Origin: Candidatus Eiseniibacteriota bacterium
GTDB lineage: Bacteria; Eisenbacteria; RBG-16-71-46; CAIMUX01; VGJL01
Length of the DNA stretch: 64,000 bases
Assembly (NCBI GenBank): GCA_034679345.1
Contig: JAXDAY010000030.1
Coordinates: forward strand, 52,925 to 116,924
Direction of reading: 5' to 3'
Under the pieces are notes generated by a model. It searched no databases, was not told where the DNA came from, and was given only the letters and a program-made list of their open reading frames with translations. Positions 1 through 64,000 of this stretch are shown one piece after another. Positions within the stretch are counted from its first letter, which is position 1; every line of letters begins with the position of its first letter. Position numbers and translations under genes: made by a program.

Positions 1-2
1 GC

Positions 3-419
3 ATGGTGATCGAGCGGCTCCGGCTCGGCGGAGAGCTCTGGAATCCGAACAAGGAGCAGGCTCGAATCCGAAGCGCCGGTGAGCCGATCGATCTCCTCCA
101 GCTGGCGCCAGCACAGGAGCGGTCCTGGTTTCACGCGCTGGCATGGTCGCCGGAACGGGACCTCGATCGACGACCCCACGCCCTGCGTTCCGCGATCGAT
201 GGCGAAAGGTGGTCGCTTCGACGCGGGATCCTGTGGAGTCTCAAGATCGACAGGCAAGAGGGAACGGAGGGACGTAAGGGCGCCGAGGAGGCGGTCCTCT
301 GCTCCGCGCCGGGCCGGGGCTTGCTCGTTCATCCTCAGCTAGAGGACTATCGATGGATTGACGGCGACCCTTCGCTGCCCTGGGTTGGGGAGGGTGCCGC
401 GGAAGGACTTGAGCTCTGA
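3..419 (+). CDS. Hypothetical protein, 3' part (reading frame enters from the left window edge); stop overlaps the purF start (TGATG)
   Basis: ORF-track frame 3..419; the 1-nt stop/start overlap with purF suggests real translation. I recognise no family, and composition alone is weak support in this GC-rich DNA. Confidence 0.3.
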   Translation: MVIERLRLGGELWNPNKEQARIRSAGEPIDLLQLAPAQERSWFHALAWSPERDLDRRPHALRSAIDGERWSLRRGILWSLKIDRQEGTEGRKGAEEAVLCSAPGRGLLVHPQLEDYRWIDGDPSLPWVGEGAAEGLEL

Positions 420-1816
420 TGGAACGCCGGGGATTTCACGAGGAATGCGGTGTCTTCGGAATCTACGGGACCGGAAACGTCTGCGACTCGATCTACTACG
501 GGCTCTACGCCCTGCAGCATCGTGGCCAGGAGGGGGCGGGGATCGTTGTCCATAACGGCGAGAAGACGCGTGTCCACCGCGGCCTTGGGCTCGTCAGCGA
601 CGTATTCCCCGATTCGATCCGCAATCAGATGGACGGCTATATGGGGATCGGGCACAACCGCTACGCCACGACGGGCAAGTCGACCAAGCTGCGCAACGTC
701 CAGCCGATCCTCGTCGACTACAAGGGCGGAAAGCTGGCGATCGCCCACAACGGGAATCTGACGAATACGGTTGAGCTGCGACAGTCGATGGAGCAGGAGG
801 GATCGATATTCCAGACGACGACCGACTCGGAGCTGGTGTTGCACCTGATCGCCCGATCGAAGCTGCCGACGCTGCCGGACCGGGTCGACGATGCGCTCGG
901 ACAGGTGGAGGGCGCGATCACCTGCCTGATCATGAACGAGAAGATGATCATCGGCGCCCGCGATCCCTTCGGCTGGAGGCCGCTCGTGCTCGGCCACATG
1001 GATGGCGCCTACATCCTCGCCTCGGAGAGCTGCGCCCTGGACATCCTCGGGGCCCAGGCGGTGCGTGAGGTCGAGCCCGGCGAGACCGTTGTCCTCGACG
1101 CCAACGGCGTGCACAGCCGGATGAACCGCGCCGGCGGGACGCATGCCTATTGCATCTTCGAGCAGATCTACTTCTCGCGACCCGACTCGCACGTCTTCGG
1201 CGAAAGCGTCCAGGAAGTGCGGCGCGAGCTGGGCCGCCTGCTCGCGCGGCGCCACCCGGTCGAAGCGGACATCGTCATCTCGGTTCCCGACTCCTCGAAC
1301 AGCGCGGCCCTCGGCTACGCCGAGGAGTCCGGCATTCCCTACGAGCACGGCCTGATCCGCAATCACTACGTCGGACGCACGTTCATTCGCCCGGGGCAGC
1401 AATCGCGCGTCGACGCCGTGCGGGTGAAGTTCAACCCCGTCGTGGAGATCCTGAAGGACCGACGGGTCATCGTGGTGGACGACTCGATCGTGCGCGGGAC
1501 GACGAGCCGCCAGCTCGTGCGACACATCTTTCGGGCCGGCGCGAAGGAGGTCCACTTCCGGCTCTCGAGCCCTCCGATCATCAGCCCCTGCTACTACGGC
1601 ATCGACACTCCGCGGAAATCGGAGCTGATCGGCAGCCGCCTGGAGACGAATCGGATCCAGGAGTACATCGGAGCGACGACGCTCGGGTATCTCTCCATCG
1701 AGGACCTCAGGGCCGCGGTCCAGGCGCCGCAGTCGTACTGCTACGCCTGCTTCACCGGGTCCTATCCGACGCGGGTTCCCGAGGAGGCGGATCCCCTCGT
1801 CTTCGACGTGGACTGA
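419..1816 (+). CDS. purF: Amidophosphoribosyltransferase (glutamine PRPP amidotransferase)
   Basis: N-terminal MERRGFHEECGVFGIYG with the Ntn nucleophile Cys right after Met; the PRTase motif region VVDDSIVRGTT; length 465 aa. Confidence 0.95.
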   Translation: MERRGFHEECGVFGIYGTGNVCDSIYYGLYALQHRGQEGAGIVVHNGEKTRVHRGLGLVSDVFPDSIRNQMDGYMGIGHNRYATTGKSTKLRNVQPILVDYKGGKLAIAHNGNLTNTVELRQSMEQEGSIFQTTTDSELVLHLIARSKLPTLPDRVDDALGQVEGAITCLIMNEKMIIGARDPFGWRPLVLGHMDGAYILASESCALDILGAQAVREVEPGETVVLDANGVHSRMNRAGGTHAYCIFEQIYFSRPDSHVFGESVQEVRRELGRLLARRHPVEADIVISVPDSSNSAALGYAEESGIPYEHGLIRNHYVGRTFIRPGQQSRVDAVRVKFNPVVEILKDRRVIVVDDSIVRGTTSRQLVRHIFRAGAKEVHFRLSSPPIISPCYYGIDTPRKSELIGSRLETNRIQEYIGATTLGYLSIEDLRAAVQAPQSYCYACFTGSYPTRVPEEADPLVFDVD

Positions 1817-1820
1817 CGGC

Positions 1821-3059
1821 GTGCTCTTCGAGCTGTTCGTCGCGCGCCGGCACCTCCTACCGTACCGTGGGAGGATTTTCCTCTCCTTCATCACCCTGAT
1901 CACCGTGCTCGCCGTGACCCTGGGCGTCACCGCGCTGATCGTCGTCCTCGCGGTGATGAATGGCTTCGAGAAGGAGGTGAAGACCCGCATCGTCGGCACC
2001 AACGCGCACGTGATCCTCCTGCGCTTCGGGGAGGAGGGGATCGCCGGCGCCGATTCGATCGCGGCCCTCGTCCGCGGGATCCCCGGCGTGGAGGCCGCGG
2101 CGCCCTTTGTCTACGCGAAGGCGATGATGGTCGCCGCCGGCCGCGCCGACGGAGCCGTCGTGAAGGGGGTCACGACGGACCAGGAGGAGGAGGTCACCTC
2201 CTTCAAGGAGTACGTCGAGACCTTCCCCGACGCCCCGCCGCTCGCGCCACCGGAGGGCGGAAGGCCGGGGATCATCCTCGGGATCCACCTTGCCGAGTCG
2301 CTCGGTCTCACGATCGGAGAGCCGCTGCAGCTCATCTCTCCGAAGGGAACCGCTCCCACGCCCCTCGGCTTCGTCCCGAAGGTGCGGACCTTCGTTCTCT
2401 CGGGCGTCTATCGCTCGGGGATGTACGAGTACGACGCGGGGATGGCCTTCATTGACATCGCCCAGGCGCAGGACTTCTTCGGATTGGGCGATCGCGTGAC
2501 CGCCATCGAGATCCGAGTCACCGAGATGTACCGTGCGCCGGAGAAGGCGGAGGAGATTCTCACCTCGCTTGGGGGCTTCCCCTACCGGACGAACGACTGG
2601 ATCCAGCTCAACGAGAACCTCTTCTCCTGGATGCAGACCGAGAAGCGCGTGATGTTCGTGATCCTGGCGTTGATCGTCCTCGTCGCGGCCTTCAACATCG
2701 CTTCGACCCAGATCATGCTCGTCAAGGTCAAGCGCCGTGAGATCGGCGTGCTGAAGTCGATGGGGGCGACTGAGGGGAAGATCCGCAGGCTATTCGTCAT
2801 CGAAGGGGTGGCGATCGGGGCCGTGGGCATGCTCCTGGGGACGGCGCTCGGTCTCCTTCTTTGCTGGATGCTTGAGCGCTACAAGTTCATCAAGCTGCCG
2901 GGGGACGTCTATTTCATCGACACCCTGCCCGCGCGGGTCTCGGTTCCGGACGTGCTCTGGATCGAGCTGGCCGTCATCGTTCTGAGCGTGGCGGCGACGT
3001 TCATCCCCGCGATGTGGGCGTCGCGCTTCGATCCCGTGGAGGCGATCCGGCATGAGTGA
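1821..3059 (+). CDS. lolE: Lipoprotein-release ABC transporter permease, LolC/LolE family (FtsX-like)
   Basis: 412 aa. An N-terminal TM helix, a large periplasmic MacB-like domain and a C-terminal FtsX 3-TM region (LILALIVLVAAFNIASTQIM); sits directly upstream of lolD. Confidence 0.85.
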   Translation: MLFELFVARRHLLPYRGRIFLSFITLITVLAVTLGVTALIVVLAVMNGFEKEVKTRIVGTNAHVILLRFGEEGIAGADSIAALVRGIPGVEAAAPFVYAKAMMVAAGRADGAVVKGVTTDQEEEVTSFKEYVETFPDAPPLAPPEGGRPGIILGIHLAESLGLTIGEPLQLISPKGTAPTPLGFVPKVRTFVLSGVYRSGMYEYDAGMAFIDIAQAQDFFGLGDRVTAIEIRVTEMYRAPEKAEEILTSLGGFPYRTNDWIQLNENLFSWMQTEKRVMFVILALIVLVAAFNIASTQIMLVKVKRREIGVLKSMGATEGKIRRLFVIEGVAIGAVGMLLGTALGLLLCWMLERYKFIKLPGDVYFIDTLPARVSVPDVLWIELAVIVLSVAATFIPAMWASRFDPVEAIRHE

Positions 3060-3786
3060 GGCGCTGCTGCGGGTCCGCGCGCTCGAGAAGGAGTTCGTCG
3101 CTCCCGGAGGAATCTTGCGGGTTCTGCGCGGGATCGACCTCGATCTGGGCCAGGGCGAGATCCACGTCGTCCTGGGCGCCTCAGGAGTGGGGAAGAGCAC
3201 CCTCCTGCACATCGTGGGCGCGCTGGATCGCCCCACCCGAGGCGGAATCGAGTTTCGCGGGGAGGATCTCTTCCGGCGCAGCGACGCGGATCTGGCGCGA
3301 TTCCGCAACCGGCACGTCGGCTTCGTCTTCCAGTTCCATCACCTCTTGCCCGAATTCACGGCGCTCGAGAATGTCATGATGCCCGGGCTGATCGGCGGAG
3401 CCTCCCTCGCGGAGGGGCGCAGTAGGGCGCGAGAGCTTCTCGCCCAGGTGGGCCTCAGCGAGCGGGAGGGGCACAAGCCAAACGCTCTCTCCGGAGGCGA
3501 ACAGCAGCGAGTCGCCGTCGCCAGGGCCCTCTTCCGCGAGCCCCTGCTGGTGATTGCCGATGAACCCTCCGGAAATCTCGACCCGGAGACGGCCGAGCGG
3601 CTCCATGCCCTGGTGTATACTCTGGCCAGGGAGCGTGGCCAGAGCTGGCTCATCGCCACGCATAATGAAAGCCTCGCGCGAGTTGCCGATAATAGAAGTA
3701 GGCTGATCCAGGGCCGGCTGATCCCGGAGGATCCGGGAGAGGGCCCGGGACCCGTTGAGGCTGCGGAAAGGACTCAGGGAGCGTGA
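3052..3786 (+). CDS. lolD: Lipoprotein-releasing system ATP-binding protein LolD
   Basis: Walker A GASGVGKST, ABC signature LSGGEQQRVAVARAL, Walker B LLVIADEPSGNLD; overlaps the upstream permease gene. Confidence 0.9.
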   Translation: MSEALLRVRALEKEFVAPGGILRVLRGIDLDLGQGEIHVVLGASGVGKSTLLHIVGALDRPTRGGIEFRGEDLFRRSDADLARFRNRHVGFVFQFHHLLPEFTALENVMMPGLIGGASLAEGRSRARELLAQVGLSEREGHKPNALSGGEQQRVAVARALFREPLLVIADEPSGNLDPETAERLHALVYTLARERGQSWLIATHNESLARVADNRSRLIQGRLIPEDPGEGPGPVEAAERTQGA

Positions 3787-4301
3787 AGTGCCAGGTGTGC
3801 GGCGAGGCCGAGGCCTCCATCCACTTCAAGGACCTGCGGGGCGAGCAGGTGCAGGAGATGCATCTCTGCGCCAGCTGCGCGGTTGAGAAGGGATTCCACA
3901 CCCTCGTCGAGCAGCAGAAGGCCTCCTTCCAGCAGAACCTCCTCTGGATGGCCGAGGGGATCTATCCAGAGGGAGTCGGCAAGCTCGCCGCCCTGCAATG
4001 CGAGCACTGCGGGCTGCGCTACAGCGAGTTCACCGAGATCGGCCGACTCGGGTGCGCCCGCTGCTATGACGCCTTCGACACGCAGCTGCGCCGCCTCATG
4101 CGGCGGATCCACGGTGGGACTCGCCACACGGGAAAGTCGCCGGGGAGAGCCGAGGCTCCCGCCGGGCGGGACGAACAGCTCCGCCGGCTTCAGGAGGAGC
4201 TCAGGCGCGCGGTCTCATCCGAGCGTTACGAGGAGGCCGCGAGGATTCGCGACCAGATCCGCCAGTTGGAGGCGGCTCCCGCGGAGGGGGGCTCCGGTTG
4301 A
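3783..4301 (+). CDS. mcsA: McsA-like activator of protein-arginine kinase (four CxxC zinc fingers plus a C-terminal UVR domain)
   Basis: MKCQVCGE, CASC, CEHC and CARC give four CxxC pairs; the C-terminal UVR-like EQLRRLQEELRRAVSSERYEEAARIRDQIRQLE; a GTGA overlap with lolD and an overlap with mcsB. Confidence 0.75.
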   Translation: MKCQVCGEAEASIHFKDLRGEQVQEMHLCASCAVEKGFHTLVEQQKASFQQNLLWMAEGIYPEGVGKLAALQCEHCGLRYSEFTEIGRLGCARCYDAFDTQLRRLMRRIHGGTRHTGKSPGRAEAPAGRDEQLRRLQEELRRAVSSERYEEAARIRDQIRQLEAAPAEGGSG

Positions 4302-5397
4302 TCTCCATCGACTCGATGCTCGTCGGACAGGGGCGGTGGTTTGGCGGCAGCGGGCCGCGCGCGGACGAGATCCTCTCGACGCGCGTCCGGCTTGCGCGCA
4401 ACATCCGTGACGCCCGATTCGTCGCCCGCTGCCGGGAGGAGGAGCTCTCCGATATATTCCAGCGCGTCGGCGCGGCGCTGCGTGGGTCGACATCGTTGAA
4501 GGGTGGAATGGTCCGGGCCGTCGAGGAGCTCGGAGTCCTGGATCGGCAATTCCTGCTCGAGCGCCACCTCGTCTCTCACGACATGGCGGCGGAGGCGCGG
4601 CATCGCGGAGTCGCGGTCGGCCCCGACGAATCGCTCAGCGTGATGGTCAACGAAGAAGACCATCTGAGGATTCAGTCGCTGCGGAGCGGCCTCGATCTGG
4701 AAGGCGCCTGGCGGGCGGCGGGCCGGCTCGACGACGAGCTTTCCGCGAGCGTCGCCTACGCGTATCACGACGAGTTCGGCTATCTCACCGCCTGTCCCAC
4801 AAACGTCGGCACCGGAATGCGCGCAAGCGTGCTGGTGCATCTCCCGGCGCTCGTGCTCACCCAGCGGATCAAGAAGGTCTTGGCGGGGATCACGCAGGTC
4901 GGCTTCACGGTGCGGGGCTTCCACGGCGAGGGGAGTGACGTGATCGGCAACTTCTTCCAGGTCTCGAACCAGGTGACCCTGGGCGTGACCGAGGCGAGCA
5001 CGCTCGAGAAGCTGCAAGGGATCGTGCTTCAAGTGCTCGACATGGAGGCCAAGGCGCGGGAATCTCTCCTCAGGGACGCGCGCGTCCAGATCGAGGACAA
5101 GATCTGCAGAGCGTATGCGACGCTGCGCTACGCGCGGCTTCTCTCGACTCAGGAGTGCATGGGGATCCTCTCGGCGATCCGCTTCGGCGTGACCCTGGGG
5201 ATGGCTCCCCTGCCGGACACGGGAACCCTGAACGCGCTGCTCCTGTATACCCAACCGGCGCATCTTCAGAAGCTGGCCGGGAGGGAGCTGTCATCGTCAG
5301 CCCGCAACGAGTACCGGGCTGCCTGGATTCAAGAGCGACTGAAGGTGACCGATGCGCCGCGCCCCGGGAACGGGACGGCGGCTGGAGGCAGAGACCA

Positions 5398-5401
<4 letters not shown>
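4298..5401 (+). CDS. mcsB: Protein-arginine kinase McsB (ATP:guanido phosphotransferase family)
   Basis: Phosphagen-kinase signature [13 protein letters not shown]; 367 aa; lies between the mcsA-like gene and clpC, as in the Firmicutes ctsR-mcsA-mcsB-clpC operon. Confidence 0.85.
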
Positions 5402-7839
<2,438 letters not shown>

Positions 7840-7888
7840 GAGCAGATCGCCGCGGCCGCGCCGCGGAGGACGGAGCAGGACGCATCCG

Positions 7889-10213
7889 ATGACACTACGG
7901 CGGGTTCGTGCGGGCGCCGGAGGCGCCGCGACCCTCTGGTTGATCTGGCTTATCCTCATCGCCCCGCCTGCCGCGGGGCAAGAGGCGCTTCCCGTACTCC
8001 GGATCGAGGTCGAGGGCAATGTGGCGGCCGATCGGGACCTCATCGTCCGGACCCTCGACATCCCCCTGGAGGCGCCCCTCTCCACCCGCAGATTGCGCAA
8101 CGGGGTCCGCGCGCTGTGGAACCTGGGGCTCTTCTCGACCCTCGAAGTCCGAAGCGAACCGGAAGGGGACGGCCAGCGGCTCACCGTGGCCGTGGCGGAG
8201 AATCCCCGCGTCACGAGCCTCGAGTTCGTCGGCAACAAGAAGATCGGAACCGAGGACCTCAAGGGCAAAGTCGACCTGCGAGCAGGGCAGATCCTCTCCC
8301 GCAGGCGGCTGCACGAGGGATGCGAGGCGGTGGAGAAGGCCTACCGGGATGACGGGTACGCCATGGCACGCTGCGTGCCCGAGGTCAAGGAGGAGCCGCC
8401 CGGTCAGGCCGCCGTGACGTTGCGCGTGGAGGAGGGGCCGCGCGTGAAGATCGCCGCCCTCTCGTTCAGCGGCAACAAGGCCTTCAACGACGACGCGCTG
8501 CGCGGCGCGGCGAAGCTCAAGCCGAACTCGCTCTTCCGCAGGAAGCGATACACCGCCGAGGCCGCGCGCGAGGACCAGATCCGGCTCGAGGAATACTACA
8601 AGAACCGCGGCTACAGGGACGCGGTGGTTCGCACGCTCGATCCCGAGTTCCTCGAAGAGGGCAGAAAGGTTGTTCTCCGTTACGAGATCGAGGAAGGTCC
8701 CTACTACCTCTTCGGCGACCGTACCTGGAGCGGCAACACGGTCGTCCCCACCGAGAAGCTCGAGGCTGCCGCCGCGTTCGCCATCGGAGAGCCGTTCAGC
8801 CAGGAGGCGCTGGATCGTACCACGGCCGAGGCGTACAGCCTCTACACGGAGAAGGGCTATCTGCTGGAGATCTCGGTGCAGCCGACGATCCAGACACGGG
8901 GCGACACCATCGACGTCGCTTACGAGATCCGCGAGGGTTCGCCTTCGAAGGTCCACGAGATCGAGATCCGGGGCAACCGGCGGACGAAGGAGAAGGTGAT
9001 CCGGCGGGAGATGACCCTCTACCCGGGCGATCTCCTGCGCCGTTCGGCGCTCCTGCGCTCGCAACGAGACATCTTCGCGCTCGGGTTCTTCGAGGACGTG
9101 CAGCTCGATTACCAGCCCACCGGCGAAGGAACCGATGTGGATCTCGTGTTCGTCGTCAAGGAGAAGAGCACCGGCTCGGCGAGCGGGGGCGTAGGCTATT
9201 CGAGCGAGACCGGCCTTACGGGATTCGTGCAGCTCGGCCATCCGAACATCTTCGGCAACGGGCAAAGCGTCTCGCTCTCCGTGGAGCGTGGAGGGCGGCG
9301 CGAGAACTATGAGATCAGCTTCAACGATCCTTGGGTCTTCGGCACCCCGACGGCCTTCGGATTCGACATCTTCAACACCCGAAGGACCCGCGATCTCTAC
9401 ACGGAGACGCGCAAGGGAGGCGGCATCAGCTTCGGCCGCCCCTGGTTCTATCGCTATCCCGATTACACGCGGGTCTATCTCGGCTACAGCATGGAGGACT
9501 ACAAGTTCAGCGATTTCGACCCCTCGCTCGAGGAGACGGACTCCGCCTCTGACGGAGTGCCCTTGGCCGACCGGCTGCGCGAGAGCTCGGGGCTGATCAG
9601 CAGCACCTATCTCTCTTTCGTGCGCAACTCGACCGACAACCCCTTCGATCCAACGCTGGGCGCCCGCACGACGCTTCGGCTCGAGCTGGCGGGCGGGATC
9701 CTCTCTGGGGACCAGCACTATTTCAAGCCGAGCATCGATCACCGGATCTACTTTCAGCCCGTCTGGAGGCCCTCGCTCATGCTCCGCTGGCGGTTGGGAT
9801 GGCTGGTCCCACTGGGAGACGGGAATGGGGTCCCGAGCACCGAGACCTTCCGGCTGGGCGGAACCCGTCCGTTCGAGTACCTCCGGGGCTACGACGACTA
9901 CTATGTGGTGCCCGAGGAGAATGTGCGGGGGACCGGTTCGGGACAGGTTCGTTTCCCAGGCGGCAGGGCGATGTTCGGGTTTACCGCCGAGCTGGTCTTG
10001 CCGATCGTCAGCCCTCTGAAAACCCTCCTCTTCTACGACGCGGCTGACGTGTGGAACCGCCCTGGAGAGATGAGTTTCAACGGGCTGAAAGAGGGGCTTG
10101 GCGTCGGGCTTCGCTTCGAGATCCCGATGCTCGGTCAGGTAGGATTCGACTATGCATACGGAACAGCCGTGAAGGACTGGCGATTCCACTTCATCATCGG
10201 ATCCGCGTTCTGA
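7889..10213 (+). CDS. bamA: Outer membrane protein assembly factor BamA (POTRA repeats plus an Omp85 barrel)
   Basis: Signal peptide MTLRRVRAGAGGAATLWLIWLILIAPPAAG; POTRA-like repeats; a C-terminal barrel ending in an aromatic-rich segment (FHFIIGSAF); the ORF-track start at 7796 is probably too far upstream. Confidence 0.9.
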   Translation: MTLRRVRAGAGGAATLWLIWLILIAPPAAGQEALPVLRIEVEGNVAADRDLIVRTLDIPLEAPLSTRRLRNGVRALWNLGLFSTLEVRSEPEGDGQRLTVAVAENPRVTSLEFVGNKKIGTEDLKGKVDLRAGQILSRRRLHEGCEAVEKAYRDDGYAMARCVPEVKEEPPGQAAVTLRVEEGPRVKIAALSFSGNKAFNDDALRGAAKLKPNSLFRRKRYTAEAAREDQIRLEEYYKNRGYRDAVVRTLDPEFLEEGRKVVLRYEIEEGPYYLFGDRTWSGNTVVPTEKLEAAAAFAIGEPFSQEALDRTTAEAYSLYTEKGYLLEISVQPTIQTRGDTIDVAYEIREGSPSKVHEIEIRGNRRTKEKVIRREMTLYPGDLLRRSALLRSQRDIFALGFFEDVQLDYQPTGEGTDVDLVFVVKEKSTGSASGGVGYSSETGLTGFVQLGHPNIFGNGQSVSLSVERGGRRENYEISFNDPWVFGTPTAFGFDIFNTRRTRDLYTETRKGGGISFGRPWFYRYPDYTRVYLGYSMEDYKFSDFDPSLEETDSASDGVPLADRLRESSGLISSTYLSFVRNSTDNPFDPTLGARTTLRLELAGGILSGDQHYFKPSIDHRIYFQPVWRPSLMLRWRLGWLVPLGDGNGVPSTETFRLGGTRPFEYLRGYDDYYVVPEENVRGTGSGQVRFPGGRAMFGFTAELVLPIVSPLKTLLFYDAADVWNRPGEMSFNGLKEGLGVGLRFEIPMLGQVGFDYAYGTAVKDWRFHFIIGSAF

Positions 10214-10293
10214 GCCGCTTTTCCGCCTCGCCGCTCTCCCGAGAATTGGTTAGGATCCGCTCGCGGACGGCGAGCCGTACGGGAGGTATCGAC

Positions 10294-10824
10294 ATGCTTC
10301 GCAGATTGCGAGTTCTCATCGCTGCGGGCTTCGTCCTGGCTGCCGCGGCCGGGGGAGCCAGCTCACAAGATCTTAAGATTGGCTTCATCCGCTCGGCGAC
10401 GATCTTGGACCAGTACCAGGGCGCGCGTGTCGCGACCGAGACCTTCAATCGGGACGTCGAAGCATGGAACCAGGAGATGCAGCAGCGTAAGTCGGAGCTC
10501 GACCTCATCGGCAAGGCGCTGGAGGCCCAGTCCCCGATGCTCTCCGATGTCTCCCGAAGAGAGAAGGAGCAGGAGTATCAACGCAAGTTGAACGAGTACG
10601 ACCAGTACGTGCAGAGCATCTGGGGGTCAGGGGGGCTCGTCCAGCAACGCAACGAGGAGCTCCTGCGACCGATCGTCGAGAAGATCCAGAGGATCGCCCG
10701 GAAAGTGGCCGAGGAGGACTCCTACGACTTCCTCTTCGACGCTTCCGAGGGAAACCTGATCTACGGAGATCGAGAGCATGATCTCACCGCTCGGGTGATC
10801 GAGCTCTTGAACCAGCCCGAGTAG
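10294..10824 (+). CDS. skp: Periplasmic chaperone Skp (OmpH family)
   Basis: Signal peptide MLRRLRVLIAAGFVLAAAAGG; a coiled-coil-rich sequence of about 175 aa; the canonical position between bamA and lpxD; an RBS GGGAGG lies upstream of the ATG at 10294. Confidence 0.75.
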   Translation: MLRRLRVLIAAGFVLAAAAGGASSQDLKIGFIRSATILDQYQGARVATETFNRDVEAWNQEMQQRKSELDLIGKALEAQSPMLSDVSRREKEQEYQRKLNEYDQYVQSIWGSGGLVQQRNEELLRPIVEKIQRIARKVAEEDSYDFLFDASEGNLIYGDREHDLTARVIELLNQPE

Positions 10825-10830
10825 GAAGCC

Positions 10831-11889
10831 GTGTCGATGCGCATTACCGTCCGGGAGCTCGCCGCGCGGCTGGGACTGGAGTATCGCGGGAACGGAGATG
10901 CGGTCCTGAGCGGCGTGGCGGGGATCCGCGAGGCGGGGCCCGGAGATCTCACATTCCTCGGGAACCCGCGGTACGAGGCCGACATGGCGACCACACGCGC
11001 GACGGCGATCATCATGGCCGAGCCGCGAGAATCGATTGCCGCCGCCGTCATCTTGAGCCATCAACCCTACCTTGCCTTCCTGGAGGCGCTCGGCATCTTC
11101 TCCTCGGGGCGCCCCGAGCTCGCGCCCGGCGTGCATGCGACCGCCCTGATCGGCGAGGGGGTTTCACTCGGGGACGGGGTGGCGATCGGCGCCCATGTCT
11201 GGGTCGGTGAGCGGACGACGATCGGCGATGGAACTTCGATCTTCGCGGCATGCTTCGTCGGGAGCGATGTCCGCATCGGGAAGGGAACGTTGCTTCATCC
11301 GCGCGTCGTGGTCCGAGAAGGGGTCGTGATCGGCGATCGGGTCATCGTGCACGCGGGAGCCGTCATCGGGGATGATGGGTTCGGCTTCGTCCGGGACGGC
11401 GATGCGATCCGGAAGATCCCCCAGATCGGGACTGTGGAGATCGGCGATGACGTCGAGATCGGAGCAAACGCGACCATCGATCGGGCGACGACCGGCGTCA
11501 CGAGGATCGGTGCGGGCACGAAGATCGACAATCTCGTCCAGATCGCCCACAACGTCCAGGTGGGTCGCAACTCGATCTTCTGCGCGCAGGTCGGCGTCTC
11601 GGGGAGCACCGTGGTCGGCGATGGCGTCACGCTTGCCGGCCAGGCGGGTCTGGTGGGCCATATCCGCATCGGAGACGGCGCCCAGGTCGGGGCTCAGGGC
11701 GGGGTGACGAAGTCGGTGCCGGACGGCCAGACCGTTTCGGGCTACCCGGCCCTTCCGCACGCGCAGGCGCGCAGAATCTACGCGTCGATGCGCCAGTTGC
11801 CGGAGCTTCTTCGGACCTTGCGGGACTTGGGCCGTCGCATCGATCAGCTCGAGAGAGAGTCCGGCCGCACGGAGGAGGGGAATCGATGA
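10831..11889 (+). CDS. lpxD: UDP-3-O-acylglucosamine N-acyltransferase LpxD
   Basis: N-terminal LpxD domain (ITVRELAARLGLEYRG) followed by extensive hexapeptide left-handed beta-helix repeats; the position after skp. Confidence 0.9.
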   Translation: MSMRITVRELAARLGLEYRGNGDAVLSGVAGIREAGPGDLTFLGNPRYEADMATTRATAIIMAEPRESIAAAVILSHQPYLAFLEALGIFSSGRPELAPGVHATALIGEGVSLGDGVAIGAHVWVGERTTIGDGTSIFAACFVGSDVRIGKGTLLHPRVVVREGVVIGDRVIVHAGAVIGDDGFGFVRDGDAIRKIPQIGTVEIGDDVEIGANATIDRATTGVTRIGAGTKIDNLVQIAHNVQVGRNSIFCAQVGVSGSTVVGDGVTLAGQAGLVGHIRIGDGAQVGAQGGVTKSVPDGQTVSGYPALPHAQARRIYASMRQLPELLRTLRDLGRRIDQLERESGRTEEGNR

Positions 11890-13202
11890 CGGGCATTCGC
11901 CAACGAACGCTCGCGGGGACCGCCTCGTACGAGGGGGTGGGGCTGCACACCGGCTGCACGACACGACTGCGATTCCTGCCGGCCCCGCCCGAGTCAGGGA
12001 TTCGATTCATCCGAATCGATCTACCCGGTCGGCCGGTCATCCCCGTCCGCCCGGAGAACGCGGGCAATGCCCGCGATCAGATGCGCCGCACGGTGCTGCG
12101 CTCCGGCGAGTGCGAAGTGCACACGGTGGAGCATGTCCTTGCGACCGTGAGCGGGCTCGGGATCGACAATGTCGATATCGAGGTCGATGGCCCTGAGGCG
12201 CCCGAACCTGTCGAGGGGAGCGCCCGGCCGATCGCCGAGGCGATCCTTGGCGAGGGAATCGTCGAGCAGGATGCGCCGCGACGCTACTTCGAGATCGAAC
12301 GCCCTGTCGTCTTCAGCGAGGGCGAGATCCAGATCCTCGGACTCCCCGGCGAAGGGACGCGCATCTCCTTCACGATCCAGTTCGAGAATCCGCTCCTGGG
12401 GACCCAGCACTGCAGCTTCGAGATCACCCCGGAGATCTTCGCGAAAGAGATCGCTCCGGCGCGGACCTTCGTCCTGTACGAGGATGTCGAGAAGCTCCGG
12501 AAGGCCGGGATGATCAAGGGGGGAACGGTCCACAACGCCGTCGTCGTGAAGGATCGGGAGATCGTTTCCGAGGGGCCCCTCCGGTTCCCCGACGAGTTCG
12601 TGCGGCACAAGGTCCTCGACCTCCTCGGGGACCTTGCGCTGCTCGGCAGGCCCTTCAGGGGGCACGTGATCGCGATTCGGAGCGGCCACGACTCCAATGT
12701 TCGTTTTGTTCGCGAGCTCGCCGCGGCCGTCGCGGGCCGTTCCGACTACGAGCGGCTTCGGACAGCGGTCCACTATGACATCACGGCCATCGAACGGATC
12801 ATGCCGCACCGCTATCCGATGCTGCTCGTCGATCGCATCCTCCTTCTGGAGGAGCGGCGTCGCGTCGTGGGGCTGAAGAACGTGACGATCAACGAGCCCT
12901 TCTTCGTGGGGCACTTTCCCGGCCATCCGATCATGCCCGCGGTCTTGATCATCGAGTCGATGGCTCAGGCAGGCGGGGTGCTGCTGCTCCATACGGTCGA
13001 CGATCCGGATTCGAAGCTCGTCTACTTCATGGGAATCGACAATGCCAAGTTCCGGCGGCCCGTGCTTCCCGGGGACCAGCTGGTCCTCGACCTGGAGATG
13101 GTTCGCCTCAAGAGCTCGATCTGCAAGATGACGGGTCGGGCATTCGTGATGGGACAGCTCGTGGCGGAGGCCGATCTGCTCTCGAAGATCGTCGACCGCT
13201 AG
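11886..13202 (+). CDS. lpxC/fabZ: Bifunctional UDP-3-O-acyl-GlcNAc deacetylase / 3-hydroxyacyl-ACP dehydratase (LpxC-FabZ fusion)
   Basis: 438 aa. The N-terminal LpxC fold (GVGLHTGC...HTVEHVLA...HNAVVV) is fused to a C-terminal FabZ hot-dog region (RYPMLLVDRILLLEE...VGHFPGHPIMPAVLIIESMAQAGG). Confidence 0.9.
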   Translation: MTGIRQRTLAGTASYEGVGLHTGCTTRLRFLPAPPESGIRFIRIDLPGRPVIPVRPENAGNARDQMRRTVLRSGECEVHTVEHVLATVSGLGIDNVDIEVDGPEAPEPVEGSARPIAEAILGEGIVEQDAPRRYFEIERPVVFSEGEIQILGLPGEGTRISFTIQFENPLLGTQHCSFEITPEIFAKEIAPARTFVLYEDVEKLRKAGMIKGGTVHNAVVVKDREIVSEGPLRFPDEFVRHKVLDLLGDLALLGRPFRGHVIAIRSGHDSNVRFVRELAAAVAGRSDYERLRTAVHYDITAIERIMPHRYPMLLVDRILLLEERRRVVGLKNVTINEPFFVGHFPGHPIMPAVLIIESMAQAGGVLLLHTVDDPDSKLVYFMGIDNAKFRRPVLPGDQLVLDLEMVRLKSSICKMTGRAFVMGQLVAEADLLSKIVDR

Positions 13203-13220
13203 GGCGCGTAGGGGGAGGGG

Positions 13221-13994
13221 ATGCCGAAGATCGACCCGACGGCTCGGGTCTCGCTTCATGCGGAGTTTTCGGATGACGTGAAGATCGGGCCCTGGTGCAT
13301 CGTGGGCAGGGGCGTTCGCCTCGGCCCCGGATGCGTCCTCGACTCGGGTGTCGTGATCGAGGGACCTGCCGAGATCGGAGCGAGGAACCGTTTCCACCAT
13401 GGCGCCGTCATCGGCACCGATCCCCAGGACCTGAAGTACCGCGGAGCGCGCTCGTCGTTGCGAATCGGCGATGGGAACGTCTTCAGGGAGTACTGCACGG
13501 TCAATCGCGCCACGGTCGAAGGGGAAGCGACGGTGATCGGGAACACGAACCTGATCATGGCGTATGCCCATGTCGCCCATAACTGCATGGTCGGGGACAA
13601 CGCGGTCATCGCCGGCTCGGTCGCTCTGGCGGGGCACGTGGAGGTCGGCGACTACGCGATCATCGGCGGGGTCACGCCCGTGCATCAGTTCGTGAAGATC
13701 GGGGCGCATTCGATCATCGGCGGGGGATGTCGGGTTCCGAAGGACGTCGTGCCCTTCGTGCGCGCGGCCGGCAATCCTCTTCGGGTGGCCGGGCTGAACA
13801 GCATCGGCCTCGCCCGGCGCGGGTTCAGCGAGGAGACGCGCGCCGAGCTGAAGAAGCTCTATCGCATCTTCTTCCGCACGACGCTCCTGGTGGACGAAGC
13901 CCTTGCCACAATCCGGCGCGAGTGCCGGCCGCTTCCGGAGATCGAGCAGTTCTGCCAGTTCGTCGAGCGTTCGGAGCGGGGAATCACCCGTTAG
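13221..13994 (+). CDS. lpxA: Acyl-ACP:UDP-GlcNAc O-acyltransferase LpxA
   Basis: Hexapeptide-repeat protein of 257 aa with a characteristic C-terminal helical domain (RRGFSEETRAELKKLYRIFF). Confidence 0.9.
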   Translation: MPKIDPTARVSLHAEFSDDVKIGPWCIVGRGVRLGPGCVLDSGVVIEGPAEIGARNRFHHGAVIGTDPQDLKYRGARSSLRIGDGNVFREYCTVNRATVEGEATVIGNTNLIMAYAHVAHNCMVGDNAVIAGSVALAGHVEVGDYAIIGGVTPVHQFVKIGAHSIIGGGCRVPKDVVPFVRAAGNPLRVAGLNSIGLARRGFSEETRAELKKLYRIFFRTTLLVDEALATIRRECRPLPEIEQFCQFVERSERGITR

Positions 13995-14002
13995 GAGGAG
14001 AG

Positions 14003-15016
14003 ATGGAGCCCGTCCCGGTCGCGGTCGTGGGTTGCGGGCATCTCGGCACGTTCCACGCTCGCGTCTACTCGCGAGACCCCGCCTGCCGACTGATCGCCGT
14101 CGCCGACATCATCCCCGAGAGGGCCCAGAAGCTCGCCGCTGAGCTCGGCGTCGAGCCCCTGTACGACGCCTCCATGGTGATCGGCCGCGTCGCGGCGGCG
14201 AGCGTGGCCACGCCAACCCTCACCCACGAGGCGATCGCGGGGATGCTCCTCGCGCAGGGGGTCGACGTCCTGGTGGAGAAGCCGCTCGCCGCTGATCCGG
14301 AAGCCGGGGCTCGCATCGTCGCTGCGGCAAGAAACGCCGGACGCGTCCTCGGCGTGGGGCAGATCGAGCGGTGCAACCCCGCCTTCGTCGCAGCCCGCTC
14401 GGATCTGAAGTCCCCGCGCTTCATCGAATCGCACCGGCTGGCCAGTTTCGTGCCCCGGTCCCTCGATGTCGATGTCGTCCTGGATCTCATGATCCACGAC
14501 ATCGATCTCGTCCTCTCGCTCGCCGCCTCTCCCCTCGAGAGGCTTGACGCCATCGGGGTGCCGGTCATCACGCAGGCGGCCGACATCGCGAACGCGCGAC
14601 TCCGTTTCGGCGATGGCTCGGTGGCGAATCTCACGGCGAGCCGCGTCTCGGGGCAGCGGATGCGGAAGATCCGCTTCTTCGAGAGAAACCTCTATCTCTC
14701 CGTCGACCTCCAGAATCGAAGGCTCGAGCGCGTGCGGCTCACGCCCCTCTCAACGAGGGAGTCGCCCGAACCGGCCGCTCCGCCCGAGGCCTTGATGCTC
14801 GCCGCCCGCGGGCTCAGGCTCGACCGCGCGAGCGTCGAGATCACCGAAGGGGACGCGCTCGTCAGTCAGCTGGCCGCCTTCCTGGCGGCCGTCCGTGGCG
14901 AGGGGAGGCCGGCCGCGACGGGGGAGGAGGGACTGCGAAGCCTGGAGGTCGCCGTGCGCGTGCGTGAGGCCGTCGCCACGAGCCTGGCGCGCCTGGGGGA
15001 AGTCCGAGCGGGATGA
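14003..15016 (+). CDS. Gfo/Idh/MocA-family NAD(P)-dependent oxidoreductase (GnnA-like) placed between lpxA and lpxB
   Basis: Rossmann motif VAVVGCGHLGTFHA and an EKP motif (VLVEKPLAA); RBS AGGAGG 8 nt upstream of the ATG at 14003; the stop overlaps the lpxB start. Confidence 0.75.
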   Translation: MEPVPVAVVGCGHLGTFHARVYSRDPACRLIAVADIIPERAQKLAAELGVEPLYDASMVIGRVAAASVATPTLTHEAIAGMLLAQGVDVLVEKPLAADPEAGARIVAAARNAGRVLGVGQIERCNPAFVAARSDLKSPRFIESHRLASFVPRSLDVDVVLDLMIHDIDLVLSLAASPLERLDAIGVPVITQAADIANARLRFGDGSVANLTASRVSGQRMRKIRFFERNLYLSVDLQNRRLERVRLTPLSTRESPEPAAPPEALMLAARGLRLDRASVEITEGDALVSQLAAFLAAVRGEGRPAATGEEGLRSLEVAVRVREAVATSLARLGEVRAG

Positions 15017-16140
15017 GCCGCCTCTTCCTCGTCGCAGGAGAGGCCTCCGGGGACCTGCAGGGGGGGCTCCTCGCCGAGGCGCTCCGCTCGAAGGCTCCGG
15101 AAATCCACATCGAGGGGATCGGCGGCGAGGCGATGGAACGAGCCGGCGTCGCTCTCTTCCACCGCAACGATGAGATGGGTGTGACCGGGATCGTCGAGGT
15201 TGCGCGGCATCTTCCTCGCATCCTGCGGCTGCTGAACGCGGCGGCGCGGCGAATCGAAGAGTCAAAGTCCGAGGCGGCGATCCTGATCGACTATCCCGAT
15301 TTCAATCTGCGGCTCGCCGCCCGGCTTCGCCGACGCGGGATCAAGGTCATCTACTACATCTCGCCCCAGCTCTGGGCCTGGCGCAGGGGAAGGATCGAGA
15401 CGATCCGCCGCACGGTCGCTCGAATGATCGTCATCTTCCCCTTCGAGGAGGCCCTTTACCGGGAGGCCGGCATCCCCGTGAGCTACGTCGGGCATCCCCT
15501 CGTGGAACGGGTTCGACCATCCAGACCCAGGCCGGAGATCCGAGCGGAGCTTGGAGTGGGGGCCGGGGAGCGCTTGATCGTGCTGATGCCCGGAAGCCGA
15601 AGGAGCGAGATCTCCCGGATCGCGCCTGTGCTCGATGCCGCGCGCCAGCGTCTCTCGGGACGCCCGGGGCTCCGCTGGGCGCTTGCTCTCGCTCCGGGGA
15701 TCGAACGGGAGCTTCTGCCGGAGTCGATGCGATCGGATCCATCGATGCCGGCCCGCGCCGGGGCCACCTACGATCTTCTCGCCGCTTGCGATCTTGCCGT
15801 CGCGGCGTCGGGCACCGCCACCCTCGAGGCGGCGATCCTCGGCGCGCCGATGATCGTCGTCTACAAGATGCACCCGCTCACGTGGGAGATCGCGCGCCGT
15901 CTCGTGAAGGTGGAGCACGTCGCGATGGCGAACCTGGTGGCTGGGAAGCGCATCGTGCCCGAGCTCCTCCAGGGAGAGGCCGTGCCCGAACGCCTCGCTG
16001 ACGAGATCCTCCGCTTCCTCGACGATCCTGATCTGCTGCTGCGCACGCGAGAGGCTCTCCTCGAGGCGGCGGCGAAGCTGGGAGCGGGGGGAGCGAGCGG
16101 TCGCGCCGCCGAGGCGGTCCTGGAGGAGATCGCGCGGTGA
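15013..16140 (+). CDS. lpxB: Lipid-A-disaccharide synthase LpxB
   Basis: N-terminal LFLVAGEASGDLQGG, typical of LpxB (GT19); 375 aa. Confidence 0.9.
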   Translation: MSRLFLVAGEASGDLQGGLLAEALRSKAPEIHIEGIGGEAMERAGVALFHRNDEMGVTGIVEVARHLPRILRLLNAAARRIEESKSEAAILIDYPDFNLRLAARLRRRGIKVIYYISPQLWAWRRGRIETIRRTVARMIVIFPFEEALYREAGIPVSYVGHPLVERVRPSRPRPEIRAELGVGAGERLIVLMPGSRRSEISRIAPVLDAARQRLSGRPGLRWALALAPGIERELLPESMRSDPSMPARAGATYDLLAACDLAVAASGTATLEAAILGAPMIVVYKMHPLTWEIARRLVKVEHVAMANLVAGKRIVPELLQGEAVPERLADEILRFLDDPDLLLRTREALLEAAAKLGAGGASGRAAEAVLEEIAR

Positions 16141-16841
16141 AACGACCCGACGCCCAAACCGTTCCGCGCGATCTCAGCGGCGGCCTCCGGCCCCGACTCG
16201 CCGGCGTCCTCGGCGCCGGGTTGGTCCGAGTCCTGGGATCGACCTGGAGGATTGACTGGCTCGATCAGAATGGGGCATTGGCCCGACCGTCATGGGATGC
16301 GCCTGCGGTCTATGCCTTCTGGCATGGGACGCTTCTCGTGTTGAGCTACAGCCACCGCGCGCGCGGAATCGTGGTCCTGGTCAGCCGGCACGCGGATGGG
16401 GAGTACATCAGCCAGATCATCTGTCGCCTCGGATTCGGGGTCGTGCGGGGCAGCTCGACCCGCGGCGGCCTGAGGGCGCTTCTGGAGATGGGGCGGGCGG
16501 GCAGGGAGGGACATCCCCTGGGGGTCACGCCCGACGGCCCGCGAGGGCCGCGAGCAGTGCTTCAGGCGGGCGTCCTCCACATCGCCCAGCGAAGCGGGCT
16601 GCCGATCGTTCCCCTCGCCGCCTCGGCGGTCCGCCGGACACGGCTCGCATCATGGGACCGGTTCCTGATCCCGCACCCATGGAGCCGTGTCGCGATCGTC
16701 ACGGGAGCGCCGATCCACATCCCTGCCGATCTCGAGCCCTCCATGCTCGAGCCCCAGTGGGGAGCGCAGGTGCGCGCGGGAATCGAGGCGTGCGAGGAGG
16801 TTGCCTCGGCCTGGCGGGCGGAGCGCGCCGGGTCTACATGA
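16137..16841 (+). CDS. DUF374 / lysophospholipid-acyltransferase-like protein associated with Kdo transferase
   Basis: 234 aa with a conserved FWHG...(V)SRHADGE core; sits immediately upstream of waaA with an overlap, a common arrangement. Confidence 0.7.
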   Translation: MKRPDAQTVPRDLSGGLRPRLAGVLGAGLVRVLGSTWRIDWLDQNGALARPSWDAPAVYAFWHGTLLVLSYSHRARGIVVLVSRHADGEYISQIICRLGFGVVRGSSTRGGLRALLEMGRAGREGHPLGVTPDGPRGPRAVLQAGVLHIAQRSGLPIVPLAASAVRRTRLASWDRFLIPHPWSRVAIVTGAPIHIPADLEPSMLEPQWGAQVRAGIEACEEVASAWRAERAGST

Positions 16842-18118
16842 ACCGGCTTGCGTTCATCGCCTACCAGGCGCTGCTCGGGCTTCTCGTCCTCGCGGCCTTT
16901 CCCTGGATCCTTCTTCGACGATCGCGGGAGATCGCGGAGCGCCTTGGGGGAGGGCCATCCTCGTCGGGAGGGGCGTTCTGGATCCATGCCGCGAGCCTCG
17001 GCGAGTTCGAGGCGGCGGCCCCGATTCTCGAAGAGCTTCGCTCGGCGAGGCCGCCGCCACCGATCATCGTCTCCTGCACGAACTGGATCGCCCGCGCGCG
17101 GCTGCAAGAGCGGCTCGGTCCGGCGGTCCAGGTGCGTCTCGCTCCGATCGATCTGATCGGAGCCGTGCGGCGCTCCATGGCGGCGGGCCCCAAGGCCCTT
17201 CTCTTCTTCGAGACCGAGATCTGGCCCGCATGGATCGCCGCCGCCTCGCGCGCCGGCGTGCCGATCGCCATGCTGAGCGCCCGGATCTCCGATCGATCGT
17301 TTCCTCGATACCGGCGATTGCGGGCGCTGCTCGCTCGGCCGCTGTCGCGCATCACGATCATCGCCTGCCGGACGCAGGAGGACCGGCGCCGCTGGATCGA
17401 GATCGGGGCGCCTGAACATCGATGCGTCGTCTGGGGCAACACGAAGTACGACCTGGGGCCGCCGCCCGCGCCGCGTCCCGCCCGCTCGGCGGGGGATCCG
17501 ATCCTCTTCACGATCGGCTCGATCCGGCGGGGCGAGGAGGGGGTTCTGGACGCGATGCGCGCGCTCGGTTCGGAGCGGTTCCGCTTCCTGCTCGCGCCCC
17601 GGCACATGAGGGAGCTCGACCATTGGGAGGACGCGGCGATCCGTCGGGGATTTCGAGTCCGGCGGATTGCCGATTCCGGCATCGATGCCGAGGCGCCGGA
17701 GGAGCGTCTCCACTCCGCTCTCCGCTCGGCGGGCGGCGCGGGCATCGACATCCTCCTCGTCGATCGCCTGGGGCTCTTGCGCCGCCTCTATCGGGCGGCG
17801 GATCTGAGCTTCGTCGGAGGAACGCTCGTCCCGATCGGCGGCCACAATCTCTTCGAGCCCGCTCGGGAGGGCTCGCCGGTGCTCTTCGGCCCTTCGATCG
17901 GAGGGGTGCGGGACGCCGCGGAAGCCCTGCTCGCAACGGGAGGAGGATTCCGCATTCGAGACGCGTCGCAGCTCGTCGAGGTCGCCGACTCCCTCGCGCG
18001 CGATCCGGGGAGCCTCTCAGAAGCAGGCCGCCGGGCTCGACGCGCCGCGGAGTCTCTGGCCGGAGGCGCCCAGCGCACGATCGCGGGGTTGCGCGCCCTC
18101 GGATTCCTCGAAGGATGA
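16838..18118 (+). CDS. waaA: 3-deoxy-D-manno-octulosonic acid (Kdo) transferase WaaA/KdtA
   Basis: N-terminal membrane anchor; WIHAASLGEF motif (GT30 N-terminal domain); the internal ATG at 16838 overlaps the stop of the DUF374 gene (ATGA). Confidence 0.85.
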   Translation: MNRLAFIAYQALLGLLVLAAFPWILLRRSREIAERLGGGPSSSGGAFWIHAASLGEFEAAAPILEELRSARPPPPIIVSCTNWIARARLQERLGPAVQVRLAPIDLIGAVRRSMAAGPKALLFFETEIWPAWIAAASRAGVPIAMLSARISDRSFPRYRRLRALLARPLSRITIIACRTQEDRRRWIEIGAPEHRCVVWGNTKYDLGPPPAPRPARSAGDPILFTIGSIRRGEEGVLDAMRALGSERFRFLLAPRHMRELDHWEDAAIRRGFRVRRIADSGIDAEAPEERLHSALRSAGGAGIDILLVDRLGLLRRLYRAADLSFVGGTLVPIGGHNLFEPAREGSPVLFGPSIGGVRDAAEALLATGGGFRIRDASQLVEVADSLARDPGSLSEAGRRARRAAESLAGGAQRTIAGLRALGFLEG

Positions 18119-19185
18119 AGGCGATGAAGCGCCGGTTGCGCCAGTGGCTGGAGCGGGCCTGGGATTCGCCCCCAGGAACCCCGCCGCCGTTCGTCGGTGT
18201 CCTGGACCTGCTCTCGCGCGGCTATGCCCTCGCCATCCGGCGCCAGCCGTGCGCATGCTCCCCCCCCATCCCTGTCGTCTCGGTCGGCTCGATCCGGGTC
18301 GGCGGAGCGGGCAAGACTCCGCTCGCCTCCGAGGTCGCCCGCCTCCTCGAGCAGATCGGGGAGCGACCGGCGATCGTGCTCCGCGGCTACGGCGGCGGGT
18401 ATTCGGGCGCGGCGCTCGAGGTGCCCCGGGACGGATGCGAAGCGGGGCGCTTCGGAGACGAGGCCTGCCTCCACGCCCGTCGGGGAATCGGGAGGGTCTA
18501 CGTGGCCCGGCGCAGGATGGCTGGAGTCGAACGATGCCATTCGGACGGCTGCACGGTGGCCGTGCTGGACGATGGGATGCAGCACAGGTCCATTCGCCGG
18601 GCGCTCGAGATCGTGACCCTCCCGCAGGTGGCGCCCCTCGCCAATGGCCGCCTGCTGCCGCGAGGTCCGCTGCGCGAGTCTCCGCGCGCCCTGGCCCGCG
18701 CCGATCTCCTGGTCGTGAGCCACGCCTCCGGGGCGGTGGAGGCGCAGGAGGCGATCGCCGCGCTCCGGCCGCATCTACGACCGGGGACCCCGATCCTCGC
18801 CTGGAGCGCCGCGCTCCGTGTCGAGCGCGAAGGCGGGCGGTTCCTGCCGCCCGCGCGCGTCGGGCTGCTCTGCGGCATCGCCCGGCCCGACTCATTTCGC
18901 ATGACGGTGGCCACCGCGGGCTACGAGATCGCCTGGATGGCCGCGTATGCCGATCATCACCGCTTCACTCCCGAAGAGCTCGCCGAGGTGACGCGCCGGG
19001 CGGAGTCGGAGCGTCTGGACGCGGTGCTGACGACGGAGAAGGATTCTGCGCGAATGGCGACGACGGCGCAGGGGCTCCCGGCCCACTGCGCCGTCGCGCA
19101 TATCGATCTGGTCTGGATCGGATCGGAGACGGAGGAGACCTTGCGCTCCCGCCTTCGCCGGATCACGACGTCCGCTGGCGGCTAG
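18115..19185 (+). CDS. lpxK: Tetraacyldisaccharide 4'-kinase LpxK
   Basis: P-loop VGSIRVGGAGKTP; about 356 aa; ATGA overlap with the waaA stop. Confidence 0.85.
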   Translation: MKAMKRRLRQWLERAWDSPPGTPPPFVGVLDLLSRGYALAIRRQPCACSPPIPVVSVGSIRVGGAGKTPLASEVARLLEQIGERPAIVLRGYGGGYSGAALEVPRDGCEAGRFGDEACLHARRGIGRVYVARRRMAGVERCHSDGCTVAVLDDGMQHRSIRRALEIVTLPQVAPLANGRLLPRGPLRESPRALARADLLVVSHASGAVEAQEAIAALRPHLRPGTPILAWSAALRVEREGGRFLPPARVGLLCGIARPDSFRMTVATAGYEIAWMAAYADHHRFTPEELAEVTRRAESERLDAVLTTEKDSARMATTAQGLPAHCAVAHIDLVWIGSETEETLRSRLRRITTSAGG

Positions 19186-19745
19186 TCGTCGGTATCCCCC
19201 CAGTTCGCGCAATGCACCGGCAGCTTGGCCGAGGCAGTGATCTCCTCGTTGGAATCCACTTCGGTCCCGATCAACTTCACATTGGCGATGAAGCGCATCT
19301 CAACGACGTTCTCGCGGAGCGACCTCAGGGGCTCGACCACCTTGTAGGCCGCCGGAATCACCGTGATCTCTCCGGTCGCCGTGGAACCGCTGGCGACTCT
19401 CAGGTGAATCGCCCCGAAGAGGGGGGGAAGCACTTCCTCGCCCTCGAAGCGAACCTCGTAGCGATCGAAGACGACCGCCCCGAACGCGCCCGTGCCCTCG
19501 ATGTCGAGGCCGACGTCGTGGGGCCGGTTGCGGACGAGGATCTGGATCTGGTCCTCGACGACATAGTCGTCGCCGGTGAGGTACTCATCGTCGTCACCGT
19601 TGTTGTAGACGTCGCTGTCGAGCGTCTGGTTTCCGTTGATCTGCTCGATCGTGACCACCGACCGGGCCGACTCGTCGTCGCTGCAGCCGGGGGCGGCGAG
19701 CAGAAGCACGGTTGTGAGGACGAAGGCGAGAGTGGAACGGCGCAT
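19182..19745 (-). CDS. Secreted or lipoprotein-like hypothetical protein (acidic, 187 aa)
   Basis: Signal peptide MRRSTLAFVLTTVLLLAAPGCSDD with a lipobox-like AAPGC; Asp/Glu-rich mature part; its stop codon shares the palindromic CTAG with the lpxK stop on the other strand. No family recognised. Confidence 0.5.
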   Translation of the reverse strand: MRRSTLAFVLTTVLLLAAPGCSDDESARSVVTIEQINGNQTLDSDVYNNGDDDEYLTGDDYVVEDQIQILVRNRPHDVGLDIEGTGAFGAVVFDRYEVRFEGEEVLPPLFGAIHLRVASGSTATGEITVIPAAYKVVEPLRSLRENVVEMRFIANVKLIGTEVDSNEEITASAKLPVHCANWGDTDD

Positions 19746-19867
19746 AGCGGGACCTCCTCGGGTCGGGCACGAACGGCAAAACCCTTTCGTCTGTCTCTTC
19801 GGCCGGTTAGGATCCTCTCTGAACCGGAAAGGGGGTCCCTCCGGCGGGATGGTCCCGGGGTGGAGAC

Positions 19868-21448
19868 ATGCAGAATCGATCTGATTTCCTCGTGCTCGGC
19901 TCCGGTATCGCAGGATTGCTTTTTGCACTCCGCGCCGCCCGCCATGGCAGCGTCACAGTCCTGACGAAGAAGGCCCCCGCCGAGTCGAACACCGCCCGGG
20001 CGCAGGGTGGAATCGCCGCCGCGATCGGGGAAGACGACTCCCTGGATCTCCACGTGGCGGATACGCTTAGCGTCGGTTGCGGTCTCTCCAAGCCCGATGT
20101 CGTCCGCGGGATCATCGCCGAGGGGCCGCCGATCATCCGCCTCCTTGAATCGTACGGCGTTCGCTTTTCCCGCGAGCCGGGAAGCGAGAAGATCGCTCTA
20201 GGGCGGGAGGGGGGCCACTCCCGTCGCAGGATCGCCCACACGGGAGACGCGACCGGGCGGAGCATCGAGGAAGCGCTCCTCGCCCGGGCCGAAGCCGATC
20301 CGAACATCCGGATCGTCCCCAACCAGTGCGCGGTCGACCTGATCCGGAGATCGAAGATCTCCGGCGGCGTCGAAGCGGTCGTCGGCGCCTATGCTCTGGA
20401 CTCGGCTACGCGCGCGATCCATCCGTATCTCGCACGCGTCGTCCTGCTCGCGACCGGCGGCTGCGGTAAGGTCTACCAGTTCACCTCGAACCCGGACATC
20501 GCAACGGGAGACGGTCTCGCCGCGGCATTCCGGGCCGGTTGCCGCCTCGCGAATCTGGAGTTCATGCAGTTCCACCCGACCTGCCTCTACCACCCGAGCG
20601 CCAAGAACTTCCTGATCAGCGAGGCGGTCCGAGGAGAGGGGGCGATCCTCACCACGATCGGCGGCGAGCGATTCATGGAGAGCCATCCGATGAAGGAGCT
20701 CGCGCCCAGGGATGCCGTCGCCCGCGCCATCGACCGCGAGATGAAGCGCCGAGGCGAGCATCATGTCCTGCTGCACCTGGAGCACCTGGACGGCGCGCGC
20801 ATCCGCGAGCGCTTCCCGGTGATCCATGAGACCTGCGGACGATTCGGCATCGACATCACGCGCGAGCCGATTCCGGTCGTCCCGGCGGCCCACTACATGT
20901 GCGGCGGAGTGATCGTCGATGCCGTGGGGAGGACCGACCTTCCGGGCCTCTACGCTGCGGGCGAGGTCGCCTGCACGGGTCTCCACGGCGCCAATCGGCT
21001 GGCGAGCAACTCCCTGCTCGAGGCGAGCGTCTTCGCGATCCGGGCCGCGGAGGCGGCTGCCGCCGATCTCGCCTCGATCCCGGATCCCCCGGCGGCGCCG
21101 GAATGGCAGGTCGGCACCGCGACGCTCCCGAAGGAGTCGGTGCTCATCGACGCCCACTGGCACCTGGTCCGCAAGCTCATGTGGGACTTCGTCGGGATCG
21201 TGCGCACCGATCACCGCCTCGAGCTCGCCTCGCGCTATCTCGGACTCCTGCGGCGTTCGGTGGAGTCCTACTACTGGGACTTCGTTCTCGACAGCGATCT
21301 GGTCGAGCTGCGCAACGTGGCGCTGATCGCCGAGATGATCGTCCGCTGCGCCCGCTCCCGTCCAGAGTCGCGCGGCCTTCACCACAACGAGGATCATCCC
21401 GGGGAGGATCCGTCGCTGGCCGTCGACACGATCCTTCCGCCGGTCTGA
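19868..21448 (+). CDS. nadB: L-aspartate oxidase
   Basis: FAD motif DFLVLGSGIAGL and the flavoprotein fumarate-reductase/succinate-dehydrogenase family fold; 526 aa. Confidence 0.9.
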   Translation: MQNRSDFLVLGSGIAGLLFALRAARHGSVTVLTKKAPAESNTARAQGGIAAAIGEDDSLDLHVADTLSVGCGLSKPDVVRGIIAEGPPIIRLLESYGVRFSREPGSEKIALGREGGHSRRRIAHTGDATGRSIEEALLARAEADPNIRIVPNQCAVDLIRRSKISGGVEAVVGAYALDSATRAIHPYLARVVLLATGGCGKVYQFTSNPDIATGDGLAAAFRAGCRLANLEFMQFHPTCLYHPSAKNFLISEAVRGEGAILTTIGGERFMESHPMKELAPRDAVARAIDREMKRRGEHHVLLHLEHLDGARIRERFPVIHETCGRFGIDITREPIPVVPAAHYMCGGVIVDAVGRTDLPGLYAAGEVACTGLHGANRLASNSLLEASVFAIRAAEAAAADLASIPDPPAAPEWQVGTATLPKESVLIDAHWHLVRKLMWDFVGIVRTDHRLELASRYLGLLRRSVESYYWDFVLDSDLVELRNVALIAEMIVRCARSRPESRGLHHNEDHPGEDPSLAVDTILPPV

Positions 21449-21464
21449 GACGGCGGGAAGTCGG

Positions 21465-21824
21465 ATGGAAGACCTCTACGGGAGCCTGGAGCGGATCGCC
21501 GAGAAGTCCGGCCGATACGATCCCCGCGCCTACCTCTTCGTCCTCCGGGGTTTGGAGCATGCCCGGCAACGCCTGCGGCGCGAAGGGCACGTCAGCGGAC
21601 AGGAGCTCACCGAATCGATCCGTCTGCTGGCGATCGCTGAGTTCGGCCCGACGGCGAAGCTGGTCCTGAACGGATGGGGGGTCGAGACGACGGATGACTT
21701 CGGGCGCCTCGTCTTCCAGATGATCGATGGCGGCCTCTTGAGCAGGACGGAGGAGGACTCGCTCGAAGACTTCCGCGACCGATTCGACTTCGAGACCGAG
21801 TTCGTCCGCAACTACCCTTGGTGA
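21465..21824 (+). CDS. Conserved hypothetical small protein (119 aa)
   Basis: Clean ORF between nadB and the GT9 gene, with its stop 1 nt before the next GTG start; acidic C-terminus. No family confidently recognised. Confidence 0.45.
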   Translation: MEDLYGSLERIAEKSGRYDPRAYLFVLRGLEHARQRLRREGHVSGQELTESIRLLAIAEFGPTAKLVLNGWGVETTDDFGRLVFQMIDGGLLSRTEEDSLEDFRDRFDFETEFVRNYPW

Positions 21825-21825
21825 C

Positions 21826-22794
21826 GTGAGCCGGATTCTCTTGGCACGGTTTCATTCCCTCGGGGACGTCGTCCTTGCCTCCGGCCTGGCCGTGCGATTC
21901 TGCGCGGAAGGAAACGAGGTCGAGGTGGCCACCGCCGAGAAGTTCGTCCCGCTCTTCGAGGGCATCCCGCTCCGCTCGATCCTGACGCCTGACAAGCTCC
22001 GCGAAGCCGCACCCTACGATCGGGTCGTCGATCTGCAGGCGAACGCGACCTCCCGGCGATTGCTCCGCGGGTTGGGTCCGATTGCGTCCTGCCGCTCCCG
22101 TTCGGCGGCGCGACGGTGGATCGTGTTCTGGGGGCGCCGGCCCCCGACCCCGCGGATCCCGCACGCCGTCCTGCGCTACGCGGAGGCGGCCGGCGTCCGC
22201 TCTTTGGAGGCGGCCGACCTGTCTCCTCGCCTCGTCGTAACGGAGGAGGATCGCGCCGCGGCCCAGGCGCATGCCTGGGCCTGGGATCGCACCGGGCGCC
22301 CCGTGGTCGCTCTTGCCCCGGGTGGCTCGCGCAAGATGAAGCGGTGGCCGGCCGAGCGCTATCGGGGCTTGTCCCGAGCTCTGGCCTCGGAGGGATGGGA
22401 GAGCCTAGTCTTCCTGGAGCCGGATGGGACGCCGGACCGCCCCGAGGAGGGGATCGTCCGGGCGTCCCTGCGGGCGATGAAGGGGCTTCTCGCGCGTTGC
22501 GCGTGTCTCGTCACGAACGACTCGGGAGTGATGCACGTGGCCGTCGGACTGGGCGTTCCGGTCGTCGCGATTTTCGGATCGACGGTTCGGGAGTTCGGTT
22601 TCGCCCCGCTGGGCGAACGGGATCGGGTGATCGAGCGCGACCTCGCCTGCCGGCCTTGCGCCCCGCACGGCGCGCGCTTCTGCTGGCTCGGAGGCGGCGA
22701 CTGCCTGCGCAGCATCGGCGCACAGGAGGTTCACGCCGTCGTCCGGGAGATCCTGAAGGAGGATGCCTCACGATGGACTGGAGCGATACGCTGA
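21826..22794 (+). CDS. Glycosyltransferase family 9 (ADP-heptose:LPS heptosyltransferase-like)
   Basis: N-terminal ILLARFHSLGDVVLASGL and C-terminal NDSGVMHVAVGLGVPVVAIFG (GT9 signatures). Confidence 0.8.
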   Translation: MSRILLARFHSLGDVVLASGLAVRFCAEGNEVEVATAEKFVPLFEGIPLRSILTPDKLREAAPYDRVVDLQANATSRRLLRGLGPIASCRSRSAARRWIVFWGRRPPTPRIPHAVLRYAEAAGVRSLEAADLSPRLVVTEEDRAAAQAHAWAWDRTGRPVVALAPGGSRKMKRWPAERYRGLSRALASEGWESLVFLEPDGTPDRPEEGIVRASLRAMKGLLARCACLVTNDSGVMHVAVGLGVPVVAIFGSTVREFGFAPLGERDRVIERDLACRPCAPHGARFCWLGGGDCLRSIGAQEVHAVVREILKEDASRWTGAIR

Positions 22795-23423
22795 GCCGGA
22801 TCGGCCTCGCGCTCCTGCTGATCTTCCCGATCGGCTGGGAGCGTGAGGTGGGGCATAAAACCGCGGGGCTTCGGACGCACCTGCTCGTCGGAGTCGGCTG
22901 CTGCCTCTTCACGCTCGTCAGCTTGGCGGTGGCTTCATCGGGGGATCCGCAGCCCGACCCGGGCCGGATCGCCGCGCAGGTGGTGACGGGAGTCGGATTC
23001 CTGGGCGGCGGGGCGATCCTGAGGGCGGGCGGAGCGATCCGGGGACTGACCACGGCCGCCTCGATCTGGAGCGTCGCCGCCGTTGGGATGGCCTGTGGCA
23101 TCGGGTATATCCCCGGGGCGGTCGCGGGAGCCGTTGCGACCTTCATCACCCTGACGATCCTCGAGCGGTGGGAGCGCCGGCGGATGCGGGGGATCGAGAC
23201 GGTCGGCTTGCGGATCCACATCCGGGGACCCGAGGCGTTGCAGCGGGTCCGAGAATCGGTCGACGGCTTCGGAGTCGCCATCGAGGAGATGCGCGTGGAG
23301 ACGCGGGGGGATCTCACCATTCTGGTTGTGCGAGGCGCGTTCTCCCAGAACGCGATCGGCCTGCTCTTCCGGGAGCTCTTCCACGACGCCAACGTGGTGG
23401 GCGTGGAGCGGGAGGCGTCGTGA
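22773..23423 (+). CDS. mgtC: MgtC/SapB family membrane protein
   Basis: N-terminal MgtC motif IFPIGWEREVGHKTAGLRTH; 4-5 TM helices; a soluble C-terminal domain of ACT-like length. Confidence 0.75.
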   Translation: MDWSDTLSRIGLALLLIFPIGWEREVGHKTAGLRTHLLVGVGCCLFTLVSLAVASSGDPQPDPGRIAAQVVTGVGFLGGGAILRAGGAIRGLTTAASIWSVAAVGMACGIGYIPGAVAGAVATFITLTILERWERRRMRGIETVGLRIHIRGPEALQRVRESVDGFGVAIEEMRVETRGDLTILVVRGAFSQNAIGLLFRELFHDANVVGVEREAS

Positions 23424-25147
23424 CCGGACCGGTCCCGGCCGAGGCGTCCGGAAGCGTGCGCCGGCTCCGTCCCGAGGTCGTCGCGAAGATCAGCGCAGGC
23501 GAGATGATCCTGCGGCCGCTGTCGGTCGCCAAGGAGCTCCTGGAGAACTCGCTCGACGCCGGCGCGGAGCGCATCGAGATCGAGATCCGCGAGGCCGCCG
23601 ATCGCTTCCTCTCCTGCGGCGACGATGGATGCGGGATGAGCGAAGGCGAGTGCCGGCTCGCTGTGGAGCGGCATGCCACGAGCAAGCTCCGCGAGGAGGA
23701 GGACCTTCTCGCGGTGCGCACCCTCGGATTCCGCGGGGAGGCGCTGCCCTCGATCGCGAGGGTCGCCCGGCTGCGGATCGTCACATCCTCCGATGGAAGG
23801 GGAGGGACGGAGCTTCTGATCCGCGGAGGCCATCTCGAGTCGGTCCGGCCGAGCCCGCGAGCGCGCGGAACGACCGTCGTGGTCGAGGATCTCTTCTTCA
23901 ACAGCCCCGTCCGCAAGCGATTCCTGCGCTCTCCCGCCGGCGAGGTCCGCCTCGTCCAGAGGCTCATCGCCGCCTACGCGCTCGCTCGCCCCGGCGTCGA
24001 CTTCCGCCTCGTCGTCGACGGACGTGAATCCCTCCACTACCCGCCCGGGGATGCGCGCGCGCGCCTCGAGCAGGTCCAGGGGGCGCGTTTCGGCGAGAAG
24101 GTCCTGCCGCTCGAAGGAGACCATCCGCGGATTCGCGTGAGCGGATGGATCGGCATCCCCGAGATCGCCCGCGCAACCGCTTCGCATCAGACCTTTCTCG
24201 TCAACGGCAGGTGGGTGGCGCATCCCGCGCTTTCCCACGCGCTGCGCCAGGGCTATGGCGATCTGATCGCCCCGGGGAGGCAACCCTTCGCGGTCATCCT
24301 CCTCGACCTCGCCGAGGGCGGAGCCGACGTGAACGTCCATCCCACAAAGCGCGAGATCCGGTTTCTTGACGAATCGGCGGTCTTCGCCGAGCTCGTGCGT
24401 GTGGTCCGCATCGCCGTCGCTCGCCTCGTGCCCGGCCTCGCCGCGGATGCGCGGAGATGGAGCGCCTCCGGCATGGTCCGTGACGAGGGTGGACCGGCTC
24501 GTCCCGACCTGACACCCGGTCTCGGGTTGCGGACGGAGCCGCACCCGGAGCGTGTGACCGCCTCGGATGCGGAGCCCGCGCCGATGGTGGAGCTCTGGCA
24601 GCTCCAGCAGCGCTACATCGTCGCTCAGACCGCGCAGGGGATTCTGGTCGTCGACCAGCACGCCGCCCACGAGCGAGTCCTCTACGAGCGAGCCGCGCGC
24701 GCCCTCGAGGGCGAGCAGGCGATCGGCCAGCAGCTGCTCTTCCCGGTCGTCGTTGAGTTGCAGCCGGGCGAGGCGGACCTCCTCGAGTCGCTCAGCGAGG
24801 ACCTGGGGCGTTTGGGCGTCCAGGTCGATCCCTTCGGCGGCGACAGCGTGATCCTGCGCTCGGTGCCCGCGACGTGGGAGGGGGATCCCGGCGCGATGCT
24901 GCGCGATCTGCTCGACGACATCAAGGAGCGGACGAGACGCAGCGAGGAACGACGCGGGGCGCTGGCAGCCTCCTTCGCCTGCCGCAGCGCGATCAAGAGC
25001 GGGCGCAAGCTCGATCTCATCGAGATGAACCGCTTGATCGACGAGCTCTTCGCCACGGGCATGCCTCACGGAGATCCCCACGGCCGTCCGACCTACGTCG
25101 TCCTCAGCGTGGATGATCTGGACCAGCGTTTCGGTCGCTCGGGTTAG
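23420..25147 (+). CDS. mutL: DNA mismatch repair protein MutL
   Basis: GHKL ATPase motifs (ELLENSLDAGA, DDGCGM); a C-terminal dimerisation domain; a GTG start overlapping the mgtC stop. Confidence 0.9.
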   Translation: MTGPVPAEASGSVRRLRPEVVAKISAGEMILRPLSVAKELLENSLDAGAERIEIEIREAADRFLSCGDDGCGMSEGECRLAVERHATSKLREEEDLLAVRTLGFRGEALPSIARVARLRIVTSSDGRGGTELLIRGGHLESVRPSPRARGTTVVVEDLFFNSPVRKRFLRSPAGEVRLVQRLIAAYALARPGVDFRLVVDGRESLHYPPGDARARLEQVQGARFGEKVLPLEGDHPRIRVSGWIGIPEIARATASHQTFLVNGRWVAHPALSHALRQGYGDLIAPGRQPFAVILLDLAEGGADVNVHPTKREIRFLDESAVFAELVRVVRIAVARLVPGLAADARRWSASGMVRDEGGPARPDLTPGLGLRTEPHPERVTASDAEPAPMVELWQLQQRYIVAQTAQGILVVDQHAAHERVLYERAARALEGEQAIGQQLLFPVVVELQPGEADLLESLSEDLGRLGVQVDPFGGDSVILRSVPATWEGDPGAMLRDLLDDIKERTRRSEERRGALAASFACRSAIKSGRKLDLIEMNRLIDELFATGMPHGDPHGRPTYVVLSVDDLDQRFGRSG

Positions 25148-25153
25148 CAGGAG

Positions 25154-26134
25154 ATGACGCCGCGGGAGCCGATCCTCGCCTTCATCGTCGGGCCGACCGG
25201 CGTGGGGAAGACGGCGGTGGCGGTCGCGGCGGCCGAGGCGCTCGACGCGGAGATCGTCAACGTCGACAGCCGCCAGATCTACCGCAGGCTCGACATCGGA
25301 ACCGCCAAACCGTCGCGGGCCGAGCAGCGTCGCGTCCGCCACCACCTGCTCGACCGGATCGAGCCCGAGGAGGTCTGCACCGCCGCACGCTTCGCCACGA
25401 TGTTCCGGGAGGCGGTCGACGATCTCGTGGCGCGAGGCGCGCGCGCTCTAGCCGTCGGCGGGGCGGGACTCTATGTCGATGCGTGCAGGAAGGGTCTTCA
25501 TCCGCTTCCCCCGGCCGATCCGGCCATCCGATTGCGCCTCGAGGATGAAACCGATTCGCTGGGTGTCGAAGCCATGCACGAACGGCTGGCCGGACTGGAT
25601 CCTGAGACCGCCGCCCGCGTGGGTCCCCGCGATCGTCAGCGCATCGTGCGCGCGCTCGAGGTGGCCACGATCACGGGCCGGCCGATGAGCGCGCAGCTCA
25701 AGGGGCCGGCCGAGCCCGCGTGCGACCCGGCGACCCCGCTCGTTTATCTTGCCAGAGAGAGGCGCGACCTCTATGCGCGCATCGAGGAGCGCTGCCGCGC
25801 GATGGTCGAGGCGGGCCTCGTCGAGGAGGTGCGCCTGCTGCTGGAAAACGGGCTCTCCACGCGCGCTCCGGGATTGAAGAGCGTGGGCTACGCCGAGTGG
25901 GTGGCATTCCACGAGGGGCGCATCGGCCGCGGCGAGGCGCAGGAGCGATTCGAGCGGAACTCGCGCCGCTACGCCAAACGTCAGGAGACATGGTTCCGCA
26001 ATCGCCACCCCGATCGAATCGAGATCCCCATCGCGCCGGCGGACGAGCCTGGGGCGATCGCGCGCCGCCTGCTCGAGGTGCTCAACCGATCGGAGGGGGA
26101 GTTGCCCCTTGACACCCCGCCGAGGGCCTCTTAG
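25154..26134 (+). CDS. miaA: tRNA dimethylallyltransferase MiaA
   Basis: P-loop GPTGVGKT; DSRQIYRRLDIGTAKP motif; sits after mutL as in many bacteria. Confidence 0.9.
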   Translation: MTPREPILAFIVGPTGVGKTAVAVAAAEALDAEIVNVDSRQIYRRLDIGTAKPSRAEQRRVRHHLLDRIEPEEVCTAARFATMFREAVDDLVARGARALAVGGAGLYVDACRKGLHPLPPADPAIRLRLEDETDSLGVEAMHERLAGLDPETAARVGPRDRQRIVRALEVATITGRPMSAQLKGPAEPACDPATPLVYLARERRDLYARIEERCRAMVEAGLVEEVRLLLENGLSTRAPGLKSVGYAEWVAFHEGRIGRGEAQERFERNSRRYAKRQETWFRNRHPDRIEIPIAPADEPGAIARRLLEVLNRSEGELPLDTPPRAS

Positions 26135-26156
26135 GCTGAAGAACGCAGTCCAACAT

Positions 26157-26228
26157 GCGGGCATAACTCAGCGGTAGAGTGCTAGCTTCCCAAGCTGGAA
26201 GTCGCGGGTTCAAATCCCGTTGCCCGCT
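26157..26228 (+). tRNA. tRNA-Gly (anticodon CCC)
   Basis: Manual cloverleaf. Acceptor GCGGGCA/TGCCCGC, D arm ACTC..GAGT, anticodon stem CTAGC/GCTGG with loop TTCCCAA, T loop TTCAAAT. Coordinates are good to about 1-2 nt. Confidence 0.8.
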
Positions 26229-26292
26229 CAGGCAGACTCGCCGAAGGGTCCACTCGCATGGACCCTTCGGCGCTTTTCCAGGTGGTAACGAT

Positions 26293-27558
26293 ATGAAGAT
26301 CGAGCGAGTCCAGTCGGGATCGAGGGCCGAGGCCCTCGGCATTCGCGCGGGCGAGAACCTGGTATCGATCAACGGCCGCAAGGTGCGAGACATCCTCGAC
26401 TACCACTTTCAGGTCGCCGACGGCGACATCGAGGTGGTCGTCGAAGCCAGCGGCGCTCCGGCCCGCGCGATGCGCGCCATCCTCGATCCGGGACAGGATC
26501 TGGGCCTCGAGTTCGCCGACATGAAGACGCGCCTATGCGGAAACGAGTGCGTCTTTTGCTTCATCGACCAGATGCCGAAGGGGATGCGGCCGACCCTCTA
26601 CGTCAAGGACGAGGATTACCGCCTCTCCTTCCTGCACGGCAACTTCGTCACGCTCACAAACATGAAGCCATGGGAGCTCGACCGGATCGTCGAGCAGCGC
26701 CTGACGCCCCTCTATGTGTCGGTCCACTCCACCAACCCGGAGACGAGGCGCAGACTCCTGCGACCCAAGGCCGACCGCGACATCCTGCAGCTGATCGACT
26801 TCCTGACGCAGAACGGCATCACGTTGCATACGCAGATCGTTCTCTGTCCCGGGTACAACGACGGCGAGGATCTGGAGGGGACGATCCGGGATCTATCGGC
26901 GTTCTGGCCGGGGGTGGCGAGCCTGGCGATCGTGCCGCTCGGCATGACCGATCATCGCGATGGCCTGGTGGATCTCGCCCCGACGACGGTGGAATCGGCG
27001 CGCGCGGTTCGCGAGGCGGTCCTGTCGCACCAGCAACGCTTCCGGAAGCTCTTCGGCTCGACCTTCGTCTATCTTGCCGACGAGTTCTACCGTCTGCTGG
27101 GCGTCGATCCGCCGGGCGCCGCGCACTACGATGGCTTCCCGCAGCTCGAGAACGGGATCGGGATGACCCGCCACTTCCTCGACCGCCTCCGTCGCAGCCG
27201 TCGGCTCTTCGGGCGCGCGACGCGCCGTGGGGAGCGCCGGTTCACCCTGGTGACCGGCGAGCTGTTCGAGCCGATCCTGAGGCGCGCGGTCATGCGCCAG
27301 CTCGAGCGGACCGGGGAGGATGCGGAAGTGCAGATCGTCGGCTGCGAGAACCGCTTCTTCGGCAGGAGCGTCACCGTGGCCGGGCTTCTCACATACGGCG
27401 ACATCGAGCGGACGCTGCGAGGCCGGGACCTGGGCGAGCGCGTCTTCCTGCCGCCCGCGACTCTCAATGACGAGGGGGTCTTCCTCGACGATCGCAGCTT
27501 GAGCGATCTAGAGGCGAGACTCGCGGTGCCGGTGGAGGCCGGTTTCTTCCGAACATGA
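26293..27558 (+). CDS. DUF512-type protein (PDZ domain plus a radical-SAM-like Fe-S domain)
   Basis: N-terminal PDZ-like region (IERVQSGSRAEALGIRAGENLVSING); Cys cluster CGNECVFCFIDQ; about 421 aa. Confidence 0.65.
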   Translation: MKIERVQSGSRAEALGIRAGENLVSINGRKVRDILDYHFQVADGDIEVVVEASGAPARAMRAILDPGQDLGLEFADMKTRLCGNECVFCFIDQMPKGMRPTLYVKDEDYRLSFLHGNFVTLTNMKPWELDRIVEQRLTPLYVSVHSTNPETRRRLLRPKADRDILQLIDFLTQNGITLHTQIVLCPGYNDGEDLEGTIRDLSAFWPGVASLAIVPLGMTDHRDGLVDLAPTTVESARAVREAVLSHQQRFRKLFGSTFVYLADEFYRLLGVDPPGAAHYDGFPQLENGIGMTRHFLDRLRRSRRLFGRATRRGERRFTLVTGELFEPILRRAVMRQLERTGEDAEVQIVGCENRFFGRSVTVAGLLTYGDIERTLRGRDLGERVFLPPATLNDEGVFLDDRSLSDLEARLAVPVEAGFFRT

Positions 27559-28874
27559 GCCTTCCCCTGGTCGCGATCGTCGGACGGCCGAATGTCGGAA
27601 AGTCCACCCTCTTCAATCGATTCCTGGGGCGCGCCCAGGCTGTGGTCGACGATGCCCCCGGCATCACGCGGGACCGCCATATCGCGCGCGCCGAATGGAA
27701 CGGCCGCCCTTTCTATCTCGTCGATACGGGGGGATGGGTTCCGGAGGGCGCCGACGCGATGGAGCGACGCATCATCGAGCAGGTCCTGAAGGCGGTCGAG
27801 GAGTGCGAGCTCGTCCTGTTCGTGGTCGACGCGAGAAGCGGTCTACAGCCGCACGATGCGACGATCGGCCGGGCCCTCCTCGAGCGAGGCGTGAATCCCG
27901 TTCTGGTCGCGAACAAGGTGGACTCCGCGACCATCGAGGCCGACGTGGGGGAGTTCGCGGCCCTCGGCATGGGGGAGACGACCTGGGGCGTCTCTGCGAT
28001 GGAGGGCCGGGGGATCGGGGATCTGCTCGACGAGGTGGTCGCGCGAATCCCGGCCCGCGCGACCGGCGCGGACGAATCCCCGGCGATCCGCATCGCGGTT
28101 CTGGGGCGACCCAATGTCGGGAAGTCGTCGATCGTGAACCGGCTCCTCGGCGAGGAGCGCGTCATCGTCGACGACCGGCCCGGAACGACGCGCGATGCGA
28201 TCGACGCGCCTTTCCGATTCCACGGCCGCGAGATGATCCTCGTGGACACGGCCGGGATCCGCAGAAAGCTCGCCTCGCAGCCCGATTTCGAGTTCTACGC
28301 CACTCTGCGCGCGACCCGCGCGCTCGAGTCGAGCGACGTGGCGCTCCTGGTGCTCGACGCGACCGAGCCGATCAGCCGCCAGGATCTCCGGATCGCCCGA
28401 TTGATCGACGACGCCGGCAAGGCGTGCGTCTGGGTCTTCAACAAGTGGGACATCGTCAAGAAGGACGACAAGACCTCCGGGCAAATGCTGCTCGCCGCCC
28501 GGGAGCAGATCTCGTTTCAATCGTACGCTCCCGCGGAGTTCGTCTCGGCGCTCACCGTGCAGCGGATCAGCCGGCTCCCGGAGCGGATCGTCGAGGTCTA
28601 CGAGGCCGCGCGCGTGAAGGTCCCCACAGCGGAGTTGAACGACCGGATCCGCCGCGCCGTGGAGCAGAATCCGCCCAAGCCCGTCGGAGGCGGACGGCCC
28701 CTGCGCGTCTACTACGCGACGCAGGTGCGCGTCGCCCCGCCCACGTTCGCCCTGTTCGTGAGCCAGCCCCAGAGGCTTGCGCGCGAGTACGAGCGCTACC
28801 TCGCGCGCGAGATCCGCGAGGCCTTCGGCTTCATCGGCAATCCGATCCGGCTGCAGGTGCGAAGGAGCCGATGA
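27555..28874 (+). CDS. der: Ribosome-biogenesis GTPase Der (EngA), tandem GTPase domains
   Basis: Two G domains (GRPNVGKSTLFN and GRPNVGKSSIVN) and a C-terminal KH-like domain. Confidence 0.9.
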   Translation: MSLPLVAIVGRPNVGKSTLFNRFLGRAQAVVDDAPGITRDRHIARAEWNGRPFYLVDTGGWVPEGADAMERRIIEQVLKAVEECELVLFVVDARSGLQPHDATIGRALLERGVNPVLVANKVDSATIEADVGEFAALGMGETTWGVSAMEGRGIGDLLDEVVARIPARATGADESPAIRIAVLGRPNVGKSSIVNRLLGEERVIVDDRPGTTRDAIDAPFRFHGREMILVDTAGIRRKLASQPDFEFYATLRATRALESSDVALLVLDATEPISRQDLRIARLIDDAGKACVWVFNKWDIVKKDDKTSGQMLLAAREQISFQSYAPAEFVSALTVQRISRLPERIVEVYEAARVKVPTAELNDRIRRAVEQNPPKPVGGGRPLRVYYATQVRVAPPTFALFVSQPQRLAREYERYLAREIREAFGFIGNPIRLQVRRSR

Positions 28875-29485
28875 CCTCCGCCCTGGCGTGGATCGCCGCG
28901 TGCCTCGCCGGCTTCGCCGTGGGGTCGATTCCCGTCGGACTCTGGTGGGGGAAGCTGTGGAAGGGGATCGACGTCCGCGAGCACGGCAGCCGAAACCTCG
29001 GAGCGACGAATGTGTTCCGGACGTTTGGCCCCGCGCACGGGATCGCCGTGCTCCTCCTCGACGTCGCCAAGGGGGTTCTCGCGGTGTCGCTCGGCCGCGC
29101 ATGGGCCGGAGGGGATATCGGGGGCCTGGTGGCCGGACTCAGCGCAGTCGTCGGCCACGCATGGACTCCATGGGCACGATTTCGCGGCGGCAAGGGCGTT
29201 GCGACCGGACTTGGAATCTGGCTCGCGCTCGCCACGGCTGCCTCCGGCATCGCGCTGGCCTGCTTCGTCGCGACTCTGGCGATCACGCGACGAGTCTCGG
29301 CCGGCAGCCTGCTGGCCGCCGCCGCGCTTCCCGCGGCGGTCGCGCTGACCGGGCCGGCTCACGAGCGGTCCGCTCGGATCGCGGCGGCGATTCTCACCGC
29401 GCTTCTGGTGTGGGTCCGCCATGGGGCGAACATCCGGCGGCTGATCGCGGGTACCGAGCCGCCGCTGTGGGGCGGGTCGCGGTGA
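28871..29485 (+). CDS. plsY: Glycerol-3-phosphate acyltransferase PlsY
   Basis: GSIPVGLWWGK...GSRNLGATNVFR signature; five TM helices; ATGA overlap with der. Confidence 0.9.
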   Translation: MTSALAWIAACLAGFAVGSIPVGLWWGKLWKGIDVREHGSRNLGATNVFRTFGPAHGIAVLLLDVAKGVLAVSLGRAWAGGDIGGLVAGLSAVVGHAWTPWARFRGGKGVATGLGIWLALATAASGIALACFVATLAITRRVSAGSLLAAAALPAAVALTGPAHERSARIAAAILTALLVWVRHGANIRRLIAGTEPPLWGGSR

Positions 29486-30480
29486 ACGCCCCGGTCGCCG
29501 TCATCGGCGCGGGCTCCTGGGGCACAACCCTTTCGATTCTGCTGGCGCGCAACGGGCTGGAAGTGAGGATGCGAGAGCCGGACCCTGATCTCGCCGCCAG
29601 AATGGAGTCCGAGAGGGAAAACGCCAACTTCCTCCCAGGTTTCCTCTTCCCTCAGACCCTTCATGTGATGTATGACATGGAGTCGGCGATCCACGGAGCG
29701 TCCGCCGTCGTGCTGGCCGTGCCATCGCAGGCCCTGCGCGGCGTCGTCTCCGAGGTTCCCCGAGACTGCGGCAGGGGCATGCCGTGGGTGGTCGCCACCA
29801 AGGGGCTCGAGGAAGGTAGCGGTTATCGGATGACGGAGGTCGTCTCGCAGGTCCGGCCTGGTGATCGAACCGCAGTTCTCGCCGGTCCGAGTCTCGCGCG
29901 CGAAGTGGCCGCGGGGCTGCCGACGAGCGTGTTGAGCGCCTCCACCGACCGGGCAACGGCCGAAGAGGTCCGCGATCTCTTCCACTCCGCGACGTTTCGT
30001 GTCTACACGAGCGAGGACCCGATCGGCGTCGAGATCGGGACATCTCTCAAGAACGTGGTCGCCCTCGCCGCGGGGATCAGCGAAGGAATGCAGCTAGGCG
30101 CCAACACCCTGGGCGCTCTCCTGACCCGCGGCCTCGCGGAGATCACGCGCATGGGGGTGTCCCTGGGCGCGCGCCGCGAGACCTTCCTGGGCCTGGCGGG
30201 CGTGGGCGATCTCGTCACCACCTGCTCCTCGCCCTTGAGCCGGAATCGGAGCCTCGGCTTCGCGATCGGCCGCGGGACTCCCGTCGATGAGGCGATGGCC
30301 GCCATGACCCAGGTCGCCGAGGGAGTGCCGACGACCCGATCCGCGGTCCAGCTCGGCCGTCGGCTGCGAGTCGAGCTTCCGATCGCCGAGCAGGTCCATC
30401 GCGTGCTCTTCGAGCGCGTCGATCCACGCGAAGCGCTCCGCGCCCTGATGGGCCGTCCGCCGCGCGGGGAGGGGCAATGA
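29482..30480 (+). CDS. gpsA: NAD(P)H-dependent glycerol-3-phosphate dehydrogenase GpsA
   Basis: Rossmann motif VAVIGAGSWGTTLS; a GTG start overlapping the plsY stop; the canonical plsY-gpsA pairing. Confidence 0.9.
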   Translation: MNAPVAVIGAGSWGTTLSILLARNGLEVRMREPDPDLAARMESERENANFLPGFLFPQTLHVMYDMESAIHGASAVVLAVPSQALRGVVSEVPRDCGRGMPWVVATKGLEEGSGYRMTEVVSQVRPGDRTAVLAGPSLAREVAAGLPTSVLSASTDRATAEEVRDLFHSATFRVYTSEDPIGVEIGTSLKNVVALAAGISEGMQLGANTLGALLTRGLAEITRMGVSLGARRETFLGLAGVGDLVTTCSSPLSRNRSLGFAIGRGTPVDEAMAAMTQVAEGVPTTRSAVQLGRRLRVELPIAEQVHRVLFERVDPREALRALMGRPPRGEGQ

Positions 30481-30869
30481 CCGATCGAGCGACGGCAGGG
30501 AAGCCGGACCCCGACGAACGGGACAAGACCTACTACTCGATCGCCGAAGCCTCGGAGCGGCTCGACGTGCGTCCTCACGTCTTGAGGTACTGGGAGACTC
30601 AGTTTCCGATGCTCCGGCCGAAGAAGGGGAGATCCGGGAGTCGCATGTATCGCGCTCGTGACCTCGAGCTTCTCGAGCGGATCAAGACACTCCTCTACGA
30701 AAAGGGTTTCACGATCAAGGGGGCGAAGCGCCGACTCCGGGTGGAAGCGCGCTCGACGCCAGAGGAAGGGCAGCTCGGGCTCGGGATCGAGAATCCGTGG
30801 ATCGAGGGCCTGACGATGATCCGCGACGAGCTGACCGAGATTCTCAACCTGCTCCAATCGCGCCGCTGA
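30477..30869 (+). CDS. MerR-family transcriptional regulator
   Basis: HTH YYSIAEASERLDVRPHVLRYWE, typical of MerR; 130 aa; ATGA overlap with gpsA. Confidence 0.75.
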   Translation: MTDRATAGKPDPDERDKTYYSIAEASERLDVRPHVLRYWETQFPMLRPKKGRSGSRMYRARDLELLERIKTLLYEKGFTIKGAKRRLRVEARSTPEEGQLGLGIENPWIEGLTMIRDELTEILNLLQSRR

Positions 30870-30911
30870 CCTCTCTTCCGGAGCGCGTGGAAGGCAATCG
30901 TCGGCAGCGAC

Positions 30912-31329
30912 CTACAATCGGGCTCGTATCCCCTTCACTCCTGGAAGACGCGCGAGATCCCAGCGCTTCACTAGTTCGAAGATGGCATCCACGGGATTGC
31001 CTACGGCTGCCGCGGGAGCGGCGCGCTGCAGTCCTGCGCGGCTGGCGATCGGCATCTGACCGGAGGGGAGAACGCGTCGTAGTTCGGCCTCAGCGAACCC
31101 GCGGATCATGATGCGATACCCCACCGGGTGAGACTCGGACCGTGATGGCAACGACTTCCTCGGCGATCTCTACGGGTGCCGCGTCCGTCATCAGGGCCGG
31201 AGTCCAGCCTGGGACGAGCTGATCGGGTGGCCGATCCGCCTCCCGAAGACACGCGGCAACGCGTGCGGCCTCGGTCTCGGCAGAGGGAGAGCCGGCCCAC
31301 CCGGCGTACGCGGCCGCAGCCCGGGCCAT
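30912..31329 (-). pseudogene. Probable frameshifted gene remnant (two overlapping minus-strand ORFs in different frames)
   Basis: ORFs 31090..31329 and 30912..31151 on the minus strand overlap by about 60 nt in different frames, consistent with one about 140-aa gene broken by a frameshift. Family not recognised; it lies in an atypically low-density 735-bp region. Confidence 0.3.
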
Positions 31330-31469
31330 CCCATGCGACCACAGTCACAGATTTGCGCGAGCCCAGCGCGTCCCACCCCTGCCCCGGAACCTGTATCTCG
31401 CTCCCGGATAAAGAAATACTCTGCGTCCTCGTGACTGCGGCTGGAAGCCGGCCATTCTGATAGGCTGGG

Positions 31470-31510
31470 GAACGTTTTCACTATGGAAATAGACGAAAGA
31501 GACGTATAAT
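31470..31510 (+). promoter_or_regulatory. Candidate sigma70-type promoter upstream of the PEP-CTERM gene
   Basis: A perfect TATAAT at 31505..31510 within the only AT-rich patch of the region, with a weak -35-like hexamer (tatgga/atggaa) about 17 nt upstream; about 95 nt before the ATG at 31606, which has an AAGGAGG RBS. Confidence 0.3.
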
Positions 31511-31605
31511 GATTTCCAGATCGGCATTCGACTGGACCCGAACGGGGTCCGCGCTTCCGATGTGTTGACGCGCGGGAGCCCTATTCAAGTCGAAGGAGGA
31601 TTCAC

Positions 31606-32286
31606 ATGCGCTCGTTCGGTATTGGACTGCTCATCATTGTTCTCGCAGTGCTTGTCGCAGGACTGAGCCCGACCGCCTCTCAGGCGTATGTCGGGATGCT
31701 CTCGAGCGCCACCGGAGGAATCCTCGGAACGGGGAACTGGGTGCTTGGGGGAACGACGGCGATGGAGTGGACCGTCACCCAGAACCAGGACCTCACCTGG
31801 CACTACGACTACCTTCTGTCGCATCCGGATGGCGAGACGAGCCACATCCTTCTCGAGGTTTCGCCGACCTTCGGTTTGGACAACCTGCTCAATCCGGGGG
31901 GCGACTTTGGCGAGATCCTGCTCCAGACATGGACGGATCAAGAGGGGAACCCGAATCTTCCGGACATCCTGTATGGAATCAAGTTCAACGAGACCTCCGG
32001 TACCGCGACGCACATCTACTTCGACAGCGACCGCGCGCCGATGTGGGGCGATTTCTATGCGAAGGATGGAAATTCGGGGGGCCAAGGCGTCAACACCGCC
32101 TGGAACGCCGGCTTCACGCTCCCCGACTCCGATCCGATCACGGTCCCGCCGCATGACGGCAGCGAGATGAATCACATCCTGGTGCCCGACACGCAGGTGA
32201 ATCCGATCCCGGAGCCGATGACCCTCCTCCTTCTGAGTGGCGGCCTCCTTGCGGGGGCCCTGGCGCATCGTCGCCGCCGGGCGTAG
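31606..32286 (+). CDS. PEP-CTERM sorting-domain protein (putative exosortase substrate)
   Basis: N-terminal signal peptide; the C-terminal tripartite sorting signal PIPEP-MTLLLLSGGLLAGALA-HRRRRA at the very C-terminus. Confidence 0.8.
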   Translation: MRSFGIGLLIIVLAVLVAGLSPTASQAYVGMLSSATGGILGTGNWVLGGTTAMEWTVTQNQDLTWHYDYLLSHPDGETSHILLEVSPTFGLDNLLNPGGDFGEILLQTWTDQEGNPNLPDILYGIKFNETSGTATHIYFDSDRAPMWGDFYAKDGNSGGQGVNTAWNAGFTLPDSDPITVPPHDGSEMNHILVPDTQVNPIPEPMTLLLLSGGLLAGALAHRRRRA

Positions 32287-32437
32287 CTTCTCGATCCCAC
32301 CTCCATCGGAACCCCGCCGGAGCCCTCAAGTCCGGCGGGGTATTCGTTTCCCTCCGCCCCTTGCATTCGCCCCGCGCCCCGTGGATACTCTAGCTTGCGG
32401 GTTCGAGGCTGAGACAAGGCTCGGACCGACGTTCGGG

Positions 32438-32515
<78 letters not shown>

Positions 32516-32543
32516 GTCTTTTCCGCGAGGATCCTGCCCAGGT

Positions 32544-33311
32544 ATGGAAATCCTGATCACGAACGACGACGGCGTCCTGGCCGAGGGCCTGCGCGTGCTT
32601 CGACACGCCCTCGAGCCGCTGGGACGCGTCTGGGTCGTGGCCCCAGAGCGGGAGCAGAGCGCCACGAGCCACGCTTTGACGATCCACCGCCCCCTGCGCG
32701 TGCGCCGGTTGGAGGAGGGCGTCCTGGCCGTCGACGGCACTCCGACCGACTGCGTCCTTCTCGCCTGCCGCGGCATTCCGGGCCTCCTCGAAGTCTCCGT
32801 CGATCTCGTGGTGTCAGGGATCAACCACGGCGCCAACGCGGGAGACGACGTCGCCTACTCGGGCACCGTCGCCGCCGCCGTGGAGGGCCGGATGATGGGC
32901 CGTCCGGCGATGGCAATCTCCCTCGACGATTGGGAGCCGGGAGGATTCGAGGCCGCGGGGGAGGTGGCGCGCCTGCTCGCGTCCAAGGTCGTCGCCTCGG
33001 GAGCGCCCTCCGGAAGCCTCCTGAACGTGAACGTCCCCAGCCCGTCCAACGGAGGGATCCGGGGCTACCGTGTGACACGGCTCGGCAAACGGGTCTATTC
33101 CGACCGCATCGTCGCCAAGACCGATCCGCGCGGCCGCCCCTACTACTGGATCGGTGGGGAGGAGCCGGCCGGGCACGCGGACCCGGGGACCGACATCGAG
33201 GCGATCGAGGCGGGTTTCGTCTCTGTGACGCCGATCCGCCTCGATTGGACAGACGACTGCGCATTCTCGCTTCTGAGAGGCTGGGACCTTCCGGACGGCG
33301 AGGAGAGATGA
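32544..33311 (+). CDS. surE: 5'/3'-nucleotidase SurE
   Basis: N-terminal MEILITNDDGV and SGINHGAN motifs. Confidence 0.9.
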   Translation: MEILITNDDGVLAEGLRVLRHALEPLGRVWVVAPEREQSATSHALTIHRPLRVRRLEEGVLAVDGTPTDCVLLACRGIPGLLEVSVDLVVSGINHGANAGDDVAYSGTVAAAVEGRMMGRPAMAISLDDWEPGGFEAAGEVARLLASKVVASGAPSGSLLNVNVPSPSNGGIRGYRVTRLGKRVYSDRIVAKTDPRGRPYYWIGGEEPAGHADPGTDIEAIEAGFVSVTPIRLDWTDDCAFSLLRGWDLPDGEER

Positions 33312-33973
33312 CCCAGCCCCAGTTCGACCCGCTCGCCGCGCGGGAGCGGATGATCGATCGACAGATCCGTTCGCGGGGGATCGTGGACGAGCGAATCCTT
33401 GCCGCCTTCCGCGCCGTCCCTCGCCACCTCTTCGTCGATCCAGCGATGGAGGGAAGCGCATACGGAGACCACGCCCTTCCGATCGGCCAGGGGCAAACAA
33501 TCTCTCAACCTTACATGGTGGCCCTCATGACTCAGGCGCTCGACCTCGAAGAGGGAGACCGGATCCTCGAGATCGGGACTGGTTCGGGCTACCAGGCGGC
33601 GATTCTCGCGCACCTGGTCCGGACTGTCTTCACCATCGAGCGCATCGCTCCGCTTGCCCAGCGAGCCCAGCGGATCCTGGCTGAGATCGGCATCACCAAC
33701 GTGATCCAGCGCGTGGGCGATGGGAGCGTCGGCTGGAGCGAGTTCGCTCCCTATGACGGAATCGTGGTTACCGCCGGCGCGCCCCGATTGCCCGAGGGGC
33801 TCGCCGATCAGCTGGCCGTGGGGGGGCGGATGGTCATCCCCGTCGGAAGTGGCGCGCAACAAGTGCTACGGATCGTCGAGCGCGCGGCCGATGGATATAT
33901 CGACCGTGAGGGCGGCCTCTGCGCGTTCGTTCCCCTCATCGGAAGGCGGGGATGGAAGGAGGCGGGGAGCTGA
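33308..33973 (+). CDS. pcm: Protein-L-isoaspartate O-methyltransferase
   Basis: SAM-binding motif ILEIGTGSGYQAAILA; the conserved surE-pcm pairing with an ATGA overlap. Confidence 0.9.
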   Translation: MTQPQFDPLAARERMIDRQIRSRGIVDERILAAFRAVPRHLFVDPAMEGSAYGDHALPIGQGQTISQPYMVALMTQALDLEEGDRILEIGTGSGYQAAILAHLVRTVFTIERIAPLAQRAQRILAEIGITNVIQRVGDGSVGWSEFAPYDGIVVTAGAPRLPEGLADQLAVGGRMVIPVGSGAQQVLRIVERAADGYIDREGGLCAFVPLIGRRGWKEAGS

Positions 33974-34033
33974 TTCCACGCTTGTCATCCGAACGAAGTT
34001 GGTGCTAGCGTTCTTCAAGTTATTGGGTCGGGT

Positions 34034-34110
<77 letters not shown>

Positions 34111-34129
34111 TCAAACGACGAGGAGCCGC

Positions 34130-34681
34130 ATGCGTCCGGATCTTCCGCTCCGACTGCGCGCCGCCATCCGGAACATCCCCGATTTCCCCAAGCCCGGGAT
34201 CCTATTCCGAGACGTGACGACCCTGCTCCTGGAGCCCGCCCTTGTGGCTGACGCAGTCGAGGCGATCTGGGAGCCGTATGCGGCGACCGATGTGAGCCAC
34301 GTGGTCGCCGTCGAGGCGCGCGGCTTCATCCTCGGCGCAGGCCTGGCTCTCCAGCGGCGATTGCCGCTCGTATTGCTGCGCAAGCCCGGCAAGCTCCCCG
34401 GCAGGACGATCGCGGAGTCCTACGACCTGGAATACGGACAGAGCCGCCTGGAGGCGCACGCCGATGCCCTGAAACCGGGGGATCGCGCGCTCGTCGTCGA
34501 CGACCTGCTGGCGACGGGGGGCACGGCCGCCGCTGCGGGAAGGCTCGTCCGGCGTTGCGGAGCGGTTGTCGTCGGCTATGCGTTCCTGGTCGAGCTCGAC
34601 GGCCTCGGCGGTCGCGAGAAGCTCGATCACCCCGCCGTGATCTCTCTCGTCCGCTATCGCGCGGACGATGGGCCGGCTTGA
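34130..34681 (+). CDS. apt: Adenine phosphoribosyltransferase
   Basis: PRTase motif ALVVDDLLATGGT; 183 aa. Confidence 0.9.
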   Translation: MRPDLPLRLRAAIRNIPDFPKPGILFRDVTTLLLEPALVADAVEAIWEPYAATDVSHVVAVEARGFILGAGLALQRRLPLVLLRKPGKLPGRTIAESYDLEYGQSRLEAHADALKPGDRALVVDDLLATGGTAAAAGRLVRRCGAVVVGYAFLVELDGLGGREKLDHPAVISLVRYRADDGPA

Positions 34682-34720
34682 CCTTCCCCTGGAGATCGGT
34701 CACCCTGCAGCCGTTTCCGG

Positions 34721-34794
<74 letters not shown>

Positions 34795-34880
34795 GGCACC
34801 CGCCCCGCGCATCGGTTCGGTGCGCGGGGCGCCCGTACCGGTCCGACACCCGGCAGGCCGCTACCGGGACTCCGCGGCTC

Positions 34881-36740
34881 GTGCGATACTCTCCAGTGAT
34901 GAATCTCGAAGAGAAGCTCAGGCTCCTGCCCGATCGTAGCGGCGTCTACCTGTTTCGCGACGCGGCCGGCAGCGTGCTCTACGTGGGCAAGGCGAAGCGG
35001 CTGCACCTGCGCGTGCGGAGCTACTTCCGGCGCGGCGGCGATTCCGAATCGCGCCTGGGCCATCTCGTCGCCCGGATCCAGGATCTCGAGACCCTGGTGA
35101 CCGCCAACGAGAGCGAGGCGTTGATCCTCGAGGCCAATCTGATCAAACGCCACCGGCCGCCGTTCAACATCCTCCTGAAGGACGACAAGCGCTACCCGCT
35201 CCTCAAGGTCACTCTCGCCCATCGCTTTCCCGGCCTCTTCATCGCCCGTCGCGCCGTCCCCGACGGCTCGCGCTACTTCGGCCCCTACACGCACGTCAAG
35301 GATCTGCGTCAGACGCTCAAGATGCTGCGCAAGATCTTCCCTTTGCGCAACTGCTCCGACCGAAGGATCGAGCGGTCGGGGCGGGAGTGCCTCGAGTACT
35401 TCATCGACCGGTGCCCCGCCCCCTGCACGCGCAGGACTGAGCCCGACGAGTACGCAACGATCGTCGCGCGCCTCATCCGCTTCCTGGAGGGCGACGTCGC
35501 CTCAGTCGTCGAGGAGTTGGCCTCCAAGATGCGGGAGGAGGCGCGGAGCTTTCGTTTCGAGGAGGCGGCGAGGTCCCGGGACGCCATCGCCACCCTGGAA
35601 CGGCTCGCGCAGCAACAGCGGATGACACCGCCCATCCCCGCCGACACCGACGTCGCCGCGGTCGTCCGCCGGGGCGACCGCGCGTGCGGCGTGCTCCTGC
35701 ACGTTCGCGAAGCGAAGGTGATCGGACAGGAAGCGAGGATCCTGCTGCGCGCCGAGGGATCGCGGCCCGATGAGATCCTGCGGGCGTTCATCATGCAGCA
35801 CTACGCCGAATCGCCCGCGATCCCGGCTGCAATCGCTTGCCACATCCTGCCGCGCGATCGCGATGCCCTCGAGGTTTGGCTGGGCGAACGGGCGGGGCGT
35901 CCGGTGCGCTTGAAGCTCGCGCGGGGAGCTTCGCTCGCGCCGCTCGCGCAGGCGGCGCGAGAGAACGCCCACCTCCGTCTGGAAGCGGAGGAGCTCAAGG
36001 AAAAGCAGCGCCGGGCCCGGATCGGCGCCGGCGTCTACGACCTTCAGGAGCGACTCGATCTCACGCGCACGCCCTATCGCATCGAGGGCTTCGACATCTC
36101 GAACCTGCAAGCGACCGACGCGGTCGCCTCCATGGTCTGCTTTCAGGACGGGATGCCTCAGAAGGGATCCTACCGGCGCTTCCGGATCCGGGATGTGGAA
36201 GGTCCCGACGACGTGGCGATGATCGGAGAGGTGATCCGGCGGCGTTTGCGGCGCCTGCGCGACTCGGACGGCCCCATCCCCGATCTGATCCTGATCGATG
36301 GAGGCCAGGGGCAGCTAGCCCGGGCCTGCCGCGTGATGGAGGAAGAGGGCATGGCCGGCATCCAGATCCTCGCTCTGGCGAAGCGCGAGGAGCTGATCGT
36401 CGTGCCCGGCCGCGCCGAAGCGGTCCGCCTTCCGCGCAATGCGGAGGGGCTCCGCCTGCTCATGAGGGTGCGCAACGAGGCGCATCGCTTCGCGATCGCC
36501 TATCACCGGCTCCTGAGGGGTCGACGCCAGGTCCGCTCCGGACTCGATCCGCTGCCGGGGATCGGCGACCGCAGGCGGGCGCTGCTGCTGCGCCGCTTCG
36601 GCAGTCTCGAGGCGATTCGAGGCGCCGCGGTTCGCGATCTGATGGACGTCGAGGGGATCGGGAAGAGGACTGCGGAGCGGATCCGCGAGTTCCTCGACCG
36701 GACGGATCCGGCCGCGGGTGGGAAGGGAGATACGGCTTGA
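34881..36740 (+). CDS. uvrC: Excinuclease ABC subunit C
   Basis: N-terminal GIY-YIG (GVYLFRDAAGSVLYVGKAKRL); a UVR domain; a C-terminal RNaseH-like/HhH region; 619 aa. Confidence 0.9.
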   Translation: MRYSPVMNLEEKLRLLPDRSGVYLFRDAAGSVLYVGKAKRLHLRVRSYFRRGGDSESRLGHLVARIQDLETLVTANESEALILEANLIKRHRPPFNILLKDDKRYPLLKVTLAHRFPGLFIARRAVPDGSRYFGPYTHVKDLRQTLKMLRKIFPLRNCSDRRIERSGRECLEYFIDRCPAPCTRRTEPDEYATIVARLIRFLEGDVASVVEELASKMREEARSFRFEEAARSRDAIATLERLAQQQRMTPPIPADTDVAAVVRRGDRACGVLLHVREAKVIGQEARILLRAEGSRPDEILRAFIMQHYAESPAIPAAIACHILPRDRDALEVWLGERAGRPVRLKLARGASLAPLAQAARENAHLRLEAEELKEKQRRARIGAGVYDLQERLDLTRTPYRIEGFDISNLQATDAVASMVCFQDGMPQKGSYRRFRIRDVEGPDDVAMIGEVIRRRLRRLRDSDGPIPDLILIDGGQGQLARACRVMEEEGMAGIQILALAKREELIVVPGRAEAVRLPRNAEGLRLLMRVRNEAHRFAIAYHRLLRGRRQVRSGLDPLPGIGDRRRALLLRRFGSLEAIRGAAVRDLMDVEGIGKRTAERIREFLDRTDPAAGGKGDTA

Positions 36741-37660
36741 CCGGGCGCGAAGAGCCGGTGGACGCCTACTTGGACCACTTGCGGCTGGAGCGGAGACTCT
36801 CGCCGCGCACGATTCTCTCCTATCGAAGCGATCTCCAGCAACACCTCGAGTTCCTGGCCTCGCGGGGGGGAGCCGATTGGAAAAGGATCGACACCGAGCT
36901 CTTGCGCGCCGACTTGGCGCGGCTTCACCGGCAAGGTCGCGCGCGACGGAGCCAGCAACGGTATCGGAGCAGTCTCCGGGGCTTCTACCGCTTCCTCCTG
37001 AGGGAGGGTTGGATCGATCGCGACCCCTCCGTCGACCTCGAGGGGCCGCGCACGCCGCGCAACCTCCCGAAGTGCCTGAGCCGCAGCGAGGTGGACCGGT
37101 TGCTGGAAGCCTGCGCGGGAGAAGGTCCCCTCGACCTGCGAGATCGTGCGATGATGGAGGTCGCCTATGGAGCCGGATTGCGGGTATCGGAGCTCGTAGG
37201 CTTGGGAGTGGAGGAGTGCGACCTGGAGAAGCGTTGGGTCCGAGTGGTGGGGAAGGGGGACCGGGAGCGCGTCGTCCCCCTCGGCGCTCCCGCCTGCCGG
37301 TCGGTCCGGCTCTACCTCCGCCGGGGGCGTCCCGCGATCATGAAGGCCAGGCACTGCCCCAAGCTATTCGTCAACCGCTGGGGGCGCCCGCTCAGCCGTA
37401 TGGGGTTCTTCCGGATTCTCCGCCGCCGCGGCGAAGTCGCCGCTCTCGACGCCCGTCGCCTGCATCCCCATCTCTTGAGGCACACATTCGCCACGCATCT
37501 TCTCGAGGCGGGCGCGTCGCTGCGGATCGTTCAGGAGCTCCTCGGTCACCGCTCCCTGGCGACGACGGAGATCTACACGGCCGTCGATCGATCATTCCTT
37601 CGGAGAGTCCATCGTCGCTTCCATCCTCGGGGTGGAGGAAGCCAACAGGAGGAGAGATGA
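36737..37660 (+). CDS. xerD: Tyrosine recombinase, XerD/XerC family
   Basis: N-terminal SAM-like domain (LDHLRLERRLSPRTILSYRSDLQQ); a catalytic C-terminus with the R..HxxR..Y pentad (LRHTFATHLL...GHRSLATTEIYT); a TTG/GTG start overlapping the uvrC stop. Confidence 0.85.
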   Translation: MTGREEPVDAYLDHLRLERRLSPRTILSYRSDLQQHLEFLASRGGADWKRIDTELLRADLARLHRQGRARRSQQRYRSSLRGFYRFLLREGWIDRDPSVDLEGPRTPRNLPKCLSRSEVDRLLEACAGEGPLDLRDRAMMEVAYGAGLRVSELVGLGVEECDLEKRWVRVVGKGDRERVVPLGAPACRSVRLYLRRGRPAIMKARHCPKLFVNRWGRPLSRMGFFRILRRRGEVAALDARRLHPHLLRHTFATHLLEAGASLRIVQELLGHRSLATTEIYTAVDRSFLRRVHRRFHPRGGGSQQEER

Positions 37661-38343
37661 AAATCCTGCGCGCCATTCCGCTCCCCGTCCCGGGGATCCC
37701 GACATGCGCCGTCCTGGCCGCGGCGGCCGCAATTCTCTGCCTCGGCCCGGCGCCGGCCGAGGCCTACGAGCATCGCACCAGCACGCCCAGCTTCGGAGCC
37801 CAGATCGGCTACGGTCGGATCGTTCACGGCGACACCTACCACATCGCGAACTGGCCGCTGCCCGATGGTGGGAGCATGGAGGCCGATTTCGACCTGGACG
37901 ACACCCATTCCAGGTGGGGACCGTCGGGCCACATCGGCGTTCGCTTCGTGCTCGACCGCAGCCATGCGCTGGGCTTCGGCTTCGACGACCTACGCTACCG
38001 CAGGGAGGGGGGTTACACCGAGGAGCAGAAGGAGGTGATCCCCAGGTGGGTGAAGTTCACCACATTCCACGCGGATTATTATCTCTACTTTCAGCGGCGA
38101 TCGAGACTCTGTTACTATGTAGCGCCGTTCGCGGGGCTTCAGCAGAGGGAGCTTCGTTTCAAGGGAAGCGAGGTCCAAACACAAGAATATCGTTTCCTTT
38201 ACGGCAGCGCGGTGGGGGTCGAGTATTTCGTTCGCAGGAGTTTCAGCTTCGATTTGGGGACGCGGATCTTCGCCCTTCGCGGGGGTGACGGGACCACGGT
38301 CGTCCTCCAGCCGGCGTTAGGCATTCAAGTCTATGTCATTTGA
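37657..38343 (+). CDS. Small outer-membrane beta-barrel protein (OmpA-like/OmpW-like porin family), hypothetical
   Basis: Signal peptide MKILRAIPLPVPGIPTCAVLAAAAAILCLGPAPAEA; alternating aromatic/hydrophobic beta-strand pattern (YYLYF, FLYGSAVGVEYF, LGIQVYVI); ATGA overlap with the xerD stop. Confidence 0.6.
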   Translation: MKILRAIPLPVPGIPTCAVLAAAAAILCLGPAPAEAYEHRTSTPSFGAQIGYGRIVHGDTYHIANWPLPDGGSMEADFDLDDTHSRWGPSGHIGVRFVLDRSHALGFGFDDLRYRREGGYTEEQKEVIPRWVKFTTFHADYYLYFQRRSRLCYYVAPFAGLQQRELRFKGSEVQTQEYRFLYGSAVGVEYFVRRSFSFDLGTRIFALRGGDGTTVVLQPALGIQVYVI

Positions 38344-38355
38344 CGGGAGAGGCGA

Positions 38356-40332
38356 TTGACGACAGTGAAGAGGTATGGGGTCGGAGATACGATCCATCAT
38401 GCCGACTACGGCGAGGGGATGGTCGTGGGGGTCAAACCCCGGGCCTTCTTCGACATCCTCGAGGTCGCCTTCGCCGACGGCGTGCGGCGGCTGAACTCGA
38501 ACCACCCCCGCGTCGGCGCGAAACCGGAGGCGCCGGCCCCAGCGGCGCCCGAGGCGCCCGAGGGGGAGACGAAGCCCGCGCCTCCCGTCGAGGACGGGGT
38601 GCTGCGGATCGATCCTGAATCGATCCGCGCCTTCCAATCGGTCGATGCCGTGCCCCGGGAGGGGCGCGGGCGATTCCTGCTCCACTTGAGCGCCGAGCGG
38701 CTCGCGCTGAGCCGTGGGTTCGAGAGCCTCCTGTGCCTGAACGGGGTCCGCGACCTCGAGCGTTACGACTTCCAGATCCGAGCGGTCCTCCGCGTTCTGC
38801 GCCAGATGCGAGGCCGCGGCCTCTTGGCCGACGAGGTGGGGCTTGGCAAGACGATCGAGGCCGGGTTGATCCTGAAGGAGTACATCCTGCGCGGTCTCGT
38901 TCGGCGGGCCCTCGTCCTGGCGCCCGTCTCCCTGCTCACGCAGTGGCAGGAAGAGCTGGAGCACAAGTTCGATCTGCCCTTCGTGATCCGCACTCGCGGG
39001 GAAGACTGGGGGGCGCACCCGCTTCTGATCGCCTCCCTCGACACGGCCAAGACCGAGCGCAACCGCGAGGAGATCGAGCGTCAGGGCTTCGACATCCTTG
39101 TCGTCGACGAGGCTCACCGGCTGCGCAATCACTTGACGCAGGGCTGGAAGTTCGTCGACGCCCTCTCCCTGAAGTACCTGCTCCTCCTGACGGCGACGCC
39201 GGTGCAAAACGACATGCGGGAGCTCTACAATCTCGTCACCCTCCTGAAGCCGGGAGTCCTGGGCACCTACCGGGCGTTCCGCAAGGAGTTCATGGTCCGC
39301 GGGGACAAACGGCTTCCCAAGAACACGCGCCGGCTCTCCGCCCTTCTGGCCGAGGTGATGATCCGCACGACGCGCAGCTCGACCGCGCTGAAGTTCCCCG
39401 CGCGCGACGTCCGGATCGAAACGTTCGAGCTCTCGCCCGAAGAGCGCCGGCTCTATGACGGGGTCTCGGCCTTTGTCCACGACGTCGTCTCCGAAAGCGA
39501 GCCTGAGGAGTACTCGCGCTGGCACTTCCTCCTTCTCGTGCTCCAGAAGGAGATGGGATCGAGCCACTACTCCGCGCTGCGGACCCTGGAGCGCTCCCTC
39601 CGGGTCTTTCGTAAGGGGACCCAGGCCAAGCGCCTGCACCGGCTCGTGGAGATGGCCCGCGCGGTCAAGACGAGTCGAAAGCTCGAGGGGCTCCTACGCT
39701 TGGTCGACTCGGAAAAGGACGAGAAGATCCTCATCTTCACTCAGTTCCGCCGGACCCTGGAGTTCATCGAGGAAGGGATCCGCGGCATCGGAATCGAGCC
39801 GGCGGTCTTCCATGGATCGCTCAGCTCGAAGGAGAAGGACCGCGCCGTCGAGGACTTTCGACGTGATCGCCGCGTCTTGGTCAGCACCGAGGCGGGCGGG
39901 GAGGGACGAAACCTCCAGTTCTGCCGCATCGTCGTGAACTACGACCTGCCGTGGAACCCCATGCGGATCGAACAGCGAATCGGACGCGTGCACCGGCTCG
40001 GACAGGTCCGGGACATTCGCATCTACAACTTCACCGCCCGCGAGACGGTGGAGGATTACGTGCTGCACATCCTCCACCGAAAGATCAACATGTTCGAGCT
40101 CGTCATCGGAGAGATGGACATGGTCCTCGGGCAGTGGAGCGAGCGCGAGAGCTTCGAGCAGCGGGTCTTCCAGATCTGGGCGAGCCATCGCAGCCGGCGC
40201 GATCTCGAGGAAGCCTTCGGACGCTTCGGCGAGGATCTTCTGCTGGCACGCAAGCGCTACGAGAAGATCCGCGACTATGACAAGACGATCTTCGAGGAGC
40301 TGGGGGCGGTGCCCGGCGGGGGAGAGTCGTGA
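38356..40332 (+). CDS. SNF2-family helicase/ATPase with an N-terminal Tudor-like (UvrD-CTD-like) domain
   Basis: Motifs: I ADEVGLGKTIEAG, II DILVVDEAHRLRN, III LLLTATPVQN, V STEAGGEGRNLQ, VI WNPMRIEQRIGRVHRLGQ. The N-terminus VGDTIHHADYGEGMVVGV resembles the Tudor-like RNAP-binding C-terminal domain of PcrA/UvrD. Confidence 0.85.
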   Translation: MTTVKRYGVGDTIHHADYGEGMVVGVKPRAFFDILEVAFADGVRRLNSNHPRVGAKPEAPAPAAPEAPEGETKPAPPVEDGVLRIDPESIRAFQSVDAVPREGRGRFLLHLSAERLALSRGFESLLCLNGVRDLERYDFQIRAVLRVLRQMRGRGLLADEVGLGKTIEAGLILKEYILRGLVRRALVLAPVSLLTQWQEELEHKFDLPFVIRTRGEDWGAHPLLIASLDTAKTERNREEIERQGFDILVVDEAHRLRNHLTQGWKFVDALSLKYLLLLTATPVQNDMRELYNLVTLLKPGVLGTYRAFRKEFMVRGDKRLPKNTRRLSALLAEVMIRTTRSSTALKFPARDVRIETFELSPEERRLYDGVSAFVHDVVSESEPEEYSRWHFLLLVLQKEMGSSHYSALRTLERSLRVFRKGTQAKRLHRLVEMARAVKTSRKLEGLLRLVDSEKDEKILIFTQFRRTLEFIEEGIRGIGIEPAVFHGSLSSKEKDRAVEDFRRDRRVLVSTEAGGEGRNLQFCRIVVNYDLPWNPMRIEQRIGRVHRLGQVRDIRIYNFTARETVEDYVLHILHRKINMFELVIGEMDMVLGQWSERESFEQRVFQIWASHRSRRDLEEAFGRFGEDLLLARKRYEKIRDYDKTIFEELGAVPGGGES

Positions 40333-41471
40333 AAGCCTCGATGTTCCAAGGCTTCTTGCGCGACTGGCTGGCCGTCCGGGGACTGGAGCCGCATGTGGCG
40401 GAATCAGACGTCTGGAGCTTCACCGTCCCGAAAGATCTCCGCGAGCGCCTCGGCTCGTCGGAGCTGACGTTCTCGTTCAACCGCAAGGCGCTGGCGCGCA
40501 ATCCTCGGGCCGAGCTGGCCACAGTCGGCAACCCGGTCTTCGACCGCCTGCTCGCCGTCGCGCGGGAGGAGGGCAGGATCGGGATCGCCTTCATCCGCCC
40601 CACCGGCGCGGCGCCGAGACCGCCCGCACCCGAGAAGCTCTTCCCGGATTCGGACGCCCGGTTCGGTCCTCCGATCCCGGTCTACCAGCCGATCTACCAT
40701 TTCCTCTTCACGATCACCTATCCCTCCATCGAGGCCGCCGATGAGATGGAGCTGGTGAGCGTCGACGGCACGACCCTGGAAGTCTGGGCGCAGACGCCGG
40801 ATCTGATGGAACTCTGGGAGTCGCTGGAAGACGAGGCACAGAAGGGAAGGACGGCGCTGCCCGCGCTCCCGCTGACCGAGGTCGTTCTCGCGACCGCGCG
40901 GCGGGCGCTTGAGCGCAGGATGCGACGACGGATCAAGAAGGTCGAGCAGACGAGCCATCAGCGGCTCGAGGAGGAGACTGCCTCGATCACCGTCTATTAC
41001 GAACAGCTCATCGAGGAAGCCCGCAATCAGAGCCGCCGCTGGACGACGAAGGTCGAGGATCGAGAGGAGCGGATCCGGTGGCTCCAACTCGAGTGGAAGC
41101 GCCGGATCGAGGAGGCGAACGAGTTCTGGAAGCCTCACGTCGATGCCCGCATGGTCGCCTTGGGCATCATGATGCAGCCGCGCCAGGCCTATCCTCTACA
41201 GACCCACGCGAAGGGCCGGCGCGCCGCCGTGCCGAAGGGGCCGTACCGCTTCTGGGACGAATCGACGAAGAGCCTCCTGCAACCGGCGTGCGACGCCTGC
41301 GGGCGGACTGGGCTCGCCGATGCGCGCCCATCGCCTCGCGGGGGATGGCAATGCCCCGTCTGCCCGGATCGCCCGCTGGAGCCCGAGGGGCCCGACGGTA
41401 ACGGCGCCGGCGGCGAGGCCGCGGCGAGACCATCGGCCGCGGCATTGACGCGGAAGAAGTCGGCCCGCTAA
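40329..41471 (+). CDS. Hypothetical protein coupled to the SNF2 ATPase (basic coiled-coil region plus a C-terminal CxxC...CxxC zinc ribbon)
   Basis: GTGA overlap with the SNF2 gene; central Arg/Glu-rich helical region (RRMRRRIKKVEQTSHQRLEEE...); C-terminal CDACGRT...WQCPVCPD. No family recognised. Confidence 0.55.
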   Translation: MKASMFQGFLRDWLAVRGLEPHVAESDVWSFTVPKDLRERLGSSELTFSFNRKALARNPRAELATVGNPVFDRLLAVAREEGRIGIAFIRPTGAAPRPPAPEKLFPDSDARFGPPIPVYQPIYHFLFTITYPSIEAADEMELVSVDGTTLEVWAQTPDLMELWESLEDEAQKGRTALPALPLTEVVLATARRALERRMRRRIKKVEQTSHQRLEEETASITVYYEQLIEEARNQSRRWTTKVEDREERIRWLQLEWKRRIEEANEFWKPHVDARMVALGIMMQPRQAYPLQTHAKGRRAAVPKGPYRFWDESTKSLLQPACDACGRTGLADARPSPRGGWQCPVCPDRPLEPEGPDGNGAGGEAAARPSAAALTRKKSAR

Positions 41472-41509
41472 ACTATGATTTTGCCTTTCGTCATGGGGGA
41501 GGAAATCCG

Positions 41510-42184
41510 TTGACCGAGAAGATGACCAAGGAAGAGCTGCGCGAAGATCCGGTTCTCTCCGGGCTCCTGAAGGCCAAGAACTTCATCCAGACCAAGGGGA
41601 CCTGGATCGCGATCGTCCTCGCGGTCGCGCTGATCGCCGTGATCGCCGCGCAGATCATGCAGCGCTCCCAGCAGCGATCGGAGCAACAGGCCGCCGTCCT
41701 CCTCCTGGACGGAGAAAGCCAGTCGATGAACGGGAACGCGGCGGAGGCGTTTCGGAAGTTCAAAGAAGCCGCCGACCGCTTCGGCGGAACGCCGAGCGGG
41801 CGGGTGGCGATCCTGCGCGCGGCGGACTGCCAGCTCGAGCTTGGAGGCTTGGACGAAGCGAAGCGCCTCTACGAGCAGTTTCTGAGCCGCGGCTCGAAGG
41901 ACGGGCTCCTGCGAGCCTCGGCCCTGCGGGGCCTCGCCGGGGTGTTGGACTCCCAAGGGCAGCACGAGCAAGCCGCCGCGAAGTTCATCGAGGCGGCCGG
42001 CATCGCGGAGTCCCCGCTTCGCCCCGACGATCTGGTCAGCGCCGGCAACGCGCTGATGGACGCCGGCAAGCACGACCAGGCCCAGGATGCGTTCCGCCAG
42101 GTCATCGAGAAGTACCCCGAGCATGCCCGCGTGCGCGACGCCCGCGAGGGGATCGAGGCCGCAAAGGCCCGCGCAGGCGACTGA
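41510..42184 (+). CDS. Membrane-anchored TPR-repeat protein (YfgM-like)
   Basis: A TTG start 8 nt after GGAGG; one TM helix (WIAIVLAVALIAVIAAQIM) followed by TPR-like helical repeats. Confidence 0.6.
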   Translation: MTEKMTKEELREDPVLSGLLKAKNFIQTKGTWIAIVLAVALIAVIAAQIMQRSQQRSEQQAAVLLLDGESQSMNGNAAEAFRKFKEAADRFGGTPSGRVAILRAADCQLELGGLDEAKRLYEQFLSRGSKDGLLRASALRGLAGVLDSQGQHEQAAAKFIEAAGIAESPLRPDDLVSAGNALMDAGKHDQAQDAFRQVIEKYPEHARVRDAREGIEAAKARAGD

Positions 42185-42212
42185 TCGCCCACGAATGCTG
42201 GGGCAATGAGCC

Positions 42213-42236
42213 TGGTGGGGGAGTGGCCTCCCCACC
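42213..42236. terminator. GC-rich hairpin between convergent genes (candidate bidirectional terminator)
   Basis: Inverted repeat GGTGGGGAG...CTCCCCACC in the 68-bp gap between the + strand TPR gene and the minus-strand M16 peptidase gene. Confidence 0.4.
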
Positions 42237-42252
42237 GGCTCCCGCTTCGGGA

Positions 42253-44985
42253 TCAGCGAACGACGGCGAGGACGCCGGGCCCGTTACCGCGAAATCCGCT
42301 AACGAGCTTCTCCGTGCCGGCGCCGTCGACGCGCATCGGGGCGCGGATCTCATCGTCGATGGCGGCCGGATCGCGACCGTCCATGAGGGCGAGGCCGGCG
42401 GCGTAGGCGCGGTTCATGCGAGTCGCCCGCCGCATCAAAGACCTGCCGTAGATCTGGATCCCCTGCCGCGCGATCGTCGATGAGTCGGGGGGCTGCGCGA
42501 GACCTTCCCGCAGCGCTTGCTCGAAACCCTCGATGATCCTCGGGATGTTCCCCGCGGCCGTTCCGGCCGAGGCGTACCAGAGCACCGTCCCGTCCGAAGC
42601 GCGCTCGACGCTCGATCCAATGCTGTAGGCGAGCCCCTCGCGCTCCCGGAGCTGGAACTGGATCCGCGACGAGACGATCGCATTCCAGACCTCGAGAGCG
42701 GGGAGGGAAGCCGCATCGGCGTTCCCGATCGCCCGGACCTCCAGAACGGTCGCCTGGCGGCCGCCAACCGAATCGGCAAGGACGAGAAGCGAGTCGCCTG
42801 AGGGAATGCCGCTCGAAGCCGGCACGACGCCGGAGCGAAGCGCGGCGCGCAGGTGGGGAAGGGGGGCGAAGGGGCTCTTCGGCTGAGGAGGAGATCCCGA
42901 GGGAAGGGCGCCGATCGAGCGCGCGGCGAGCTCGTGGACCATCGCGGGAGGTAGAGAAGTGGCCGCGACGAGGAGAAGACGCCTGCCAGTGAAGTACTCG
43001 GCTGCGAAGTCCCGCAGCGAGCCCGGCGTGATCGCCTCGAGACTCTGAGGCGTGCCGAAGACGGAGCGGCCCTCCGGCCGATCCCCATAGAGCGTGCTCC
43101 TGAGCAGCTCCCGCGCCCGGGCCCGAGTCCCGGCGGCCGCCTGCTTCGCCTGGGCCAGCATCGCCCCGCGTTGTTCCTCGAAATCGGCGTCCGTCCATGC
43201 GGGCGGCCCGAGGATCTCCCCGAGGATCGAGAACGCCTCATCAGCATGCTCGTCCAGGGTCTGGAGCCGCACGTAGCTGTGGCCCGAGGTGGAGTAGAAA
43301 TCGTCGTAGGGAATGTTCGGGTCGTCGGCGGTCTTCAACTCAGCGCCGATCGCCCGCAGGCGGCGGGTCAGCTCGGCCGGATCCGACCGCGACGTGCGAC
43401 TCCCCATGAGCCTGTGGAGAAGCTCAGCGGCTCCATCCTGGCCCTGGGGCTCGGTTTGTGAGCGTCCCTTCACGAAGAGATGCAAGGCGAGGACAGGGCT
43501 CTCCGGGCTCGAGAGCACAAGGAGTTCCGCGCCGTTGGGAAGCTCGGAGCGGTCGACGGCGGCAGGTTGCGTCGGGGTCGCGTCCGGCTGCGTCGTGACC
43601 GGCTTCGGCAACGCGACCGTGACGCATGGCGGCAGCGCGGAAGGCCAATCCGGCAGAATCGCCGCCATGGAGGCGAGGGATAGCGCCTCGAGCCGTTCCG
43701 GACGGCTCGCGACGGCCGCGAGGCCTTCCGAGGCGATCCGACTTCCCGCGATGACGCCGTAGTAGTGAGGCCGTTCCCTCAGGAAGAACTCCTCGGTTCG
43801 CTCCGAGACTCTCCATGCCTCGAAATCGGCTGGATCCGGGAGCGCGCGGGAGGATGCGAGGATCTCGGGCACTTCCCGTGCGCACTCGCGCCAGTCGATC
43901 GTCGCCTCCGCTTCGATCCGATAGCGGAAGAGGGATCCACTCGGCCACCCCTCGAGCCGTCCTCCTGCGGACTGAATCATGCCCGGGAAACGGCCGCGGA
44001 CGGCGGCGTTCACGGGCGCTGCCTCCTCGCCGGCGAGGAGATCGACGAGGGCCTCGTAGGCGAGAAATCCAGGTGTGCTCGGATCGGGACCAGGCCAGCT
44101 CCACTCGAAAACGCCGTTCGCGCCCTCGTGATGGGAGACGAGGGGCGTGGAGTCGCACGCGGGCTCGGCGATAGCGAAAGGCGGGGGAGTCGCTCCGGGG
44201 GGCTCCTGGCCATAGATCTCGCGGATCGTCTTCTCCATCGCGATGGAGTCGAAGTCTCCCACGACGAGGAGCGTCATGTTCCGCGCCACATAGAACTTCC
44301 TGTAGAAGTCCAGGATCGCCTCTCTAGGCATCGATCGAATCGACTGCTGGCTCCCCAGAACCGGAAGCCCCGGCCCGCTGGGGCCGAAGACGGAGAGGTT
44401 GAGCAGCCGCTCGAGGGCGTAGCCGCCTGTGTCGGTGTCGCGCGCCATCTCCTCCAGGATGATTCCGCGCTCCTTCTCGACCTTCTCGGCGGGGAGCGTC
44501 GAATGGAAGAGCATGTCCCGTTGGATCTCCATGCCGTCGCGGACTTTCTCCGCCGGGGTCACCATCATGAAGACGACATGCGTGTCGCGGGTCGTCGCGT
44601 TGTTGTAGCCGCCGATCGCGTCGACCGCGTCGTAGAGCTGCTCCTGGGTGCGGGATTCGGTCCCATTGAAGAGCAGGTGCTCCAGAAAGTGGCTCGCGCC
44701 GCTCGTGGCGAACTCTTCGCGGGCCGACCCGGAGTGGATGATCATGGAGGTTCCGATGAGCGGCGCAGCGTGGGATTCGAGTAGCAGATAGCCCATTCCG
44801 TTGTCGAGGTATCCCCAGACGGGGGGCGATTCGGCCCGGCAGGGGAGGCTTGCCGGGAAGAGGAAGATCAGGGCAGGGAACGGGCTCAGGAGCGTTCGAA
44901 CGAATGTCGCATAAGATACATTATGTAACCATGCCCATCTGCCGAATCCTCGAAATCGTGCGGATCGCACGCCTCCGCTATGCAT
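42253..44985 (-). CDS. Two-unit M16-family zinc metallopeptidase (pitrilysin/PqqL-like), secreted
   Basis: Inverted zincin motif HFLEH...E; about 910 aa, consistent with duplicated M16 plus M16_C halves. The likely start is MHSGGV... at 44985, giving an N-terminal signal-like segment; the ORF track extends to 45060. Confidence 0.85.
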   Translation of the reverse strand: MHSGGVRSARFRGFGRWAWLHNVSYATFVRTLLSPFPALIFLFPASLPCRAESPPVWGYLDNGMGYLLLESHAAPLIGTSMIIHSGSAREEFATSGASHFLEHLLFNGTESRTQEQLYDAVDAIGGYNNATTRDTHVVFMMVTPAEKVRDGMEIQRDMLFHSTLPAEKVEKERGIILEEMARDTDTGGYALERLLNLSVFGPSGPGLPVLGSQQSIRSMPREAILDFYRKFYVARNMTLLVVGDFDSIAMEKTIREIYGQEPPGATPPPFAIAEPACDSTPLVSHHEGANGVFEWSWPGPDPSTPGFLAYEALVDLLAGEEAAPVNAAVRGRFPGMIQSAGGRLEGWPSGSLFRYRIEAEATIDWRECAREVPEILASSRALPDPADFEAWRVSERTEEFFLRERPHYYGVIAGSRIASEGLAAVASRPERLEALSLASMAAILPDWPSALPPCVTVALPKPVTTQPDATPTQPAAVDRSELPNGAELLVLSSPESPVLALHLFVKGRSQTEPQGQDGAAELLHRLMGSRTSRSDPAELTRRLRAIGAELKTADDPNIPYDDFYSTSGHSYVRLQTLDEHADEAFSILGEILGPPAWTDADFEEQRGAMLAQAKQAAAGTRARARELLRSTLYGDRPEGRSVFGTPQSLEAITPGSLRDFAAEYFTGRRLLLVAATSLPPAMVHELAARSIGALPSGSPPQPKSPFAPLPHLRAALRSGVVPASSGIPSGDSLLVLADSVGGRQATVLEVRAIGNADAASLPALEVWNAIVSSRIQFQLREREGLAYSIGSSVERASDGTVLWYASAGTAAGNIPRIIEGFEQALREGLAQPPDSSTIARQGIQIYGRSLMRRATRMNRAYAAGLALMDGRDPAAIDDEIRAPMRVDGAGTEKLVSGFRGNGPGVLAVVR
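44904..44931. other. dif-like XerC/XerD recombination site (chromosome dimer resolution site)
   Basis: ATGTCGCATAA-GATACA-TTATGTAACCA: 11-bp imperfect inverted arms around a 6-bp spacer. The inner CATAA/TTATG halves match the conserved core of known dif sites (E. coli GGTGCGCATAA-TGTATA-TTATGTTAAAT). It sits in an AT-rich patch 2.7 kb from the + to minus coding-strand switch. Confidence 0.55.
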
Positions 44986-45387
44986 TCTCCCCCTCCTCGA
45001 GCGGCCCGCCTCCTCCCCACCTCTGGCGAGAAAACCGGCAGCCGCTGCATCCCATGACATCAGAACTCGTTGCGGTCCCGGGCAGCATCCGCGCCAAACC
45101 GCCCGACCTGGTACGGAACCTGCGATTCAACTCCGCGGAGGCGAGAGAGTGGACGGTCATGCGTGCATCAGGGCTCGCCTTCATTCGTCAGAGACGCTTC
45201 TGCGGTGCGCGTGAGCAGTCCCCTTGGATCGCGGACCACGAAAGTTTGAATGGCTCCGGCTCGACTCCAATCGGCACGGCATCCGCGGATGAAGCTCTGA
45301 ACCTTCGGCCGGCCGCGAGGCCGGCACAATCCAGGGCCCCCGGCTACGTGCCCTTGGGGCCCCGGATCACTTTTTTCCGCTTTCCGC

Positions 45388-46242
45388 TCAACCCAGCTCG
45401 CCGAGCCTGGCCCGGGCCCGGTCCGCGATCCACCCCTCGGACCGCATGCCGAGGAGCTTCTCGAACTCCTTGCGCGCGCCTCTGCGGTCGCCGAGAGCGA
45501 ACTTCGCCTCTCCCAGGTAATAGACCGACAGGCTTCGGCGTGACGGATCCTCAGTATCCTTCGTCAACGCCTCGAGCTCCGAGCGCGCCTCCTTGAGCCG
45601 GCCCGCCTGGAGAAGCGCTCGAGCGCGCTCGAGGCGGATCTCCTGCGCTTCCACAGATCGATCCTCGGTCCTCGAGAGCAAGGTGTCGAGATGAAGGATC
45701 GCCTCCTCGCAGCGACCACTCGCCATCAGCACCCGGGCCAGATCCTTGCGCGGGGCGGGGAGTTCCGGGTGATCCCTCAACCTCTGCCGCAGGATGAATT
45801 CCTCTCCCGAACGATCCAGGATCCGCTCGAGCAGCACGCGGAATCGCTCAGGAGGCAGATACCCCCGGGCGCTCTCGACGAGCTTGCCCGAGCGATCGAT
45901 GAACACGACCGTGGGAAACGCGCGAGCGCGGTAGGCTCGTGCCAGCTCCGGATGCCGCTCCGCGTCAACCTTGACGCAAGCGAGCCGCTGGCTCAGCGCG
46001 ATCACCGCGGTATCGGCGAAGGTCTCCTTCTCGAGGCGCCGGCACCAGCCGCACCAAGTCGTGTAGAAGCTGATCATGAGGACCCGCTCCTCGATCGCCG
46101 ATCGCTCCTGAGCCGCTTCGAAACTCGAGGCCCAATCGATACCCGGCCGGCCTTCCGCCCCGGCCTCCCCGCAGAGGACGGCCAGGAGCGTGAGACACAG
46201 AGACACGCGCCGCCCGAGCGATCCTCGCCGGCTCTCCGCCAA
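45388..46242 (-). CDS. Thioredoxin-fold protein with C-terminal TPR repeats, secreted
   Basis: Signal peptide; redox motif WCGWC in a thioredoxin-like domain; TPR-like C-terminus. Confidence 0.75.
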   Translation of the reverse strand: MAESRRGSLGRRVSLCLTLLAVLCGEAGAEGRPGIDWASSFEAAQERSAIEERVLMISFYTTWCGWCRRLEKETFADTAVIALSQRLACVKVDAERHPELARAYRARAFPTVVFIDRSGKLVESARGYLPPERFRVLLERILDRSGEEFILRQRLRDHPELPAPRKDLARVLMASGRCEEAILHLDTLLSRTEDRSVEAQEIRLERARALLQAGRLKEARSELEALTKDTEDPSRRSLSVYYLGEAKFALGDRRGARKEFEKLLGMRSEGWIADRARARLGELG

Positions 46243-46578
46243 TTAGCGGCTTCTCCCGAGCGCTTGCTCGATCGCCCGCTGCAAGGACTCCTTGGACGCG
46301 GCCCCCCCGGTCTGCCCCACGACCTTCCCCCCCTTGAATAAGATCAAAGTCGGGATCCGCTGGATCCGGTGTCGCTGGCTCAGCGCCGGATTCGCGTCGA
46401 CATCGACCCGAACGAACTTCACCGCTCCCTTGAGCTCGGCGGCGATCGTCTCCAGAAACGGGTGAATCGTGCGGCATGGAGCGCACCACTCGGCCCAGAA
46501 GTCGACCACGACCGGCGTGGGGCTATTGATGACCTCCGCGGCGAAGCTCTTGTCGGTCACGTCGATCAGATACCCCAT
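46243..46578 (-). CDS. trxA: Thioredoxin
   Basis: 111 aa; VVDFWAEWCAPCR active site; the classic thioredoxin length. Confidence 0.9.
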   Translation of the reverse strand: MGYLIDVTDKSFAAEVINSPTPVVVDFWAEWCAPCRTIHPFLETIAAELKGAVKFVRVDVDANPALSQRHRIQRIPTLILFKGGKVVGQTGGAASKESLQRAIEQALGRSR

Positions 46579-46590
46579 CCCAAACCTCCC

Positions 46591-47592
46591 TCACCGGGTC
46601 GGCGGCCGGGATCGGCCCGCCTCATCCGAGGAGCACAGACGAACGATCTCCATCTCGAGGGCCGCATCCTGCAGCGCCGAGGGGATCGCGCCGGACTTCA
46701 CGCCTCGCTCCAGCCGATAGCACAAATCGAGGAGGCGGGCGGAGTCTCCTCCCCCGCTCCCCCGCCGGTTCCAGCGCGGGTCGAGCTGACGCGAGGCGAG
46801 GATCCAGCTCACCGCCGGGACGGTCGTCGCGCTGCGCACCGCGTCCCACATCCGCAGCGCCCGCGGCAAGTCCCTCGCCCGGAGCGCCGCCTCGAGATCG
46901 TTCAGCGTGCCGACGGTCCCGCTCCGCAGCCAGTCGGCCAGATCCGATTCGGCGACCCGCGTTCCCCGGCCCAGCCTCAGGGCGAGCCGATCGACCTCGT
47001 GCTGGAGATCGAGAAGATTGGGGCCTACGGCGTCGACGAGGCGGCGCGCAGCCTCCTCGCTCAGATCGAGCCCATGTCGCTCCCGCGCCGCCCGGCGGAC
47101 GATCTCCACGGCGGCTGCGGCCGAGGGATGCTCGAGTCGGACGATCGCGTCGACCCGTTCAAGGGTGCCACGGATGAACTCTCCGCCGCGCTCCATCTCC
47201 CAGAGTGACTTCTCCGTCACGAGGATCATATGGACTCCCGGGCTCGGCGTCTCGAGGCAGCTCCAGAAATCCTGCCGATCCGCCTGCGAGGCCCGTCCGT
47301 AGCGCTCGAGATCCGTGACGATCACCAGCCGCGACTCGCAGAAAAGCCCGACAAGTCGCATGCCTGAGGCGACCTCCGAGAGAGGCGTCTCGCGGGCGGA
47401 GAAGACCTCTCGCCCGAATCGCTCCCCCTCCCCGCCTCCAAGAACCTTTTCCCGGAGCCGGCGCACGATCTCATCGCGCAGCAAGACCTCGGGACCCACG
47501 AGGAAGAGCGAGGATGGAGCCGCGAGCCGGGAGAGCGAGGTGAAGAAAGCCTCCGCCTCGTACCGGCGCCCGTCCCAGCCCCCTCTCACCAT
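46591..47592 (-). CDS. holA: DNA polymerase III delta subunit
   Basis: About 333 aa, weakly conserved but with the typical delta-subunit layout; the conserved position immediately downstream of lptE. Confidence 0.75.
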   Translation of the reverse strand: MVRGGWDGRRYEAEAFFTSLSRLAAPSSLFLVGPEVLLRDEIVRRLREKVLGGGEGERFGREVFSARETPLSEVASGMRLVGLFCESRLVIVTDLERYGRASQADRQDFWSCLETPSPGVHMILVTEKSLWEMERGGEFIRGTLERVDAIVRLEHPSAAAAVEIVRRAARERHGLDLSEEAARRLVDAVGPNLLDLQHEVDRLALRLGRGTRVAESDLADWLRSGTVGTLNDLEAALRARDLPRALRMWDAVRSATTVPAVSWILASRQLDPRWNRRGSGGGDSARLLDLCYRLERGVKSGAIPSALQDAALEMEIVRLCSSDEAGRSRPPTR

Positions 47593-48122
47593 TGCTCCAT
47601 CGTCCTGGCGAGGACATCTTCGGCCAGATCCTTCAACGCCTTGGATCGCGCCGCAGACTCATCGCCGAGCGCGCTGGGATCGGCGGATGTGACCGAGTAG
47701 ACCGCCGAGACGGTCATCGCGTCGTCCTTCCAGAGCTCCCGGTTTTTCACCGCGTCCCGCAGAGTCGCCGCGAAGCGGATGACCACGATATAGTCGACCG
47801 GCTGCTGATCGGCGGTATAGTTGTAGACCTTGCTCTCGTATCCGCTGATCGTCCCCTCGAGGATGCAGTCGGCGCGCCCCTCCCCCACGACCTTCAATCG
47901 GTTGTCCTGCAGGAAACGCTGCGTCACGATCTGGGTCGCCTCGTTCGCCACATCGTACTCGAGCGACTCGTTGCCGAAGATGGGCACGGCGATTGTCTTG
48001 ATGTGGGACGGGAGGGAGCTCCCGCTGAACGAATAGAGGCCGCATCCTCCGCCGATGAGGCCCAAGAGGATCATGGCCGCCGCCAGGCGTGGCGCCGCAT
48101 GGAGCGAGATTCGCCGGAGCAT
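47586..48122 (-). CDS. lptE: LPS-assembly lipoprotein LptE
   Basis: Lipobox LIGGGCG; about 178 aa; the conserved lptE-holA synteny. The ORF track extends further upstream to 48548, but the internal ATG with the signal peptide is preferred. Confidence 0.7.
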   Translation of the reverse strand: MLRRISLHAAPRLAAAMILLGLIGGGCGLYSFSGSSLPSHIKTIAVPIFGNESLEYDVANEATQIVTQRFLQDNRLKVVGEGRADCILEGTISGYESKVYNYTADQQPVDYIVVIRFAATLRDAVKNRELWKDDAMTVSAVYSVTSADPSALGDESAARSKALKDLAEDVLARTMEQW

Positions 48123-48184
48123 GGGCGCAGTATAGATGCGCCCGGCTCCGGCGACAACGCCCGGCGGAGACCGCGGAGACGGAC

Positions 48185-49615
48185 TCAGGGCGCCGGCGTT
48201 CCGACGACCTCCCCGCGACGCGCGTAGAGCTTCATTCGATACCGGAGCTTGTCTCGAGTGGTCTGGAGCAGCTCGGCCGCGCGAGTCTGATTGCCGCCGC
48301 TCGCCTCCACGGCGCGCTCGATGAGCCCGCGCTCGATCTGCTCGATCCAATCCTCGAATGGGATTCCCGAAGCTTCCATCCGCCCCTCCACCAGCACGGA
48401 GCGGAGCGACTCGAGAATCCCGGTCTCCAGGGGGCGCGATCCCGCCTCGACGCCGAGCTTCAGGTGGTGGACGTCGATCTCCTCGCCGTCTTCCAGGAGG
48501 ATCGTCCGCTCGAAGAGGTTGCGAAGCTCGCGGATGTTCCCCGGCCACGCGTAGTCCTGCAGGAGAGCCATCGCCGATGGGGTGACCCTACGGAAGCGCT
48601 TGCGGAAGGTCTGGTTGAACTGGCGCATATAGTGCTCGGCCAGCAGGGGGATGTCCTCGTGGCGCTCGCGCAGCGCGGGCATCCGGATCGGCACGACCAT
48701 GAGCCGGTAGTAGAGATCTTCGCGGAAGCGTCCTTCGGCGACCATTTTCGAGAGATCCTGGTTGGTCGCCGATATGATCCGCACCTGGACGTTGAGGTCC
48801 CGGGTCCCGCCGACCCGGCGGAACGACATGCTCTCGAGCACCTTCAAGAGCTTCACCTGCAAGTTCGTGCTCATCTCCCCGATCTCATCCAGGAAGAGAG
48901 AGCCTCGATCGGCGAGCTCCAGGAGGCCCTGCTTGCGGGCGCGCGCATCGGTGAAGGCGCCCTTCTCGTGTCCGAAGAGCTCCGTTTCCAGGAGCTCCCT
49001 CGGGATCGCCGCGCAGTTGATCTCGAGAAAGGGTCCCTCCGCGAGAGGCCCCATATCATGGATGTAGTGGGCGATCACCTGCTTGCCCGTCCCGCTCTCC
49101 CCCTGGATCAGAACGCTCGTCGTGTCGCTGGCGGCGACCTTCTCCGCGATCTCGTAGACGGCTCGCACAGCCTTCGAGGTCCCGCGCACGAAGTCCTGCG
49201 CGTAGCGCTCCTTCTCGCGGCGGCGCCGGTGGGTCAACTCCCGCACGACGCGCGCCGACTCCAGGGCCTTCGACGCGAGGACCCGGATCTCCTCGAGCTC
49301 GAAGGGCTTCGTGATGAAGTCGTATGCCCCCGCCTTCATGGCCGCCACCGCGGTCTGGATCTCGCCGTAGGCGGTCATGATGATGACCGGACGGTCCGGC
49401 TCCCGCTGACGCAGCTCATCCAGGAGTGTGAGTCCCAGGCCGTCCGGAAGGCGGATGTCGAGGAGGACCAAATCGGCCTCCTCCTGGTTGAGCTTCTCCC
49501 ATGCCTCGGCGATCGACCCTGCGGCGAGCACGGTGTAGCCGTCCTCCGCGAAGGATCGCGTCAGGAAGTGCCGGAGCGATTCCTGGTCTTCGACGATCAG
49601 GATCGTGGCTGCCAT
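48185..49615 (-). CDS. Sigma-54-dependent response regulator (NtrC family: REC plus AAA+ plus Fis-type HTH)
   Basis: REC domain (ILIVEDQESLR...DLVLLDIRLPDG); AAA+ Walker A GESGTGKQ; GAFTDA sigma-54 interaction motif; C-terminal HTH (NQTRAAELLQTTRDKLRYRM). The internal start MAATILIV is preferred over the ORF-track start. Confidence 0.9.
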   Translation of the reverse strand: MAATILIVEDQESLRHFLTRSFAEDGYTVLAAGSIAEAWEKLNQEEADLVLLDIRLPDGLGLTLLDELRQREPDRPVIIMTAYGEIQTAVAAMKAGAYDFITKPFELEEIRVLASKALESARVVRELTHRRRREKERYAQDFVRGTSKAVRAVYEIAEKVAASDTTSVLIQGESGTGKQVIAHYIHDMGPLAEGPFLEINCAAIPRELLETELFGHEKGAFTDARARKQGLLELADRGSLFLDEIGEMSTNLQVKLLKVLESMSFRRVGGTRDLNVQVRIISATNQDLSKMVAEGRFREDLYYRLMVVPIRMPALRERHEDIPLLAEHYMRQFNQTFRKRFRRVTPSAMALLQDYAWPGNIRELRNLFERTILLEDGEEIDVHHLKLGVEAGSRPLETGILESLRSVLVEGRMEASGIPFEDWIEQIERGLIERAVEASGGNQTRAAELLQTTRDKLRYRMKLYARRGEVVGTPAP

Positions 49616-51378
49616 TCGAGTTCCCCCCATCCCTGCGCGAGGGGAATGCGGATCGCCATGACGGTCCCCCCCTCCGGCGCAGTCTCGGCGCTCAGCGTTC
49701 CTTCGTGCTGCCGCACGATGCTGTGGCTGACATAAAGGCCCAACCCGGTCCCCCCTCTCTTGGTCGAGAAGAAGGGCTCGAAGATATGTTTGAGCTGTTC
49801 GGCGGGGATGCCCGGGCCCGAGTCGCGCACCCAGATCCGGATCTCCCCTTCCTCCGGCGCGACTCCGCGCTCCCATCCGATCTCCACTGCCGCCCCCGTG
49901 GGCGAAGCCTCCACGGCGTTTCGCGCCAGGTTGACGAGGACCTGCAACATTCGCTCCTCGTCGAGGACGCCGGTCATCGGACGGCTTGCCTCCTCATCCG
50001 GCGGCAGGAGGCGAAGCGTCACTTCCCGCTCGTCGGCCTGGGGCTCGACGGCTCTCCAGGCTCGCTGGATCAAGGTGGCGATGCCGGTCCTGCGGAGCTC
50101 AAGGGGGCGTGCCTGGGCGGGCGCCAGCAGATCCCGCACGATCCGGTCGAGGCGATGGACTTCCGATCGCAGGATCCGAACTTCTTCAGCCCGGTCGGCT
50201 GGAATCGAGGAGCTCAGATACTCGATGCCCGTGCCGATCGCGGCGAGCGGATTGCGGATCTCGTGCGCCACGGCCGAAGCGAATCGTCCGAGCGCCGCCA
50301 GCCGGTCCAGACGCCGGATCTCCTCCTCCATCGCCCGCAGTGGCCGCAAATCGCTGATCGTGACAACGAGGCCCCCGGAATCCGGGCCCTCCTCGGCGAG
50401 CGGGACGATCTGCGCGGTGATCGGAATCTTCGACCCGCGCGCCAGGATCGCCGCTTCCTCCGGCGGGCGACGCTCCAGCCGATGCAGCCCAGCGCGGCAG
50501 AGCTCAGCGAGCTTCGGCGCGTGCGCGGAGAGGGCCGAGAGCCCCTTTCCGAGCAGGGAACGGTCAAGATCGAGAAGCTCTCCAGCCGCCCGGTTCATCG
50601 CCGTGATGCGCCCGGTCGCGTCAACCGCGAGGAGTCCGTCGCCCATCGCCTCGAGAAGGCACTCGCGGAATCGCGTCTCTCGGGCGGCGCGCCGCTGCTG
50701 CCTGACGCTCTGGAGCAGCGTCGCCGCCTGGAAGGCGATTTGCCCGACTTCCAGCGGGTCGCTCCCCGAGCCCTGGCAACCGCCGGGGCGGATCGCCAGA
50801 AGGCCCATCACGGCCCCCGAAGCGGTTTCGCCCTCGTTGGCCGCCTCTCCCGCCGCGAGGAGCGGCATGATGAGAGGCAGGGGCGATGGGGATCCCTCCG
50901 GTCCAGTGCTGTCCTCCGAAGCGGTGATCGCCTTGCCTCCGAGGGCCTCCTCCCAGACCGTTCCGCGCAGCGACTCGGCGGGCCAGTGGATCCTCTCGCT
51001 CAAACCGCGGCCGATTCCGCGAGTTCGGTACCCGCGCAGGCCTCCCCCGTCGATCCGCGTGAGGACGGCGACCTCGGGAATCCCATAGGCGTGCCCCAAG
51101 TAGACGCTGATCGTGCGGAGGATCTTCTCCTCATCCGGTTCTCGAAGGAGCGTCTCCGTGAGCTCCCGCAGTCCCGCAAGCCGCACGTTCTGCTCGATCA
51201 GCTGCCGCTGCTTGCGCTCGAGCAGATCGAGGAGGGCGTGGCAGGTCTCCGACAGATCGATCTCGCGCCCGGGGGCATGGAGCTCGGGCACGAGCGCCCC
51301 CAACTCGTTCAGCCGGGTGGTCAGCGCGGGGCGCAGCGGAAGTGGATCGGGGGTGGCGTCGGCGCCTCCCAAGGCCAA
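49597..51378 (-). CDS. Sensor histidine kinase (GAF/PAS-like sensor plus HisKA plus HATPase_c), apparently cytoplasmic
   Basis: H-box ASAVAHEIRNPL; N, G1 and G2 boxes (LVNLARNAVEA...DSGPGI...GGTGLGL); no convincing TM segment; overlaps the response-regulator gene. Confidence 0.85.
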   Translation of the reverse strand: MALGGADATPDPLPLRPALTTRLNELGALVPELHAPGREIDLSETCHALLDLLERKQRQLIEQNVRLAGLRELTETLLREPDEEKILRTISVYLGHAYGIPEVAVLTRIDGGGLRGYRTRGIGRGLSERIHWPAESLRGTVWEEALGGKAITASEDSTGPEGSPSPLPLIMPLLAAGEAANEGETASGAVMGLLAIRPGGCQGSGSDPLEVGQIAFQAATLLQSVRQQRRAARETRFRECLLEAMGDGLLAVDATGRITAMNRAAGELLDLDRSLLGKGLSALSAHAPKLAELCRAGLHRLERRPPEEAAILARGSKIPITAQIVPLAEEGPDSGGLVVTISDLRPLRAMEEEIRRLDRLAALGRFASAVAHEIRNPLAAIGTGIEYLSSSIPADRAEEVRILRSEVHRLDRIVRDLLAPAQARPLELRRTGIATLIQRAWRAVEPQADEREVTLRLLPPDEEASRPMTGVLDEERMLQVLVNLARNAVEASPTGAAVEIGWERGVAPEEGEIRIWVRDSGPGIPAEQLKHIFEPFFSTKRGGTGLGLYVSHSIVRQHEGTLSAETAPEGGTVMAIRIPLAQGWGELEWQPRS

Positions 51379-51450
51379 GGTTTCACCTCCCAGGGGTTCG
51401 GTCCCTCTGGGATATCGGCCGGCGCGCAGCGCGGCATGAGGAAGATTCCC

Positions 51451-52506
51451 CTATTTCTCGAGATGAGCGAAGAGCGAGCGATTCTGGCGGGCCCAATCGA
51501 TGAGCCGATCGACTCCCTCCTGGGGAGAAATCCGCGGCTCCCATCCGAGATCGGCCCGCGCGCGGGCGATTCTGGAGACATACACCTTCTGATCGCTGGG
51601 TCGCCACGGCCCTACCGATCGTGGAACGGGCCGGCCGAGGCGCTCCTCGATCCTCTCGAGCAGCTCGATGAGAGAGAGGGTGAAGGCGGGTCCTCCGCCC
51701 ATGTTGTAGACGCCGATCTGCGGACCTCGCTGGATGAACGCGTCGTAGGCTCGCACGAGGTCCTCCACCCACAGGATGTCGCGCACCTGCCGGCCGTCGC
51801 CGTAGATCGTAAGCGGTGCCGAGCTGAGCGCGGCCAGGACGAACCAAGCGACCCACCCTTGGTCCTCCATCCCGAACTGGCGCGTCCCATAGATGCATGA
51901 CATCCGGAAGACTCCGACGCGGAGGCCGTAGAGATGGCCGTAATCCTGAACGTAGAGATCGCCCGCCAGCTTCGAGCATCCATAGGGAGTGTGCTCGCAT
52001 AGATCGATGCCGAAATCCTCGGGGATTCCCTCGGCGTAGTCGTCGCTGAAGCGATAGCGTTTCGCCTCCTCGACGATGCCGACCCGATTCACGTTCGCGC
52101 CATACACCTTGTTCGTCGAGCAGTAGAGCAGGGTGGGATGGCGCCCGCTCTTGCGAGCGGCCTCGAGCACCCGAAACGTGCCCAGCGCGTTGGATGTGAA
52201 GTCGGTCTCCGGATCGACGGTGGAGGTGGTCACCGCGGTTTGCGCGGCCGCGTGAAGGATCGCATCGGCGTCTCGGAGCAGGCGATCCATCAGGCCCGCC
52301 TCGCGAACATCCCCCTTCACCCGTTCGACGCCCGGCAGCGAGCCGAGATAGTCCCAGTTGTACGCCGCGTTCGGATCGGGACGGCGAAGGAGCGCCCCCC
52401 GGGAGAGGTTGTCGACGACGACCACCTGATACCCCCGCGCCGCGAAATACTCCGCTGCGTGGGATCCGATGAAACCCGCACCGCCCGTGATCACGATCCG
52501 CGCCAT
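51451..52506 (-). CDS. NAD-dependent epimerase/dehydratase (extended SDR; CDP-paratose 2-epimerase-like)
   Basis: VITGGAGFIGSH Rossmann motif and a YxxxK catalytic dyad region (YGCSKLAGD); 351 aa. Confidence 0.85.
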   Translation of the reverse strand: MARIVITGGAGFIGSHAAEYFAARGYQVVVVDNLSRGALLRRPDPNAAYNWDYLGSLPGVERVKGDVREAGLMDRLLRDADAILHAAAQTAVTTSTVDPETDFTSNALGTFRVLEAARKSGRHPTLLYCSTNKVYGANVNRVGIVEEAKRYRFSDDYAEGIPEDFGIDLCEHTPYGCSKLAGDLYVQDYGHLYGLRVGVFRMSCIYGTRQFGMEDQGWVAWFVLAALSSAPLTIYGDGRQVRDILWVEDLVRAYDAFIQRGPQIGVYNMGGGPAFTLSLIELLERIEERLGRPVPRSVGPWRPSDQKVYVSRIARARADLGWEPRISPQEGVDRLIDWARQNRSLFAHLEK

Positions 52507-52603
52507 CGATCTCTCCTCGCCGGAACGCGCTGCGCCCCCCGCGGAGAGTATCTGCGCGGCGCCACGCTGGCAAGTCGGCTCCGGAGAGAGGGCCCGCAGC
52601 TGG

Positions 52604-52650
52604 AATCAGCGTGCCGAAGGAATCGGCGCGCCGAAGGGATCAGCGCGCCG
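52604..52650. repeat. About 2.5 copies of an 18-bp tandem direct repeat ATCAGCG(T/C)GCCGAAGG(A/G)
   Basis: Visible directly: atcagcgtgccgaagga / atcggcgcgccgaaggg / atcagcgcgccgg. It lies in the 130-bp gap upstream of the epimerase/HK/RR transcription unit and abuts the stop codon of the upstream outer-membrane gene. Confidence 0.35.
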
Positions 52651-53563
52651 GCAGGAGCACGGAGAGGGAGAAGTGGTGAAGCTCCCCGGTTTCTTCGTCG
52701 GGGGCGAAGGCGTAAGCGAGCTCGAGTCCCCGGGTCCCGATGGCGAGACCCGCGCGCGGCCGAAAGCCGAGCTGTGGATCGTTGGAGTCATAGGCAGCTC
52801 CACCGAGAAGGGAGATCCCCCCGGGGCCGTGGAAGCGCCCTCCCCCGAAGACGATCGGAACCTCCCCCTCCCGGAGCACGGAGTGGATCTCGAGCCGCGC
52901 CAGACGACCGATGGGGCGGGACGCGCCGAGCGTGAACTCGGTCGGGATCGGATAGCGCCCCGACGGGCCCACCGCATCCGCTCCGAGATTCCGCGCTCCC
53001 CCGCCAATCACCGCGCCCAGGAAGTCGACCTCGAGACCGCAGTCGAAGCCCACGCCCGTGATCGCCGACTCCCCACCGTGGAGATAGAGCCAGCGCGCCC
53101 CCAGCCCTACCCGAAGCCCCGGCAGGACGGAGCGTCCCCACCCGGCTCCCACGGCGAGCTCGATCGGTTGGAACGATCCCAGAGTCGCGCCGGCGGCGTC
53201 GTAAGCCGGGAGGCTCCCGGCATGGACGGCGGACACGTCCACTCCGATTCCCCCCAGAGAGGTCGCGATGCTGCCGGTGAGCGACTCGAGGGCCAAACCG
53301 GACTGCCAGCTCTGATGTCCCGCGGCCGCCGCAGCCCGTTCCGCGCGGGCCAGTCCGGCGGGATTCGATCTTGTGGCCGCGGCGGGATCGGTCCCGACGG
53401 CCGGGAGCCCCCCGGAGGCCGTCTGTGTCGCCGTGAGAGGCCGCGTGGCTGAGAGAAACGCCAGAGTCGGGCCAGTGGCCCCCGAGGGGGCCGGGAGGGC
53501 CCCAAAAAGCCCTAGGACGAGGATCGGCGCAAGATGGGCCCGGCGAGGGAAGGGGGTTCTCAT
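52640..53563 (-). CDS. Hypothetical Gly-rich outer-membrane beta-barrel protein (PorV/FadL-like topology)
   Basis: Signal peptide MRTPFPRRAHLAPILVLGLFGALPAPSGA; alternating Gly/hydrophobic strands; no family confidently recognised. Confidence 0.5.
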   Translation of the reverse strand: MRTPFPRRAHLAPILVLGLFGALPAPSGATGPTLAFLSATRPLTATQTASGGLPAVGTDPAAATRSNPAGLARAERAAAAAGHQSWQSGLALESLTGSIATSLGGIGVDVSAVHAGSLPAYDAAGATLGSFQPIELAVGAGWGRSVLPGLRVGLGARWLYLHGGESAITGVGFDCGLEVDFLGAVIGGGARNLGADAVGPSGRYPIPTEFTLGASRPIGRLARLEIHSVLREGEVPIVFGGGRFHGPGGISLLGGAAYDSNDPQLGFRPRAGLAIGTRGLELAYAFAPDEETGELHHFSLSVLLPAR

Positions 53564-53756
53564 GCCCGGGGAGAAACGCGAGGATCGTGCCGGGCGAGCG
53601 CTTGCCGCTGCGTCCGGGAGCCGGCTCGTATCTATAGCGAAATCAGTGGCTTAGAGAATGACTCCGGCGATCGGGCCGCTCTTCGGTCGCCGCTGCGGTC
53701 AGCCGGCGTTGCGATGCGCTGCGATCCCCTTGCAGTTTGCGGTTCGACTCGCGATT

Positions 53757-54716
53757 TCAAACACTCTCGGAGAGGGCCTCCGCAGTGCGGCGCAGTCCCG
53801 TCTCAAGGTCCACTGAGGGGCGGAAGCCAAGCAGAGAAGCGGCGCGCGAGATATCGGCAACCGAATCCCGGACATCGCCCACGCGCGCGGGAGCAAAGCG
53901 AGGAGTGATCTTCCGACCCGTCACTTTTCCCATGAGCTCGATGAGCTGCAGAAGCGAGGTCTGCTCTCCGCAGGCGACATTGACGATCCGGCCGCCGGTC
54001 TCCGCGCAGGAGAGCGCGGCGCGGTTCGCATCGACCACGTTGTCGATATAGGTGAAGTCCCGCGTCTGCCTGCCGTCGCCGTAGATCACGGGGGCCTCCC
54101 CCTCCCGGATGGCCCGAAGGAAGAGCGGGATGACCGCCGCGTAGGGGGAGCCGGGATCCTGACGCGGACCGAAGACGTTGAAGTAGCGGAGCGTCAGCGT
54201 CGGCAGCCCATAGAGCTCCGCGTAGAGGCGCACGTACTCCTCGGCGATCCACTTGCCCATCGCGTAGGGCGATTTCGGGGCGGGTCGCATCGACTCCCGC
54301 TTCGGGAGATCGGGCTGATCGCCGTAGACCGATGAGGAGCCGGCGAGGACGAACCTCCGGATGCCGCCCCCCTTGCGACACGCCTCGAGCAAGCGAAGCG
54401 TGCCGTCCACGCTGACCGAGAGGCTGGTTTCGGGGTCCTGGACGGAACGCTCCACGGACGGCAGCGCCGCCTCGTGGAAGACTTCGCTGACGCCGGCCAT
54501 TGCCTCGCCGACACGGGCCGGGTCCCGGACATCGCCCCGGATGAACTCGATCTTCCGACCATGGGTCGCACGGAGCCAGTCCACCGTCTCGATCGACCCG
54601 GTGGAGAGGTCGTCCAGGATCCGCACCCGGCGGCCGTCGCGCGCGAATCGGTCGGAGAGGTGCGATCCAATGAAACCCGCTCCGCCGGTTATGAGTATGA
54701 CGTCGTGTGCATCCAA
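53757..54716 (-). CDS. UDP-sugar 4-epimerase of the WbpP/TviC type (extended SDR)
   Basis: ITGGAGFIGSH; catalytic YAMGKWIAEEY; 319 aa; immediately downstream of the UDP-GlcNAc dehydrogenase-type gene. Confidence 0.8.
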   Translation of the reverse strand: MDAHDVILITGGAGFIGSHLSDRFARDGRRVRILDDLSTGSIETVDWLRATHGRKIEFIRGDVRDPARVGEAMAGVSEVFHEAALPSVERSVQDPETSLSVSVDGTLRLLEACRKGGGIRRFVLAGSSSVYGDQPDLPKRESMRPAPKSPYAMGKWIAEEYVRLYAELYGLPTLTLRYFNVFGPRQDPGSPYAAVIPLFLRAIREGEAPVIYGDGRQTRDFTYIDNVVDANRAALSCAETGGRIVNVACGEQTSLLQLIELMGKVTGRKITPRFAPARVGDVRDSVADISRAASLLGFRPSVDLETGLRRTAEALSESV

Positions 54717-54750
54717 GCTGGTTCGATCTCCCGGGCCGAGGCCTTCCGCT

Positions 54751-56052
54751 CTACAGGCGGAAGAGCTTCGGGCTTTCGATCCCTTTCAAGGCGTTGCGCG
54801 TGTCAACCACGATCCGGCTCTCAGCCAGAATTCGATCGTACGGCAGGTTCTTGTGATTCGTGACGATGACCGCGCAGTCGATCTCCCGGAGCAGCTCGCT
54901 GGTCAGTTCGACAGACTCCAGGCGGTGTTCCCCGACCTCGAGACGCGGGACGAAGGGATCGTGGAAGCAGGTTTCCGCGCCCATCTCCTGGAGCAGGTGG
55001 ATCACCTCGATCGCCGGAGATTCGCGGGTATCGTCGATGTCCGCCTTGTACGCGACGCCCACCACGAGGATCCGCGAACCGTTGACGCTGCGGCGGATCG
55101 AGTTCAGGGCCACGATCACTCGCCGGATCACGTGGCGCGGCATCTCCGCGTTCACCCGATCCGCGAGGTCGATGAAACGCGCCTCAAACCCGGCGAGGCG
55201 GGCCTTCCAGGAAAGGTAGAGGGGATCGATCGGAATGCAGTGTCCGCCCAGGCCCGGGCCGGGATAGAAGGGCATGAATCCGAACGGCTTGCTCGCGGCC
55301 GCGTCGATCACTTCCCAGACGTTGATTCCCATCCGGTCGCTCAGCTGCGCGATCTCGTTGACGAGTCCGATGTTGACGCTGCGGAAGGTGTTTTCCAGCA
55401 GCTTCACCATCTCGGCCACCTTGGGCGAGCCGACCTGCACGACCTTCTCGACGCTCGATTCGTAAAGCAGCGCAGCGAGCCGGGTGCACTCGGGCGTCAC
55501 CCCGCCGACGACCTTGGGGATGTTGTGGGTCTGGTAGACCGGATTGCCCGGGTCGACCCGCTCAGGGGAGAAAGCGAGGTGGAAATCGACTCCCACCCGC
55601 AGGCCGGTCCTCTCGAGCATCGGCTGGATGACCTCCTCCGTCGTGCCGGGATACGTGGTGCTCTCCAGGAGGACCAGCATTCCGGGGTGGAGGTGGGCGG
55701 CGATCTGCTCCACAGCCGCATTGATATAGGAGAGGTCGGGGGCTCTGGTCTTGCTGAGAGGCGTGGGGACGCAGATGTTCACCGTGTCGCAGTCGGCAAG
55801 AACATTGAAATCGGTCGTCGCCACCAGCTTGCCCGCGGAGACCGCGGGCGCGATCCAGGCATCCGGCACATCCTGGACATAGGAGCGCCCGCGCCGCAGC
55901 GATTCGACCTTGCTGGAGTCCACGTCGATCCCCGCGATGCGGAATCCGGCCTTGGCGAACTCCGTCGCCAGAGGCAGGCCGACGTACCCCAGGCCGATGA
56001 CTCCAAGATGAGCGCTCCGGTCCCTGATCTTCTGTTCCAGCTTCACAGTCAC
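54751..56052 (-). CDS. UDP-N-acetyl-D-hexosamine 6-dehydrogenase (WbpO/TviB/WecC-type nucleotide-sugar dehydrogenase)
   Basis: N-terminal Rossmann motif VIGLGYVGLPLA; catalytic Cys region GGHCIPIDP; 433 aa. Confidence 0.85.
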   Translation of the reverse strand: MTVKLEQKIRDRSAHLGVIGLGYVGLPLATEFAKAGFRIAGIDVDSSKVESLRRGRSYVQDVPDAWIAPAVSAGKLVATTDFNVLADCDTVNICVPTPLSKTRAPDLSYINAAVEQIAAHLHPGMLVLLESTTYPGTTEEVIQPMLERTGLRVGVDFHLAFSPERVDPGNPVYQTHNIPKVVGGVTPECTRLAALLYESSVEKVVQVGSPKVAEMVKLLENTFRSVNIGLVNEIAQLSDRMGINVWEVIDAAASKPFGFMPFYPGPGLGGHCIPIDPLYLSWKARLAGFEARFIDLADRVNAEMPRHVIRRVIVALNSIRRSVNGSRILVVGVAYKADIDDTRESPAIEVIHLLQEMGAETCFHDPFVPRLEVGEHRLESVELTSELLREIDCAVIVTNHKNLPYDRILAESRIVVDTRNALKGIESPKLFRL

Positions 56053-56294
56053 ACCTCCCCCTCAATTCATCGGAGCGGACGGGCCCAGCTTGAGAATCCA
56101 TGGATGCCGCCGGCGGACGGTTCAGGCGGTTCCACTTCCCGCGCCCGCCGGATGTTACGACACGCTCCCCTTCCGGGCAACCTGCAAGGCGTCTGTTTAG
56201 CCGCGGCGGCCGGTCTGTGGTATCGTGGAATGTGGCGAGGAAACGGCGAGGGTCCGGGGGACCGTCGCCCGCCCGCCGCGAAGGGAGACGAGAG

Positions 56295-57905
56295 ATGAGC
56301 TCGAAGCGTCTGCTCCTTGTCACCGCCGGGTGCATCCTCTTGGCAGGAATCCTGGGAAGCGCCCTGTTCCTGCGAAGCGGACACGCATCGGGGCGGACCG
56401 TCTACACGCAACTTCAGGTCCTCACCGAGGTGCTCGGGCTCGTCAGCGACAACTACGTCGAGAAGACGAATGGAGAGGATCTCATCGACGGGGCGATCCG
56501 GGGAATGCTCGAGCAGCTCGATCCCCACTCGAACTATCTCGATCCCGAGCGATTTCGCCGGATGCAAGAGCGCAACCGAGGCTCCTACTACGGGATTGGC
56601 GTCTCATTCGCCATCGTGGACGGGGACCTGACCGTGATATCTCCGATCGCCGGCACCCCGTCCGACAAGCTCGGCATCCGCCCCGGGGATGTGATCGCCA
56701 AGATCAACGGCGAGTCGGCCAAGGGCATCAAGGAGGAGGAGGTCTTCGAGAAGCTGCGCGGCGAGCGTGGCACGATCGTCCATGTCTCGATCCGCCGCCC
56801 CGGCGAGACCGATTTGCTCGAGTTCGACATCGTGCGTGACGAGATCCCGATCTATAGCGTCTCGGCGAGCTTCATGCTGCAACCCGGCGTGGGCTACGTC
56901 TACCTCAACCGCTTCTCCGCGACGACGAGCACCGAGCTGGAGGATGCGCTCCAATCGCTCGCCGATCAGGGGATGGAGAAGCTGATCCTCGATCTCCGGG
57001 GCAACGCGGGCGGTTACCTCAATCAGGCGATCGAGATCACCGACAAGTTCCTCCCGGCCGGAAAGAAGGTCGTCTACACGATGGGCCGGCTTCCGGACGC
57101 CAACGAGGAGTACTACTCGACCGGCAAGGGCCGGCACACCCAGGCGCCGATCGTGATTCTCTTGAACCACGGCAGCGCGAGCGCGTCGGAGATCGTCGCA
57201 GGCGCGCTCCAGGACTGGGACCGCGCGCTCCTGGCCGGCGAGCGAAGCTTCGGCAAGGGCCTCGTCCAGCGCCAGTATCCCCTCAAGAACGGCGGCGCCC
57301 TCCTCCTCACCGTTGCGCGCTACTACACCCCCAGCGGGAGGCTCATCCAGCGCGACTACAGCGATCGCGACCGCTATCTCGAGGAGACCGCGGAGGAGAT
57401 CGACGAGGAGGCGTCCAGCGACACGACCGCCGCGATGAACGAGGAGTTCAAGACCGCCGGCGGGAGGACGGTCTATGGAGGCGGCGGGATCCAGCCGGAT
57501 GTCAAGCTCACATCAAGGCTTCGAGCGACGCGCACGCAGGGTCAGCTCGGCAACGCCTACTTCGACTTCGCCAACGCCTACATCGGCGAGTCGAAGCCCG
57601 ACCTCGGCGACCTGGAATCGTTCCGCAGGAATTATGTCGTCGGAGACGACCTCGTTCGCCGCTTCGAGAGCTTCCTCGCCGAGAAGAAGATCTCCTACGA
57701 GCCCGACAGCCTCAGGGCCGAGATCGATCTCGTGCGCTTGGGCATCAAGCGGGAGATGGCGCGGAACGTCTGGGGCGAAGCGGGACGGTGGGCGGTGACG
57801 ATCGACTTCGATCCGCAGGTCTCCGAGGCCTTGACGCTCCTGCCGCAGGCCGAGCTCATGGCGCGCAAGGAGCCGGTCGGAGATTGGCGGACTCGCTCCC
57901 GCTGA
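56295..57905 (+). CDS. ctpA: Carboxyl-terminal processing (tail-specific) protease, S41 family
   Basis: Signal peptide; PDZ domain; S41 catalytic region GNAGGYL...GSASASEIVAGALQD; RBS AAGGGAG upstream of the ATG at 56295. The ORF-track start at 56100 is too far upstream. Confidence 0.85.
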   Translation: MSSKRLLLVTAGCILLAGILGSALFLRSGHASGRTVYTQLQVLTEVLGLVSDNYVEKTNGEDLIDGAIRGMLEQLDPHSNYLDPERFRRMQERNRGSYYGIGVSFAIVDGDLTVISPIAGTPSDKLGIRPGDVIAKINGESAKGIKEEEVFEKLRGERGTIVHVSIRRPGETDLLEFDIVRDEIPIYSVSASFMLQPGVGYVYLNRFSATTSTELEDALQSLADQGMEKLILDLRGNAGGYLNQAIEITDKFLPAGKKVVYTMGRLPDANEEYYSTGKGRHTQAPIVILLNHGSASASEIVAGALQDWDRALLAGERSFGKGLVQRQYPLKNGGALLLTVARYYTPSGRLIQRDYSDRDRYLEETAEEIDEEASSDTTAAMNEEFKTAGGRTVYGGGGIQPDVKLTSRLRATRTQGQLGNAYFDFANAYIGESKPDLGDLESFRRNYVVGDDLVRRFESFLAEKKISYEPDSLRAEIDLVRLGIKREMARNVWGEAGRWAVTIDFDPQVSEALTLLPQAELMARKEPVGDWRTRSR

Positions 57906-57938
57906 CGAACGATCGCATTCACCCGCATCCGAGAACAA

Positions 57939-57972
57939 AGCCTGGCCGGATCGTCGATGATCCGGCCAGGCT
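57939..57972. terminator. Perfect 14-bp-arm inverted repeat between convergent genes (bidirectional terminator candidate)
   Basis: AGCCTGGCCGGATC-gtcgat-GATCCGGCCAGGCT, located between the ctp stop (57905) and the stop of the minus-strand FN3 lipoprotein gene (58000). Confidence 0.5.
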
Positions 57973-57999
57973 CAGTCGTCAACGCCCGCGCGTCGCGAC

Positions 58000-60498
58000 T
58001 CAGGGACTCTGGAGGCGCGCGGAGACGATGTTCGAATCGCTCGTCAGTGGGCTTCCACCGTCGATGTCGGCGTCCGCCACCACGACCTTGTAGAAGTAGT
58101 CCTGTTCGGGATCCCCGCCCGGCAGGAAGTCGGTGTAGCTCGTCTGCTCACGTCGGTCGAAGCTGGCCACCGTCTGGGTGATGGCGCCCGGAGAGGTCCC
58201 CCGCATGAGCCTGTAGGACGCGAAATCGGCGTCCGCGTTGCGCGTCCAGCTGAGCGAGATGCTCGCCGTCGTCGTCCCCCCGAGAGAGAGCGTCACCGGA
58301 GTCGGAGCGCGGTTCGCCGTGACGATCGATCGCTCGGATGAGCCCGTAGACCCTCCGGCGTCATCCCGGACGAAGACCCGGTAGTAGTAGCGCGTATTGT
58401 CGGTGAGATCCGCGTCCCGATAGGTGAGCGTCGAGATCAGATCGATCACACGGACGAGGGTGGAGTTCTCCCCCACCGCCGGAGAGGTGTCGCGATAGAT
58501 CCGATAGTTCTCGAAATCATGGACGCTCGATGCCGTCCAGGAGAGATCGAGGGTCGGAGTCTGCGCTCCCGCGACTTCCACGGGGGCGTTCAGGGTGACT
58601 GCCGGCGGGTCGGCGTTGTCGGTCGTGACCAGGATCTCATTGCTCGGGCTGGATTGGCCTCCTCGATCCCGGACGAACAGGCGGTAGTAGTAGTCGGTGT
58701 TCTCCCGCAGCCCGCTGTCGGTCCAGCGCGTTCGCTCGGCGTCCGTGATCGTCGTCACCAGCGTGGATCCTTCTCCGACGCCGGCGTTTTCGGAGCGGTG
58801 GAGCCTGTACTCGGCGAAATCGAGATCGCTGTTCCGGGACCAGGACAGCCCGATCGTCGTTTCTCCCGCCGGATCCGGGGCGCTCAGGGTCGAGGCGTCC
58901 GGATAGAGATCCTCGATGGTGGCGCTCACCTCATTGCTCCAGGCGCCCGCCCCCAGGAGATCCACCACCTCGATCCGGTAGTAGTAGGTCTTGCCCTCCT
59001 CGAGCTCGGAGCGGTCCTCATAGGTCGTGGTCGCCGCGTTGCGGATCTCGCTCAGGTTCCGGCGGTCGGGGTCGGTGTCTACACCCGCGCGCTCGCCGCG
59101 CACCACTCGGTAGAGCGCGAAGTCCGAGTCATGGTTCCGGCTCCAATCGAGACGGACCGATTCCTCGGTGATCCCATAGGGGCTCGCCAGAACGACCGCG
59201 ATCGGAGAATCGTTCGCCTGCGGCGCGCGCGAGACCTCATTGCTGTACGACCCGAAGCCGTCCGGATCGAGCAGCTGCACGGAATAGTAGTACTGGCGTC
59301 CCGGCTCCAGATCGCTGTCGGTGTGCTCCGTTTGCGACCGCGAGGTGAACTCCCGCACGAGGACGCGATCGCTGGCGGTGTCCACTCCAGGCGCTTCGGC
59401 GCGCAGGAGCCGGTAGGATCCGAACGGAATCCCCTCCGGGGCGCGCGACCAGCGAAGCGAGATGGACTCGGGGTCCGGACTGCCCGGCTCCTCCAGCGTC
59501 ACCGCCGGCGGGACCGAGTGGATCGTCAGCCGTCGATCAGCGGCGCGCGCCGGCGCCTGGTTCCCGGCTTCGTCCTGGAAGTGGCCGACGATCTCCGCGC
59601 CGATGAACTGGACGGCCGTCTCCGCGGGATAGAGAAGCGAGTAGACGCCGTCGCCCGGTTGCGCGTCGGGCGCGACGCCGTCGTCGCGCATCGTCCAGCG
59701 CTGCCCGCCGCGCGGAATCTCGACCTGCGCAAAGCCGGCGGGTTCGCCCGAGCTCAATCGCATCTCGATCTGCTCGCCCGGTTCGCGCGTGTCGGGGCCA
59801 TCGTACTCCAGGCTCAGGATCTCCGCGCGGGTGTCGACGCGGATCGCATCCGAGACGATCGAGGAGAGGTTGCCCGCCCCGTCAGCGAAGCGCGCGTAGG
59901 CCGTTCGAACGCCGTCCCCCTCGAGCAGGATCCAGGAGACGGTTTCTCCGAAACTCAGCGTCACGGCATCGGCCAGCGCCGGGTCGTTGGAGAGCAGGAT
60001 CGCCGTCGTGCCGTTCGGCGCCTCGGCGGAGATCAGGACCGCCCGGCTGGCGGTCACTTCGCGTCCCTCGGCGATGCTGATGGCGAACAGCCCGGGCGCG
60101 GCCGCGACCTCGGAGGAGCGGTCCCCTTCAAGCCCGTTCTTCAGCACGGCGCTCACCGAGAAGAGAGTCCCCGTCCCGTTGAGAAGTCCGGAGATCCGCT
60201 TCGGGCTCGCGACCGCCGAGTCGGCGAGCGAGAACTCCTCCGCGATTCCCGAGCGGCGATAGATCCGGTAGGAACGGATCTCTGCGGGCTCCCAATCGTC
60301 GGGCAGGGCCCAGCTAAGGGTGACCGCCCGATCCTCGATCTCGGCCCTCACTTCAGTCGGCACCGGCGGACGTTCCCCGCCGGTCGCGGGGTCCCGTGGA
60401 TTGCGGGTCGGGCCGAGGTCATGATCCTTCGAGCAGCCGCCGGCCGAGAGCAGCCCGATCGCCAGCAAAACAGGGATCGTGCGTGCGAGACGCATCAC
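58000..60498 (-). CDS. Large surface lipoprotein built from about 6 tandem fibronectin-type-III-like modules
   Basis: Lipobox LLSAGGCS. Repeated about 90-100-aa modules, each with W-S-R-N-x-D-x-D-F-x-x-Y-R ... Y-Y-Y-R-(I/L/V)-x-V-x-D ... S-N-E-V, for example LSWSRNSDLDFAEYRLHR, YYYRLFVRDRGGQSSPSNEI and YYYRVFVRDDAGGSTGSSE. A 4-nt overlap with the upstream PEGA-domain gene. Confidence 0.7.
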   Translation of the reverse strand: MMRLARTIPVLLAIGLLSAGGCSKDHDLGPTRNPRDPATGGERPPVPTEVRAEIEDRAVTLSWALPDDWEPAEIRSYRIYRRSGIAEEFSLADSAVASPKRISGLLNGTGTLFSVSAVLKNGLEGDRSSEVAAAPGLFAISIAEGREVTASRAVLISAEAPNGTTAILLSNDPALADAVTLSFGETVSWILLEGDGVRTAYARFADGAGNLSSIVSDAIRVDTRAEILSLEYDGPDTREPGEQIEMRLSSGEPAGFAQVEIPRGGQRWTMRDDGVAPDAQPGDGVYSLLYPAETAVQFIGAEIVGHFQDEAGNQAPARAADRRLTIHSVPPAVTLEEPGSPDPESISLRWSRAPEGIPFGSYRLLRAEAPGVDTASDRVLVREFTSRSQTEHTDSDLEPGRQYYYSVQLLDPDGFGSYSNEVSRAPQANDSPIAVVLASPYGITEESVRLDWSRNHDSDFALYRVVRGERAGVDTDPDRRNLSEIRNAATTTYEDRSELEEGKTYYYRIEVVDLLGAGAWSNEVSATIEDLYPDASTLSAPDPAGETTIGLSWSRNSDLDFAEYRLHRSENAGVGEGSTLVTTITDAERTRWTDSGLRENTDYYYRLFVRDRGGQSSPSNEILVTTDNADPPAVTLNAPVEVAGAQTPTLDLSWTASSVHDFENYRIYRDTSPAVGENSTLVRVIDLISTLTYRDADLTDNTRYYYRVFVRDDAGGSTGSSERSIVTANRAPTPVTLSLGGTTTASISLSWTRNADADFASYRLMRGTSPGAITQTVASFDRREQTSYTDFLPGGDPEQDYFYKVVVADADIDGGSPLTSDSNIVSARLQSP

Positions 60499-61328
60499 CG
60501 CGATCCTCCCTTCGATCCTGAAAGGCTCAAGAGCAAGGCGACTCCATCGGCTCCGCGCGAGGCGATGCCGAGCCGCGGCCCTTCATCGCCCCATGGGGCG
60601 AAGTCCGCGAACGATCCCTCGGCCGGCTCCGGGAAGAAGAGCGCGGCGTCGAGGAGCGAGATGGCGTAGATCGCGCCCGTGGCCAGGAGCGCGACTTGAC
60701 GGCGGTCGTAGGCCCGGTCGGCGTCCCGCCGCTCGCGGTCCGCGCGGGCCCGGAGCGCGGGTAGCTCCTCGAGCCGATCCTCGCCGAAATAGGCGTTCCG
60801 TGCCGCTCTGTAGTCGTCGACCCGGTCCTGGTAGTCTTCCTCGGTCAGGGCGATGGCGATCCCGCCCGCGGCGGCTCCAAGCAGGAAGAGATATCCCTTG
60901 CCCCGCTCATCCGCGTAGAACTGACCCCAGCCCGGAACGAGGAGACTCCGGGCGGCCGCCTTCCAGGCCTGCTTGCGCGCGAGTTTCACGGTGAGCTCTC
61001 GGTCCTCGCCGGGGCGCAGATCGATCTCGCGGCTCCAGTCCTCGTAACCTTTCAGCTCGACTCGAACCTCGTACTTCCCCGCGATGTCGCGCTCGATCTC
61101 CCACGGAGTCGTGCCTCGCCAGCGGTGGACGCCTTCAAGAGTGACCATCGCTCCCGAGGGTTCCGACACCATCCGGAGTCGCGACTGCCGGACCGCCTCC
61201 GTGGTTTCTTCCGCGGGAGTCTGGCCGGCCGCGCCGGGGGCCAGCCCCACGACGAGAAACGCCGTGCACATGACGTACCAGGCCGACCGCCGCAGGGCCG
61301 CAGTCCCCTCGATCGATCGAGATCGCAT
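60495..61328 (-). CDS. PEGA-domain-containing secreted protein
   Basis: The likely start is the ATG at 61328 (MRSRSIEG...), 5 nt after AAGGAGGG; signal peptide; a PEGA-like beta-sandwich segment (GAMVTLEGVHRWRGTTPWEIERDIAGKYEVRVELKGYEDW); a C-terminal region with 2 predicted TM helices. Confidence 0.6.
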   Translation of the reverse strand: MRSRSIEGTAALRRSAWYVMCTAFLVVGLAPGAAGQTPAEETTEAVRQSRLRMVSEPSGAMVTLEGVHRWRGTTPWEIERDIAGKYEVRVELKGYEDWSREIDLRPGEDRELTVKLARKQAWKAAARSLLVPGWGQFYADERGKGYLFLLGAAAGGIAIALTEEDYQDRVDDYRAARNAYFGEDRLEELPALRARADRERRDADRAYDRRQVALLATGAIYAISLLDAALFFPEPAEGSFADFAPWGDEGPRLGIASRGADGVALLLSLSGSKGGSR

Positions 61329-61362
61329 GATCCCTCCTTGGATTTTCATCGAGCCTCTCTCT

Positions 61363-62079
61363 TCAGGAATCCTTCTCCTCGTCGCCGCCGCGACTCTCGC
61401 GTTCGCTTCTCTCCTGTCCGCGGTCGCTCCAGTAGTCGGAGACCGCCGGCGGGTCGCTCGCCCGCAGGACCACTCCGATCGTACGACACAGGATCGCCAG
61501 GTCGAGTCGCAGTGAGATGCGTTCGAGGTACTCCACATCGAGGCGGATCCTCTCCTCCCACGTGAGCGACTTGCGCCCGCGCACCTGGGCGAGGCCGGTC
61601 AGTCCCGGCCGCAGCCTGAGGCGCTGGCGCTGGAACGCGTCGTACTGCCGCACCTGGTAGGCCAGCGTCGGCCTCGGCCCGACGAGGCTCATCTCGCCGC
61701 GCAGGACGTTCCAGAGCTGCGGCAGCTCATCGAGGCTCGTGCCTCGCAGGAACTTGCCGACGCGGGTCACTCGCGGGTCGTCCTCCAGGACGAGGACTCC
61801 GGTTCCCATCTCCGCCGCGCCGACGACCATCGTTCTGAACTTGAGGAGCCGGAACGGACGTCCCAGGAGCCCGATCCGCTCCTGCACGAAGAACGCGCCG
61901 CCCCGCGACTCGATGATGACGGCCAGCCCCGCGACGAGCAGGACGGGAGAGAGCGCGAGAAGGCCAATCGCGGCGGCCACGCGATCGAGGATCGGCTTCA
62001 CCCGCCGCGCATAGAGCCCCTCGGCCGGCGTCTCGGGGAGGACCCCGAGGTCAAGCCGCTCGCCTGAATCGTCTCTCAC
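61363..62079 (-). CDS. Undecaprenyl-phosphate sugar phosphotransferase (PglC/WbaP-C-terminal-type initiating sugar transferase)
   Basis: Single TM (AIGLLALSPVLLVAGLAVII) followed by the conserved SRGGAFFVQERIG...PFRLLKFRTM...DELPQLWNVLRGEMSLVGPRP core. The start is taken as the GTG at 62079 (8 nt after the aminotransferase stop); a TTG at 62091 is an alternative, and the ORF-track start at 62415 overlaps the upstream gene. Confidence 0.7.
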   Translation of the reverse strand: MRDDSGERLDLGVLPETPAEGLYARRVKPILDRVAAAIGLLALSPVLLVAGLAVIIESRGGAFFVQERIGLLGRPFRLLKFRTMVVGAAEMGTGVLVLEDDPRVTRVGKFLRGTSLDELPQLWNVLRGEMSLVGPRPTLAYQVRQYDAFQRQRLRLRPGLTGLAQVRGRKSLTWEERIRLDVEYLERISLRLDLAILCRTIGVVLRASDPPAVSDYWSDRGQERSERESRGGDEEKDS

Positions 62080-62087
62080 CGTCGCCC

Positions 62088-63269
62088 TCAAGACTTTCCC
62101 TTCAGCGCGGCGCGGACCTGCGGCGCCTCGGATTGAAGGCTCCGGACGGCTTCGACCACTCGATCGACCTCCCCGTCGCGCATGTGCGAGTAGAGCGGAA
62201 GGCATAGGACCTCGGCGCAGACGCGGTCGGTGTTGGGATAGCTCCCCTCGAGCCCCGGCAGGTGACGGAACCGCGATTGCCGGTGGAGCGGCGGATAGAA
62301 GTAGATCTTCGTGCGGATCTGATCCGCCTCGAGCGCCGAGCGGAGCTCCGCGTTCGTCAACCCAAAGGCCAATGCCTCGATCCGAACCGCGAAGTAGTTG
62401 TGCGTCGACCTGCAATTCTCGGCGATCCTCTGGAATCGCACCCCCGGAACGCCGGCGAGTCCGGAACGATAGCGCCGCACGATCGCATCGCGCCGCGCGA
62501 TGTGGGTCTCGGTCTGTTCGAGGCTGAACACGCCCAGCAGCGCGTGCAGCTCGCTCTGGCGCGCGTTGAGTCCTGCGAAGAGGCAGTCATAGTCCCCCGG
62601 GTTGCCGTAGTTGCGGGCGATCCGAAGCTCCCGCGCAAGCGACGCGTCTCTCGTCGCGACGAGGCCGCCTTCGCCCGATACCGTCACCTTCGTCGGCGCG
62701 AGGCTGAAGACCTCCGCCTCGGCGAAGCTCCCGGCCATCTTGTCTCCCACCCGGGTTCCGAGAGCGTGCGCCGCGTCGCTCAGCGCCTTCAGCCCGCGGC
62801 TGGAACGGAGTTGCTCGATGCCGTCCCAGTCGGGAGCGTTCCCGAAGATGTAGACGGGGAAGATCCCGCTGACGCCCGGCGACCATCGCCGCGCCGCGTC
62901 GATCGGGTCGATGTTGAAGCTCTCAGGGTCGCAGTCGACGAGGACCGGTTCGATCCCGTTCCACAGCAGAGCGTGGAGCGTGGCGGGAAAGGTGAAGGAC
63001 GGAAGCATGACCTTACCGGAGAGACCGAGCAGCTTCGCGACGAGGATGAGCCCGGAGGTGGCGTTTCCGAGGGCGACGACCTCGGGCACTCCGAGGTAGC
63101 CGGCCGCCGTCTCCTCGAGCCGCGCGACCCATCGGTCGTTCGTGAGCTGCCTCGATTCGAAGATCTCGCTCAAGGCCGAAGCATACCGATCGTAATCGGG
63201 AAGGGTCGGTTGGCTGATCGGAAGGACGGTCTGCGGGACAGCGCCCCCGAGTATCGCGGGTCGGCTCAT
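62088..63269 (-). CDS. DegT/DnrJ/EryC1/StrS-family PLP-dependent sugar aminotransferase
   Basis: Conserved PLP-Lys region (FSLAPTKVTVSGEGG); about 393 aa from the ATG at 63269, which is preceded by GAGGAGG; the ORF-track start at 63500 overlaps the ligase gene. Confidence 0.85.
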   Translation of the reverse strand: MSRPAILGGAVPQTVLPISQPTLPDYDRYASALSEIFESRQLTNDRWVARLEETAAGYLGVPEVVALGNATSGLILVAKLLGLSGKVMLPSFTFPATLHALLWNGIEPVLVDCDPESFNIDPIDAARRWSPGVSGIFPVYIFGNAPDWDGIEQLRSSRGLKALSDAAHALGTRVGDKMAGSFAEAEVFSLAPTKVTVSGEGGLVATRDASLARELRIARNYGNPGDYDCLFAGLNARQSELHALLGVFSLEQTETHIARRDAIVRRYRSGLAGVPGVRFQRIAENCRSTHNYFAVRIEALAFGLTNAELRSALEADQIRTKIYFYPPLHRQSRFRHLPGLEGSYPNTDRVCAEVLCLPLYSHMRDGEVDRVVEAVRSLQSEAPQVRAALKGKS

Positions 63270-64000
63270 GCCGGCACCTCCTCGGCGCTCGATTCGCGCG
63301 TGAGTCTCTCCTCGATCGCCACGACTCCCGAGAGGGCGAAGAAGTAGCCGCTCAATCCGAAGTCGAACAGGCGCTGCCCGAAGAGATTCGAGACCAGCAG
63401 GCAGCCGATGACCCCCTGGTACGCGCGTCCAAGCAAGGCGGTGCGCCCGCCGCGGCGCGTGAGCCGCGCTCCCATGCGCCAAGCCGAGACGAAGATCCAT
63501 AGCAGCAGCGCGAGCCCGGGGATTCCCATTTCACCGGCGACCTGGAGGTAGAGATTGTGGACATGCTTGTAGAGCCCGGCAGACAGACGAGTCGCCGTCA
63601 TCATGTTCCCGTAGCCGACCCCGATGATCGGGTTCTCCTCGATCACGCGCAGCGACTCCTTCCAGATGGTCAGGCGTCCCCCCGAGGTCTGATCAAGCCC
63701 ATCGGTCGTGTCGTCCGCCTCAGAGGTCTCCTCCACCGTGCTCGTGACCCGCTCCTTGACGAAGCTCGGCGCCCACAGGGCCCCGCTCCCCACGACAACG
63801 ACGAACAGGAGGATGCCGAGAATGCCCGTCCGGAGGGCCTGGGGCACCGCCGCGGCGAGGAAGCCGACATAGGCTCCCCGTGAGTTCGGAAGGAACATGC
63901 CGAGGGTGGTGATCAGCCCCGAGAAGAACGTGCCGAGGCGTCCAGCGCGGCGGAACGCGCCGGCGATCGAGAGGGCGAAGACTCCGGACATCGCAAGGAA
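63266..64000 (-). CDS. O-antigen-ligase-domain (Wzy_C) membrane protein, C-terminal part; the gene continues beyond the right window edge
   Basis: Wzy_C core motif (PIIGVGYGNMMTATRLSAGLYKHVHNLYLQVAGEMGIPGLALLLWIF) flanked by TM helices; the family includes WaaL ligases, Wzy polymerases and PglL/PilO O-oligosaccharyltransferases. Confidence 0.7.
   Translation of the reverse strand, partial: FLAMSGVFALSIAGAFRRAGRLGTFFSGLITTLGMFLPNSRGAYVGFLAAAVPQALRTGILGILLFVVVVGSGALWAPSFVKERVTSTVEETSEADDTTDGLDQTSGGRLTIWKESLRVIEENPIIGVGYGNMMTATRLSAGLYKHVHNLYLQVAGEMGIPGLALLLWIFVSAWRMGARLTRRGGRTALLGRAYQGVIGCLLVSNLFGQRLFDFGLSGYFFALSGVVAIEERLTRESSAEEVPA

Follow-up and report, generated by a model that had tools for sequence, protein, structure and literature searches.

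A likely GnnA orthologue in the lipid A gene row of an uncultured bacterium of probable Eisenbacteria affiliation

We asked what function may be served by an oxidoreductase gene that lies between the lipid A genes lpxA and lpxB in a 64-kb stretch of DNA from an uncultured bacterium (the whole analysed stretch is referred to below as the window). The original prediction, made from the nucleotide sequence, proposed that the product of this gene, here called X, is a GnnA-type member of the Gfo/Idh/MocA superfamily on a possible route to lipid A with a 2,3-diamino-2,3-dideoxyglucose (GlcN3N) backbone. We consider X to be a likely orthologue of GnnA, a UDP-N-acetylglucosamine (UDP-GlcNAc) 3-dehydrogenase that depends on NAD+. 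It probably belongs to a lipid A operon to which the gene for its partner transaminase GnnB would be unlinked, with GlcN3N lipid A as the predicted outcome. The evidence for this reading and the alternatives that were weighed against it are presented below.

Gene X and the surrounding lipid A genes

Gene X occupies positions 14003 to 15016 of the plus strand and encodes a Gfo/Idh/MocA protein of 337 amino acids, a candidate NAD-dependent UDP-GlcNAc 3-dehydrogenase. The ATG start codon at 14003 is preceded by the ribosome-binding site AGGAGGAGAG, and the TGA stop codon ends at 15016. Residues 8-19 read VVGCGHLGTFHA, which contains the GCGHLGTFHA motif, and an EKP motif is found at residues 92-94. 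Both motifs had been named in the original prediction, and its assignment of the reading frame to the Gfo/Idh/MocA superfamily agrees with the Pfam matches to GFO_IDH_MocA (PF01408; E = 7.7e-23) and GFO_IDH_MocA_C3 (PF22725). The two-domain fold of the superfamily with its N-terminal Rossmann NAD site is seen in X from the Pfam domains, the AlphaFold2 model, the GxGxLGxxH motif, and D35. In an alignment (A1) of X, the Acidithiobacillus ferrooxidans GnnA (AfGnnA), and 10 diverse homologues, 62 columns are invariant, including the dinucleotide-binding glycines of GxGxLGxxH, D35, E92-K93-P94, and D161-LMI-H165-D166. As in the superfamily generally, the lysine of the EKP motif and the histidine and aspartate of the DLMIHD segment are taken to be the catalytic residues.

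A protein identical to X is recorded in public assemblies (P0001) and the homologues of X number more than 7,900 at E ≤ 1e-10; because of these matches, we conclude that X is a real gene and not a chance frame. A crude GC3-based gene finder had chosen the antisense ORF at 13991-14749 over X. This candidate was rejected, as GC3 is higher in the sense frame and the homology of X is overwhelming, and its selection can be explained by the overlap rule of the finder and by the fact that long antisense ORFs are common in high-GC DNA.

X is part of a tightly packed plus-strand row with the order bamA-skp-lpxD-lpxC/fabZ-lpxA-X-lpxB-DUF374 (LpxJ family)-waaA-lpxK. Within this row, NCBIfam identified lpxD (10831-11889; TIGR01853, 353 bits), the lpxC/fabZ fusion (11886-13202; NF009667, 496 bits with a cut-off of 465, and Pfam LpxC and FabA domains), lpxA for the UDP-GlcNAc or, as proposed here, UDP-GlcNAc3N acyltransferase (13221-13994; TIGR01852, 314 bits, and NF003657, 338 bits), and lpxB for the lipid A disaccharide synthase (15013-16140; TIGR00215, 280 bits), all above the curated cut-offs, and the other genes of the row were named by Pfam. 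The first gene is bamA (Omp85; 7796-10213), an ORF with an uncertain start codon whose syntenic counterparts in two other Eisenbacteria loci (L084 and L085, see below) have POTRA and Omp85 domains, followed by the skp/ompH chaperone gene (10294-10824, start approximate; Pfam OmpH, E = 4e-27). Downstream of lpxB are a candidate gene for a late acyltransferase (16137-16841; Pfam DUF374, E = 6e-28), the Kdo transferase gene waaA (16838-18118), and the lipid A 4'-kinase gene lpxK (18124-19185). The latter two were named from a locus identical to the window at an offset of 13012 (L001), where both are called genes, waaA matching Pfam Glycos_transf_N and lpxK matching Pfam LpxK. DUF374 is the LpxJ family (PMC6148475).

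The end of lpxA and the start of X are separated by 9 nt, the stop codon of X overlaps the start codon of lpxB within a 4-nt ATGA (15013-15016), and lpxD and lpxC also overlap by 4 nt; every gap or overlap around X is 9 nt or shorter. The overlapping lpxD-lpxC/fabZ-lpxA-X-lpxB array that had been described for this locus is thus real, both in the identity of its genes and in the lpxD/lpxC and X/lpxB overlaps. Scanning for promoter and terminator consensus sequences between 7 and 20 kb gave counts at chance level, with none above chance inside the row, and for this reason co-transcription of the row is deduced from the spacing alone. We regard it as probable that X shares a transcript with lpxA and lpxB, and is translationally coupled to them, within a single lipid A operon.

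Relationship of X to GnnA and other Gfo/Idh/MocA enzymes

The best solved relative of X in a phmmer search of all PDB chains is 7bvj/7bvk (E = 1.3e-51, 179 bits, residues 6-331 of X). The entry 7bvj has the title [quoted passage not shown] in Foldseek and is also called GnnA in a bioRxiv preprint. The runner-up in the same search reached 52 bits and matched the N-terminal domain only. When a family profile of 50 sequences (X and 49 homologues from the database) was searched against the PDB, GnnA scored 321 bits and every other chain 110 bits or less. The AlphaFold2 model of X, obtained with the same alignment, has a mean pLDDT of 95.7 and a pTM of 0.92. Its top Foldseek matches are five GnnA chains (TM-scores of 0.84-0.86 for the query and 0.92-0.95 for the target, E ~1e-36 to 1e-33), with values of 0.85/0.94 (query/target) and an E of 5e-36 for 7bvj, and these are followed by inositol dehydrogenases at E ~1e-22. 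By both bit-score comparisons and by the Foldseek E values, X is nearer over its full length to the characterised GnnA, represented here by the A. ferrooxidans protein and not by those of Campylobacter jejuni and Leptospira, than to all other Gfo/Idh/MocA subfamilies that have been characterised.

X and AfGnnA have in common full-length homology, the two-domain fold, the NAD-binding and catalytic motifs, and the association with lipid A genes. Counting against the GnnA assignment, the two proteins are only 37% identical (BLASTP, over 325 aa for 7bvj), and X has an insert of ~20 residues (residues ~249-270) that AfGnnA does not have. The insert, which is lineage-specific, is present in Eisenbacterial homologues and is modelled as a loop and a short helix, with pLDDT values of 83 and 93 in the two 10-residue blocks covering it.

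The top-scoring NCBIfam family for X is NF040723, the archaeal UDP-GlcNAc 3-dehydrogenase (144.5 bits, E = 5e-42), whose reaction is that attributed to GnnA. The match covers residues 6-226 only and is far below the equivalog cut-off of 450 bits, and the second family, iolG (TIGR04380), is also below its cut-off (86.7 and 355 bits, respectively). No NCBIfam equivalog cut-off was reached by X, which is a further point against the GnnA assignment, although the model in question describes archaeal proteins and is also failed by genuine GnnA. AfGnnA, used as a control, gave the same order of families at sub-threshold scores (159.9 bits for NF040723 and 100.3 bits for iolG), and so did a Geobacter homologue that has a DegT-family aminotransferase gene as its neighbour (224.1 and 110.6 bits). 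Because genuine GnnA fails likewise, the sub-threshold score of X can be explained by the archaea-specific model rather than by a property of X. In archaea, the product of the UDP-GlcNAc 3-dehydrogenase goes into other glycans and is not known to be used for lipid A.

Enzymes of the Gfo/Idh/MocA superfamily have diverse functions, and X, which scores under every curated NCBIfam cut-off, might instead be a dehydrogenase of sugars or inositol whose specificity is unrelated (WbpB/WlbA-like, IolG-like, or of a glycan pathway) and that came to lie in the lpx operon by chance; one UDP-sugar dehydrogenase gene and several epimerase/dehydratase genes are present elsewhere in the window. WbpB and WlbA, the UDP-GlcNAcA 3-dehydrogenases of the same superfamily, resemble the GnnA system in that a 3-dehydrogenase works with a DegT-type transaminase (WbpE/WlbC), but they use a uronic acid substrate in an O-antigen sugar pathway. 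The PDB entries 3q2k and 3q2i, which we take to be WlbA enzymes, matched X at just 36 and 28.8 bits, respectively, in the N-terminal domain only and with no full-length similarity. The next-best solved group for X after GnnA is the aminoglycoside 3''-dehydrogenases KanD2 and GenD2 (6jw6 and 6nor; ~51 bits, N-terminal domain only), which also oxidise a sugar 3-hydroxyl ahead of a transaminase but belong to secondary-metabolite clusters and have different substrates. The GnnA score of X is approximately three times that of any other solved family member, and the lpxA-X-lpxB position is kept across at least 10 phyla, which chance placement would not give. An unrelated dehydrogenase in the lpx operon is accordingly judged unlikely.

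By score, X did not group with unrelated sugar dehydrogenases, the outcome against which the GnnA-type proposal of the original prediction was to be weighed: enzymes of the WlbA type and inositol dehydrogenases lie far below GnnA. The proposal itself agrees with AfGnnA being the best relative of X both by sequence and by predicted structure, with the same NCBIfam pattern. X is a clear relative of GnnA, and the sequence and model comparisons support an assignment of orthology grade.

Homologous loci and the partner transaminase

The nearest named homologues of X are from Candidatus Eisenbacteria MAGs (50-67% identity). A scan for GnnA homologues that covered a single genome for each species yielded 80 loci in many lineages, including Gammaproteobacteria, Acidobacteriota, Binatia, Bdellovibrionota, Desulfobacterota, Nitrospirota, Verrucomicrobiota, Planctomycetota, Ignavibacteria, Bacteroidota, KSB1, Omnitrophota, and Eisenbacteria. 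Bdellovibrio lipid A probably has a GlcN3N backbone, for which our literature search found no statement. Neighbouring genes were counted by tblastn with the window's own Lpx proteins, single-linkage clustering of the neighbouring ORFs having fused LpxB with out-of-frame ORFs, and the counts are lower bounds since several contigs end early. In at least 40 of the 80 loci, lpxA and/or lpxB lies no more than 2.5 kb from the X homologue, and both genes were detected in at least 17. The neighbour-joining tree of the homologues is star-like and lacks an outgroup; in it, X forms a pair with an Eisenbacteria sequence near GnnA, and the homologues that have a DegT neighbour are scattered among those that have none.

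Absence of the gene from the lpx clusters of close relatives had been named as an argument against a GnnA-type role. The gene is present there, both in many phyla and in four other Eisenbacteria loci that share the order of the window (L021, 44% identity; L037, 46%; L084, 64%; and L085, 50%). All four have lpxD-lpxC/fabZ-lpxA-X-lpxB-DUF374 with lpxK further downstream, the gene at the lpxD position of L085 being without a recorded Pfam match; waaA was annotated or detected in L037, L084, and L085 and was not detected in L021. No DegT gene was found in the flanks of these four loci. Synteny of L084 and L085 with the window runs on through nadB, GT9, mutL, and miaA, and in L085 it also extends upstream, back to mcsB and clpC. 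The window is syntenic with GCA_016712505.1, and this synteny, together with the names of the homologues at 50-67% identity, is the basis for the probable placement of the bacterium in the Eisenbacteria.

In loci of the Binatia, Acidobacteriota, and Nitrospirota, lpxI (LpxI_N and LpxI_C by Pfam) is located between lpxA and gnnA. In contrast, the cluster of the window is without lpxH, lpxI, or lpxG, and Pfam scans of candidate ORFs found none of these genes in the 64 kb. Both facts might be taken to mean that X replaces the UDP-2,3-diacylglucosamine hydrolase step of LpxH, LpxI, or LpxG. However, X is an ordinary NAD-binding dehydrogenase in which the EKP lysine is intact and the histidine conserved, and it has no hydrolase features. 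Furthermore, lpxI and gnnA are not alternatives, because the loci with lpxI carry gnnA too, and the hydrolase gene of this genome may lie elsewhere. We regard such a replacement as extremely improbable.

A DegT-family gene directly adjoins the X homologue in at least 11 of the 80 loci, a set of fetched loci that does not include A. ferrooxidans, and nine of these have the order gnnA-DegT-lpxB. The DegT-linked loci include those of Geobacter, Syntrophales, Desulfuromonadales, Thioalkalivibrio, and Methylococcaceae, and several are gammaproteobacterial. In contrast, no aminotransferase gene adjoins X, in line with the original prediction that gnnB is not adjacent, and the sole DegT-family gene of the window is found at 62088-63269 on the minus strand. 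A GnnB orthologue was found neither in the 64-kb window nor in the 9 kb past its end, which counts against the GnnA reading of X. The 11 gnnA-adjacent DegT proteins, searched against the window by tblastn, matched the DegT gene at 62088-63269 only, and Pfam scans of other selected candidate ORFs across the window revealed no further aminotransferase.

The 11 gnnA-adjacent DegT proteins are 44-79% identical to one another across phyla and score 424-647 bits on an HMM built from seven of them (L012, L023, L054, L065, L066, L071, and L072), with leave-one-out scoring for these seven members, and we therefore regard them as a coherent family of GnnB candidates. The DegT protein encoded at 62088-63269 was considered as a possible GnnB and rejected, since it scores 173 bits on this HMM and is 25-33% identical to the family members. 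Among solved proteins, it comes closest to DesI (2po3, E = 2e-59), with WbpE well behind, and its NCBIfam order is DesI, PseC, and ArnB, whereas the GnnB candidates have PseC first. The neighbouring genes encode a small Bac_transf sugar-phosphate transferase (PglC-like) and a Wzy_C protein, and just past the end of the window are genes for EpsI, the exosortase EpsH, Wzz, Wza, and a PglF-like dehydratase-transferase. By these sequence comparisons, the protein is DesI/PglE-like and not a GnnB orthologue, and the gene context suggests that it is the 4-aminotransferase of an exopolysaccharide pathway. The doubt that had been voiced about this distant gene, on account of its position in a glycan locus, was therefore justified; that the one DegT protein of the window scores so low and belongs to an exosortase polysaccharide locus is a further point against the GnnA reading.

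The same observations could be accommodated by a genome without a GnnB orthologue, in which a GnnA-like X oxidises position 3 of UDP-GlcNAc or a close analogue and the product either receives its amino group from a transaminase that is not orthologous to GnnB, for example the DesI/PglE-like DegT protein at 62088-63269, or is modified in another way. This alternative is favored by the failure to find GnnB in the window or just beyond, by the 69 of 80 homologous loci with no DegT gene within the fetched flanks, and by the clustering of gnnA-neighbouring ORFs in the 80 loci, from which no alternative conserved partner emerged. However, the ~73 kb examined belong to a genome of probably a few Mb, and the DegT protein of the window has a coherent context of its own (Wzy_C, PglC-like Bac_transf, PglF-like dehydratase, and exosortase) and a DesI-first profile in place of the PseC-first profile of the GnnB candidates. 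Unlinked gnnA and gnnB also have a precedent in Mesorhizobium loti (PMC5644692). Because of this precedent and of the 69 loci without a linked DegT gene, the lack of gnnB next to X is weak evidence against the pathway. A search of the seven-member GnnB profile against a set of 5.8 billion proteins gave only Methylococcales-like sequences among the matches listed, where an Eisenbacterial GnnB could not show. A genome without a GnnB orthologue is, in our estimate, rather doubtful. It is improbable that Eisenbacteria, and perhaps many of the lineages represented by the 69 DegT-less loci, do without GnnB altogether, relying on non-orthologous amination or on a 3-keto or epimerised UDP-GlcNAc derivative; if true, this would imply that the chemistry of their lipid A backbone is one yet to be described.

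Proposed pathway and implications

For the preferred reading, a GnnA orthologue with an unlinked GnnB, we infer the following pathway. X would oxidise the 3-hydroxyl of UDP-GlcNAc with NAD+ to give a 3-keto sugar, which a GnnB-type PLP transaminase encoded outside the window would convert to UDP-GlcNAc3N. LpxA, whose gene is directly upstream of X, would N-acylate position 3 of UDP-GlcNAc3N, and LpxC, LpxD, LpxB, and LpxK would pass the resulting analogue along the Raetz pathway. The lipid A backbone would then consist, in part or entirely, of 2,3-diamino-2,3-dideoxyglucose with amide-linked acyl chains. The sugar selectivity of LpxA in Leptospira depends on the orientation of a backbone carbonyl. 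The reaction scheme of GnnA and GnnB has been summarised previously (PMC8036547; PMC5644692). A hybrid GlcN3N-GlcN backbone has been described in the lipid A of Capnocytophaga, and the backbone predicted here could be such a hybrid or could be all GlcN3N.

To our knowledge, no member of the candidate phylum Eisenbacteria has been cultured and the chemistry of their envelope has not been described, and we found no lipid A chemistry or enzymology for this uncultured lineage. Amide-linked lipid A is a likely prediction for the present bacterium, itself probably a member of the Eisenbacteria. The GnnA system is a known one, encountered here in a lineage for which there is no earlier description of it, and no new mechanism is called for. 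If the assignment of X holds, Eisenbacteria are predicted to build their lipid A on 2,3-diaminoglucose with amide-linked acyl chains. Inactivation of gnnA and gnnB makes C. jejuni a stronger activator of TLR4 and more sensitive to antimicrobial peptides (PMC8036547).

The gnnA gene of the window stands alone inside its operon. It is common across the phyla for a gnnA gene to be located between lpxA (or lpxI) and lpxB, usually without an accompanying gnnB. This placement may be of use for annotation, as such genes now carry no label more specific than "Gfo/Idh/MocA family oxidoreductase" or "predicted dehydrogenase".

The predicted gnnA gene and the lipid A cluster

The predicted gnnA orthologue at 14003-15016 (+) is overlapped by an antisense open reading frame of 253 codons (13991-14749, minus strand), and similar ORFs were observed in many homologous loci. 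A simple gene picker based on third-position GC content (GC3) preferred this antisense ORF over the true gene; it is no gene but an artefact of the 69% GC content. Comparison of the window protein with the homologues P0032 and P0068 revealed an insert of variable length in the Eisenbacterial GnnA homologues, past the strand at residues 240-248. The insert comprises ~20 amino acids in the window protein (residues ~249-270), whereas in P0032 it reaches up to ~60 residues with a high content of Ala, Gly and Pro. In contrast, the GnnA of A. ferrooxidans lacks this insert, as do the homologues labelled Deltaproteobacteria and Binatia.

No candidate for LpxH, LpxI or LpxG was found across the whole 64-kb window, and thus the UDP-2,3-diacylglucosamine hydrolase step is absent from an otherwise complete cluster. 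Unlike the window, the loci of Binatia, Acidobacteriota and Nitrospirota place lpxI between lpxA and gnnA (loci compared: L005, 9141-10000; L013, L017, L030, L031, L039, L045, L049, L069, L073 and L074), and the lpxI identity was confirmed for L005 by the Pfam domains LpxI_N and LpxI_C. The slot between lpxB and waaA is occupied by a DUF374 gene (16137-16841, plus strand) that overlaps each neighbour by 4 nt; a DUF374 gene also fills this position in Eisenbacteria, Binatia and other loci. DUF374 is known as the LpxJ family, whose members are late acyltransferases of lipid A (PMC6148475).

Neighbouring envelope and polysaccharide genes

Envelope-related genes were observed in two regions, at 1629-7839 (+) and 47700-51450 (-). 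The former include lolC/lolD-like FtsX/ABC genes (1629-3786, plus strand) and mcsB-clpC (4070-7839, plus strand) directly upstream of bamA; in another Eisenbacterial locus, L085, mcsB-clpC is found at the equivalent place. The latter comprise an LptE-like gene (about 47700-48200, minus strand) adjoining paired genes for a sigma-54 response regulator and a histidine kinase (48185-51450, minus strand).

A nucleotide-sugar gene group occupies 51451-56061 on the minus strand, with two NAD-dependent epimerase/dehydratase genes (51451-52605 and 53757-54785), a UDP-glucose/GDP-mannose dehydrogenase-family gene (54751-56061), and, located between these genes, an ORF without Pfam matches (52640-53563). 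An exosortase-type polysaccharide locus (61363-64000, minus strand) runs on past the window end into L082 (1-10000). It encodes a PglC-like Bac_transf protein (61363-62079), a DesI/PglE-like DegT protein (62088-63269) and Wzy_C (from 63266 past the window end), followed in L082 by GAF and TPR proteins (one each), EpsI, the exosortase EpsH, Wzz/GNVR, Wza, and an 852-aa fusion of a PglF-like dehydratase with Bac_transf.

Pfam matches were likewise lacking for the ORFs at 36718-38343 (+), 40281-41471 (+), 46591-47658 (-), 31513-32286 (+) and 19182-19745 (-). The GC3 screen dropped the first, retaining the next three and the frame containing the last, which has a lipoprotein-like N-terminus (LLLAAPGC) and a position after lpxK that is kept in L084 and L085.

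Candidate GnnB transaminases

DegT genes adjoining gnnA, the GnnB candidates, were collected from L012, L020, L023, L026, L051, L054, L055, L065, L066, L071 and L072. Judged by sequence identity across phyla (44-79%, versus ~36-47% to the window protein for GnnA homologues), these candidates are better conserved than the GnnA homologues. NCBIfam currently holds no GnnB model, and the top NCBIfam match of the candidates was PseC, under the cut-off. A sharp HMM for GnnB annotation would be obtainable from these gnnA-adjoining DegT genes.

Follow-up and report, generated by a model that had tools for sequence, protein, structure and literature searches.

A predicted lipid-anchored chain of FN3 and Ig-like domains, encoded with a PEGA/DUF5683 membrane protein in an exosortase-type exopolysaccharide locus of Candidatus Eisenbacteria

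Introduction

Many bacteria of sediments and soils, and many that form flocs, carry exosortase/PEP-CTERM systems, and how cargo and polysaccharide are handled once the exosortase has acted is not understood. Accessories of these systems include EpsI, PrsK, PrsR and the TPR lipoprotein PrsT. The founding PEP-CTERM paper (Haft et al. 2006, PMC1569441) mentions neither fibronectin nor PEGA. Tandem arrays of FN3 domains (PF00041) are found in C. thermocellum CbhA (PDB 3pdd/3pe9) and in titin/RPTP ectodomains, and repeats of the bacterial Ig-like (BIg) type build the giant Ca2+-binding adhesins represented by SiiE (PDB 2yn3), a T1SS substrate with 53 BIg domains. The SusE/SusF-type glycan-binding surface lipoproteins of Bacteroidota belong to SusC/D utilisation loci.

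Here we describe a lipoprotein that combines FN3 and BIg domains and is encoded in an exosortase-type locus. Its gene lies in a 64,000-nucleotide stretch of DNA, which was analysed as a whole and is called the window below.

Results

The gene and the fold of its product

The lipoprotein gene is ORF 58000..60498 on the minus strand. It encodes 832 amino acids (aa) from a GTG start, or 831 from an ATG one codon downstream. The GC3 of this frame (0.84-0.85) favours it over the antisense shadow ORF. A search between the convergent gene ends revealed no intrinsic terminator. An earlier note on this DNA had described an 832-aa ORF with a lipobox and FN3-like repeats; all three are real.

The product consists of eight beta-sandwich domains: one FN3 domain, two bacterial Ig-like domains (mid-A and mid-B) and then five more FN3 domains (Table 1). 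At roughly 3.5 nm per domain, the chain would make a rod of about 25-30 nm if extended. The fold itself is ordinary for FN3/Ig repeats. Pfam fn3 (PF00041) matches five stretches with 107.3 bits against a cutoff of 25, and profile searches of the PDB match the chain, R1 included, to FN3 domains of titin, RPTP and fibronectin. Structure prediction, which the earlier note had proposed as a check, was run on the chain with AlphaFold (AF2) and gave an all-beta, FN3/Ig-like model with a pLDDT of 90 and the seven-strand beta-sandwich of FN3. The best Foldseek matches of the model are FN3/Ig chains (E 1e-27 to 1e-14), among them titin, contactin and gp130. The FN3 beta-sandwich fold claimed earlier is thus borne out by Pfam, PDB profiles, the AF2 model and Foldseek.

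Sequence searches of the PDB with the middle region gave no match. Mid-A is modelled with a pLDDT of 94 and holds the invariant columns G196, G209 and D222 of the homolog alignment; giant proteins carry this domain in 8-52 tandem copies, which score as Big_7/Big_13. Mid-B contains a choice-of-anchor X motif (NCBIfam NF041940, 35 bits, above the cutoff of 25, at aa 269-295), and choice-of-anchor X is also the name that NCBI gives to one distant homolog. E252, D309 and N313 are further invariant residues. No definition of the domain was found in the 'choice-of-anchor' literature, and no NCBIfam equivalog model matches the lipoprotein.

Table 1. Features of the lipoprotein gene and its upstream neighbours. 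Coordinates are window positions; residue numbers refer to the 832-aa product.
Feature	Coordinates	Strand	Remarks
Stop codon of lipoprotein gene	58000-58002	-	
Five tandem FN3	58003..59514	-	R2 329-427, R3 428-529, R4 530-626, R5 627-728, R6 729-832 (aa)
Mid-B (aa 226-328), Ig-like	59515..59823	-	Choice-of-anchor X motif DDGxxPDxxxGDGVY (aa 269-295) and FxDEAGN
Mid-A (aa 136-225), bacterial Ig-like domain	59824..60093	-	Motif GDGxKTVYARFxDxxGNxS
FN3-1 (R1, aa 45-135)	60094..60366	-	Titin and RPTP FN3 PDB profile matches, residues 40-139
Tether (aa 23-44)	60367..60432	-	Starts C-S-K-D-H-x-L, holds N-P-R-D-P
Signal peptide with lipobox (aa 1-22, ...LLSAGG-C22)	60433..60498	-	Alternative ATG start at 60495
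Coupling junction	60493..60511	-	GGAGG 60505-60509; partner stop TGA 60495-60497 overlaps GTG 60496-60498 or ATG 60493-60495
Partner gene, PEGA + DUF5683 membrane protein, 277 aa	60495..61328	-	Pfam PEGA 47.7 bits, DUF5683 42.1 bits
Upstream operon genes within window	61363..64000	-	Bac_transf 61363-62079; DegT aminotransferase 62088-63269; Wzy_C 63266 to beyond window end (Pfam)

Repeats and their age

The six repeat strings quoted in the earlier note all occur in the protein (residues 61, 348, 450, 551, 652 and 749), as do the YYY/YFY motifs (residues 403, 505, 603, 704 and 801). R2-R6 share 31-44% mutual identity (Smith-Waterman z 12-30) at a spacing of 97-102 aa. R1 is a divergent FN3 domain, without the YYY motif and 21-24% identical to R2-R6 (z 2-3.6). 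Six FN3 domains are therefore present, in line with the array of about six repeats proposed earlier, but R1 and R2 lie about 190 aa apart with the two non-FN3 beta-sandwich domains (aa 136-328) between them, so that the chain departs from simple six-fold periodicity.

The suggestion that the repeats be compared at the DNA level led to a negative answer. TRF finds no repeat and the codon-threaded identity is 44-52%, which rules out a recent duplication. Individual repeats are nearer to their orthologs (up to 82% identity) than to their paralogs (at most 44%), and the duplications are thus ancient. R5 is the best-conserved C-terminal FN3 repeat across orthologs.

Lipobox, tether and location

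The n-region, h-region and lipobox of a lipoprotein signal are present (MMRLARTIPVLLAIGLLSAGG-C22, with small residues at positions -1 and -2), and the protein is a predicted signal peptidase II substrate. Cys22 is invariant in 29 homologs, which upholds the N-terminal lipobox of the earlier note, and the boxes of most orthologs are of the canonical LAGC/AAGC form. AF2 models residues 8-19 as a helix and the stretch after them as disordered, with pLDDT below 50 at residues 20-32, and 'CSKDH' is conserved among orthologs.

The residues at +2 to +6 (S-K-D-H-D) do not follow the Asp+2 retention rule of E. coli. The Bacteroidota surface-export signal (LES, C-X-K-(D/E)2-X) is matched only in part by C-S-K-D-H-D, in which K+3 and D+4 fit and H+5 does not; according to the LES paper on surface export in C. 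canimorsus, KD alone is insufficient. BamA is encoded in the same window and scores above its cutoff, and a LolCE-like and a LolD-like protein both score just below their NCBIfam cutoffs. The lipoprotein is not itself PEP-CTERM cargo: its C-terminus, ...SDSNIVSARLQSP, is the last FN3 strand and contains no TM segment. A regular-expression scan of the window ORFs for the PEP-CTERM signal found it only in ORF 31606-32286.

A conserved partner gene in an exosortase-type locus

The lipoprotein gene is a component of an exosortase/EPS locus by synteny. Read from upstream, the order is Wzz/GNVR, EpsH, EpsI, hyp278, TPR, GAF/PrsK-like, Wzy_C, DegT, Bac_transf, PEGA/DUF5683 and lipoprotein; the genes from Wzz/GNVR to GAF/PrsK-like lie beyond the window. 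Coordinates of the upstream genes were mapped from locus L016, which equals the window over 16,001 identical bases. EpsH of this locus reaches 199.8 bits against XrtA and is accepted by the exosortase subfamily model; EpsI scores above its own cutoff.

In 21 of the 22 loci examined, a PEGA/DUF5683 gene immediately precedes the lipoprotein gene and usually overlaps it; the overlapping stop/start arrangement of Table 1 recurs in L016, L024, L025 and L026. The pairing holds at 60%, 49%, 38% and 32-37% identity and in all 13 independent metagenome loci with upstream DNA. (The metagenome scan used the closer of two alignments.) Other exosortase-type EPS genes are present at most loci (hyp278, TPR, PrsK-like sensor, sigma-54 regulator, Wzy_C and Bac_transf), with EpsH/EpsI where there is enough upstream DNA. 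EpsH/EpsI lie within 10 kb in L016/L017, P0004, L018 and L022 and in the metagenome loci L031, L032, L036 and L038. L019 has EpsH alone, and there PEP-CTERM proteins flank the pair; in L042 no EpsH was found at E<1e-5 in 10 kb of upstream DNA. The link between fold and exosortase is not strict, since a paralog in Eisenbacteria, P0023, lies outside any exosortase locus and adjoins genes for GH53, alpha-amylase and FG-GAP proteins. Literature searches on DUF5683, the lipoprotein/partner pair, exosortase with PEGA or FN3, and SaeA FN3 returned nothing relevant.

These contexts bear on the adhesin or S-layer role suggested in the earlier note. As a free-standing protein of that kind, the chain would be exported to the cell surface and would mediate attachment independently of exosortase, its operon position being incidental. 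A generic non-catalytic repeat protein of the surface or envelope is compatible with all our findings. Pairing in 21 of 22 contexts across 32-100% identity, mostly amid exosortase-type EPS genes, makes a coincidence of operon position hard to accept. Pfam and NCBIfam also show no distal 'tip' binding domain and no recognised domain for S-layer anchoring or lattice formation, such as SLH, although S-layer proteins are too diverse for the latter absence to decide. We regard a free-standing adhesin as unlikely. The enzyme scaffold named in the same proposal fails, since there is no catalytic domain and the matches to CbhB and to the purple-acid-phosphatase N-terminus cover only the FN3 modules of those proteins.

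The position of the pair among regulatory genes allows another reading, in which it would be an envelope sensor or regulatory accessory, informing the PrsK-like kinase and the sigma-54 regulator of PEP-CTERM/EPS genes about the condition of matrix or envelope and itself handling neither polymer nor cargo. In the majority of distant variants (L024, L026, L030, L031, L035-L038 and L041) the pair comes directly after TPR, PrsK-like HK and sigma-54 RR genes, the HK and RR follow the pair in L019 and L025, and PrsT sets a precedent for a lipoprotein within this regulatory trio. In the window's own clade, however, the pair follows Wzy_C, DegT and Bac_transf and the PrsK-like protein is without a kinase domain. 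Neither member of the pair has a signalling domain in Pfam, and an FN3 tail of variable length is more typical of spacers and adhesins. A sensory role is possible, though we hold it to be doubtful.

Conservation within the family

FN3-1, mid-A and mid-B are found in 29 of 29 homologs and contain most of the invariant columns, forming a constant core. The number of C-terminal FN3 domains ranges from 1 to 5 and the total number of domains from 4 to 8. It is the lipid-proximal end of the chain that is conserved and not the distal end, which again argues against an adhesin. The best match in a scan of genome contigs was a Latescibacterota MAG at 40% identity.

Variation in length also bears on the idea of a strut that spans the periplasm as part of the polysaccharide export apparatus and joins the outer membrane to the Wzy/PCP machinery of the inner one. 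Fully extended, the chain would be about as long as the periplasm is wide; its partner is an inner-membrane protein, and the locus encodes Wzz/GNVR and Wzy_C. A chain of 4 to 8 domains is, however, a poor fit to a fixed-distance ruler, and the lipoprotein has no similarity to the OPX/Wza or PCP families. Such a strut seems to us improbable.

O-glycosylation motif

The earlier note likened recurrent tripeptides to the D-(S/T)-(A/I/L/V/M/T) O-glycosylation motif of Bacteroidota. The tripeptides are not recurrent: the motif is matched by DSA93 and DTA373 alone, 'DSI' is absent from the protein and 'DSD' is outside the motif. Two motifs were observed against 4.6 expected from the composition of the lipoprotein. 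The count against background that had been proposed as a check gave 0.24 per 100 aa, compared with 0.26 in 35 other window ORFs, and over 29 family members 131 were observed against 132.5 expected. The sequon is thus at chance level in the protein, the window ORFs and the homologs, and the Bacteroidota-type reading was rejected. The host is also not a member of Bacteroidota but Candidatus Eisenbacteria: all named UvrC relatives (49-66% identity) bear that name, which NCBI files under 'Bacteria candidate phyla' rather than Bacteroidota or the FCB group. What the note called adjacent glycosylation genes is the last part of a Wzy-type exopolysaccharide/exosortase operon.

A glycoprotein substrate, modified at this motif by the neighbouring Wzy_C/O-ligase-like enzyme, would be in keeping with the best NCBIfam match of the adjacent Wzy_C ('putative O-glycosylation ligase, exosortase A system-associated'), yet that match reaches 60.9 bits, far under the cutoff of 188. 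A D-S-hydrophobic site at residue 93 recurs by position in 18 of 29 homologs. Against these stand the lack of enrichment, the failure of two of the four tripeptides and a host outside the phylum for which the motif was described. We consider glycosylation of this kind very improbable, and a tempting but unsupported annotation is removed.

Discussion

Reasoning from guilt by association, we suggest that the lipoprotein is probably a non-catalytic envelope rod which, together with its membrane partner, helps to assemble or retain an exosortase-dependent matrix. Its gene and that of the partner would form a conserved, translationally coupled pair, in which the partner is a putative inner-membrane protein that has its PEGA domain in the periplasm and DUF5683 as a helical anchor. 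The pair may serve specifically as an accessory to an XrtA-like exosortase (PEP-CTERM) and Wzy-type exopolysaccharide system of Eisenbacteria, Zixibacteria and their relatives. The constant, lipid-proximal three-domain core may dock to the partner or the machinery, while the acidic FN3 tail of variable length would point away from the membrane and bind or space polysaccharide or PEP-CTERM cargo. The net effect would be an EPS-protein matrix assembled or retained on the cell. The analysis establishes the fold, lipobox, domain architecture, conservation pattern and synteny, and from these the docking, the ligand binding and the membrane and face occupied are inferred. It brought out no carbohydrate- or cargo-binding site, and the beta-sandwich CBM matches are generic.

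We raise more tentatively that the DUF5683/PEGA protein and the FN3/BIg lipoprotein could together make up a structural module, obligatory but so far unrecognised, in an FCB-allied type of exosortase system. If so, the module could, for example, be what takes up PEP-CTERM cargo or the growing polysaccharide at the inner membrane and positions it across the envelope, and a step of exosortase-dependent matrix assembly without known machinery would gain a candidate. The value of the gene is as a marker: a two-gene module, fixed beside exosortase genes across several candidate phyla and unnamed by curated models, that offers a concrete, testable candidate for the missing envelope step.

Comparison with known systems

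The lipoprotein shares with FN3 arrays the fold, the tandem arrangement and the FN3 hallmarks, namely the B-strand Trp, C-strand Tyr and F-strand Tyr corner that make up the W...Y-R...Y-Y-Y signature of the earlier note. Unlike those arrays it has an N-terminal lipid anchor and no catalytic or receptor domain, two BIg domains interrupt the chain, and the family adds a 'D-F-x-x-Y-R' motif of its own. SiiE is far richer in BIg domains than the two found here (15% identity), and our candidate is a lipoprotein rather than a T1SS substrate. The SusE/SusF-type proteins resemble it by description, as lipid-anchored beta-sandwich chains from a polysaccharide-related locus; theirs are utilisation loci, whereas this one is a biosynthesis/exosortase locus, and the strict export signal K-(D/E)2 is replaced here by K-D-H. 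With the PEP-CTERM/exosortase accessories it shares membership of an exosortase/EPS neighbourhood. It is not among the described exosortase components, and its family is seen in Eisenbacteria, Zixibacteria and Latescibacterota-type loci instead of Proteobacteria. Like PrsT it is a lipoprotein of unknown role, and the two differ in fold.

The lipoprotein gene and its repeats

The minus-strand frame at 58000-60498 is a genuine ORF of 832 aa from a GTG start, or 831 aa from the ATG that is the next codon, and its third-position GC content of 0.84-0.85 is typical for genes of the window (65-70% GC). An antisense ORF over almost the whole gene (58519-60669, plus strand, 716 aa) is a high-GC shadow and not a gene. 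An earlier note had described about six FN3-like repeats behind a lipobox, and all six repeat strings quoted there are found in the translation. Pfam fn3 matches five stretches (107 bits, cutoff 25), and a PDB profile search with the family matches the FN3 domains of titin, RPTPs and fibronectin, the divergent first repeat (R1) included. The C-terminal repeats R2-R6 have LxW motifs at residues 348, 450, 551, 652 and 749, a spacing of 97-102 aa, and share 31-44% identity (Smith-Waterman z 12-30). R1 (residues 45-135) is 21-24% identical to them (z 2-3.6) and lacks the YYY motif. The recurring W...Y-R...YYY signature consists mostly of standard FN3 core residues (Trp of strand B, Tyr of strand C and the Tyr corner of strand F), with D-F-x-x-Y-R as its family-specific part. 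TRF detected no DNA-level repetition in the gene, and the codon-threaded repeats are 44-52% identical.

Domain architecture and predicted structure

The six-repeat description is right in essence, and its reading as an FN3 lipoprotein stands, but it overlooks about 190 non-FN3 residues between R1 and R2 (136-328). These form two segments, mid-A (136-225) and mid-B (226-328). With a profile of this region, matches were obtained to about 19,500 cluster representatives, led by giant proteins with 8-52 tandem mid-A copies; three of the shorter matches score as Big_7/Big_13. The NCBIfam 'choice-of-anchor X' domain scores 35 bits at residues 269-295 (cutoff 25). An AlphaFold model built with a 29-sequence alignment is confidently all-beta (mean pLDDT 90), with eight beta-sandwich domains and disorder confined to residues 1-32; its pTM of 0.41 is expected for a beads-on-a-string chain. 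Foldseek with the full-length chain returned only FN3/Ig chains (titin, contactin, Robo, gp130 and the GhpA neck). Neither Pfam nor NCBIfam detected a catalytic family, and no NCBIfam equivalog model matched.

Conservation of the family

The homologs recovered comprise 17 full-length orthologs (47-100% identity, 822-842 aa) and 12 more distant proteins (473-946 aa). Named distant homologs are from Eisenbacteria and Zixibacteria, and a 40% relative is in a Latescibacterota MAG. The lipobox Cys22 is invariant, and mid-A and mid-B hold most of the remaining invariant columns (G196, G209, D222, I227, G241, E252, D309, N313 and A315). Every homolog retains the lipobox, R1, mid-A and mid-B, while the C-terminal FN3 copies vary from 1 to 5. 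Each repeat is nearer to its positional ortholog (up to 82% for R5) than to its paralogs (≤44%), which points to ancient duplications and to a separate constraint on every copy.

The mature protein (58003-60432) has the lipidated residue as its sole cysteine. It is very strongly acidic, with a net charge of -53 (126 Asp and Glu against 73 Lys and Arg), and poor in Lys (0.6%, against 8.4% Arg). Its BIg tandem resembles SiiE; given this likeness, the acidity and the conserved Asp/Glu of the tandem, Ca2+ binding is possible.

The proposed O-glycosylation motif and the host

Recurrent tripeptides had been likened to the D-(S/T)-(A/I/L/V/M/T) motif of Bacteroidota. The protein has two such sites (DSA93 and DTA373) against 4.6 expected from its own composition, and 95% of shuffled sequences have two or more. 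Of the tripeptides cited, DSI is absent and DSD lies outside the motif. At 0.24 sites per 100 aa the protein has the same density as 35 other window ORFs (0.26), and the 29 homologs together have 131 sites against 132.5 expected; the site at residue 93 keeps its position in 18 of 29 sequences. This lack of enrichment is the outcome that the earlier note had itself named as refuting the proposal. Where relatives of the window's UvrC at 49-66% identity carry a name, it is always Candidatus Eisenbacteria, a phylum placed by NCBI in 'Bacteria candidate phyla'. The Bacteroidota-type glycosylation reading fails, and that the lipoprotein is a glycoprotein substrate is the least probable of the readings weighed here.

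Gene neighborhood

The lipoprotein gene closes a minus-strand series in which Wzy_C, DegT aminotransferase, Bac_transf and PEGA/DUF5683 genes precede it in that order. The TGA of the PEGA/DUF5683 gene overlaps the GTG/ATG start, with GGAGG 6-9 nt upstream. The operon beyond the window end was read from Logan contig L016, which shares 16,001 bases with the window without a mismatch. Its upstream genes run from Wzz/GNVR through exosortase EpsH, EpsI, a membrane protein (hyp278), a TPR protein and a PrsK-like sensor to Wzy_C. EpsH, at 199.8 bits on the XrtA model (cutoff 208), is above threshold on the exosortase subfamily model; EpsI is above its own cutoff.

Features of the window and of related contigs
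Feature	Location	Strand	Remarks
S41 C-terminal processing protease with PDZ	window 56295-57905	+	prc subfamily above cutoff; convergent, directly 3' of lipoprotein gene
hyp278, 278-aa polytopic membrane protein	L016 1947-2783		no Pfam or NCBIfam match
PrsK-like sensor, 481 aa	L016 4328-5773		matches PrsK profile positions 4-456 of 679 (N-terminal membrane/GAF part); without kinase domain
ORF, 226 aa	window 31606-32286	+	ends NPIPEPMTLLLLSGGLLAGALAHRRRRA (PEP motif, TM helix, Arg cluster)
PAS histidine kinase and sigma-54 response regulator	window 48185-51378	-	downstream of sugar genes
Envelope-biogenesis cluster	window 1821-16140	+	LolCE-like and LolD-like just below NCBIfam cutoffs; BamA above cutoff
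307-aa secreted protein	window 52640-53563	-	among nucleotide-sugar genes; no Pfam match; PorV/PorQ-family 53.7 bits (cutoff 90)
Paralog, 633 aa (Eisenbacteria MAG GCA_043806645.1)	L021 10001-11902		between FG-GAP/ASPIC/FlgD_ig protein and GH53 galactanase, near alpha-amylase

hyp278 recurs in most exosortase-type loci examined (BLAST E 1e-7 to 1e-66; custom HMM in 10 metagenome loci) and is another uncurated member of the exosortase system. Pfam PEP-CTERM matches the extreme C-terminus of the 226-aa ORF over positions 1-24 of 24, below threshold (16.7 vs 20.7 bits); its product is probably an exosortase cargo, encoded some 26 kb away from the exosortase/EPS locus. The S41 protease gene has the same place beside Eisenbacteria-type orthologs (L018, L022, L032 and L033) and does not keep it in distant loci. 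Tail processing is a possible functional link between this protease and the lipoprotein.

In distant loci the homolog of the PrsK-like sensor is a full GAF-HATPase kinase adjoining a sigma-54 regulator. On PrsR, the model for PEP-CTERM-box regulators, the sigma-54 regulator of the window reaches 372 bits (cutoff 503); its assignment is ambiguous because AtoC and NtrC score higher. That the lipoprotein and its partner are a sensor accessory of PrsK/PrsR is a minor possibility, and we consider it rather unlikely.

Pairing with the DUF5683 protein

The window-like arrangement also surrounds orthologs at 60%, 49% and 38% identity. Distant members (32-37%; Zixibacteria-type and other loci) have a DUF5683-family gene directly upstream that overlaps the lipoprotein start, and unannotated upstream genes are partner homologs by BLAST. 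Neighbors in distant loci include a PrsK-like kinase, sigma-54 regulator, TPR protein, hyp278 and Bac_transf, and L019 additionally has an exosortase and two PEP-CTERM proteins. An independent metagenome sample was scored with HMMs built from the neighbor genes: the partner is immediately upstream in 13/13 family loci having upstream DNA, and EpsH and EpsI lie within 10 kb upstream in four (L031, L032, L036 and L038). Overall the pair occurs in 21 of 22 contexts, beside which an independent adhesin or S-layer-like protein, roles raised in the earlier note, appears improbable. The sole exception is the 633-aa paralog, outside any exosortase locus; its neighbors hint that the same architecture also serves glycan-degradation contexts.

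Localization and interpretation

The window also encodes LptE, and apparent LpxD, LpxC/FabZ, LpxA and LpxB genes were read from sequence only within the envelope-biogenesis cluster. With the LolCE-like, LolD-like and BamA proteins, these indicate that the cell is diderm and that lipoprotein trafficking is probably present. The 307-aa protein may be an outer-membrane barrel.

Lipoproteins in E. coli follow the Asp+2 retention rule, which the S-K-D-H directly after Cys, conserved among orthologs, does not match. It fits only partially the Bacteroidota surface-export signal C-X-K-(D/E)2-X, for which KD alone is insufficient according to the paper describing it. The lipoprotein is constant at its lipid-proximal end, and alpha-helices anchor the partner; most simply, then, the two would share the inner membrane and the FN3 tail would point outward from it. 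That the rod serves the export apparatus as a periplasmic strut is very improbable. The best-supported reading, toward which we lean modestly, is a non-catalytic lipid-anchored rod that, with its translationally coupled inner-membrane PEGA/DUF5683 partner, is accessory to an exosortase-type EPS system.

Comparison with known systems

No literature was found on DUF5683 or on its pairing with an FN3/BIg lipoprotein. The paper that first described the PEP-CTERM/EpsH system (Haft et al. 2006, PMC1569441) names EpsH, EpsI, PrsK, PrsR and PrsT and mentions neither fibronectin nor PEGA. The protein is a new, uncharacterized multi-FN3/BIg lipoprotein, and the consistency with which a DUF5683 protein accompanies it in exosortase loci gives comparative genomics a testable lead of modest interest.
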